NCBI GenBank assembly: GCA_964106915.2
Contig: OZ066924.1
DNA: 64,000 nucleotides
Strand: one strand, 5' to 3'
DNA from: Podarcis gaigeae
Lineage: Eukaryota
Shown here: positions 1 to 64,000 of the stretch, one piece after another
How positions within the stretch are numbered: position 1 is the first letter of the stretch
Layout of the letters: each line of letters begins with the position of its first letter
Translations under genes and position numbers: made by a program
The notes under the pieces: generated by a model
Databases searched by the model: none
The model's input: the letters and a program-made list of their open reading frames with translations, nothing else
What the model was told of the DNA's origin: nothing

Positions 1-329
1 AATTAGCATTTAGAGTTTGCTTAGCCAATAGCTGGGAAGCATTACATTGTTGTGATACATAACGGAAGTGACCTTCCATTTTGAACCTTCAGATGGTTTA
101 TCCTGGTTGGGTAAAGATGTCCATGCTGCTTTGAAGACACGATAATTTTACTTATCTTAAATAAATCAATTTAGATTTTACTGACATTAACAGTTATTGT
201 CCAGTATCAAGTTTCTTAGCAAGGTACTTGAAAAGGTGGTGGCATTTCAAGTCTAGAGAGTGTGGCATGATACTGAATTCTTCATTCTGTTTCAGCTCAG
301 TTTGCAGCTGCCTCCATCACCCTAGTGTG

Positions 330-720
330 TCCCTTTTGGTTCTCCTGGAACCAATGATTTTCAATCCATTGACCATTGTATGCTTCTGAGTTGCTTTGCC
401 AGAGTAAGAGTTGGGGCAAGGATGTTACAGTGCTCTGATCCATTCTGGGGGAGCATGTCCAGAAGGTGGTGCTGGAAGACTTCTCTGTCCCTTAGCTGCA
501 GGGTATTTTTTTAATCTTGCTCCTTATACATTTTAACATCTGCATAAAACTGCTTGGAAGGGTCACCTGGTGTTTGTGCCAAGCTGTTGCTATTATGCAA
601 ATGACACACCGCTATGACATGTTTTAGTGAACTAATCCTGGGGAGGTTGTGTAATCCCTGAATTGATTTCTGGAGGCAGTTCTTATTTCAATAAGGGTAA
701 ATAAGATGAATCTTAATAAA
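330..720 (+). mobile_element. Old L2-type LINE RT fragment
   Basis: Degenerate remnants resembling FNIxxKxLG and YADDT RT motifs (ttttaacatctgcataaaactgcttgg; tatgcaaatgacacac). Confidence 0.5.
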
Positions 721-1358
721 GATTGTATTTTACTTTTTCTTTAGCTTTTATTTGTAGTTTACACATTTTATTGTAATTATTTTACCTGTTGCTAGAAACT
801 GCTTGGTAGGGACATTGTCCCAAACATTTCTAATTAACTAATAAACCTAATTAATTAGAAACATTTCAAATTAATAAATAACAAAATTTCTGATCTAGAA
901 ACCTGACAATTTAAAATTTGTTTCCTTTCTCCAAAAATATCCTGTGCTTGTAATATGTTTTACAGTCTGCAGCTGAAGGTAGCATTGAACATTGTGGCAG
1001 TTTTATGATGCTTTTTTATTCATCCAACTCCCTTGCCAACTCTGCCTACCCCTCACCAAATCCTACACCCTCTTGGATCTTGCCAAACCCACCTACTCCC
1101 TTTAGAGCTCTGCAGACCACTCTCCCCTCCCCTCCAGCTCCCTTGGAAGAGTTCCTCTGCAGCTCACTGGGGCCTTCATGCTACATCCATTTCTCTCTTC
1201 TCTTTCATCCACACCCTCCAGTGCGGAGGCTGAAATGCTGTCATCACTGTGAGGTGGACCGCAGCAGAGTAGGATAGTTGCATGGGAGCTGCCCTAGACT
1301 ATCCTGAATATTCCTCCCTGGATTGCTTGTCTGTTTGATTCTGTCTCTCTTCCACCTT

Positions 1359-1590
1359 GATTTATATCCCGCCTTTCACTCCCTTTAAGGAGTCTCAAAG
1401 CGGCTAACATTCTCCTTTCCCTTCCTCCCCCACAACAAACACTCTGTGAGGTGAGTGGGGCTGAGAGACTTCAAAGAAGTGTGACTGGCCCAAGGTCACC
1501 CAGCAGCTGCATGTGAAGGAGCGGAGAGTCGAACCCGGTTCTCCAGATTACAAGACTACCGCTCTTAACCACTACACCAAACTGGCTCTC
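1359..1590 (-). mobile_element. tRNA-derived SINE, Squam3-like
   Basis: Minus strand GAGAGCCAGTTTGGTGTAGTGG (A box), GGGTTCGACTC (B box), CORE-like middle, L2-like tail. Confidence 0.8.
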
Positions 1591-1718
1591 AGTAGTGTGA
1601 CATCACATTAGTTAGCAGCAGCGTCCCTCAGCAGTCAAGCGAACAGCTGTGTGACGACAGCCTTACTCTTTTACTGTATGTTAAGAAATGTATTGACTAT
1701 TGGCTGAAATTTATTTAG

Positions 1719-1799
1719 GTGAGGAGCAATTTCTAATAGGGTCTTATAAAGAATCAGTGGAGGCATGGGAGAGAGCTCTTCAAGAAATAAAAGGAAAAG
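1719..1799 (+). CDS. CPLANE1: CPLANE1 exon (window #1)
   Basis: ag|..|gtaagg; [27 protein letters not shown]. Confidence 0.9.
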
Positions 1800-4700
1800 G
1801 TAAGGTAATAAGAAACTCTAAGCTTATTCTCATTGAAAAAGTGTTCTAGAGAAAGCGTAATAAATTGTGCAGTGGACATTTATTTTCTTCTATACATTGG
1901 CATAAACGTATGGAAGAAAATTTCTATACATTTTAAAACCTAAAACGGTCGTTTTTAGAGACCTGCCTTTTTCATAAGTCTATTGAGTGGCAACTCCTCT
2001 GCCAAGCCCTCTGCTTAGAGAACACTATTCCCAAAGAGGTTTGCCTTTCATGCACATTAACATCCCTTTGGGGTCAAGTGAAGACCTTTCTGTTCTCTCC
2101 AGCCTTCAGTTAGTAATATATTCCTACTGCTGGAGTTTTTAGTTTGTTGATTCTTATATTAATCATGCTTAAATGTTTGGGAAAGATGGATTTTTGCTTT
2201 TAGGTTTGATCGCTTTTAGTCTAGTTGATTGTTGGTACTTTTATATTTGTATAACAACAACAACAACAACAATTTATTATTTATACCCCGCCCATCTGGC
2301 TGAGTTTCCCCAGCCACTCTGGGCGGCTCCCAATCAAGTGTTAAAAACAGTACAGCATTAAATATTAAAAACTTCCCTGAACAGGGCTGCCTTCAGATGT
2401 CTTTTAAAGATAGGATAGCTGCTTATTTCCTTTACATCTGAAGGGAGAGTGTTCCACAGGGTGGACGCCACTACCGAGAAGGCCCTCTGTCTGGTTCCCT
2501 GTAACCTCACTTCTCTCAATGAGGGAACCACCAGAAGGCCCTCGGCGCTGGATCTCAGTGTCCGGGCTGAACGATGGGGGTAGAGACGCTCCTTCAGGTA
2601 TACAGGACCAAGGTATACGTAATCTGTTGCTAAAGAATTCTTTGTGCTTCTTGTAAATTGCCTAGAGACCTTGGTATAAGATGACAAGTGAGTCAAAAAC
2701 ATTTGTATCTAAGTTTTAGCTTTTTGAAAAATGGCAACCCTAGTTTACAGTGTTAAGAGTAGAACTGGGAAGATTCATATTCAAATGTCCACTCAACCAC
2801 AAAGCTTCATATGTGATGTTTATCACCTTAGCATTCATTACAGAGTTGTTGTTTGGAGAGGGATCCCACATACATCATTCTGAGCTTCTTGGAGGAAGGC
2901 TGGGATATAAATGCAATAAATTAAAGCAAATGTTAGGTTTGACCATTGCATTTCTTCTGTCACAGTAACTGGAGAACCTTCACCTTTTCAACTTCTCTTT
3001 GCTTTGTGTCTTTTGAAGTACTGGAGTTGAAGAGCATTATTCAAACAATATGGACCCATTCCTGTTTGAATTACTGTTAACAGTAACCATGAAAAAAATT
3101 CAATGGAGTTGGTTTTGGTCCTGTATAATCCTATTCACCTTATTTGTTCCTTCTGTATGTGATAGTACATCTGTGGGTGGGTGAGGAGAGCTTAGTACAC
3201 TCATATAGGTTGGGTTTATTTTTCATTACATCCCCAGGGTTTATATTTTTAACTGGATAATTATTTTGCTTTTTAATACAGGAGGCAAGAGAATACCTTT
3301 TCTTCAAACTCGATATTATCTTGCTATATTATATTGCCATCTATATCACTACAATGTAAATGAGGCTCAGGGTCTGTGTGATCATCTAGTGAGCGAGCTT
3401 CTAAAACGAACTCAAATATCTGAAAGGGATGATGTGTCAGGTATGTGAATGTGGAATATCCTAGTATAGTTAAATGAATGATGTGTAACATAATTTGTCA
3501 TTTTATCCCATTATTTAAAACTGTAACATTATTGCAATAGAGTGGTATTTTTGTTGTTTTATAGTGATTATAGAATTTATATTTAAGACTTGACTAAGCA
3601 TCTGTTAGTTGCTTAATTTTTAAAAGTCCCTTTAAGAATCCTTTATCTATTTTAAATATATCTTTCCCTCAGAATTGTAGAAGTATGGTGACAAACAGCT
3701 GTCTTTTATAGTTAGCAAGCTGGTTAAAAGATCAGATTTTAAAGTCCCATTAGTTTGAATGAGATATTGTCCTTCAAGCTTAATATCTGGCTGTGATTTA
3801 ATAACACTATAGTTTGGTATAATCAAGTACAGTGTAACGTTGCAATCATATATGCACTTTTTTGAAAGTAAGTCCTGTTGGACTTAGTGGGACTTGTACC
3901 TCAGTAAATAAATGTAGGATTGCACAGTTAATCAGGTTTTATTGTTATTAAATTCTTACTAAAGGAATTCTATAGAGTGAAGCTTACGTATGAGTTGTCA
4001 TCATGCAGGAAGGCAAAGTTGATGTACAAAAGAGGCTTCTAGGGTTTTATTTTGGAAAGACCAAATAATTCTTTCAGCACAATATGTAATGTACCTTTGC
4101 CTTAAGTAGCAATGAGGGTTGATAGGCTTGAATTTATCAGCTATATCTTTTTATTTCTATAGCAGATATTTTGTTTATGTAAGACTCTTTAAACTCTTTT
4201 AGGTGCTGAGCAGATGATAACAGATGTTCATACTGAAGCTATATTAGCAGTGGTTCAGTCTCTGGCACGATTCATGGCAGCTTACTTCACTAATGAACCA
4301 CTTTATGTGCTTCCTCCACATAATGTTGATGTTTTACCCTCGCTTCATATCAGACAAGGTATTCTGTTAATGCTGTCACATGTACTGGTTTACTATCATC
4401 CAGACAGAGTTAGGATTTCAAAGCCCCATTGATGTTAGTGGAAGAAGAGTTTTCCTCAAAACTTCATATCTGCCATTTTTATATTAGTTTAGAGTCTCTT
4501 GTCTCAGGCTCATTTTATAAAAATCTCTAACCTCCCCTCCACACACACACACATTAGAGTAATAATCCTTCCTTCTCTTATCTTGTGTAATTTTTTGAGT
4601 GAAGATTGACTTTCCTTTATGAATGTATTTCTCATTATGAGTTTTTGATGTGCATTCACATTTCTGTTCTAGCACAAACAATTAAAAATAAGTGGGGAAA

Positions 4701-7700
4701 GGGAAGAGCAGCAAAAATCAAGAGTCATGGTAATTCCCATAAAAAGCATGGTCTGAATGATACATTGCATTATGAAGACTGTAATTCACACTTAGTAAAG
4801 GTAAAGGTACCCCTGCCCGTACGGGCCAGTCTTGACAGACTCTGGGGTTGTGCGCCCATCTCACTCAAGAGGCCAGGGGCCAGCGCTGTCCGGAGACACT
4901 TCCGGGTCACGTGGCCAGCGTGACATGGCTGCTCTGGCGAGCCAGAGCCGCACACGGAAACGCCGTTTACCTTCCCGCTGGTAAGCGGTCCCTATTTATC
5001 TACTTGCACCCGGAGGTGCTTTCGAACTGCTAGGTTGGCAGGCGCTGGGACCGAGCAGCGGGAGCGCACCCCGCCGCAGGGATTCGAACCGCCGACCTTT
5101 CGATCGGCAAGTCCTAGGCGCTGAGGCTTTAACCCACAGCGCCACCTGCGTCCCTTGTAATTCACACTTACTTGCGAGTAATTCAATTGGAACTCAGGGG
5201 ATTTTCCACTTAAAGATGTGTAGAACTCATTTGGAAATCATACAGGAAGCAGTTAACAACAAAGCAAACATAGCTAACTAATAAACCTCCTTTGTATCTT
5301 AGACAGGTGTCTTCGTATTGTCCCACTACAGCACTCCATAGTCACCAATGCAGTTAAGGACCATGGTCTCTCGTGCGTCTGGACAGTTGAATATGCTCTT
5401 GATTTGTTGCTTGTTGGTGGACTAATTCCGGAAGCTGTGTGGCTAGCACATAAACTTGGAGACTGGAAAATGGCTGTTTCAGTTGGGGTGGCTTATCAAC
5501 TGTATTGTCAACGTAGCAGTGGCTTCCCAATGTAAGTTGTGTTGGTATAAATTACAGAACTGCATGCTGCAGTGTTATTTTGCTTATGGACATATAAAAT
5601 CTACTATTTACAATAAAATTAACTGAATGCCTTTATATCTATCTTTTATTATTCCTATTTTTTGTAAAAGAAAAAAGATGACATTGTCTTGTGTTGGTGA
5701 TTTGGACAATAGTAGTTTGGAAAAAGATATGCTCTTTGCTCCTTTGACTCCTGCCCTCAACCTGATTCTTTCACATAGAGATAAGGAGGGCTCTGCAAGG
5801 AGTGCAGTATTATTGGGTGGTGGAATGATTAGGACAGATAATTTACATCTATTAACTGAAAGGCATAGTTCCCAGGAGTGCCATATAAACATAGCTTGAT
5901 AATGACAGTGGTGTCTTCCATTCTATAATTCCAGTGGTGGTGGGTGCATCTAGCTCAGTGTTTCCCAACCTTGTGCCTCCAGCTGTTTTTGGACTACAAT
6001 TCCCATCATCCCTTGCCACTGGTCTTGCTAGTCAGGGATGATGGGAGTTGTAGTTCAAAAACAGCTGGAGGCACAAGGTTGGGAAACACTGATCTAGCTG
6101 ATAGCTGCAGTAATTGTAACATGATAGCTGCAGTAATTGTAACATAAGGTTACCAGATTTTTTCCAATGAATCCGGGGACACATCTCAACTTCAATGGAT
6201 TTTGTATGGGGACTCATTTGTAAATCCGAGGACTGTCTCCAGGAAATGGGGATGTCTGGTAACCTTATTGTAACATCAGTTGAGCAAAGCAATCGTTAGC
6301 CTTCTGGTCACCAATTATGAAGTATCTGTGTCCACCATTTGAAAGTATCAAAAATACCAAGTGGGAAAGAACTGGTCCTAAAGCCCTTCAGATCATTACA
6401 CAATACAGATGTTCTCTGTGCCTGTCATACTTTTTGAATTGTCACTGTACTTCCATAGATCCCATATATAACTGCACAGAAGTCATTCAGAGAGCAACAG
6501 TTAGAGACAAGCTAATCTCTTTTTCTTGATTCACTCTCAGGTCACAAAAAGTAGAATTCTGCATGCCATTACACTTGACTCCAACACAAATCTTTCAAGA
6601 AAAATTACAATCTTTTTTGGGCAAGCCAATCAACAGTGAAACATCAAATGAAGGAGACCCCAAATGCAAACAGTTCACAGGTGTGCAATTTATACATCTG
6701 AGTTCATTTTCTTGAAGTTGTTTTTTAACACATTTGTGGAAATGGTATGATTTCATGCAGTTATCCACCCTTTTCCATGATCAGGGAATGACCAGAGATG
6801 CTAGACCAGACATGCTAATGTGAATGCCATTTGTTTAATTATCTGTTCAGAGTTTCTGCATGTCCATGTTATTCCTTTACACTCTTCTGCATTTTTTATA
6901 TGAACTATGATTCAATTCTCATTTAGATGGGAGATCTGTGTTTGGACTCTAGTATGCCAGTCTTCATGTGGGACTCACATAGCTGTATGGAAGAAAGGCT
7001 CTAGCCTAGCCAAAACAATTATATGAAGTAGCCTCTACTTGTAAAGTTTTTTCACCTCAATAGGTTGCAATTTGGTAAATCTGTGTGCAAACAAGTGTAC
7101 CATGCACATACTCAGAGATTGCCTCATGCATGCGTATAGAACTTTGTAAGATAGCAGTAGGCCTGAGCGATATATTGATGGCATGGTGCCCACAGTCTTG
7201 AAAGAAGCAATACTCTGTCCACTCATTGAAAATCCAGCACTGGACCCAATGGAATGCAGCAGCTGTCAACAACATGCTAACACTCCATTTTGGAATAAGG
7301 TGGTGGAGAGGGTCATGCAGAGCATCTATCTACAGATGTTTCTGGAGGAAGCAAATTGTCTAGAATAGATCCATTTCATTCTGGGTTCAGGCTCAGATTT
7401 TGGACTGAATCATCATTGGTTGCCCTGAGGAATTACCTTCATCAGGAGAGAGATGAGACAGGAGGAGTGTGACTGTCTCTTCTACCTGAGCTTTTAATAC
7501 CATTAACCACAGTATCCTGCTGGAAAATTTGGGGCATTGTGTCACCTTGGTTTTCATCCTACTTGCAAACTCATGTCCAGAGATTAGTATTAGCAAACTG
7601 CTCTTTGAGCCCCTGGTGGTTATGTTTTAGGGTCCCATAGAGCACTATTCCCCCCAGTGCTATTCAGCATTGATTGGAAGCATTATTAATGCATTTGCTT

Positions 7701-10700
7701 TATTACTTCCTCTGCTGTCTGTCTTTAGATCCTATTGAAGAGGAAGATGTAAATGTAATTTTTAGTTCAATAGAGGAAATACTGAAAGCAGCTGTTATGG
7801 CAGGAACAGACATACTGTCAGAGACATTTCAACTTTTGGTGGACTCTGCCAAGGACCTGAGCAGAAAGTTTTGTGGTTTGGTGCCTGATGGCTTATATCT
7901 TCCTGCACCACCCTTATATTGTCCTCAACCATCATTTCCTGGTGAAGTAAGTATATTTGGAAGCCATTTGATTGCTTCTTCTACTTTGTCTACACTTGAC
8001 CTGAATTAGATGTTTCTTTTGCTTTTGGATTTTGAAACCATCCTGCTTTGGGGGAGGGGTTTGGGGGGAGTCCATTAAGCTTTTCTTAGAATTCCAGCCA
8101 TAAATATAAAAAAGGGGTTAGGGTGGAGATAATTGAGTGGAGAATCTGCATTGTACTTGTCATTTTCATTGTTCATTGTCATACCCTTTATCCCCTTTTA
8201 ATTTTGCAATATTTAGGAAGAACACATCGATTTAGCATTAAGAATGGAGAGAGTTTGTCGGCAGAAGGTATCTGGAGTTGTTCAGCGAATTCTTCTCCTT
8301 TTTCGGGCAGCACACTGTTCTTTCCCTGCTGCTCAGTGGTATATTGTGCAGCTGAAACGGGCACGGAAAATAATGCAAAAGGTATACTGATGAAATTGCT
8401 TTAAACTTTTCTTATAACTGATAATAACTAACTTTTGTAGGCTGCTAAATATGGTTGTGATTTTTTATTGATTTTATTGTTTTTTTGTAAGCCACTTTAC
8501 ATGGTGAATAAATTTTATGAAATAAGTATAAGGTGGGATCTATAAAATGCAGCTCAAGTGTCAATAGGCAGGGTAAAGAGGTGCAGACTTAGCATTTGAT
8601 GGAAGGAGTATAATGAAGTGCCAGATGCACCTCTGTGGGGAGTGAGTTCCACAGCTTAGGGGCCACCACAGAAAATGCCCTCTCCCGGGCTGCCAGCCCT
8701 CAAGCCTCTGAGGGCAGAGAAAGTACCAAGTGGGCCCCCTCTGCCAATCTCAGCACTCAAGAGGGTCTATAGGGAGGGAGGCAAGTCTTTCAGATATTTG
8801 GGGCTTTGAATCTTGGTTGGAAAGGGGGGACATGTAATAAAAAGGAGAATTCCTGGTTGCCTAGATCCAGGTTTGGGGCAAGAACTCTTTGGTGTGAGAA
8901 CCCCAGCAAAGATTTAAAAATAAAATATGCAACAAAGTAAAGCATGTAATTATAGACTGTTAGACCTTTAAAATATCCCTTTCTAAGTTGCTTCCAAAGT
9001 TCCTCTCTTTCCTTAGCTTAGAAAGAGACCACACGTTTGGTAAGTAAAAAATGGCTTACAGTGGAACCTCGGGTTGCGAACGTGTTCTGTGCGGGAGGCA
9101 TGTTCACAACCCGCAGCACTGTGTCTGCGTACTCGCGTGATGCAGTTCAGCACTTCTGCAAAGCATGATTTAGCGCTTCTGTGCATGCGCGAGTGCCGAA
9201 ACCTAGAAGTAACCCGTTCTGGTACTTCCGGGTTCGGCACAGTCTGTAACCCAAAAACATGCAACCCAAGGTATGACTGTACTTACAAATTATTCAAAGG
9301 TCAGATTCATGTGCTTTTCCATATAGCATTAAGAAAAGACAAAATATAGATTCAAAAGTGATGAATGTTTCTAAAATATTTGCATAGAAACACAAAGATG
9401 GTTTTGTAGAAAACCATGCAGTCTGAGCTTGCAGCAACCAGCCCAGACCAATTTACATGTCAGAGTTCACATGGTAGAGTGATGGGGGGACAAAAAGCTT
9501 AATAAACCTTGATAACTTTTCCTCCCAAGGTATGGGGGAGTGACTTAACTAGGCCAGGCAGGACAGCATACTCTTCATACATTACCCCTTCATTCATTAA
9601 TTAAATGTAAGCAAGTTGGTAATATGAGGCTGATTATCTCATAAATCCCTTCCCAGGCAAATATAACAATTGCATGTAAATTAATGAACCACCCAGAATC
9701 CCATCTTGACGAGAAGGTTCTTGAAACTCTCCTAGTAGGGGCTTGGTGAGAATGTCGGCTTTCATTTCTTTGGTTTGACAGTGTGCCAATTCAACAAGTT
9801 CATCTTATATCACCTGACTCACATAGTGGTATTTCATCCTAATAATGTGTTTAGTTCTTGCATGAAACTTCTTGCTCTGAGATAATTTTGAATAGCTTTG
9901 GATGTGCTCCATCAATCAGACAGGTTTCTCCCCAAACAACCCAAAGTCCATAGTCTGTTGGTCAATCCAGACCAGTTTTCTGCATGCCTCTGTTTCACCT
10001 GTGTACTCGGACTCTGTGGAAGAAAAAGCTACAGTAAACAAGACCCAGTAAACAAGACCATTTTCAAACATAAAGAGAAAGCCACCTGTTGATTTGTAAT
10101 CCTTTATGTCTCTGGCCTAGTCAGCATCCATGTAACCTAGATGAAAATGCTTCTTTGGGGATATGTAACAATGTCCAGACGTTCCAGAAATGAGAACTTG
10201 GGACACATAACAACTCAGTCTTTTCAGGAACACTTGCTTATCTAAATTGTTCTCTTGTAACCTTTGCTTTTTTCCACTCTTTCAGATTCGCAAGAAAGGT
10301 GCTCTTCCCTCATTAAGTGCTCTTCCAGAAAATTTGCTTAATTATTCTAAATGTCATACAGTGTTCTTAAGGCCTACATCTTCTGGTGATCATGGACTTG
10401 ACAGTGTTTCATGTAAAACTATAGGTTTGTATCTAGAGAAAAGTGCACAGATGCTGTAAATTGTTGAAATGGAGTAAAAGGTCAAGTTGGAGTGGCAATG
10501 CCTATTCACAATGGTCCTTTTGAAACACCCACCCTTCGTTCTGAAGGTATTTGTCTACTAGTTTAGCCAATGAGCCTAGAAAATAGCAAAGACCCTTTGT
10601 TCCAACTCCTTGCCATTTTACTGATCACTTACTGTGAAAGCTACCTTTGTTCTCCTAAGACTTGAAAATGATGTACTAAATATAATATTTGACCTGTTGT

Positions 10701-13700
10701 TGAAAAGAGTATAAAAACAAAGAGTCAGATTCTCAGCTCCAGTTCTTTTCATGTTGACTTTCAATCAATAGACAGGTCTGTCCACTAGAAGTACTTTAAG
10801 GGTGTATTCATCAAAGTTAGGAGGAACCTCTTGCGAAGCACAGCCAGTTCAGTCGCCACATGTAAAGAATCATTTTTTTCTTTGGGGGCTTTTATGTCAT
10901 GAAACAGTGCTGAACAGAAGTTCATGAAGCTTCCTGCAGACATCTAAAGTGAATGTAGTCTGATCAATGTGAATTTTGCAGAAAAAACATTTGATTTTCC
11001 TCTCCCTTGATGAAATGCCACCCGATGCAAAATTGTATTCCAACATGAATGCACCATTATAAGCTATAGGAGTTTGTAGGCTACTTTAATTTGCCCCAAA
11101 TCTGGGAATGTGGTCAGATTTATTTAAGAACCTGGAAGGTGCAATGAACCACTTTATCACCTAAATCTTTGTTTCCCTTTTATGTACTAATCCTGTCTTT
11201 TCCCCCAGGAAAGTCTATCAAATATTGCTTGCCCATAGGATGAGGAATATACTTAAAAATTAGTATTTCCAATTGAAGCTTATTGACAAAACATGCTGCT
11301 ACAACAGTCTGTGAGCAAAGATCATTTTTTAAAACCAACATTTTGTTTAGATACTGCCACTTATAAGTTAATGATTTTTAGTGAAAATGTTGATAATTTA
11401 TATTTATTTTACAACATTCTTGTTCTCTTGCTTGATCAAAACTTTATCTCACTGGCTTCCTCTCACAGCATGCTTTAGAGAACTATGCGCATTGTGTTGG
11501 ATGTTTCATGTTCGTGAAAGATTATCTGACAGTTGCAGACGGTACCAAACTGCAAGAGAGAACTTGGAAAATCAGAAGGTAATATTAATAGCATAGAACT
11601 TTAACATCATAGGCAACTATACTGTCATCTCTCCATTGCTCTTAAATGGCCATCTTATAAATGGCATGTTTGTGCTAAAAAAAAAAAAACAACAGCCAGG
11701 ACTGAGGCTCAGAATATAGATACAATGCAGACGTCTTAATTTTAGCCCAGATCCACCCCACTCACTTGTAAAATGGGTGTACGTGTCCAGTTTTAAAAGC
11801 CAAAGCAGAGTTTGTAGCAGTGCTGAACTCTTTCCACAGCCTGCACTCTCAGGCATGCTTAGGAAGCTGCCTTATGCTGAGTGAAACCAGTAGTCCATCT
11901 AGCTCACTATTGTCAGGAGTCTCTTACAATCCTACCTGGAGATGCTGAGGATTGAACCTACCACCTTCTGCATTCAAAGTAGATGTTATTCCCCTGAGCT
12001 ATAGCCCTTCCTCTAAATTTTCTGAGTGTGGGGTGGGGGACATAGAAGCATCAGAACTGAAGACAGTCTCCAAGTCTTCAGGCATGTCCTCTGTTTACCT
12101 GGGGCTTGCCAGGTGAGAAGCTGCACACATCTCTCAAGGACCGAAAAGAAACAGAGAACATGTTCATGTATCTTCCAGTTGAACTTGCTTCTAGTGTTGA
12201 GTATCATCTGGGGGAAATGTGGAGGAAGGGAAGCTTGTGGAGGGGGAGAGTTTAGTTTTCCTAACCTATGCTCTCCTTTTTGCTCCTAAAGTTGGGACTT
12301 GAACCCAATTCCACATTTTATATGTTATTGGGACATACCGAGGTTTAAACAAACAGGTCTGCTGCCATCACAGGTAGTTTGAGACTTTTACACCTATTGC
12401 TTTGTGTTATTTCTTTAGGAATGTAAGACAACTGAATTTGATGCCTGTATAGTTGAACACTCTTTCAGTGCATTGGAGTGGGCTTGCCGAATGCTCCCTT
12501 TTGCTAGGTTCATGAATGTTGAAGAACTTGTACAGGATATCATTTTAAGCCTTACTGGAGAATTGCCACCAACCAAAAAGGTAATATTACCTAGATCAGA
12601 AATTATAGGGGATTACAGAGTTTAGCTTCCTTTATTAATATTTTCTTTTTCGTGTTTGTTGTTGTGTGTAGATCTTCCAGAACCTATGTTAAGCAGCTTA
12701 AAATTATCTTGACATTGCTCTTTTGTACAGGTGGCAGAAATTTTGGTGAAAGCATTTCCAAACCCTGATGATGTAAGAGTCCCATTAAGAGATAAATATA
12801 ATGCTCTGCACCAGCGACTTAGACACTGCGTAGTCAAAGGTACCATTAGTGGTGATGAAGAAAACAAAGTGGACAACTAACTTATCCACATTTTTCTTTA
12901 AAAAAAAACAACACAAAGCAAACCAAAAAACCACCCCTTCCTTGGAAAGTGGTGGAATGTTCAAAGGGTGGAAATGTTCAAAGGGTCATATGTTATTTGA
13001 AAGGCATTTTGTATGTATTTGTTTACATATACTGTAGTCTCTGTAGAAAAAACATAGTAACAAATCTTATGTCTCTTTGATTAGGTCCCAACAATGAAGA
13101 AATAATGTCTGTTGTAATACAGGCTTCGCATAAAGTGAATATGAAAACATTAAAGCGTGTGATAAGGAATATAGGACGCCATCAAAGAAGCATCTGGGAG
13201 CCACCAGAAGAGGAGACACAAGATCCTGAAGCTTATTGCTATGATAGATTTTCTTTGGGGACTAGTGTAAGCAGAAGCACAATTTCAGATCTGGGAAACT
13301 CTCAGGTTTATAGTGATGCTGAAACAGCAGACTCAATCTCAGAAGCTTTGCTGATGGAAGAAACAAGAAGGCACATTTCTTCACAGACGCAAGAACATCA
13401 CAAGTATGAGTTTATGATATTGCTGAACATAGTTCATTTCACCTTCCAACCCTTCATAGCAAGTTAATACTTGGGCAGTCGAGAAAAGTCCAATGTAACT
13501 GCTCCGCATGGTTAATTGGAAATAAGCTGCACTGTATTCAGTGGAGTGTATTCCCAGTTAGGGGTGCATTGGATAGTAACAAGCAATTCTGCTTCTGTAG
13601 CTCCATCAGTGTGGGAACTACATGGAAACTTAGCAGAGTAGTAGTAGTAACTACTATACTACTATTATTATTATTAATAATAATAATTTTATTTGTAGCC

Positions 13701-16700
13701 TGCCCAACATTGTGTGAGTCTACTGTCAGCCTCCATTGATTGAAAAATGTTGTTTCCCTACCAGAAAGGCATTTAAAAAATGTTATGAAATGATCATATT
13801 AAGGTATAATTAATAATCCTTTCAGTTTCAGTTAACAATTGTGATTCCATATGGAGTTAACATTAGTTTGATAGCTATACAGTGGTACCTCTGGTTACGA
13901 ACTTAATTTGTTCCAGAGGTCCGTTCTTAACCTTAAACTGTTCTTAATCTGAGTTACCACTTTATCTAATGGGGTCTGCCACGGCTGGCACACAATTTCT
14001 GTTCTCGTCCTGAGATAAAGTTCTTAACCCGAGGTACTACTTCCGGGTTAGTGGAGTCTGTAATCCGAAGTGTTTGTAACCCGAGGTATTTGTAACCTGA
14101 AGTACCACTATAATTGGTGCAGGACTATTTTCATCTGGTATTCTAATAATAGTGTAAGGATTTCTAACGCAGAATCTGTGGCTACCAGGTTGGTGGCCCT
14201 CGTGTTTTTCAAGAAAAAGAGGTCATTTGTTAGTTGATTGCCCTTTCTAATCTGTTTGTTGTGATTTCTTGTAGAGAAGTGTCCAACTGTGCAGGAGAAT
14301 TGACTGGATACGATAGAAGTACTGAAAAGCTAAAAGATTTAAATGTAGAAGGGAAAAGTATTATAAAAGAGAACTGCAAAGACTTAACCAATCAGCATGT
14401 TTTGCCTCTAGTCGGTGAATGGGAATTTGAACGTGATGATGACGAATACGTTAAGTTTTTAGATCTCTTTTTAACATACATGCTTGAAAGAGATCTGATC
14501 AATCATAAAGACTCTATGATTCCTTTTCTGAGGAGCTTTTCCACACTCCTTAGGGAACATGAACTCAACTCTTTCCTTTTTGATGTTCATACAACACTGA
14601 AACGTCGACAGATCAGAAATAAAGGCCAACAAGTTTTTAGGGCTGGTTCTTGCTACACTCCTGTTTTTGATCCCAGTGCTGCTAATCTGGATCCTTTGTG
14701 TGATGATAAGAAAAAGGTTTCTAATAAACCAGCTGTGCTGGAGACTTCTGTTGGTGACTCAGTGATGAGACTCACTTCAAGAAGAGGATTATTTGGTCTA
14801 AGCCAGCAATCAATTTATGGTGCACGAGATTCCTGTAAAGAAAAAACTCTTGCGCCTGTATTCACTCAGCGTTTGTCTGAACAAACTTCTTCCCCCCAAA
14901 CAGCTCCTGTTCATAGATATATCTACAAAGCAGTTCAGGTAACCAATATTCTACAAAGAACAGAACCAACTCCAGACATGAACTTTAAATTTAACAACGT
15001 AGCTCGCTTGCTTGAATGGATGATCAGATGGTCGGATAGAAGACTGCTTTATGATCCCATCTCCACAGAGCCATTTCAGAAATGCCAGCCAATGATGCAT
15101 GTAAAAACATCTGCATCTGCCATACTTACATCGTTGTGGCTTTTAGAGCAAAATTTCTCCAGTGAATCACAAAATCAAAATATCCATCTTTGGGTAAGTA
15201 AGAGAAATTAAACCCACCAGGTTTGGTTGCTAGCTAATATGTATCAATGTACAAATAAAATCTGGATACAGAAAGACCACAAATTTAGAGTGGACATTTC
15301 CTAGCTCCAAATACTTGCCTTGGGAATATTTGCACTCTTTATCTTATTTTAAATGTAACTCCCAAATGTAAGAATCTCCCAAATGTAAGAATCTCATTAA
15401 TAATATCCATTGTGAGCAACAATGTATACAGTCACTCAGACATCTCCCCAACTTTTTGTATGTATTAAGGAGGAAAAACACTTTCTAAGCTGTAGTGTAG
15501 TTGGGGGGCTTTAATTTATTATTTGTTCCACACTGTGCCATATTTAGGCTGCAAACCTATTCACACTTTCTTGGGAGTAAACAACACTGAACTCAGTTGG
15601 ACTCATTTCTGTGTTGGGGTGGGGGATGAATTTAGAAAATGTGACTCATGAAGCAGACTCATCAGACTTGCATTTCCTGGACTGATGTACGAATCGGACA
15701 TGGGTCATTTTCAGAATCCACACTCCTACCAGATCCCACAATGAGCTGACTTCTAATTGTCCAGTCGGCAACCACTTGGAGCAACTAGTGCACACTGTTC
15801 TTGCAATGTGTTGGAAATATGGATACAATTCCCCACCCCCCAGGAATGGTAGAAAATTATGATGTGCTAAACTGTCTGTACAATGTTCTTGTATGTTCCC
15901 AGTTGCATGTATTAAGCCCTGTTCCATCTTGAGAGAGTAGCACAAGGCAACACATGCTGACTGAACATCAGAAAGAACTTTCTGACAGTAAGAGCTGTTA
16001 GAAAGTGGAATAGGACCCCCCTCGGAAGGTGATGGAGTCTCCTTCCTTGGATGTTTTGAAGCAGAGGTTGTGTGGCCGTCTCTCATGGATGCTGTAGTTG
16101 AGATTCCTGCACTGCAGGAGGTTGGATTAGATTATCTTTGGGGTACCTGCCAAATCTATTAATCCAACAATTCTAGGATTCTAGAATTGTTTATAAAAAA
16201 GAAAAGTGGAGTCGCCAACAGGGATGAGGAACATGAAAATACTATAATGTTCAGCTGTATCTTTAGGAGACAATGTGGATAATCACATATTTCATGAGAG
16301 ACGTATTTTAGGTGAATGCACTGTAGATAGGTCTGCCTCAGTGTTGAAATATAATTCAAAATACTTATAGCAAATGCTGTCATACTTTCTTTGTTGTTGA
16401 TTGCATAACATGCTTTTATGCTGGCTGAGTGTTTAGAATGTGAAGTAACTGCCTATAGTTCCGTTGCTAGGCGATCACAGACATTCCATAAACATACAAG
16501 TTCTTTCTGTGATGCACTTTGACTGCCTTGAAGACCTGAGTGAGAAATACTAGGGCTATGGTATTTATGTAATTAAAGTTTTGACATGTAATATTTCTAA
16601 TGTATCTAAATACCATGAACAATTTGGCCATTGAACTCATTGCTTTGCATTTAATTTGAGAAGTTTAATAATAACTAAGTAGAGCAAAGCCTTGTATAAA

Positions 16701-19700
16701 GAACAATTTTGATACGCTTAACATGCTTGCAGGAACAAATTTGGTATGGGAGGGACATCAACTTCAAACTCTATCTAGATCTAGTAGCATATAGCAAGTT
16801 GTACTCCACTGTTAATGCCACAGAGGGGAATCTATATCAGAAGTCCACATCCAGTTCTGTGGATCCAAATTGGTTGCATGCTCACCATTCTCCTTAGGCA
16901 GGCAGATCTTCCTTGCTAGATAAAGGCATTAATATATAGAGAGAGATTGTGGGGCATTGCTGGTGATGAAACATTATTGCTAGTCATGTATTTACATAGA
17001 AATTATATGTGTGTTCTGTTTTGTTTTATGTTTAGAAACGACACAAACAGTATGCAAGTACTTCAGCTATTAGAACCAAACTAGAGAAAGACATCAGTGT
17101 GGATACAGGCTATTCTCCATCAGTTGGGACTCCAGTTGGTATCCAAGATGGACATGCCTTTGGCGAACCCTTTGAAAGTCTTTCAGGGTAATAATTGTTC
17201 AGTCTCATGTAAGAGCTTAGAATGTCAGGAGCTGGAGCATGATGCTAAGAAAGGCTGTCTACAGTCTGAAGTCTTCAGTTCTTGCATTTTTTCCCCATGT
17301 ATAGGACCTTACATGAAAAGCAGTCTGAGAAGAAAGAAATTAATTTCAAGGATCATCCTTTGACACGTGGTGTGGAGATTGAAGAAAGAAATCCTGTCAA
17401 ACTTCTGACAGAAGAAATAGGGGGAAACATATCAAATGAAGATGTGACATCTGAAAATGAAGGTTAGTTAAATTTAAATTAATTAAAATAATTCTTTCTT
17501 TTTAACGCAGGTGGCGCTGTGGTCTAAACCACTGAGCCTTCTTGGACTTGCCGATCGAAAGGTCGGCGGTTCAAATCCCCACAACGGGGTGAGCTCTGTT
17601 GCTCTGTCCCAGCTCCTGCCAACCTAGCAGTTCAAAAGCATGTCAAAGTGCAAGTAGATAAATAGGTACTGCTCCAGCGGGAAGGTAAACGGCGTTTCCG
17701 TGCACTGCTCTGGTTTTGCCAGAAGCGGCTTAGTCATACTGGCCACATGATCCGGAAAAACTGTCTGTGAACAAACATTGGCTCCCTCGGCCAGTAAAGC
17801 GAGATGAGCGCCGCAACCCCAGAGTCATTCGCAACTGAACTGTCAGGGGTCCTTTACCTTTTAATTCTACAGATATCCACATACATAATATTACGTTGCT
17901 ATTTTACACAAATTTTAATACAATACCTTCCTGTAACAAAGACCTATATATCTGCTTAAACTAGTAAAACTGCTAGAATAACACAAAAGCCTGCTGATTC
18001 TCCAGAATTCATACTCTAATATTCAGCCTCTAGCTATGCTTTTTATCTATAGTTAAAGCCTAAGCCAGTTGCTTACAAATAGTGGCTCTCACAGCACTTT
18101 CAGGTGGTCCCTGCAACCATTATGAAAATATAAAACGTGGCTGAGAGCAATTGGAGGCACATATTGTTCGTATGTCAGTTAAAAGGAAGTGGAATGATGG
18201 AAAATAAAGGGCAGAGGAAGCCCTTGGCAGTTTCTAGTAAATGGTAGTGGGGGGTTAGTGTCTTTTTCAGAACGATATGCCCCTGCTCGCAGTATATCAC
18301 TGTACAGTAGGTTTGAGGGGAAGGCTTGGGAGAGCTGGAAGGAAAATAGGAAGTGATCTTTATTCTTCCCCACTCCTGAAACACCCTATCCCACAAGCAG
18401 CCAGAACAGTACTACCAGGTTCCTGCTCCAGGCCTAAGAAGAGTACTCTTCTTAGGATATTTTGTAGGAGATCCCACTGGCCTTGAAATATACACACTTT
18501 TAAGGGATAATCAGTTGATAATCTGCATGGAGCAGGGGTGTTTACAGCTGGGAAGGGATGGCAATAGACTGGATTGTTCCCATAGTGATTTAGTTTCTCT
18601 TTATGTGCCTTTTATTTTAAAGAGCATGAAGATCCGTTTGCAGTTTCAAAGAGCCCTACCATTTCTGTCAGCATTAAATCGGTACAACAAAAGAAAGAGG
18701 CAAGTTACCACAGCAATGAGTAAAATATATTCACTTGAACGTGCACATTCTCTTATGGTTGCCAGAGGTCTCTATGCAGGTTGCATTGCATGCCCTAAAG
18801 CTTGCAAACAAATAATACCTAAACTTCAAAGGCTTTGCTCTTTTCTGCCTGTTGAGGCTCAGTCTGTTTCCTGTGTCAGCTCAGAGCACATCCTCCTTGG
18901 GATCTTCACCTTACCTTCTGTTTTCTCTCTCTCTCTGGATATTTTCCATTTAACCGTATAAAACCAAAAAGCTCATTTTTTACTTCAGCAGCTCCTCCTT
19001 TTCCCACTCCACCCCCACCATCTTTTTCTGCTCCTTCTGGGTCTTGAAGCAGGTCTTAAGAATTTCCCCACCACTAGTAACAAAGAAAACTAGACACATT
19101 TCTAGTGCTGGGCACTCATCAGCGGAAGCCGTAAGGATACAAGCAGTTACCATTGGACTGTATAGATTTAAATAAGATATTTCTGTAAGGCAATTACATG
19201 CTGACATGCTCAAATGCACTTAAAAGCCTTTTTTTTAATTACAGCAGCCGTCTGTATCAGATGTTGAATATCCACAAGAAGATCCATTGACGGAAACATT
19301 GGAGGAAAAATTTACCAAGCTGGATAAGTGAGAGAAATTATATCCTTAGTTTAAAATAAAATAAAATTGTGCTTTAACTATTTTCTAGTTTAAGGGAAGT
19401 TTAGATACCTGACATTAAATTTGTCATCAAAGAAAGAATGTACTACTTAAAAGTGCAGTTTAGTTTTATCAGACTCCTGCAGATTTACATGAATCTAAAC
19501 TTGATTTTTTGAAAAAACAACCTAGCACAAAAATTATTGGAAGGGTGCTCAAAAGCCTTTTTGCTTTGGTATCTTGGCCATTGGTCACTTCCTTGTTTGC
19601 AACGGCTCCAGTCCAAAAAAATCCAGTTAATTTGTACAAAGAACTGTATCTCGTGGAGATTCCCTTCCCTCCTCTTCCCCTTCCTCTGATTTTATTAGAA

Positions 19701-22700
19701 CTTTCAGTAATTCTATTTCCTAGGACACCATATTATGTCACTTTTCTTCAGATGTTGCGGTGAAAGTTGCAGTCCTTCTGTTTGTGCAAGGACTTCCACT
19801 CTGCCAACAGAACTTCCTCTCCCTGTGTCTCTCCCAAAATTGTTTTCAGAGCTTTGGCAGTGGAGTGGGTGGCAACCTAGAAGAGAATTAGGGAGGTCAC
19901 AGAGGAAAAGATGGAGGAGAAATTCAGTTGCACTAGTCTGAACAGATCTACTTCATTTGATCCAACAAAGCAGGCCAGCTTTTATGAGCCTGTGACATAA
20001 TACAGACATTCCACTCCCACTTGAATATGTGGGGCCAGCAAGCACCCTCTGAATTGGCTGATTCTGTTTTAAGTAGGATCAAAGGAATAAAGAAGTATAA
20101 CTTCTCTTAAAATAATTGACATGCATTCAAATCAAGATACCTAACATGATGAAAAAATCCTGATATATTTTCTCTCTCTACAGTATTTACCATACAAAAT
20201 GTGAGACAACTCCCAGTAACACTCCATGCTCATTTTGCCCTGAAATGAAGTCAGAAACTACTAGGTAAAAGAAACTAAGAAGCTCTTTTTAAATATTAAG
20301 CATAAGGTCATCTGTCACAAGTTGAAGTTATAATTAAAGATATGTTGACTGCTTCATACGTTTTGCAACCCATTGTCTGGTACTGCATACAGGTAGTGGC
20401 TGAGCAATTCAATTTCCTTTTGAGCCTGGATTCATAAGGGTTCAATCAGATAACCTGCTTTTCAATGTCAGTGGCACTCAAGGCAGGGGATTGAGTCTCC
20501 CAGGCCACACATTCTAAACAGGCATTATCTGCTTGATTTTAGGTTGGTAGATGTTTAAGGAACTGCTAGGTATTCTAGGAGGTACTACCAGTACTAAATT
20601 CCAAATTGAACTCCATTTCCTTGTGTCAATACTCATTTAACATCTCATGTCTTATCAGCATTAAGGATCAAGTATCTTAAGTACAGCCTACTTTTTCTGT
20701 CTTTTTCACAGTGGTTGATTAAAGTAGCAATTTTGTAGATAATATGCTTTAAAGAAAAAACTATTAGCCATTTTGAGCCCATAAAAGACAGCATGGTATG
20801 ACATATTGATTGCATATTTATAAGCACATTTCTAATTGTTAATGAGAAAAATCACTAAAAATATTTCCTTGTCTACTGTGTTAAGTATGCAAATGACAAG
20901 CTGTCAGACAAAACAAAACTCTTAGTCACATCTTTATATTCCTCTAAATGGCCAAAGTTACTGTCTCCAGCAGTAGAAAGATTGGGGGGCAAACACTATA
21001 TCAGATTAGGAGTATTTATGTGAAGTGATCAGAATCTAGGTATTTTACAAGTTAGTTTGTCTCAGGTATATTTCCCCTCTGCTTCTGCAGTGTACAGCTT
21101 GCGGTCTCAGATGAACGGGCTTCTTTCACTGCAGTGTCAAATGTTCCTCCAAGTAGTCCTCTTGTTCCAAAGAACGAAGAAGTTAACACTACTTTACCGA
21201 CGGAACAACCACCGAACGTTTCAGATGCTGTTAGGCAAATGCTGCAAGATGAAATGTTTAAATTGGTTCAGGTAAAAAATATTCATTATGAAAAAGTGCT
21301 CCAGATCCTGCTAGAATTCTTCTGGGGGACATGTCTGAAACACTTATAGCAAAAGAAGCTCCTTGTTTGTTTGTGTACATTTCACTAATTCATCATGTTG
21401 TTCCTCAAAGGGGGTTACATATGGTACTCGGGCAGCTTCTGGGGCAGACACAGATGGGGGTTCAAATACTCGCCTCCCCACATATTTGTTTGATGCAGGG
21501 AGGGAGACTGTGGCTACTGTCCTTGCAATACTTGCCTGTGCTTTGTGCATTTGCATGAATCCTATGGGATCAGGGTTCCCTGTAGGCACTTTCAGCTTTA
21601 TGCACATAGGAACTTCTTTCCAGTGCTCTGCTGAATGTTAAGAGGTTGGGTTAGAGCTGGCGGCAGCCCACTTGGGAGTGGGGCGAATGGGTACACTCCA
21701 CACTTTAAGTACAGTCAGACCTCGGCTCCTGAGGTTTTGGAACGTTTCGGCTCCCGAATGCCAAAAGCCCGGATGTAAATGCTCTGGTTTTCAAACGTTT
21801 TTCAGAAGTCGAACATCCGACGGGGCTTCCGCTTGAGTGCAAGAAGCTCTTGCAACCAATTGGAAGTGGCGCCTCAGTTGTTGAATGTTTTGGAAGCCGA
21901 ACGGGCATCCGGAACGGATTATGTTTGACAACTGAGGTTTAACTATGCACATGAAGGAGGCGTTTTTGAGCAGTGTGGGAGTCTGATGTGACTTGAGATG
22001 ATCTGTTGAGCAAGACTGTACTGTTTCATTTATTCATATATTGGTAAAATTCTGCATCTACAATAAATTACTTGCAATAATTGCACAGGACAAAACTGTG
22101 CTTGTGAAATATGATGTTCCTGAGCAGAATGCTTGGTATTATTCAGCTGGTATTATTTCACTAAAATATAGAGACTTTTGCCTTCCTAGATAACTGCACT
22201 TTGCTGAGTCAGTGCAATAGAATAAGAATATTTTGAAGTCGTGGGTTTTTTTAGTCATGATTTTGGTTTATATTCTAGCTGCAGCAGATCAACTTTATGA
22301 GTCTCATGCAAGTAGTAGGATCATCATTTGCCAACTTGCCAAATATGCCACAGCAGATGCAGCAATCACAGTCCTTTCAGTTGGGAAGAAACCAGGCTTC
22401 AAACACTGGCAGCACTGATGTCAATAGGACTCCTCCAAAACTTGTAACGTATGACTTGCCAGTAAAAGAGATGACAACTCTAGAAAACAGTAGTGATGTC
22501 ACTAAGAAAAACACCAGTTCTCAGGAGAAAAACAGCTTGCATTATCAAAGTCATAATGGAGATACTTCAGTAAGTAGAGAGTTGCCCTTTTAAATGTAAA
22601 GTTATAATTCATTTAGGGTCTTCATCTACTACATTAAGCCAATGTCTCTTCACCTTGTGACAGTATATTTTTCTCTCATTTAGAATCCACTGCACATCAG

Positions 22701-25700
22701 TGATTCTTCAAGCTTACCAGAGGGTCAGACCAATGGAACAAGCCAGATTCCACCATTTCAAAACTTGCTTCATCAGGTTCCAGCCAGACCATTACCTTTA
22801 TTATCAGTTTCCCTAAATGCTGAGAAGATACCTAAGCTTATTCCAGTTTCAAAACCCGTAAATAATGCAACTGGGCTTCCTTTGCTTAAACTTAAACCTG
22901 ACTTTCAGTTCCAGCCACTCAATATCTGCCCAGTAAAAACCCCAAAAGTTTTCAATGGACCATTCCCAAAACAAAGAGAAGCCTGGGGTGTACCTCCTCC
23001 TCTGGTGAAGAGTCCTCAAGGTGTACAGATGCCAGAGTACAAAGGAACAACAGAACACATAAATTTGAACAACTATGATCAGGCAGGCCGTTGGTCAGAA
23101 ACTGTAAATAAGGGTCATTCCAATCATGTTAATTTGGATGAATATGAGAAAAAAGAAAATATGGCGCCTTCTCAACACCTTCATGCACATCTAAAGGCAG
23201 AGAAGCCACTGGTTGACAATGGGATTCCCTTGCATAAAACTTACCAAAATTTTGCACCGATTCCTTTGCTTTATCTGAAGCCCTACTCACAATACAAGCA
23301 TCCATCCACTATGCCGCCTGCTAAGCTTTCGGAAAAGAACTTTGATTCCATAGACCCCTTTTCGCAGACAGGAATGCCATTGCTTTACACTAATTTACCT
23401 CCGCTCACCAAGGTAATTGATTCTATATAAGCATGCATAAAGATATCTTTTGAAAGTTTTTCTGTTTCGGTCACATGATTTGGTTATATCCATTCTGAAA
23501 TTTGCTTCAGATGTTTTATATTTTTTGTTGTTTTTCGATGTTATGCTTTTTATTTTCATTTGTATTTTTATTACTGAACTGTTTGCTGCTGGGCATCCTT
23601 TGGAGGATATCAACTTAAGAAATAACAAATATTTTAATTAAATAATTTAACCTTTCCTTTAAAACAGGGATGGGGAATTGGTGGCCCTCTAGATGTCGCT
23701 GACTTTGACTCCCATTATCCTTGAGCAATGACCATGTTGGCTGTGACTGATGGGAGCTGGAATCCAGCAACATCTGGAGGGGCACAGAGTCTCCATCTCT
23801 GCTTTAAAAGAATTAAGTATGCATAAGAATTAAGTATGTCTTAATAAACATTCCTCCTTCCTTTGATCGTTGTTTTCATTTACATTAGTGGAATTTGAAT
23901 GTCTTTCAGTATTATCAGAGTCTGACCTCTTTTGCTTTTCAAAGTCATCATCCAATTTGGGAAAAATACATTATTCACATAATTATCAAATTCTGCTTTC
24001 TTTCCTAAACAGTTTCAAACGCCAAAACTCATCCCACTTCAGAATCTCATTGCATTTGAGCAAAGCCGCCAGGTTGTCCAAGTCCCCCACATTGGGGTTA
24101 AAGACCATCCTGAAAAGATTCAGTTATTAAAAGCTAACTTTAAACCGCGTGAAGTGAGACAAGATATGAATAATAAAAAAAGGTAAGAACAAATAGTACT
24201 GATCATAACAATCTATCTAAATGTGATCATATCAGTTTTGGTGAACTTAACGTAAAAAAAAGGCAGTGACTATGGGCTGATAATAAATTACAAAACAAAT
24301 ATAATTTATCCCTTCTAGTTGTAGTGGTTCAGAAACGGGTTTCTTCTGCAAAATCAGAGGCAAGACAGCAAGCTTTAGTCTGGATTAGGATCCACAGAAA
24401 CTTCATAAACTCTGGTTTGCTGTCTCTTGTTCCTTTTAGCCCACCAAGCTTAAGCATCAGTCTTGTTTCTCTTTTGTTATTTTACATGTTTTGTTTTAAA
24501 GAAGGAGGCTTCAGCCCCACAAGTTCCCTGCTTCTTAAAAGTGTGGGAATTGTCTCTGATCCCTAATGAGCCTGGAGAGGAACTACTCACAGTAATTCTC
24601 CTATCAAATATTGAAACATCCACAGGAAAAAGTCAGCGCTCTCCGGCAACAGCAATGCGGCTTCACTCCGTGAAAGAAGCAGTCAATTCAAAGCACCGCG
24701 CCACTCACCCCACGTCGCTCCGGATCCCCAAAACAGGGTTTCCCCGCGAGTAGGGGAGGCGCAAGAGGTGCCAGCCGAATCCCAAGTTCACAGGCTTCTC
24801 CCGCCTGTGATTTCTATGGGTCTCCGCCTTTGCCGTGGCAGTCAGACCCTGCTTTTCACGGAGCAAGTTCCTCCCGATCGGAGGAGCTCCGCGATTGACG
24901 GAGGCGCCAACCCGGAAGTCCCATGCAAAACACCACAGGGAGACGCAGGCAGGGTCTTGTGGTCCAGTTTCATGGTCATTTGAGTGTGTATAACTTGCCC
25001 ATTTTTGTTTGCTTCTTTTAAACATGCTCCTGAGACACAAAATTTATTATTTGTATCTCTGTTGTACTGTAGTATTAAGTGGTAAAAGTAAATAAAACAG
25101 CCACTTCCCAGCTGCCTGCTGCTGTTTTCAGATGAGTCCATCTCAGGGAACACCTGGACATATTAAGAGGCTTACCAGATGGTATTTGTATTTTCTGCGT
25201 GTCCTTTGACACTAGTGCCATCCCTAGGTTGCTCAGTTGATGGACTTTGCTATTTGCCTAAATACAAAGAGAGAATTATCAGAATGTTGTTAAAATGCTA
25301 ATGTAATAATAGGCAGAGGAGGCGTGTCAAGAAACAGATCAAAGAGAAGCAAGAAAGGAAGAAAGCAACTGTGACTTTTCAACAAGATGGCTCCGTTGTT
25401 TCAGCTGATATTGTAGAGCAAGCAAAGGTACAGTGATACAGCAATTCTGACTCATAATTATCTTGTTGACTGTCTTATTTGCTTTAATGAGCACTTCCCA
25501 GCTGTCGGTATTCAGCAACAGGGATTCAAGCACATAGTGGGAGATTTAGATTTGCACAATTGAAGTCTCTTTTGCCCTAGTGCAACAAATCCACTATAAA
25601 AAAAGAAACAGGCTTTTTGTGGTTAGGAAAGTAACGAGAAAATTCACTGAAACGTGTGGGATGAATGAATTACTAACTTGAAGACCCTGTGAGGAAATCA

Positions 25701-26034
25701 GGTTCAAAGCTTATTGTCATATAACCTCCCTGCTAACAAATCAGCACAAATGCTCAGTAAATAGGTCTGCCATGTCTGCATTTCTTTTCCTTAGGTTTCG
25801 GGTGACATTGTCCTGCCAATAACGGCTCTGGAGCAGACAAAGGGAGAACAAGAGATATGTGCAGCTAGTGAAAAGGTTAACAACAACAACAGCAACACAA
25901 AAAACATATTAAGTATAGTGTCTCATAGTGAGAAAAGAGCAGCTAAATTCTGAGCAGAAATGACACTGATGATAATAGGTCTGATCCTGGGCAGGGCAGA
26001 AAAGGAAGCAGGGGTAGCGCCTCCAGATCCAAGA

Positions 26035-26086
<52 letters not shown>

Positions 26087-29000
26087 TTTATACCCCGCCC
26101 ATCTGGCTGGGTTTCCCCAGCCACTCTGGGTGGCTCCTAACAGAATATTAAAAACACGATAAAACATCAAACATTAAAAACTTCCCTAAGCAGGGCTGCC
26201 TTCAGATGTCTACTAAAAGTCAGATAGTTGTTTATTTCCTTCACATCTGATGGGAGGGCGTTCCACAGGCCAGGTGCCACTACCAAAAAGGCCCTCTGCC
26301 TGGTTCCCTGTAACCTTACTTCTCTCAGGGAGGGAACTGCCAGAAGGCCCTCGGAGCTGGATCTCAGTGTCCGGGCTGAATGATGGGGGTGGAGACGCTC
26401 CTTCAGGTATACTGGGCCGAGGCCATTTAGGGCTTTAAAGGTCAACACCAGCACTTTGAATTGTGCTCGGAAACGTACTGGGAGCCAATGTAGGTCTTTC
26501 AGGACCGGTGCTGTGTGGTCTTGGTGGCCACTCCCAGTCATCAGTCCAGCTGCCACATTCTGGATTAGTTGTAGTTTCCGGGTCACCTTCAAAGGTAGCC
26601 CCACATGTTCCTGCCTATTCTGAGTAGGAGACAAAGACAAACTTGGATGCCGACCTGTTAAAGTTAACTCTGGATAAAGAAAAAGGGAAGGCATATAGAC
26701 AAAACAGCTCAGCCAACACAACAGCCCAGCTGGGAAACCCAGCCAGATGAGCAGGGTATAAATAATAAAATTATTATTATTATTATACTCTGACAGAACA
26801 ATTATAAGCCTCTATGAAGTAAGCAATGTTAACATACATATTTTTTCAATTGTGTATCCAGTAGATCTTCCAGATAGGATGGACTAATCAGAACAAAACC
26901 TATTTAATTTCCCTCCCTCAAATGCTTCCTAGGTATATTTTAAAACAATGAAGGGAATTACAGAACCAAATCGAATTTAAAATAATAATTTGTAAGAAAG
27001 TTATAGAAAGCCATGTATGATCTCTCAATTGAAAGGAGTTGCACACTTATCTGTTTCTTACTTAAACATACTACATTGAAATAATATTAGTATCTTGAAA
27101 TATGTTAGCAGCAGTTGAACCTATATGAATTTAATCATACTTATTCTTCTGTCAGGATAATCAAACAGAATTCAGCTATGACCTCAATGATGGTGGCTCC
27201 TTACTGAGTGAGTATTTCAACAAAACTGTTAAAAATGTAAGATCCAGTTATGACCTGTCCATTCTATTGAAATATGAGGTTGTATCCAACTATGTCCTAC
27301 TTAGAGTAGATCCATTGAAATGAATGAATTTAGTCATACCCGTTAATTTCTATTGGTCTGCTCTGAATAGGAGTAAGATGGAACACAACTCATGGTATTC
27401 GTCTTGAATGACAGTGATATTTAGCATGATCTAGTAGATACAAAGGGACGCAGGTGGCGCTGTGGGTTAAAGCCTCAGCGCCTAGGACTTGCCGATTGAA
27501 AGGTCGGCGGTTCGAATCCCTGCGGCGGGGTGCGCTCCCGCTGCTCGGTCCCAGCGCCCGCCAACCTAGCAGTTCGAAAGCACCTCCGGGTGCAAGTAGA
27601 TAAATAGGGACCGCTTACCAGCGGGAAGGTAAACGGCGTTTCCGTGTGCGGCTCTGGCTCGCCAGATGCAGCTTTGTCACGCTGGCCACGTGACCCAGAA
27701 GTGTCTCCGGACAGCGCTGGCCCCTGGCCTCTTAAGTGAGATGGGCGCACAACCCCAGATCTGTCAAGACTGGCCCGTACGGGCAGGGGTACCTTTACCT
27801 TTACCTAGTAGATACAAAGAACTTTGGAATGAATTGTCAGTCATAACTTTACATGCATTCACTACTTTTGTCGATTCATTTTGAAATAAATCACTATTTC
27901 CTGGTATCAGTTTCCTATCTGTAGAAATGTGATTATATTTATAAGAGCAGGATATAAGAGCAGGATTCACCTAACGCACCTACATATGCAAAAATGTTTC
28001 TCTAATCCTCTCTATTGAATATGAATTATGTTTTCTTCATTTTTAATTGTACAGCTGAGACAATGAAATTAGCAAAAACTATTGAAATAGTTTTCTTCCC
28101 CTACTAATTTTGATGTGGATAGTAATTATGTATTCCTCCCTCTTAGACCCAGAGGCAGTTACTTCTTCAGCAGGACTACATTACTTAGCTTCTGTAAGAA
28201 AAAGAATTGCAGATCTTCAAGATGCCTCTACAAATACAGATCCTGGTAAAATAACCTGCAGGAAATTGTTGTGTTGTTGCTTTTTTAGCATTTGTAGCTA
28301 AATTGCTTTCCTCTAAATTAATTTACATTGGATTATCTCCTAGCAGCACAATCCTATGCATGTCTACTCAGAACTAAGTCACATTGTGTTCAGTGTGACT
28401 TCTGGGTGTGTTCAGGATTACAGCCTAAGAACTGTGGAAGAAATAGCAATCAATAATTTTTGCAGTGTTAAGCATTGTGTATGAAATTTGTCCTCTTCAG
28501 ACCAAGTCCTTCCACCAGAAATAACCCTCCTTCAATAAGTAACAGAATGTTTTGTTTTGCCTTTCTGTTGATTGATCTTGATTTTACTTTTTTTCTTACC
28601 AATCAAGTTAATAAATCACATCAAGATGTACAAACTGTCTCAGATGAAATAGTTTCTGAACCTGATAAAAATCAAACAATCACCGCTGCTTCTGCGTCTG
28701 TAACAGGTGTGCTTCCTTTCAGTCTGTTTGTATGAACTGTTGGGTTTTTTGCTTGCTTGTTTCTTTTTCAAATGTGTTCATTCTGGGTATGTTCCACTTT
28801 TCCTGAAGTCTCCTGGGATGACTAAAAAATTGCTCTGGGTGTTGGAGAATAGTGTGGGACATGCTGCAGGGGACTAACCTTTTTTGAGGATTGGCCACAT
28901 TGAGTGTTTGCTGCCCCTCCAAGGACCATATGTCAGGGCATGCACAAATCTGTGATGCCGTTGTTAGGAGAAGAAACAGGAACTCAGGAATGCAAGACTA

Positions 29001-32000
29001 ACCTGCTGGATCAGACCAGTGGCCCATCTAGTCCAGCATCCTGTTGTCACAGTATCCAAGTTTCTTCCTGTTTTCCAAGAATCTCTGAAACATTCTAATA
29101 AGGGCACCACACCAGAGGGAGAAGGGCCCTTTGGAAAAATAAAATGTGGCGCTATAATGTCCCCTCTTTGCTTATGAGATCTGAGGATGGGGTTTAGCCA
29201 ATTTGGTGTGGTGTTCAACAGTGCCACCTGCTGGTGAAAAATATTTTTGAAAAGTTTCTCAGCATTGCCTTTTAATAAAGTAAATTGAGGAACACCAGAA
29301 ACTGCTTGGGAAGCGAAACATGCCCTACAGGTTAGCCAACCCTGCTGTAGGGTGGAGGAAGAATTGGCAAATGAGTAGGCAGATCTGTTGAACTGACAGT
29401 CCGTGAAAGGACTCCTTTGGATTCAACCAGGTATCTTTAAATTTATCTTTAACTTCTTTTTATCTTAAATTAATCTTCAAGTAATTCACTTGCTCTCCTA
29501 AGGCCAAATTATTCAAAATATCCTCAGAAATACCTGTATTTTAATAAAGAATAGAATGTGCTTTCCTGCTGTTGATTCATCTTGACTTTTCTTTATTTTA
29601 TCAATCAAGTTGTTAAACCTTTTGTGGATATGCAAACCATCTCAGAAGAAGTCGTTTCTGAATCTGGTAAAAATCAACCAATCACTCCTTCTTCTGCGTC
29701 TGTAGCAGGTGTGCCATCAGTCTGTCCATGTTGATTTTTTTATATGTGTACATTGTATCTTCCTTTAGAAAAGAAACTTTATTTTACTGATTTAGAATCC
29801 ATATATATCCATATATGACTATAGTATGAGACTGTTCCCCCCCCCCAAATATGAACATAAAGTTCATGTTGATTTTTATTGGCAAAATAATGTTGTGGAA
29901 CCACGTTTTTCACTTACGCACCCTCTTTTATTGTCATTTGTTTTTCAGAGATAGCTAAGAAGTTAATATTTAGTCTTTGCCTTCTGTGAAAACCTTAGAA
30001 AAAAAACTTTTGAGCAAATTTTGTATTTCTATTTCATGTTATGATTAAGAGCAAATGGACTCCCCATCACACATCACGTGTTTGTGGAGGAGAGGGTTTA
30101 ACTTTCCCATTTAATTTTCTCAGTCTTTGCTCACTTTGAAAGCAGTTACAGTGGTACCTTGGTTTACGAACTTAATCCGTTCCTGAAGTCCCTTCTTAAA
30201 CCGAATCCGTTCTGAAACCGAGGTGCGCTTCCACCGTTTGGATTCCGGTTTTACAGAGTTCGTAAACTGAATAGTTCGTCAACAGGGCTGTTCTTAAACC
30301 GAGGTACCACTGTATTTGCCTTGCTAGGTAAAGGGTTAACCCACTCCCCCAGGGCTGCTGCTCCAAACAGAATCACAGGTCCTCTGTTGTTGCTTTTAAC
30401 CAAAAAAGGCAAGACGTATTGAGTGATCCAATGATGCATTTGCTGCATCTCGTGCAGTTAGGCCCTTGAAAACCTAATTAAAGTTTTTTTCTGATGGAAA
30501 TGAGCACCATCAGTCAAGTAAACTCTGCCGGAATCCCTCTTCTGGGGAAGAAGCATGAGGCTCATTCCCACTTGTAGTACAGGGATGGGGAACCCATCAG
30601 CTGATGGGATTCCCATCAGCCTCAGCCAGCATGCCCAGTGGTACGCGGGAGACAATATTACCATAACTAACCCCCACTGCTCAGCACAGGAGGAAAATAC
30701 CTTACTGTCATAGCATATTCAGGTTTTCAATGTTCTTATCAGTCCTATTGCTACTGTATCCAGATATATTTTCCAGCATTCCTGGATATTTACTGCCCAT
30801 GGTGACTTAACAATTTCTTTTTCTTCACACAGAGCTTTTACCTGCAAGTATTCCCCAGGCATTGCCCCCAGATGTGTACTTGAACATTACTTTCCCTGCT
30901 GAATCAGGAAATGTGTCTTTACAATCCTCATCTGATATTACATCTGATTTGGTAAGTTATGAGAAATATGTGCTGATGATGCAGCAGTACATAGATACAA
31001 CATGTGTATTATATTCATGCATCCACTGAAGGGGGAGTAGTTCACTAATTTCATTTAAAAATTTAATATTGATCTTTTTGATGTGGTTTAGACTGGACGG
31101 AAGTTTATCAATGTGATTGATATAGAAGATGGTGATCTTCTGAAAAACTTGCCAGATATTTCTGAGTCTGTTCCAAAACACATTGCCACTCAGCCTGAAT
31201 TCCCAGCTTCTGCAAAATTGCATCACATGGCAGCATCTGTTACCAATACAATCCCACCTGAAGAATTTGAGACAGAAGGTGAACAATTTTCATTTTATTT
31301 CAAAATAGTCGCTTTTAAAACCGGTTCCTTTTGATATTGTTAATTGAACAATTCATCTGAGAATGTGCACCCCTTCAAAACACACTTTAAGTTCTTCCTG
31401 CAAAGCTGTAGCGTTCATTGTTGTATATTGTGTTTCTAGCAGTTAATGGAAAAGCATTTCCCCCACTTTTTTGATTCAAAGGAGATCTTCTTCAAACTGA
31501 ATCACCACAAGTGCCACCTAAGCCAGTAGAGACAGAGATTCCTGGTGATCGTCTAACACTGAACCTCCTGAACGAGGATTTTAGCACTGCTTCCTCCACA
31601 GAACCATTAGCCAGAAAAATGGGCAGAAAGCACATTACTGCCAAGCTACAGGAAATGGATAGACAGCTACTGGCCCTACAGAACGTGGCAGAAAGAATAG
31701 AAAAAGAATTTAGCAGTACGAAACTGGTAGGTTTATCTTTTATATGCTTCCTTCTGCTCAAAACTTTTTTGTGCCTGTGTTAAAGATTGGAGAGATATTT
31801 ATGTTTAAAGTGTGGCTTTGTGATCTCTCTCCTTTTTTTCAGGTTGTGGACACTGTAGAAGATGTAGGTACGGGAGAGGATGACATCTCATTCTTTGCCC
31901 CAGGTGTTAAAGTAACCAAAGAAGGTGGGTCTTGTTGGTTCTACTGGCCGATCTATGGAAAGTTGAAAATAATTGTCAGCAGCAGGAGTTTAAGGGATGT

Positions 32001-35000
32001 GGGCTCAGGGTGAGAATGGTAGGAATTTGTGAGGGTGAGGTGGATGGGGAGAGGTTTTGCTGGATAAAATATTTTGAAATGAATAAAACAGTGTAGGGAG
32101 CATTGGGAAAGGGTAACATATTCCAAATGTATCGAAATACTGCAAAAATAAGGAGGTGTCTTATGATACCTTCAAGACCTAATAAATGTATTGGTTCATT
32201 TCATGCATCTGAATGAGACTATTGCCAACAAAAGCTTATGCCCATAATGAACTTGGTAGTTGGATAATACCCTAAGACACACAGAGCAGATCTATGTAAG
32301 TTTAATAGACTTAAGTCCATTAAGTTCAATGGGTAAACTCTGAGCATGATGAACACTGGATTTTTGTTTTTCAAAACCCTTGTGTCACAAGACCCTTCCT
32401 GTTTTTGCTACAAGAGATTCACACGGCTGCTCCTCTGAACATATTGTAAAAATGTGTTTTATTGCTTCTAAAAATCAATGTGCACTCATTTGGCTTCAAT
32501 TATCCTTTTGTTGAAACAGAGCGCTATTCAACCCGTGTGATTGTGGAGAATTATACAGAGGAGGAAAGGAGTTTAGGAACGGAATCATTTCAGACTAACT
32601 ACATTGCTTTGCAAACACCCTCTGCTTCTCCTTCAGCATCAGCTTCTAATCTTCCCAGAATCAAAAAGTCATCTTCTGGTACCATTCCCTACTTGTTGAT
32701 TATTCTATAATCATGCTGCTTACTATTTTTAGTTAACATTCTTTGTATAGTAGCCTCATTTCATCATGATACGTGGAATAGTTCCGCTTCCATAACATTT
32801 CTGACTTTGCAGTTTCATTTTGTCATATTTGAGGAAAGTGTCATGGATCTGTGTGAGATAGTAAAGTTGAGCATGGTTGGGAAATTGTTCTTTCCTATGC
32901 TGTTACCTCTGTTCTGCATTCTGCTTTCTGCATTCTGTTCTGCATTCTTTGCATATTAAAAAGAAATGGGCAGAATATTATACTTACTGCTCCATAATCC
33001 CCCATATGAGGTGCCCTGTTTTACCTCTATTCCTTACAGAGCTAGACAAAGGCTTGGCATGAGAGCGTTGCATAAATCATTTTTCTTAATGGCATTGTAC
33101 CACAGATGGATGGTTGAGCCCTTGTAAAACATAATTGTAGGGTCACTAATGTCTGTAGGTTTGTGCTGTTCATCATCTAATGAGAGGCATTTGAAGTGTC
33201 GCTTTTTAAATTATGTGGGCTGGCCCTGCAATGCTTTAATGGTTTATTTTAGAGTAGTGTCCTCACAGTCCTTTTTTAGTGATAGACGTATGCTATGGTT
33301 TTAACACTAAACTTGGTAGTTGTCCTGAATAATGTAATACTGTCTAAGTACAAAGGTATAAACTATTCATGACTACTTAGCAAATCCAAACACTGCAACT
33401 CCCAAGATCCCTGACATTAGGCTGACAGGAGTTACCATCCAACAGCATCTACAGGGTCACACTTTTCCTATTTCTGTCCTAATGTATTTGTACAGTATCC
33501 CATGTTGGTTGTATCTTATGGTGCATTTCTCTTCTACAATCTATGCTGTCAGTAAATTCTGTTTCTTTTTGCAGATATTAATGTTAGATCAGAAGAATTG
33601 GAAGAGAGGTATGTATGAGAAAATATTGAAACAGGAGATTTGTCTGGAGAACTGGACATGGGAAAATAGCCTTTGGAAGGAAGGGTTAAAAAACACCTGC
33701 CCTCCCAAAGTCCTGATCCAAATTGAAAGTCTCCATAGATGCTTTTGTTTGTTTAAGTAAAGGTATGAAATTGCAATTATACATTTAATGTACCATCAAA
33801 TTTGACTCCCTAGTTTTTTTTCTAGAAGTGGTATGTTTTTCCTATTTGCAGTAATGTAATTGCTTTTTTAAAATAGTTTTTCAGAAGATCCTCTGCAGAT
33901 CACTGGCTTGAGTGGTGTTTCTGACATCATTGCTGACCTTCTACTTGAGGGTGGCATTTCTGCTTCAGAGCTGGGTCTCACAGAAACACAAGCAAAAAAA
34001 ATATCCAGGTAATTGCTACATGACCTGTGACATTGTGGTAGAGTGGTTAGAGGTTAGGATACACCTTGGAAAATCAAGGCTCAAATCTCCACTCAGCCAT
34101 AAAGTTCACTGGGTGAATTTGGACCTGTCATTATCTATATCTAACCTACCTTGTAGTGTAGAACCATGTATGCCACATTGAGCTCATTGGAAGGCAGGCA
34201 GTAAGTAAATAATTACAGCTGAACCTTTACTGAGATTTGTGATAGATGTCTGTTTACCTTAACCGGTCAGGTGGCATTGTGGGACAACATCCCCACCCCA
34301 TCCCCACCATTATCCAGCGATGGGTCATGACTTGGGGGGGGCGTGTCCCAGCCAGCGCAACACCAAAAATGGTCTCCATGCCATCCGGGGATGTGGATTT
34401 CAGCCTGCTCCAAATTTGGCCAATCATGGGAAGACTGTATTGCTGTTTCCGTCCTAGAGGCAGATCAGACTGAGCTGGAAGGCTTCACTCCCATCCATCT
34501 CTTGGATATTTATTCCCTCCCCACACAGCTTCATGGAGATTCATGATAAAGTTAATAGTGTTACCTTGAGAGAGGTCCAAATCCAATTTGAGTTGTGGAC
34601 TAACTTTTGTTTTCCATGTACTTGATATTTTTGGTAGTCCTTTGAGATCAAAACAGACATATATATTGCTATGCTACTTTTACATGCTTTTAAATGTTGT
34701 TTCATCTAATTGTTTGAAGTATGTGTTAATTATGAGTTTTGTCCTGTATTCCAGCCTCTCCAGTGTAGTGAGTGGGCATTCACGTAAAACAGAAAAGGAG
34801 AGAAAAGAGTTACACACTTGGATGAAAAGAAAGCGAAAGGAAAGGCTAGCTGAGTATCTGCAAACGCTGGCTGAACAAAGGGCAAAAGAACACAATCCAT
34901 TTCATTTTAGAAGAAAAATGGTAAGACTACTTACATTGTATTGTGATCATGTGGCTGTAACAATTCAATGTAGAAAAGCATTTTTAAAATGTGTTAAGAC

Positions 35001-38000
35001 GTCGTTCTCAAATATGAATGCCCTAATCAGCTTCCGCTGCAAATTCTACATTTTTCTGTACAATCTATTACAGCTTTAAAATTAGCTGGATTCATTTGAG
35101 GCTGGTTCAGATACAGAAATGATCAAAGCTTATTTATTTGTGGGATAAAATATGAGAAGGAGTGGGGGGAGGGGTTGATCACATAGCCTGATCCTTTAAT
35201 CCAAGGGTGGCCTAACATACCAATAGTGGGTAGAGCAAAATGAGTAGAGATACTCTTTTCTCTTTGTCCTTCACACATTCCATTCATTTATTTTCTGGTT
35301 GGAGTGAACAGTGCATTGAGTATGGATTAGCTTCTCCTACAGCCCAAGAAAGACAGGGAACATGCAGCCAAATTTGGGAGGGGGCGTTGTCTATGCAGAG
35401 CTTTAGACTAGATGACCATTGGGGTCTCTTCCAACTCTACAATTCTGTGATTCTGTAAGGGCAGCAGACATCACTCCATCATGCAAAGATGCATTTACCA
35501 GACCTCTGACCCATTCAGTCACCCTCACCCCAGCAGTTGACTGAAAATTCTCATAGGTTGTGTCAGTTGAAAGTATAGTTGTGGACCACGTTTGTTGGCT
35601 TGAAATGTTCGGAGGCAACCAGTTGAATAGTTTTTATTTGTCGAGTGGCCACACCTCACTTTTCCATTTGGGCACAGTTCCAAAATCCTAGCTCTGAAAA
35701 AGCACTTATGATGAATGTGTAACCAATTATGAAGACTGGAAAGAGAAGATAATTTTAGTAACCGTTTGCCTTTCTTGTATAGCCACTTGGAATCACAACA
35801 CAGGATATTAAATTACAGCAGAAAAAGAAATGTGAAAAAAATAAGTAAGTTATCACTCAGTGCCATTCCAGCCTTTCCCTTTATTTTGTTCTGGTGTATG
35901 TGACTGCCAACCCCTTTACCCTGGGCAGGGGATGGAGTTTGGATCCGGCTGAGGTGTCTATGTCAGCCCTGCTGGCCTCTGTAGCTTCCCAGCAGCCACC
36001 AGCTGATGTCACTCTATTGGCATGGAGCTCCCCTTCTGCCCACTCACTAGACGTGTGGATGGGCAGAAATGCCACTGGCTGCTGGATCCTAAGCATTGGG
36101 CTCAACTGTGATGTCGCCCTGTCATTCTGTAAAGCCCTGTTGGTGTGGGAACTTAGGATTTCTCCATATAGACCTTTCAGTCACCTGCCCGGAAATAAGA
36201 TTGAATGAAGCAATTTTACATTTTACAATTGTCTTAGGCCTGGATATGAAGCTCCAGCCCTGATGATCTGCTGAAAAAAAGGCCTTGGGCAGAAAATTCT
36301 GACTCAGAAAAGGGGGAAAGATGTTACATCTAAAAGTTGTATATTGCTGTCTGTCCTGTTTCTCTGGGGAAGTTATACAGCAGGGTTGTACAATTTAAGG
36401 CCCATAGATGAATTTGGATCCCTCTCTGCTTTCCCCCAAAGGTTAGATAGGCTTTGTTTTCTTCTTTAAACTAGACGAAATGTCAGTAAAGAAACAAAAC
36501 TTGTAATAATAGGCTTAAATAATAGGCATCTTGTTTTTACTCCCTTCAGAGCCTTGTTTTCTGAGCATCATAACATTAGAGTCGCTGAAGCCCTCACTCT
36601 GATGCATGAGCTGTTGTCTGACACTGTGCAACTTCCTTCAAGTGACTTTGACTCACTATCTAAAACAAGACCACCTCATGATTTCAAGAGACCACATATT
36701 GCTTCCGCTGGAGGGTAAAGTATACAGGCTCCCCAATGTCTTTAATTTCCCCAGCTCAGAAGTAAGACCGATTGAGGCCAATAGACAAAAATATTAGCTG
36801 CTGCTTCCCCCACCATCTGGGTCAGGACTGCAGCATGGATGGCTAGAGTTAACTGCGCACACACACACACTCAAATATGCATGTTCATATAACATGTAGT
36901 TTGCTTTTCAGCAAATGGAGATTGTTGTGGATATCTGTGCTACTTCCAGTGCTAACAGCCAAAAGGGAACCTAGCTTAGTGGTAGAGGATCTACTTTATA
37001 TGTAAAGATCCCAGGTTCAATCCCTGTCATCTCAAGTTGAATTGGTAAGATGATGGAATCAGTTATTTGCTGTAGATAATACTTGCATAGAAAGCCAAAT
37101 AGTTTGATATGGTTTTCTCAGTAGTTGGGAATCTGCCTTATGCCAACTCCTCATTGCAAAAATGAACCATTTAAACACGGCGGTGGCACATGGTTGTCAT
37201 TACAGACACAATGGTATTGTAATGTTACATGATTCGCCCCAGCATGGACCCTGCTAATGTTATGAGAAGCCATTTTCATGCACTTTTGTATATTATTTCT
37301 GAAACCAGTATTGCTATGATAGAAATGTGGTATATCCCTTGTAGAAGTTGCCACGGTGCAAGGAGGAAGGTTGCTTCCAAAGGTAGTTTGAGTCAGACGA
37401 GATCCTTTTCCAGTCTGTCTTGTGGCATAACTCCAAGGAAAGGTAAGAATGGAAATGAGATGGCCACAATGCCCAGATTGAACTATGGGGGGGGGGGGGT
37501 TATACAGTTGTGCTTTCCAATTCCTGATCCATAAATTGGGTATTTTGTGTCATTTCTGCTCAAGGCCGACTATCCCAAACTCCATACAGAAGAAAGGGAC
37601 CAGAAGCCCATCAAGGGGAGATGTGGTGGAAAAGCAGGAGACAGCCACAACAGTGGTCAAGTCACAGGCTTGACTTGAGAAGTCAAGGTTTGTTATTGAA
37701 CCAGTTCTCACACTGTTCATTGCTGCTCATCTCTGCTTTCCTGCAGTGAACAATGAAACGTCTGGGAGGAAAGTTTTTTGTCTTATTATAAGCTTAAAAA
37801 GTCCAAAATACATAGGTTAGGGGTTTAACTAAGAGCTGGATAATCAAAAGTCTTTACCGATGCTGTTTGCTGGAGTTGGGGACCTTTCCAGAACTTGGTC
37901 TGGGCAGCTTCCCCAAGACTTGGAAATGCGAGTGAGCTTGCCCAACAGTTGAAGGAGTTTTAAAAATGTTTGCTGTATTTGACTAGCTGTGCAAGCCGTA

Positions 38001-44219: not shown

Positions 44220-47200
44220 NNNNNNNNNNNNNNNNNNNNNNNNNNNNNNNNNNNNNNNNNNNNNNNNNNNNNNNNNNNNNNNNNNNNNNNNNNNNNNNNN
44301 NNNNNNNNNNNNNNNNNNNNNNNNNNNNNNNNNNNNNNNNNNNNNNNNNNNNNNNNNNNNNNNNNNNNNNNNNNNNNNNNNNNNNNNNNNNNNNNNNNNN
44401 NNNNNNNNNNNNNNNNNNNNNNNNNNNNNNNNNNNNNNNNNNNNNNNNNNNNNNNNNNNNNNNNNNNNNNNNNNNNNNNNNNNNNNNNNNNNNNNNNNNN
44501 NNNNNNNNNNNNNNNNNNNNNNNNNNNNNNNNNNNNNNNNNNNNNNNNNNNNNNNNNNNNNNNNNNNNNNNNNNNNNNNNNNNNNNNNNNNNNNNNNTTA
44601 TTGCTTTTATTGCTTTTAATCCCTTGACGCCGGGAGTTGGGATTTCCCGGCACACATTCCATTGCCGGCAATGAGACGCACCGCGACCGCCAGCGCCAAG
44701 GGGTTAACATCCTTGCAAAATCACATATTAAATTGTACCCGTGTCTTTTAACTCTTATTGATATATAAAATTATATGTACAAATGAATCATAAAGCTACA
44801 TAAAAACTTGGCAACAATAAAAAGGATACACACAGTACATTCCAAAGGAAAATTAAACTTTATGCTAGATAAAATCTCTTCTATGTTTTTTATTGTTTTT
44901 GTTAGAACTTTCTACAAAAAGGTGTATAAACGGTTAAGAATTTCTATCTACAAAATGGTTTTTTTTTCCATATTGATTACATTACTCAGTGTACATTTTA
45001 TTATAGACTGACATTTAAAAGCACATAAAATCATTTTACGTAATACGCTGCGAAATACGTTGACTCCTCCTCCGCCTCACCCCTGAAGTGCCTCCTCCTC
45101 TATCCTCCCCATCACTCTCATCATCCTCTGTCTCAGCTGCATTGTTTTTAGGGCTGCCTCCTCCGAGCAGCGAGGTAATAGCTTTGTTGCGAGCATTTGT
45201 GCTAGCTGACACTTCTCCGTCTTCCTCTTCTTCATCAGGATCCAAGTGTTCCATGAGAAGTTTGAACTAAGAAAGGATATTGGAAAGAAGATTAGGCGCC
45301 ACCTTAAAATGAGTTATGAAAACAGAAAAGAAAAAAAGGAAGGAAGCCTTATGGGAGTAACCTTAAGACAATTTGTGGAGTACACTATCAATTTAGTAGC
45401 ATGTGACACATCTTTTCTTGGAGAAAGCAAGGCTTGTTATCTTCCTTAATAGGCCTTAAAGGGGCAAGGTTTTAGATTTCTTACATATTAGAGCCTCAAT
45501 GTTGGCAATCGTGGGGAAATTTTGCTAGCACCACACCAACTCAAACCCAAGAGGGAGTCTTTTGACTCTTTGCCTGCTCTGTGGTCCATTTCTGGGCCAG
45601 GCCCATGCATGAAATTTGCATTAGGTAGAAAAATCCCAGTAGAATGAACAGAGACTCCCCTGCAGCCCATAATGCAGATTGAAGGCATGGGGCACCCTAC
45701 AGCTCATCCAACAGCCTCTAATTTGCCTAATTCTGTGCATTAGATACACATTTATTCAACGAGCAAACTGAAGAGGGCAACTTGCAGTGGAAGAAGTCAG
45801 CATACTCCATTCCTCACCTCTGAAGAAAAAAAACAATTTCAGCCTGCAGCCACTGCTCTTCATATTTCACCTTCTAAATAACAAAAACTTAAAAGTATTT
45901 CAGAACAGAGTTCAAACGTTTTTTAAATGAAGTTGATAGGCAGTAAAATTGTGCAGGCTCTCAATACTTACATCTAAGTACTGTTTGACTATATTCCTCT
46001 TCACTTCATCTGTGAGCTTGGAATGAGCCATATCACTTCGAAGGAAGTCTAGCGTCTGTTTTGGATGGAAATGAATTCCTGCCTTCCTGTTTATTGTTTT
46101 ATCGTATACTTTTGCCGATTCAGAGGGAGAGTATTTCTGAATTTTACTGTTATCAAGAAAACAAAACGAATGCTTGAAGTTAGTAAGATTTCCACACATC
46201 CTTTGAAAGTAGAATCTATAAGCAATTCTCCTTAGTCCCTTAGGTCAAAATTCTTAGTGTTATATAAAACAAACATTATGGCACTAGGTTTTGCTACATG
46301 CATCTGCATTATGCAGAATTCACCCAAGTTTTGAGTTCAATCCGTAACAAAACCTCAATAATGTGATCACAGGGAATGATCAGATAAAACAGATGTAGGA
46401 AACCTCAAGCCCACCAGCAAAATGTGGCCTTCCAGTCCCCAGGCCTCTCCTCAGCCACACTCCTCGCCAGCCTTACTGCATGCCTTCCTTGAGAGCTTTC
46501 GCTTGGCTAAAATGCACCTGAACTGTGATAATAGTTCTTGTTTGCCTGAATAAAGGTTGGAGAGATGGGCTGGGTGTACAAGAGGAAAGATCTGACTTTC
46601 GCATGGCTGGAATGTAGCCTATTGTAAGAGTCACATCTTTTGCTCCAAGTTTTGCTTCCAGCCCCACCCATCACTGCCATGCACACCCTAGAAGTTGCTC
46701 GCAGAAGAATGCAAACTGAAAAGCTTCCCCACTCCTGAGATAAAGTAAGCAAGACTTGAATGCTCCTCACCTGTCAGAAAATCCACAGAGGTTCTTCAAA
46801 TGCTGTTTTAACATCAACAGCAACAATATGCCCTGGGAAACATTTGCAAATTCAATGAGAGGAGCTGAATTGTCTGGCAAACATTTCATGACAGCATTTA
46901 TATCATTCTCTTCATCAGTATCTGAATCAGACTCTGCACGTTTTCGCAACTTTCGGGGTTTGTGAACTTCCTCCTCACTGTCGCTGTCACTTTCACTGTT
47001 ACTTTCACTCTCACTCTCTTCATCAGATGATGGCTTCCTTTCTTTTTTATATTTCACCATAGACTGAAAGAAAATGGCAGGTAGTTTAGAAAAATAGCAA
47101 ACACCATTATCAGTATATTATAAAAAGGGATTTGAAGACCGTTCTAATAATAATAATAATAATTTTTTATTTATACCCCGCCCTCCCCAGCCAAGGCCGG

Positions 47201-50200
47201 GCTCAGAGCGGCTTACAAGCAATAATAAAAACAAGATGAATGATTACAACTTAAAAACAAAAATAAAATACAACATTAAAATAATGGAACATTAAAATAT
47301 TAAAATGTAGCCTCATCGCAGGAGAAGGAAAAGACATGTAGTCATTCACCAGTATGAACTATCAATCAAGGGAAATTAAGTGGCGAGATTTTGGGAAAGC
47401 AGACTCAAAGGATGAACTACACGCACATCTAAGCTATTAAATATTCAACTCAGAATACAGTCAATGCATCCTACAAGACAAAGGACCGCTTAACTTGATT
47501 ATCAGCAGCCCCTTACATGATTGCAGCATTTCTTTTTTAATGTATGGGTGGTAAATGTGCAGTGGGGGTGCAGGGCCCCAGCTGGTAGGCACAAGATTCG
47601 TGGCACATTCAGAAAACAGCAATAGGGTTCATTGTCACTCTCCCCCCCATTGATTTTTTTTCTTTTCTCCCCCCCCTCCCTGCAAAAACAGTTTCCCGTT
47701 ATTTCATATTTTCTTACAAAGGAATGTGGATTCTGGGCCTCTGACAAGAAGTAGTCAACTATGGACAGATACTTAAATCTACAAGATGGGTTGTGTTTTG
47801 GCTTATATTTATTTATTGTTTATTTATTTAATAAAATTTATTTAAAAAAACCTGCAAAGTGGTTTACCAAGACAAAACAAAGAAAACACCCACAGCGATA
47901 AAATGAAGAAAAATCGGCTGCACGCAGGGGATGGGGTGAAGGCAAGGCAAGGCCTAATCTACTCAGCCTAGTCTCATTTTCTTCACATAGACAGACTTTC
48001 CAGGACCCAGGAAGCCCAGTGGAGTATAGGGCAGTAGGGTGGTTCATAAACTATTTTTTTAAAAAGTGCCTGCTCCCAAGGTCTTATCTTACTAAACTAG
48101 GGATTATATAGCTATATCTGAAATTTCATGCATATTAGTTAATATCTTGACCCAGCTCCACTGAATTGAAATTTCAGCCCTCAGGACATAGGAAAACGGC
48201 CAAGTAAACAGCTATTTTTGTGGAAGAGGGAGGTAATGTTGTATAATATAATTCCACTTACCTCCTTAAATGACTGGAGGAGGTTACTACCAGAAACTGA
48301 TAATGTGATGTCTATATGGTGCATTATAAAAAGTGGCTCTTCCTGGGTTTGGTAAGGAAAACAGGCTAGATTGTCTGCTATGTACAAAAGCTGATTCACC
48401 TCCGTTTTCTGTGGAAGTAGAAGAAAATAATAATAGACAGATACACATATGCAATCATTTCTGTGCTCAATGAGCTCCATGCCACATTCTTGCTCCTTGA
48501 ATACAGTATCCAGTGAGTTCCACCCAACATTTTTTGGGGGAGGGGGGATTTCCACGTGTTTCATCGTGTGTGCCGCAAGGCCCACCACCATTGCAAGACC
48601 TGGCCCCTCAAGATTGGTAGGCTCAGCCTTGTCCCAATAGATTCTTTTTTGGGGGGTGGCTGAAGACATCTCAGCCCTACAGAGTTGGCACATTTAGACG
48701 GCATGGAGGAGATTCCGTTGTGCAAAGGCAAAGTAGTGGATTCCCACTACTTTGAATACAAACCATTATGCCTATTCCAAGTTATGAGCATGAAAAGCTC
48801 TTGCAATTGTAGTCACTGAAACATCACAGAAGGAATGGATTCTGTCTCCTGGTGCCTCTACCCACTCCATCTATAAATACAGGGGCTGTGCCAAAAAAAA
48901 AAACCAGAGAGCTCTTTTGGCATTGGAAGGAAGCTAAGATGAACCAGGAAAGCCACAAGCATTCTGGGAAGAGAGAGGGATGGGTTTCACTCCTGTCAAG
49001 GAGAAGAAGTGAAAACTCAAATCTGACCAAGCAACTGCCTTGTTAACCCTATGGATGGAATCCCGCATTTAGGAAAACCTATAAATATTATTGAATCAAG
49101 TTTAGCACTGTGTAGGGGGAATGCATCTTCATTTTTGTTAGCAATTCTCCAGGCCAGCCTCCCCCAACCTGGTGCCCTCCAGATGATTTGGATTCCCATC
49201 AACCCCAGCTAGCATAACCAAAGGTTAAGAATGATGGGAATTGTAGTCTAAAACATCTGGAGGACACATGATTGGGGACGGCTGCTCAAGACAATGAAAG
49301 AAATAAAAAAAATGCCAAAATTCAACATGTCACTACTTAATTTCTATGTAGCTATTATACTGCAACTTTTATACTATTTTCAAAACCAAATATCCTCTCC
49401 AAAGTAGATCATACTTCATCAAAAGCACTTTTTAAAAAGAGTATAGAAAAGGTCTGCATTAGACTCACAGCTGTGTCATCAAAGAGGTTGAGTAAGGAAA
49501 TGAGAAAGGCTCGTCGGTGTTGTCGGTTTCCTCGGATCATGGAGTAAAGGTGTGAGCACAAAGCACTGCTGGATTCATCATGCCTAAAGCCCCTCACAGG
49601 ATCTTTACGGCAAGTGTTGATTGCTTGCTGCACCTGGTATGACATCTTCATACCAGCCACTGCTTTCATCTGAAGTTAAAAACATTTATAAGTCTTCATT
49701 TTGCTTAGGACAAACAGAAAGAGGTTGCCACAAAGATTTGAGCTCAAAGTTACCTGTTTCAGTTTCCCCAATAGCTTTCTACTGAACAATTTACAAATCA
49801 TTTGCTTTTTTATAGCAAACATGCACAATTTTGACACATTGGTATACATGTTGCAGTTAGGGGGATTATTTTGTTTTTAATATTTGTAGACTTTCTAGGC
49901 CAAGGAAGAGAAAATATATGTGTGTTTTCCAAAGCTATTCTAGTTGCAATGCAAGCATTTTTGTTATACTGTGAATTGAGGCAGAGTTCATATCTACATT
50001 CCCAGTTTGTTAACCACAATTTAGCAAGCCAGGATTGCGCATCAGGCATCATCTCTTCCCTGTGCACAGATCTTGATAAATGTAAACTACAGTTGGTCAT
50101 TACTTCCAAAACAGGATTTAACGCCAGATCAAATTGTACTTGAAGATCCTAGTCAGTAAATACATTCAACCACCGTTCCCCATTTTACTAGCAGGTCTGT

Positions 50201-53200
50201 GACCATATAATAAATGACTGGTTTGTTGGTTGGTTCCCCATTTTGGAAGTAATTACTGAATGGCTTCACTGGAAAGGAACAAAAATAAGCACAACAAACA
50301 GAAGCATACATACATGAATAAATCCAGCATATTTTTTGTCAATCTCCACCAGCTGCTGGTCTGCTTTGTTCCTCATAGAAGGCTCTGGATCTGTGCCCAT
50401 AGCTATTAAGTATGGCACACACTGAAAGAGAGATAGAAACATTGTAAAATCTTCACATATGCCTGCAGATGTCTATATTTTCCTCCTTTTATATTGTACA
50501 TGTTTGACATGCTACAAATATCCATAGCCTGCAGAGCACCATAAAAAGAGGTCTGGAAAGGCTATGTGAACACCACAGAGCTACACTGTGAAAACTGTGT
50601 AATTTACTTCTTGATTTCAGTTAAGAACCGCAAAGTAGAAACAAAAATATCTGACGAAGTCACTCAAATAATAGCACAACCAGGTGGTAGTTTTTGAAAC
50701 CAGGTGGTTAGTTTTTGAAACTTTGAACCTTTTCTGGAGCACCTCTTAAGAGATTACAGATTCTATGAAAGAAAACCACCAGCTCCTGTGTCATTGTCTA
50801 TAAGTCTGCAAATAAACAGCTCATTGATGTATTACTGAAAACGTAAATCAATTTGAAGATTAAGAAGTGCAAAAGGTTTTTGTGAATACGTTTTTTTATT
50901 TTACTCCAAAGCAGGTGTATATAGGATAGCAGCCCAAATTATGCAATTGCATACCTGAACTGGATGGATAAGACCCTGGTTTAATGTCAGTGCAATAACA
51001 TTGAGTGCGAAATGACGAACGCTGGACTGCGTGTGAAAGAATGCCTCAAGGACCTGTTTGAGATAGAGCTGCATGATAGAGCTGCTCATCCCTGAGGAAA
51101 TATCACCCATTTCTTTCAGATCTTCCTGCTTTGCTACCTTTTTCCCTATGAAAAAAACAGAAACCAAAGGAGATGTTTTATCAACACTTTTTATCACATT
51201 ATATACATACAAGTATATGGTTTATCCTACTATATGGAACACTGGTTGGAAACAGCCTTCCTAAGGTATGGGCAGCAATTTTTTAGTGGTACTGCTTAAC
51301 TCCTTCCTAACCAAATCCCTGGTCCAATATTTGTATGCTTTGCTGGAAACACAGAAACAGCATCTCCTTCTTCCCTACTAACTCATTTCATCAGCATAAC
51401 GTGACAACATTTCAGCATGTGCCTCCTCACTAATTGGGATGACTGAAAGGCCTCTTGAGAAACACCATCACCGCTGAAGATCAAAAGATACAGTTTAAGC
51501 CCAAGCTTGATACCTGTGTCAAAAACATGGAGGCGCATAAACTTCTTGGTTGTTTTCAGCTGCAAATGCTTAAAGTTTCATTACCGCTACAGGAGAAAAG
51601 CATTGCTTATTTCAGGATATGAAACCACACAATATCATTTCTGTTGTGGTTTACTACAGAGGTAGCAGAAAGACTGGAAGGGGAAGTGCCTTCTAGTTTA
51701 ACTATCCAGACAAGTCTTTCTTCTAAAAGAAACTGCCACCAATTCCAAGTTTAGGAGGGAAGGAAAAGTTTGAAGCAATTGCTCGAAAAAAATCTAAGTA
51801 TCGTTGAAAACTGAGCCAGAGCTCCTCAGAAGCCCCATCACTCTAGAGCAAGTAGGTGAGAAACTGGAAAACAGCAGTTACTTTTGCAACTGCCATTGAC
51901 AAAGGTTCTTTGAATAATTTGCATAAGCCCCGCCTGCTGAAGCAAGTGGGAGTAGTAATCCACTCCAGGGTAGCTGCCTCCAATGATGGAGAAACTACTT
52001 TTAACAGCCATTGTTTAAGTCCTTTTCTACATATGAAAAAGGCTAAAGTGGAAGAGCAGACTGTACCACTTCATACTCCAGGTGGTAGTTGCTATGCTTT
52101 TAATGCTCCCTCTCAAGAAACCTTCTCTGAAAAGCAACACACATACGGTTCTGGCACAGCCCTTTCACTGCTATGCCACTTTTCTTCTTGCAAATATGTT
52201 TTTACTTTGGGGGTGCATTCAAAATGTGATTATACACCTGAGGTTTACTGCTTAAACTGCATTCAACCATTTCATTCTGCTGCACGTATAGATCTTTCCT
52301 AATTTGTTATCCCATTATCTGTAAATTTTCAATGCACAGAAAGCTCTTTGTGAAAACAACATCAGAGATGGAACTGAAAACTAAGTTGCAGTTACTTGAT
52401 ATTAATTACTTCTTTAAAATGTTTACTTAAAGTGCAACAATGCTCATCACTCACATTCTCTATCTGCCTGCTGCATCCGTGTATCTTCCTCTTGGAGGTA
52501 TGTTTGGAGATTTTTTAACACCTGGATTTTTAAGTTTACTGAGCTGTTCTTATCAGAGAGTATGCTGTTGTATAATGTTTTCACTTCTTGTTCAAACATT
52601 AGACCTGGGTGTTGTATGAATGCAAACCCTGAAAGAAAATAAGATGATACAATTTGGTATATCCTTTTACTGAAGCAGATTTTAAAAGAAAGTCCTGAGT
52701 GTTTATAATGGGGCCACATTCATATTTGCAGGCAACTTTATTTCAAATTCCTTTTGAAAAGATACTGTGCCAAATTGTGGAATAGTATCAGCTGCCTTAC
52801 GACAGGACACAAAAAGTATATAGATACATAAAGTGGGTACTAACCCATTTTAGAAGCATTAGAATTTATCTGAAGTGTAAAACTTGCTTGCATAGAATCA
52901 AACTCTTACAATAATCTATCTCAACACAGAAGCAAATTCTCATGGAATACTGTACAGGTGGCGACCATTCTGCATAGGGGTTCCATTCCTGGCCCCTGTG
53001 TGTGTCAGCAGAGTGCATATTATCCTGTCCTGCCCCAGTTCCGCCCCCTTCTGGATCCAAAAGGACCTCATGTCAGCACAAAATGGTCAATGCCTATATT
53101 TAAATAGCAATTGCTCTGAATCATCATAACCAAGAACTCATAAGTAATCCTGAGTGTCTGTTCAACAAATGCAAAGGTAACTGCTATTCATCAAAGCAAC

Positions 53201-54717
53201 TTCAATCCAGTGCAAGTTACTTCTGGAGGAGGGGACAGGAGGCATTTTCCCACCAATTTCCCCTTTCCCTTGCAAATTTCCAATTCCACCTGCCATCCAC
53301 CAACTCTCTGGAGCGGATGGAGAGGCGTGTAGGAGGCTGCAGGGGAAAGCAGAAATCAGCAGAAGCTCTCTTTCCTACTTCCACCCGAACTTTGCCACTA
53401 TAGGCAAATCTGTGTGCATCTAATACCACAGTATTTTGATGTTCTTACCTAGACCAATAATGGCTTTTGTTTGTACCTCTTCATCTGAATGTTTGGTAAA
53501 ATACATCAGCAGCTCAAGTACTTTATCCTTAATGTTAACCTATTTAAAGGGGAAACAATGTGGATAATTCAGGGGAAAAACCTTGAGAAAATTTTCATTC
53601 ATTTAAAAAGTAATCACATAGGAAAATCTGCTCATCTAGGTTTATTTTTCCCCAAAATGTCAGTCTATCCAATTGTAGTAGTAAGCAAATAAATACTGAA
53701 TGTTTACCTTGCTGTTGCCTTTAAAATCTTCTTGATCAAAATCAAAATGCCGACACAGTGCACCAACAGTGAAAAGGGATCTAAGGAGTGCTGGTTTATT
53801 TGCTGTAAGTATAGTGCTGTTTGGGTCTTCTTGATGTTGACTTTTTAATTTTGAAAGTGCACCTGCAAAAAATGAAGAATACTTGTCTTCATAGTTTCTT
53901 TTCCTATTAGATGTTTAACTAACTTTCAAATAATGAAAATTCTGCATAAAAATTTACTTACCATAGTATCTATTAAAGCAGGCCCATACAAATTTGTAAT
54001 TCTGAGTGACCTTGTTTACAACAGCCCCAAGACAGCTGACACAGTGTTGCACTACCTAGAAACAAAGCAGAACACATTAGATTTTGTTAGAAGTAATCTC
54101 TAAGACAATACAAAGCAGTCAGTGGAGAAATCAACATCTTGCTCTTATTTTAGCAAATGTCAAAAGCTGAAAGCTCTGCAGCTATTATGAGAATACAATT
54201 TTATTCTACTATATTTCTAGCTTTCTTTTCTATACGAAAACTAACATCTCTATAAGAAGACTAATGCTAATAAAGTGCAGTAAAAACCATTACAAAAATA
54301 TGAAGTCAAGTCATATTTAACATGAGTACCATGCTAATGCAAAATGAGTTTGAGGTAGAAATTAAACCTTACTGTCATGCCATATTTGATTATAAGCTTC
54401 ATGAGATCTTCTTCAATAGTAGCAAGGAAAGTCTCACTCGGATGTTCCATCAGTGGCACTACTAATTCTAAAATTTTTGCAACGTTGCAGATCACCATGA
54501 AATCATTTTGACTCTACAGAAAAACATTGCATATGGTTAAGCTTCTACACTCTTCATGTTCTGTTATACTACTACGTTATCTGAATAAAGTGAGTAACAA
54601 TCACTCCTAGTGATCAATTCCATCTGTTTACAAATACACCTTGAATGGAATATTAAAAATTATATTGCAGATAGAAAAAACAGTTGCCAGTATGTGAGTT
54701 TAAACAGTTAGCAACTT

Positions 54718-54753
<36 letters not shown>

Positions 54754-57700
54754 ATGTTAAACTAGCATCAGCAAATGGGCATATGACAAGGGCCAACACC
54801 TCAACAGAGCTCACTGTAAAGGGCCCCCTAGACCTGCTGCAGTGAGGAGGTAGGCTTACTGGGGGTGGGGCATGGAAACCATCTCCATAACTGGAGCTGA
54901 AACTGCCCTGCAGCAAACATAAAAAGCATATATGACTAACATGTAGATATTTGTCTAATAAGGTCCCTTCTGATGTGTACACACACACACTGCATGTTAT
55001 CACACTTTCCCCATTTGCCAAGGGAAGTATTGGAGACCATGCAAACTTATTGGGCACATAAGGTTTGAAACTACCCTGAATTAAAGAAGAGTCATCTGCC
55101 TGAAAAGGAATGCTTTCTGAGGCACAAGAGGACTATCAACCTTTTTCCCAACCCGTGATCTCCAGTTTGCAAATTTAAAAGCAGCAAGATGTTTGCAACT
55201 GTTTCCTATGCAGCTAACCAATATATATAAAAAAGGAGTAAATCAGGGCAACCCCAAATTCCCCTGGAAATAGGTTACCTAGGCCTGGTGCCTAAAAGCC
55301 AATAGGGAAAGCCAATAACTTTGTTGCTTCCAATTTTCACTTCAAATCATGAGTTTCATATAACATAAGCAGAGGCAATGTGGGGAAACAGTAGGGAGTA
55401 CTTACACTGCATTTAGTGGTAAGATATGGCTGCATGGTCATGGCATGTTTGACCATTAACTGGGGCCTGATTTTGCTGAATAAGAACAAAGTGGTTATGC
55501 AAGCTACCAAGCAACTTGAATTCACACCCTTATTGTCGGAATCTGAAAAATAAAGAAAAAAATGTAAGCATACATGTATATACATATGCACACACAAACA
55601 CACTTAACTAATATTCCATTAAGATGTTCAAATATACAAAAACTGTTGTTAGTATTATTTAGTATCATGTGCGTCCTGGATATATTATGGACAATTAAAT
55701 CAACAAGCAGAATTAGAACCGAAGCTGCTTGCAATGGCCAGGTCCATGTGCTGCTTCCTGGGGAGGGGAGAACTGTGAATATCTCATTTGCCCCCCTTCA
55801 CCCATCAGAGGGCACAGTGCAACCATCCTCCTCTGACTCGAGGATGAGTGCCCTACTGTACTTCCGCCTTGCAGAAGTCAAAGGCTACAAAATAAGGGAA
55901 GGGCCCTTTAACAAACCAGCCAGCTTCACCAGCAAGGTGTAGATGCCTTAGGAGGAGAATGTTTCATCCAACAGTGCCCCCTTGGAGCTGTCTATTATCC
56001 TGTTCCTGTCTACTTTCTGGTTTGACATGACAACATCTGCTTCCTCTGCAACACTCAAAGCTTCCATGGGAACATTATTTAGATGGGTTTTTATTTCACA
56101 AGTGCAGAACTATTGCAATTCAGTTTAAGACCATAAAATGTGCACAAGAAAACTGCACTGTGTGCTTCATTTTGTAATGGATTTGGTTCTGAAGGCTGGG
56201 TCATAAGATGTTTCTCTCAGTGTGAACAGGTCCTCCTGTACCTGCTTTCTAGCTACACAATCACATGGTCAAGTGTATTTCATTTACTAAATTTATATCC
56301 CACTCTTCCCCTCTAAGGGAACCAAGACAGCAAACACATCCACAATAAATTTTAAAAAGCATTCTAAAACAGTTACAGTTAAAAATATCTAAAAAGTTAC
56401 AGGTAAAAACATTTCATCCAGTGATCTCAGGATGGCCCTTACAGTATTCTTTAGCCACCAAATGCCTGGGTAGAGAAGAATGTTCTCCAATTCCTCCTGA
56501 AAGCCAACAGTGTTGGAGGCACACACACCTCACTACATGAGGTTTATATATGAACACACTTCTGCAATAATTCGTACAGTCATGTGGAAGAGTAACTTGA
56601 ATTCCACCTGGAGCTCTGGTACCCACAAAAAATTCTACAAAGCTTATGAATGGAATGCAAATAACTGTTTTACCTGCCAGAGATTCTTCATACTTCAGAA
56701 TGTGTTCAACCAAATTATCCACAAGCTGAGTACAGGCTTTCTTTACAGGCTTATATGAAGCATCTTCTTCAGATTTTAGCAACTACAAAGATACACAATA
56801 TAGACAATGTTGATACTCATGGATCGATTCTGAGAATATACAAGCCATCTTCATAAGAAAGCAAAGAACTATATTTCTGCCACACATGGGAAGCAACTGT
56901 CAATAGGCCAATAATTTGAAAGCAGTGTACTGGAACAAAAGAAAAGTGTGTGTAATGGGGTTGGAGGAGGGTGACTTTCCTCACACCCTCCTGGCAACCC
57001 CCTCTCCGAAATGGCTTCCCAAAAAGGTCTTGCTCCTATTTCTGGAAACAACCTCAAGAATCCACCTTCACCTTCAAATTCCCATTCCACAGCCAACCCG
57101 ATTCAGTATAAACCTCAAACTGAGGGGGTTCCATTTTTGAAAAAAATAAGTTATCTGAACAGTTACTTACATTTTGAAGAAGCTGTTCAAACCAATCATA
57201 CCCTGTATCTCTACAAGCTGCGACCTAAGAGAAAATGAAAATACATTTTCAGATTCAAGCTGCCAACCTTCTATTGGCAAGCCCAAGAGGCTCAGTGGTT
57301 TAGACTACAGCACCACCCACAATAGTAATATACCAAATGTAAGTTTTTTCTAACCTTATGACTATTGCTTTATGTTACTGTCCCTTCACTCTGTCTAACC
57401 TACAATATTTTTGAAGCAGGGACCTCTTTCCTGTTAGGCTCTGTAAAGTGACATGCTCATTCATAGTACTAATAGGTTTCTGAATAGCATCTCAAATATT
57501 TGAAACACCATCTAAGTTCATTAATCATCAATGTAAGTCCAATGCAGACCAAATATGTTTTTGGAAACAATTTCAAATAAACATGAAATCTGCTTTATAT
57601 AAATGAAAACTATAAAAATATTGTAAGTACAGTGGTACCTCTAGTTACGAACTTAATTCATTCCGGAGGTCCATTCTTAACCTGAAACTGTTCTTAACTA

Positions 57701-60700
57701 TAGGCGTGCTTCCGCTAATGGGGCCTCTTGCTGCCGCTGTGCCACTGGCACACGATTTCCGTTCTCATCGTGGGGCTCAACTCGAAGTAACTCTTTCAGG
57801 TTAGCGGAGTTTGTAACCTGAGGCATTTGTAACTCAAGGTACCACTGTACTGCAGGAGTATTGTTAAACTCTCTTGAAAATATTGAAATCCATTTAACTT
57901 ATGTTTACTTAATCAACTTCAATCCTACATACATGCTATACTAGAATAGTTGATCAGTTATAGGGAACCTCACTAAAAACCCAGAGTATTGTGCTACAAA
58001 CTGCAACATTTGCTTGAGCACTACAGTATGAGAACTCACAGACTTTAAAGAATAAACCAACACTTTGGGACAGAGTATAATCACCAATCATGTCAAGGAC
58101 AATAACAAAATTAGAACACATCAGATACAACTCAATTTATCACAATTGATACATTAGTCAATGGGAACAATAGCACTCTCATACCACATCTGTAATGTTC
58201 AATATTTTCCTGGTCATTGCTTCTTTGTCATTATGGGGGGTTGGAGTAAACCACAGCTTCTGGAATGTCTCATTTACCAGTTTCTGGAAATAAAATGGAT
58301 AGATATTGATTAGGTAAAAGTAGCTTTCCACATTCTCTAAACTACCAACAAGAGTCTACAAAAAGCACAATCCACTAGACACACATCACGAGCAGTTCAA
58401 CTTGAATGGAAGGGAAATCAGCACCAATATAGCCTCAGTCAAGCAACCTCCACCCTGCTGAAGCAGCAACCACCCACTGCTCACAGGAGATCCAAACACT
58501 GCTTTTGAGAAGTGCTTTAATCCCTGCTCAGTCCCACTGTCCCGGCTGCACAATCCTGTTACTTGCTGGAAACATGGCATGCTGCTAAGGAAGGATGTCA
58601 GCTGAATGGGTATGAGGACAGTGTTTAATCCTGCCTTAGCAGCATGCCATGACTTCAACAGATGGAAAGGTGGGCCTGGTTTGAGGGAAATGGCCTCACA
58701 GGCAAAACTGGAAAGGCTGCCAACCAAGATGGCCCCACAGGTCAGAGGCTGCTCACCCCTGTAGTAAATGATTTGTTTACTGTACCTTAATGCCTTCTTC
58801 ATCGTTGACTCTGCGAATCATTTTCACACACATTTCTGTAATTTTGGGAAATGTTGGTTGTTCAATGCAGATATCCCTAAGAATCTTTATGACTCTTTTT
58901 CTGACACTAATACCAGTATCCTGAAGAAGCAAAAGAAAGAAAAAAGTTTAATATTGGGGGGGGGGGGGGGGAATCAGCATGTTACCCATCTTACAACACA
59001 TAGGGCAGCTATAAGCTGATTAGCAACAGATAACTAATATAATGTCTTTTAAAACATAACCACACAGTACCATGGTTAATAAGCTAAAACACTTAGTGTA
59101 AAATCCTTACAAATGGAGAAAAAATCTTCTTAATGCTCACTATTGCCATTTGAGATGCATGTCAGAAACTATGTTTCAACAGAGGTGAACAGAGGACCAT
59201 CATATTTATTTTCATCATAAAGAGCTATGTAAAAGTTGAACTTATAAAATGTTAGAATTTAAAAGTAGCCATACCAGTATTCGCTCAATCAGCATGTCAT
59301 AATACTGTTCAGCAAGCTGTGGTCGACAAAGCACAAACCGACCAAGTAATTCCACGGCTGCTTCTCGTACACTAGTGGAATTGTCCATCAACCGTCCATG
59401 GACACCACGTTGCATGTCAAGCTATAAGCAACAAGCAAGAAAGAAACACAAAGTGAGGGAAACCATAAAAAGATGCTTGTGAGAAAAATGTGTGTATGAT
59501 TACAGAGTGTTTTCTTTGTTTACCCTGGCTAGAATGCTGGGATCTACAGCAACAACCTCAGACAAACACTTCATGGCTTTTGTTCGAACAGCAATTGCAT
59601 TTTCACCAAGCACACGCAGAATCTAATAAGAAAAAAAAAAAAGGCATTTTATTTGCTTTTGAAAAGAAGCACGCAATGTTTAACGAACAAAAATGAAGTG
59701 AGGAAACATGCTAGAATTGAAGTAAAATGAAAAACTAGCTACCAGAAATCTAACATAACCTCACCAAAGGGGCACTCAGTCAAACATATTAATTGCACCA
59801 CCCCATTTCACTCCATGTGAAAGGTCCACATGTTTTGCCACAATTCAGTAGCCAAGCCATTATTTGAAATAGCCAATATTCCCCTCCTTCAAATCCTTGA
59901 ACATGTGCACACTTGCATATGTGGAGGACTGGGGGCAAGAGGTGCCTTACGTCTTGCTGACATTTGAAACTGGCAGAAGCAGAAAGTGTTTGCCTGCTCC
60001 AAAGCCCAGCTTATTCCAAAAGGAGACTGGGTAGGGGCACCCTGTGTCCCACTTGATTCACTTATGGGGTGGGCAGGTGCATCCATTACCTGTGACACTT
60101 CTCAAGAATGATGTGAATTGAAGACCACTCCAGAGAATATTACGGCTGGCTGAACTGTAAGAGGGTAGGATTTTCATTGGCCATCACAGAGAAAGCACTT
60201 CCTCCTCACCAAAGATGCATGATTTTGGGGCCAGGAAAATAGACTATCCTGTCTATACCACTGTTGGGCAGATGCAGCAGTGCATTGGAACTCACCACAG
60301 TGAGCCTTGGCTGCTTGTATCAAATATGGTCAGGAAGAAGGTAAAGAGAACATCTAGGCCACAGCACGGAGCCTAGGTGAGGGACATTTGCCCCGGTAAG
60401 TGGATTTGTGGAGGGCGTGCCCCTTGAAATGAATGGAGGCTGTGCAATAGCAATGTTAGGTGGATTGTGCCCAGAGTGATATAAAATATGACTGCTTGCT
60501 TGTTGATAATGCCTTTGTTAAAGAGGCATCTAAGTATGTGTTTTCTTTTGATTTTTTTGTGATAATTTTGGATCAAGTCCTCCATAGTAGCTATTTCATT
60601 ATTCTTTCTGCTTTTTTAATCCACTCTGGTCAAGAACCACAATGAAGGCCAAAAAATTAAACAAAGTAGGAGTACGCTTCTATTTCTGGAGGCCTAACGT

Positions 60701-63700
60701 GGTGACCCATTCAAACATGCTTGCATTCCTATTAAGTATTAATATAATCAAGCTACTAAATTACGACATTCATCATGGCAGTACCATGCACTGCAAGCAA
60801 ACTACTAAAACTATTTTCTATTTTGAGTTATTAAGCTGCTCTACTATGATGTGTGAATGTACACTTTATGAGGTAATATCCTTAAAATTCAAGAATTCAA
60901 ATAAAGTATATGTAGGCAAAGGACCATTATCCTTTTAAGACACCTTTTTAACTTAAGGTTCTTGTTACAAAAATGCAAAGATGAAATAAAGAGTTCAAGG
61001 AGGTGTGAAATGCATGCAGGATAAAGAAAAATGTTGTGGAATTGATACATAATTATGGAAGCATGTGGTGTTACCACGACCTATTAAATACCTGCGCTTA
61101 ACAATGAACAGATATTGCACACTACCGCATAAGCGTTTGGAACCAGGAAGCCAACTGTATTTCACTAAGACTTCTGGCACAGTTTACCTGTGTCAAATAA
61201 ATATCGAAGCTCTGGGCAAACGGCCTCATAGAGGCCAAGTAGCGAACAATCAAGCAAGCATCTTCATAGTCCACAGTATCAGAATTCATCCTGTAATGAA
61301 GTGGTAGAATATTACTTTAGCATTTGCTTATCAACAGAAGAATATGGCAATACATGAACACCAAATGTTGTTTAGTAAATAAAAATGAACTATCTGTGGA
61401 ACTCACCTTAATGTACTGAACTGAGAAGGTGCCGTTTTAATGATGTTGCGAAGAAATTTTTTGCGACTTTCTGCTCTGTGCATAATTTGTCCCGTTGTCT
61501 CAATTTCTTTTGCATGGTGTGTTCCTTCAGATGAATCATCATCCTTCTGAGTTTTCATTGCTTTCTCAGTCTCCATAGTAGTGTCCCGAAACCACTGTGC
61601 TATATAAAATTTCCGAGAAAACTGGTGCAGCAGGAGAGAGTGTGGGAAAATAAATCCCAAAAAGGACAATGTCAGAAAGTGTTTCATTGCTTCTACTGTT
61701 TGTTGGATATGCTTATTTAGTATATTTTTAATTGATGAAAGATGCCTTGAGTATTTTTACAGCAACAGAAAGGAGGGATATAGATTTTCTTCAATAAGTA
61801 AGACACTAGTATTTTAGAATATATTGATCTAAGTTCTTGTTACTGGAAATGAAGCAGGGCATTTCCATATTCCAAGCCAACTACATTTTGAATTACATAT
61901 AGCTGAATTTATCAACTGTATTTTGAGTTGCATATAGTTGAATTTACTCCAAAGTCATTTTCATGTACAAAGTCATTTTCAGTTTGCAAATACACTTTAA
62001 CTCCTGGATTATTTACACTACAAAACATGATAAAACAATTATAAATTGATTTTTAGAGTCTATGATAAATGAATGTGTTCCTCAACTGCTTATTAAATGT
62101 GACCATCATAAAAGTGTTAGGGCCTACTCTTCACCTACCCAGAGTGCCTCTGTCCATGATAATACAGAACTGCTTACATGATAGGAAGCAGAGTCAATGA
62201 CAAATTGAACCTGGGGTCTTCTGAATGTAAAGCATGTGCTATGCCTTGAGATGTGGTCCTTCTCCTTCATGGGGAATAGACCACAGTTGTCATTGACTCT
62301 GCTTCCTATCATGTAAGCAGTCCTGCATTATCATGGACAGAGGCACTCAAATGTGGTTCTGTCATCTCTTTCTTAGGTTATATTACAACCCCACAAACTT
62401 TAAAAAGAAAAAAAGTATTGCCAAATTGGAAGAACGAGCATTTTTATACTGAACAGTGGTGTAGTGGTAAACTTTTAGTGCAGGAGCTTGTCAGGACTGC
62501 CCCCAAACTTCCTAACACTGGGTGTGTATGAAGCAGAAAACAGTTTATAGTAAAAAGAGGCAATTTGTATGTAATACTAAAACACTGACATGTAAAGCTC
62601 AGCAGGGAAAAACACTAGAGTAATACAATTTGCCAGTTTTTTGCCTCATATCATAAAGCTACAAGTAACATGAACTTTATAACTGTTGGTATCAATCTCT
62701 ACATAACCTTTTAGATGTCCATACATATATATGTTTAACTTTTGATGCCTGTGTATCTAACTTAGTTGCAGTTTCAAAGTTTCAAAGGCAGTAGCCTTTG
62801 TGCCACCTCCTCTATTGGTGTGCTAAGGGAGAAAGGCTTAAGGTCTCCCAAGACCTTACTCACTCAGCTTAAAAGGAAACAAGCCAGCACATTTGCAAGG
62901 TAAACAAAAGACCTTCCTTTCCAATGCAGCACCATGGTGTGTGGGTGGGTGTGCGCGTGCATGTGATTTCTTTCTGCAAACTTTGGCCATGCCCAACATG
63001 GACATACCACCCTCAAGGGGTTGGCCCACAGTTGATGTGGCCTTCAAGACAGAAAGGGTTAAGCAGACTTTCACTTAAACAACTACAACATACCACTAGT
63101 GATGCATCAGTTTCTGTATTTTCTTCCAAATAATCTAACAGTGCCTTTTGCAGTTGCTGGATTTCATCATCCCCTCCTGAGACCTGTAATACACAATATA
63201 TTTTAAATAAAATTCACACCCTTTCCAATATCAGAACACACTAACTTGGATCAATTTGATCTAAACACACTTTAAAGTAAACAAATTACAAAACACACCG
63301 GGAGCATCAATATGTCACACACAACATGTTAACACACAACAAAAATAAAAGGTATCAAACAAAGTCGTCATACGCACAATCAATTAGTAGCAAGTGTGTG
63401 AAACACCATCTCCCAGCAAACCTGTTGGGCTGCTCCTTCTGCAGCAAATTTTTATTTTGCCATGAAATTAAATGTTGTCTCTTCCCCCTCACCCTCCACC
63501 TCCCACATCACCCCAGCTAACAGCTGGATGCTCCCAGAGGCAACTGCCACAAACTTATATTTTAAGGGTAAATTAATCAAAATGAGAGGTCAAAAGCACT
63601 CTTGATTTTTGAGAGTAACACAAAGAAGAAATCTCACAATGCTATTTTTCTCATTAGTGTTTTGTATGGGATGTTACTCCAAATATTTTATGGACACTAA

Positions 63701-63895
63701 TCTCTACACTGAAACCTGCATTAAAATAATCAACAATAGCTTCACTCAAACCTGTTTTAAAATTCGAGCTATAGATCCTTGATCCATTTTGCTAGTGACT
63801 GCATCTTTCCGCAGCCGTGCTGCTACAGTACCAAGATAGTCGAGTGATGCCACCCTCAAAGCCATCTCTGTAGATTTATTACTGAATTGATGGAC
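44175..63895 (-). CDS. NIPBL: NIPBL (Nipped-B-like, cohesin loader SCC2), spliced, 5'-partial; HEAT-repeat region to C-terminus
   Basis: Exon peptides near-identical to vertebrate NIPBL as I recall it (FYIAQWFRD, DNSTSVREAAVELLGRFV, GLIHPVQCVPYLIAMGTDP, ACFPYQTQEEPLFIMH, TLRSLYAAKDGTSS*); all junctions GT-AG and phase-consistent. Confidence 0.99.
44606..44620 (-). terminator. Candidate intronic poly(A) signals for NIPBL isoform B (ATTAAA and AATAAA)
   Basis: Minus strand ATTAAAAGCAATAAAAGCAATAA, about 420 nt downstream of the isoform-B stop. Confidence 0.6.
44616..44707. other. TTAA-flanked CpG-rich inverted-repeat element (piggyBac-like ends / RNA fold-back)
   Basis: ttaatcccttgacgc...gcgccaaggggttaa terminal IR; internal 14-bp palindrome cattgccggcaatg; 9 CpG in 80 nt. 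Confidence 0.7.
45036..45266 (-). CDS. NIPBL: NIPBL exon 46 equiv.; isoform B end by read-through (stop 45036-45038); isoform A donor after 45081
   Basis: FKLLMEHLDPDEEEE..GGGTSG|gtgagg; read-through gives VRRRRSQRISQRIT*, the known isoform-B tail. Confidence 0.96.
   Translation of the reverse strand, partial: FKLLMEHLDPDEEEEDGEVSASTNARNKAITSLLGGGSPKNNAAETEDDESDGEDRGGGTSGVRRRRSQRISQRIT
45972..46146 (-). CDS. NIPBL: NIPBL exon (ex45 equiv.)
   Basis: SKIQKYSPSESAKVYDK..IVKQYLD. Confidence 0.96.
46771..47063 (-). CDS. NIPBL: NIPBL exon (ex44 equiv.)
   Basis: SMVKYKKERK..SQGILLLLMLKQHLKNLCGFSD. Confidence 0.96.
47146..47330 (-). mobile_element. L2/L2-tail SINE 3' end
   Basis: (aat)n followed by tttataccccgccc..gagcggcttac. 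Confidence 0.6.
48262..48408 (-). CDS. NIPBL: NIPBL exon (ex43 equiv.)
   Basis: KTEVNQLLYIADNLACFPYQTQEEPLF..LQSFKE. Confidence 0.96.
49152..49284. mobile_element. hAT hairpin MITE, older copy
   Basis: ccaacctggtgccctccagatg..catctggagg; related to 5956..6091. Confidence 0.65.
49469..49669 (-). CDS. NIPBL: NIPBL exon (ex42 equiv.)
   Basis: MKAVAGMKMSYQVQ..RQHRRAFLISLLNLFDDTA. Confidence 0.96.
50314..50421 (-). CDS. NIPBL: NIPBL exon (ex41 equiv.)
   Basis: CVPYLIAMGTDPEPSMRNKADQQLVEIDKKYAGFIH. Confidence 0.96.
50955..51145 (-). CDS. NIPBL: NIPBL exon (ex40 equiv.)
   Basis: WKKVAKQEDLKEMGDISSGMSSSIMQLYLKQV..GLIHPVQ. Confidence 0.96.
52455..52628 (-). CDS. NIPBL: NIPBL exon (ex39 equiv.)
   Basis: GFAFIQHPGLMFEQEVK..LQEEDTRMQQADRE. 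Confidence 0.96.
53449..53539 (-). CDS. NIPBL: NIPBL exon (ex38 equiv.)
   Basis: VNIKDKVLELLMYFTKHSDEEVQTKAIIGL. Confidence 0.96.
53708..53862 (-). CDS. NIPBL: NIPBL exon (ex37 equiv.)
   Basis: GALSKLKSQHQEDP..KPALLRSLFTVGALCRHFDFD..GNSK. Confidence 0.96.
53962..54055 (-). CDS. NIPBL: NIPBL exon (ex36 equiv.)
   Basis: VVQHCVSCLGAVVNKVTQNYKFVWACFNRYY. Confidence 0.96.
54373..54513 (-). CDS. NIPBL: NIPBL exon (ex35 equiv.)
   Basis: SQNDFMVICNVAKILELVVPLMEHPSETFL..KYGMT. Confidence 0.96.
54720..54754. repeat. (AAAT)n microsatellite
   Basis: Direct read. Confidence 0.9.
55406..55542 (-). CDS. NIPBL: NIPBL exon (ex34 equiv.)
   Basis: DSDNKGVNSSCLVACITTLFLFSKIRPQLMV..TKCS. Confidence 0.96.
56674..56782 (-). 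CDS. NIPBL: NIPBL exon (ex33 equiv.)
   Basis: LLKSEEDASYKPVKKACTQLVDNLVEHILKYEESLA. Confidence 0.96.
57171..57224 (-). CDS. NIPBL: NIPBL exon (ex32 equiv.)
   Basis: VAACRDTGYDWFEQLLQN. Confidence 0.95.
57628..57849. mobile_element. Tc1/mariner (Tigger-like) MITE
   Basis: TA-cagtggtacct..aggtaccactg-TA. Confidence 0.85.
58185..58283 (-). CDS. NIPBL: NIPBL exon (ex31 equiv.)
   Basis: KLVNETFQKLWFTPTPHNDKEAMTRKILNITDV. Confidence 0.96.
58786..58920 (-). CDS. NIPBL: NIPBL exon (ex30 equiv.)
   Basis: DTGISVRKRVIKILRDIC..VNDEEGIK. Confidence 0.96.
59275..59421 (-). CDS. NIPBL: NIPBL exon (ex29 equiv.)
   Basis: LDMQRGVHGRLMDNSTSVREAAVELLGRFV..IERIL. Confidence 0.96.
59524..59622 (-). CDS. NIPBL: NIPBL exon (ex28 equiv.)
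   Basis: ILRVLGENAIAVRTKAMKCLSEVVAVDPSILAR. Confidence 0.96.
61188..61290 (-). CDS. NIPBL: NIPBL exon (ex27 equiv.)
   Basis: MNSDTVDYEDACLIVRYLASMRPFAQSFDIYLTQ. Confidence 0.96.
61407..61621 (-). CDS. NIPBL: NIPBL exon (ex26 equiv.)
   Basis: FSRKFYIAQWFRDTT..PSQFSTL. Confidence 0.96.
63094..63183 (-). CDS. NIPBL: NIPBL exon (ex25 equiv.)
   Basis: VSGGDDEIQQLQKALLDYLEENTETDASLV. Confidence 0.96.
63752..63895 (-). CDS. NIPBL: NIPBL exon (human ex24 equiv.)
   Basis: VHQFSNKSTEMALRVASLDYLGTVAARLRKD..ILKQ. Confidence 0.96.
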
Positions 63896-64000
63896 CTAAG
63901 AAAATGAAAGAAAAAAATATATAAACTTCATTTTTATTCCCCTCACATTTCAAGACAATATTGCTTGATCCTCTCCTACAATAATGGGAAGAGTTCAGTA

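Follow-up and report, generated by a model that had tools for sequence, protein, structure and literature searches.

We describe an inverted repeat of 92 nt, bounded by TTAA (44616-44707), in intron 46 of NIPBL on the minus strand of a 64-kb stretch of Podarcis gaigeae DNA (hereafter, the window). Tentatively, and with somewhat less than even confidence, we interpret this repeat as a likely old, conserved intronic RNA stem-loop that would help to set the competition between the weak acceptor of exon 47 and intronic cleavage.

Results

NIPBL and its two 3' ends

The 3' part of NIPBL lies on the minus strand of the window: three of eight translated stretches matched the Pfam domain Nipped-B_C, and one matched Nipped-B-like protein chains in PDB (E 2e-38). 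In human, isoforms A and B have residues 1-2683 in common and then continue with 121 (A) or 14 (B) residues (PMC5372497, PMC3923681), and each of the two is conserved among vertebrates (PMC5372497). Reading through the exon-46 donor at 45080, where intron 46 starts, yields 14 codons and a stop (45036-45080, minus strand, 45 nt), in agreement with the residue counts for isoform B (PMC5372497, PMC3923681). The gene, strand, intron and two-isoform logic proposed in an earlier, sequence-only reading of this DNA were thus borne out. Of the exon-47 coding part (44175-44540, minus strand), only the last isoform-A codons, which finish at 44175, are readable. The start of this part, computed from the 121 human residues, is inferred; the acceptor, the pyrimidine tract and the branch point are all covered by a run of N at 44220-44597. 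Assuming the human tail length, the inverted repeat ends about 75 nt before the exon-47 start at 44540, a distance within the 60-80 nt that had been anticipated for the isoform-A acceptor.

Of human intron 46, isoform B retains 211 bp (PMC4100155, Table 2), and the human exon-47 acceptor has been scored as weak, at 0.41 (PMC4100155). The two isoforms are co-expressed, with a similar pattern across tissues (PMC5372497, PMC3923681). The isoform-B-specific tail (45036-45080) itself holds 5 CpGs in 45 nt, compared to 4 in the 186 nt upstream, and this CpG retention suggests constraint beyond that on the protein.

Geometry and composition of the inverted repeat

In the transcript, the 5' arm of the stem corresponds to 44690-44707 and the 3' arm to 44616-44633 (minus strand), each of 18 nt including the outer TTAA, and 15 of the 18 positions are complementary as DNA. 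The TTAA tetranucleotides are outermost at both ends (44616-44619 and 44704-44707) but count as a single observation because TTAA is its own reverse complement, so that one TTAA together with an inverted repeat implies the other. Among the 14 pairs inside the TTAAs, three differ between the arms, all by transitions. The 84-nt interior is 65.5% GC and contains all 9 CpGs of the 92 nt, with a CpG observed/expected ratio of 1.0, against 0.25 for the window and a GC content of 18-29% in five flanking blocks; the GC- and CpG-rich block stops sharply at both TTAAs. The description of a CpG-rich 92-nt block with TTAA on both sides and fold-back arms is therefore accurate.

Taken separately, these properties are not exceptional. 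At least 9 CpGs occur in 338 of the 62838 segments of 92 nt across this stretch, so the CpG density is not locally unique, and 12 inverted-repeat clusters within the 64-kb window have arms that pair as well by the same measure. It is the combination that is unusual, given that each of six further foldbacks inspected in the window carries only 0-2 CpGs in 121-221 nt. A perfect 14-nt palindrome (44660-44673), which is predicted to form the apical hairpin with a pair probability of about 0.7, is present as reported but is weak as a special feature: a palindrome of this kind arose in 1648 of 200000 shuffles, and seven occur in the window.

Predicted fold

The segment 44616-44707 out-folded all 200 shuffles on either strand, with z of -2.65 on the minus and -3.02 on the plus strand, and is thus predicted to fold better than its composition alone explains. 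When the flanks were included (44598-44720), z was -1.89 on the minus strand, where 10 of 200 shuffles folded as well, and -2.41 on the plus strand. In the pairing prediction, the inner 13 pairs have probabilities of 0.95-1.0 and the four TTAA pairs only 0.31-0.58. Over the 18 positions, the minus-strand RNA contains two G-U pairs and one mismatch, exactly the counts given previously for the NIPBL transcript, and the plus-strand RNA contains one G-U pair and two mismatches. The further claim that the G-U pairs favour the transcribed strand had to be abandoned: all arm differences are transitions, a split of two against one G-U has P=0.5, and the z values give the transcribed strand no folding advantage. 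An Rfam scan of 44598-45100 returned four matches, all far below the gathering threshold (E 0.79-8.6).

A rival 7-bp hairpin, GCCGGGA/UCCCGGC, had been proposed to compete for the 3' arm. A fold forced to contain this hairpin costs only 0.8 kcal/mol (-45.6 compared to -46.4 kcal/mol), and the predicted pair probability of the hairpin is 0.04.

Possible conservation of the stretch

We sampled 20 31-mers from 44598-44800 as a probe, for which 24 sequencing runs were listed. All 20 words were found in 14 of the 24 runs listed, from three organisms (A-C), with six of these runs only guessed to be RNA; seven of the rows may be the window's own source, and organisms A-C may be close kin. Another six of the 24 runs listed contained 8 of the 20 words (0.40); these are RNA runs that carry chicken gut or gut metagenome labels and come from three studies. 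The remaining four of the 24 listed, one with a share of 0.10 and three with zero, were left out of the argument. From the run labels, we infer that the six runs contain chicken host transcripts.

By simulation, 8 of 20 words correspond to about 96-98% lizard-chicken identity if the identity is even, or to near-identity over about half of the stretch, in a part that the count does not locate; an identity of 90% gives at least 8 words with P 0.003. Lizards and birds split about 280 million years ago, and 96-98% identity is far above the neutral expectation. If the runs with a share of 0.40 are indeed chicken host RNA, there is some support for constraint on 44598-44800. The word count favours presence of the element over its absence next to a near-identical flank only 1.1-2.7-fold, and counting does not place the shared part. 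Accordingly, of the three causes to which the undecayed CpGs had been attributed, namely selection, protection from methylation or recent origin, constraint gains some support from the 8 of 20 words.

Constraint on this stretch, the retention of CpGs and the internal palindrome would also be expected of a conserved linear or DNA element, whether sites for RNA-binding proteins close to the 3' splice site or a transcription-factor site free of methylation, in which case the inverted repeat would be incidental or a relic. The equal folding of both strands is compatible with such an element, as is a screen of conserved 3' UTR fragments in which structure was not the general reason for conservation (PMC13420535). 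A 13-pair helix at p >=0.95 with internal G-U pairs and its transcript position beside an alternative terminal exon speak against a linear or DNA element, and we consider this explanation unlikely.

Possible transposon origin

Two properties of the repeat match those of piggyBac MITEs: a TTAA target-site duplication on both sides (44616-44619 and 44704-44707), and terminal inverted repeats (TIRs) of 14 pairs inside the TTAAs, within the range of 12-19 nt (PMC5381638). The terminal motif does not match. In piggyBac elements, CC[C/T]T or C[C/A/T][C/A/T][T/G/A].. directly follows TTAA, with the first C at both ends. Here, the first three C are present at one end, which deviates at position 4. The other end also deviates at that position and is missing the first C, and at both ends the CCCTT motif is shifted inwards from the TTAA by one base. 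The first C is highly conserved in piggyBac TIRs and is their most conserved base (PMC5381638). The previously noted likeness to piggyBac ends with TTAA and CCC..GGG holds for the TTAA, and the motif is off by one base at both sides. An origin from a piggyBac- or Kolobok-type MITE is possible but doubtful, and the proposed function does not depend on it.

An ordinary, lineage-restricted TTAA-type MITE (piggyBac- or Kolobok-like) that landed in a conserved intron, with the fold a by-product of its TIRs and the CpGs a sign of youth, would explain the sharp bounding of the GC- and CpG-rich block by both TTAAs and the folding without strand preference. TTAA followed by three C is rare, occurring at only 11 sites when both strands of the window are counted. 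The window abounds in other foldback elements and in young SINEs rich in CpG, and piggyBac MITEs of about 100 bp, with TTAA duplications and TIRs of 13-14 bp that are sometimes imperfect, are known in corals, including one family with four terminal C; imperfect TIRs also occur in some active MITE families (PMC2872659). Several observations run counter to this explanation. The CCCTT motif lies one base inside the TTAA, and one end is devoid of the conserved first C (PMC5381638). The three arm differences imply age, and the intact CpGs oppose neutral ageing: neutral MITEs should have arms that match almost perfectly when young and CpGs that have decayed when old, so that imperfect arms combined with intact CpGs, in a stretch that seems constrained, fit selection better. 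No second copy of the repeat was seen within the 64-kb window, a weak test confined to this one window. Absence of the element from the chicken-labelled runs would require that the 97-nt upstream flank be 98-100% identical (P of at least 8 words 0.14-0.54; at 95% identity, 0.016). Finally, organisms A-C hold every sampled word, though they are perhaps close kin and seven of the rows are perhaps the window's source. On balance, we regard an ordinary MITE as improbable.

The window is rich in other repeats. Four Sauria-SINE-like copies of about 360 nt were detected (4795-5156, 27443-27804, 17505-17861 and 40276-40627), three with tails of ACCTTT repeats and the fourth with a similar tail; these match the Sauria SINE, a repeat found in lizards and snakes (PMC13295347), and so make a squamate host very likely. 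The copies at 4795-5156 and 27443-27804 share 97.8% identity and have many CpGs (up to 12 per 92 nt), and are therefore young. The six foldback, MITE-like elements with 0-2 CpGs each are located at 5956-6091, 6139-6273, 23681-23785, 49171-49268, 58567-58657 and 62142-62348, and the first, third and fourth of these look related. Three CpG-rich patches (9046-9219, 21731-21839 and 24626-24966) reach 8-10 CpGs per 92 nt; self-BLAST found no second copies of them in the window, and they are probably other young repeats. Further interspersed repeats with 72-84% identity were found at 2251-2613/26057-26422, 13878-14088/30147-30232/57628-57841 and 28516-28712/29525-29714.

Poly(A) signals and the isoform choice

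The AAUAAA at 44889-44894 (minus strand) is the likely signal for the described 3' end of isoform B (PMC4100155, Table 2). Counted from the donor at 45080, 211 nt end at 44870, 19 nt after this hexamer, assuming no indels relative to human and bearing in mind that the figure of 211 nt may derive from a reference transcript rather than from mapped 3' ends. A spacing of 19 nt from AAUAAA to cleavage is normal. This agreement suggests that the described isoform-B poly(A) site is conserved, about 163 nt before the inverted repeat. With isoform B ending that far upstream, at 44870, the repeat would be absent from the described isoform-B mRNA. A further upstream AAUAAA lies 79 nt after the donor (44997-45002, minus strand).

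Next to the stem, AUUAAA (44615-44620, minus strand), which overlaps the 3' arm by five bases and is predicted to be unpaired at 0.40-0.99 per base, and AAUAAA 3' of the stem (44606-44611, minus strand), unpaired at 0.67-0.98 and a candidate distal poly(A) signal, are both found where the sequence-only reading had placed them. In a switch along the lines of that reading, these foot-of-stem hexamers would serve as a second, more distal isoform-B site, with cleavage in a zone overlapping the exon-47 branch point, and folding would pick between cleavage and splicing. Both hexamers do exist, and the fold containing the rival hairpin costs only 0.8 kcal/mol. Cleavage typically follows a hexamer by 15-30 nt; counted from 44606, this distance would place it 35-50 nt upstream of the inferred exon start, close to the usual branch-point zone. 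RNA contigs also run past 44870: every word is present in six runs guessed to be RNA, and a share of 0.40 in four RNA runs with chicken gut labels, of which two were poly(A)-selected; these contigs, however, may represent unspliced pre-mRNA or DNA. Other evidence speaks against such a switch. The described isoform B stops about 163 nt before the repeat, earlier AAUAAA hexamers (44894 and 45002) had been overlooked, and both predicted folds leave the AAUAAA at 44606-44611 unpaired, with the surroundings of the hexamers unchanged by the rival hairpin. We rejected this hairpin as a switch on its predicted weight of 4% and the unchanged exposure of the hexamers. With AAUAAA open in both folds and the rival hairpin at 4%, a two-state switch acting on the poly(A) signal gains no support from the predictions. 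The hexamers at the foot may nevertheless mark a second site that reaches into the branch-point zone. In addition, a table of intronic poly(A) sites includes NIPBL only at a far upstream site (PMC5928244, four supplementary files), a weak point given that the table covers differential sites only. Coupling of poly(A) site use to splicing through the fold, as first proposed, thus appears quite unlikely.

A second, AT-rich inverted repeat was noticed at 44813-44828/44882-44897 (16 nt, 88%); through it, the AAUAAA that likely serves isoform B would pair with a U-rich tract located 42-57 nt past the inferred site of cleavage. Such a second repeat arises in 8 of 400 shuffles of 44712-45035. Masking of the AAUAAA by this repeat was not accepted: the hexamer is paired in a 101-nt folding window and open in the 201-nt and 321-nt ones, and z is -0.95.

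Discussion

Under the interpretation that we tentatively prefer, a conserved stem-loop in the intron, transcripts that escape the poly(A) site at +211, and only those, would form the stem just before the exon-47 acceptor. Folding would take about 80 nt out of the linear intron and leave, at the 3' foot of the stem, the branch-point region and a single-stranded tract rich in A. Either the stem itself or a protein that binds it would then favour or delay commitment of the 3' splice site to exon 47 as opposed to intronic cleavage, so that the stem would be a fixed tuning element rather than a two-state switch. Splicing is known to compete with intronic 3' processing, and last introns show an enrichment of constitutive intronic sites, in passages that do not name NIPBL (bioRxiv 10.1101/2025.08.19.671063).

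Several lines of evidence support a conserved stem-loop: the fold beats 200 of 200 shuffles with 13 inner pairs at p 0.95-1.0; a CpG observed/expected ratio of 1.0 coexists with differences at 3 of 14 arm positions, whereas the six other foldbacks have only 0-2 CpGs; six of the 24 runs listed share 0.40 of the words (about 96-98% identity if even); and the acceptor next to the stem is scored weak in human (0.41, PMC4100155), with both isoforms conserved in vertebrates (PMC5372497). The interpretation is weakened by the plus strand, which folds equally well, as in any DNA inverted repeat, by the word count, which favours presence of the element just 1.1-2.7-fold over a near-identical flank alone, by the lack of a matching Rfam family and by the chicken origin of the runs, which is taken from their labels. 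A more far-reaching version, in which a piggyBac- or Kolobok-type MITE was inserted before the lizard-bird split and kept nearly unchanged, with the stem foot and distal poly(A) signal at the exon-47 branch-point region setting the NIPBL A/B ratio across amniotes, appears very unlikely.

The literature searched yielded no published description of the inverted repeat, although coordinate-only tables of structure screens may list it, and no functional data on the repeat or on an RNA structure controlling the NIPBL A/B choice. PMC13420535 mentions NIPBL in unrelated passages only, and NIPBL does not appear in the supplement of PMC11310781, in 12 of the 20 files of PMC7941889 or in the main text of bioRxiv 10.64898/2026.10.24.761493. 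The repeat is best regarded as a probable conserved stem-loop in an intron, situated at the alternative terminal exon of a gene that is sensitive to dosage.

Cornelia de Lange syndrome involves mutation of NIPBL, a dosage-sensitive cohesin loader. A conserved stem of 13 bp next to a weak last acceptor is a small candidate for A/B control and a place to seek non-coding variants; if a MITE-derived stem sets the A/B ratio, variants there could alter the dosage of the full-length cohesin loader. If derived from a TTAA transposon, the stem would extend the known exaptations by a case based on RNA structure, whereas a young MITE would be ordinary.

In composite terminal exons, donor read-through with constitutive intronic polyadenylation competes with splicing to a last exon further downstream (bioRxiv 10.1101/2025.08.19.671063). 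The secretory and membrane forms of IgM are of this type, and NIPBL isoforms A and B are another example. In being short, non-coding and flanked by TTAA, with C-rich TIRs of 13-14 nt, the inverted repeat resembles the coral CMITEs (PMC2872659) and human MER85 and MER75 (PMC4625184, PMC2268245). The CMITEs, of about 100 bp, include some with imperfect TIRs or four terminal C, a precedent for one end here. Unlike piggyBac MITEs, the NIPBL repeat has 84 nt between the TTAAs, CCCTT one base inside and one end without the first C. The ancient repeat UCON29, classified as Kolobok in Repbase and as piggyBac-like in a UCSC table (PMC5753468, PMC4625184), belongs with Eulor and X_DNA to the short inverted repeats of amniotes that cluster in conserved non-coding regions and for which exaptation has been suggested, a likeness by description only (PMC5753468, PMC4625184). 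In CSB-PGBD3, a TTAA-flanked, piggyBac-derived intronic sequence takes part in the choice between two host mRNA 3' ends, as proposed here (PMC2268245). CSB-PGBD3 does not act through a fold but relies on an acceptor, a transposase ORF and a poly(A) signal that it carries itself (PMC2268245), whereas the NIPBL repeat has neither an ORF nor an acceptor and the neighbouring AAUAAA is situated outside the TTAA. By analogy, CSB-PGBD3 is nonetheless the nearest precedent for a piggyBac element that decides between two 3' ends.
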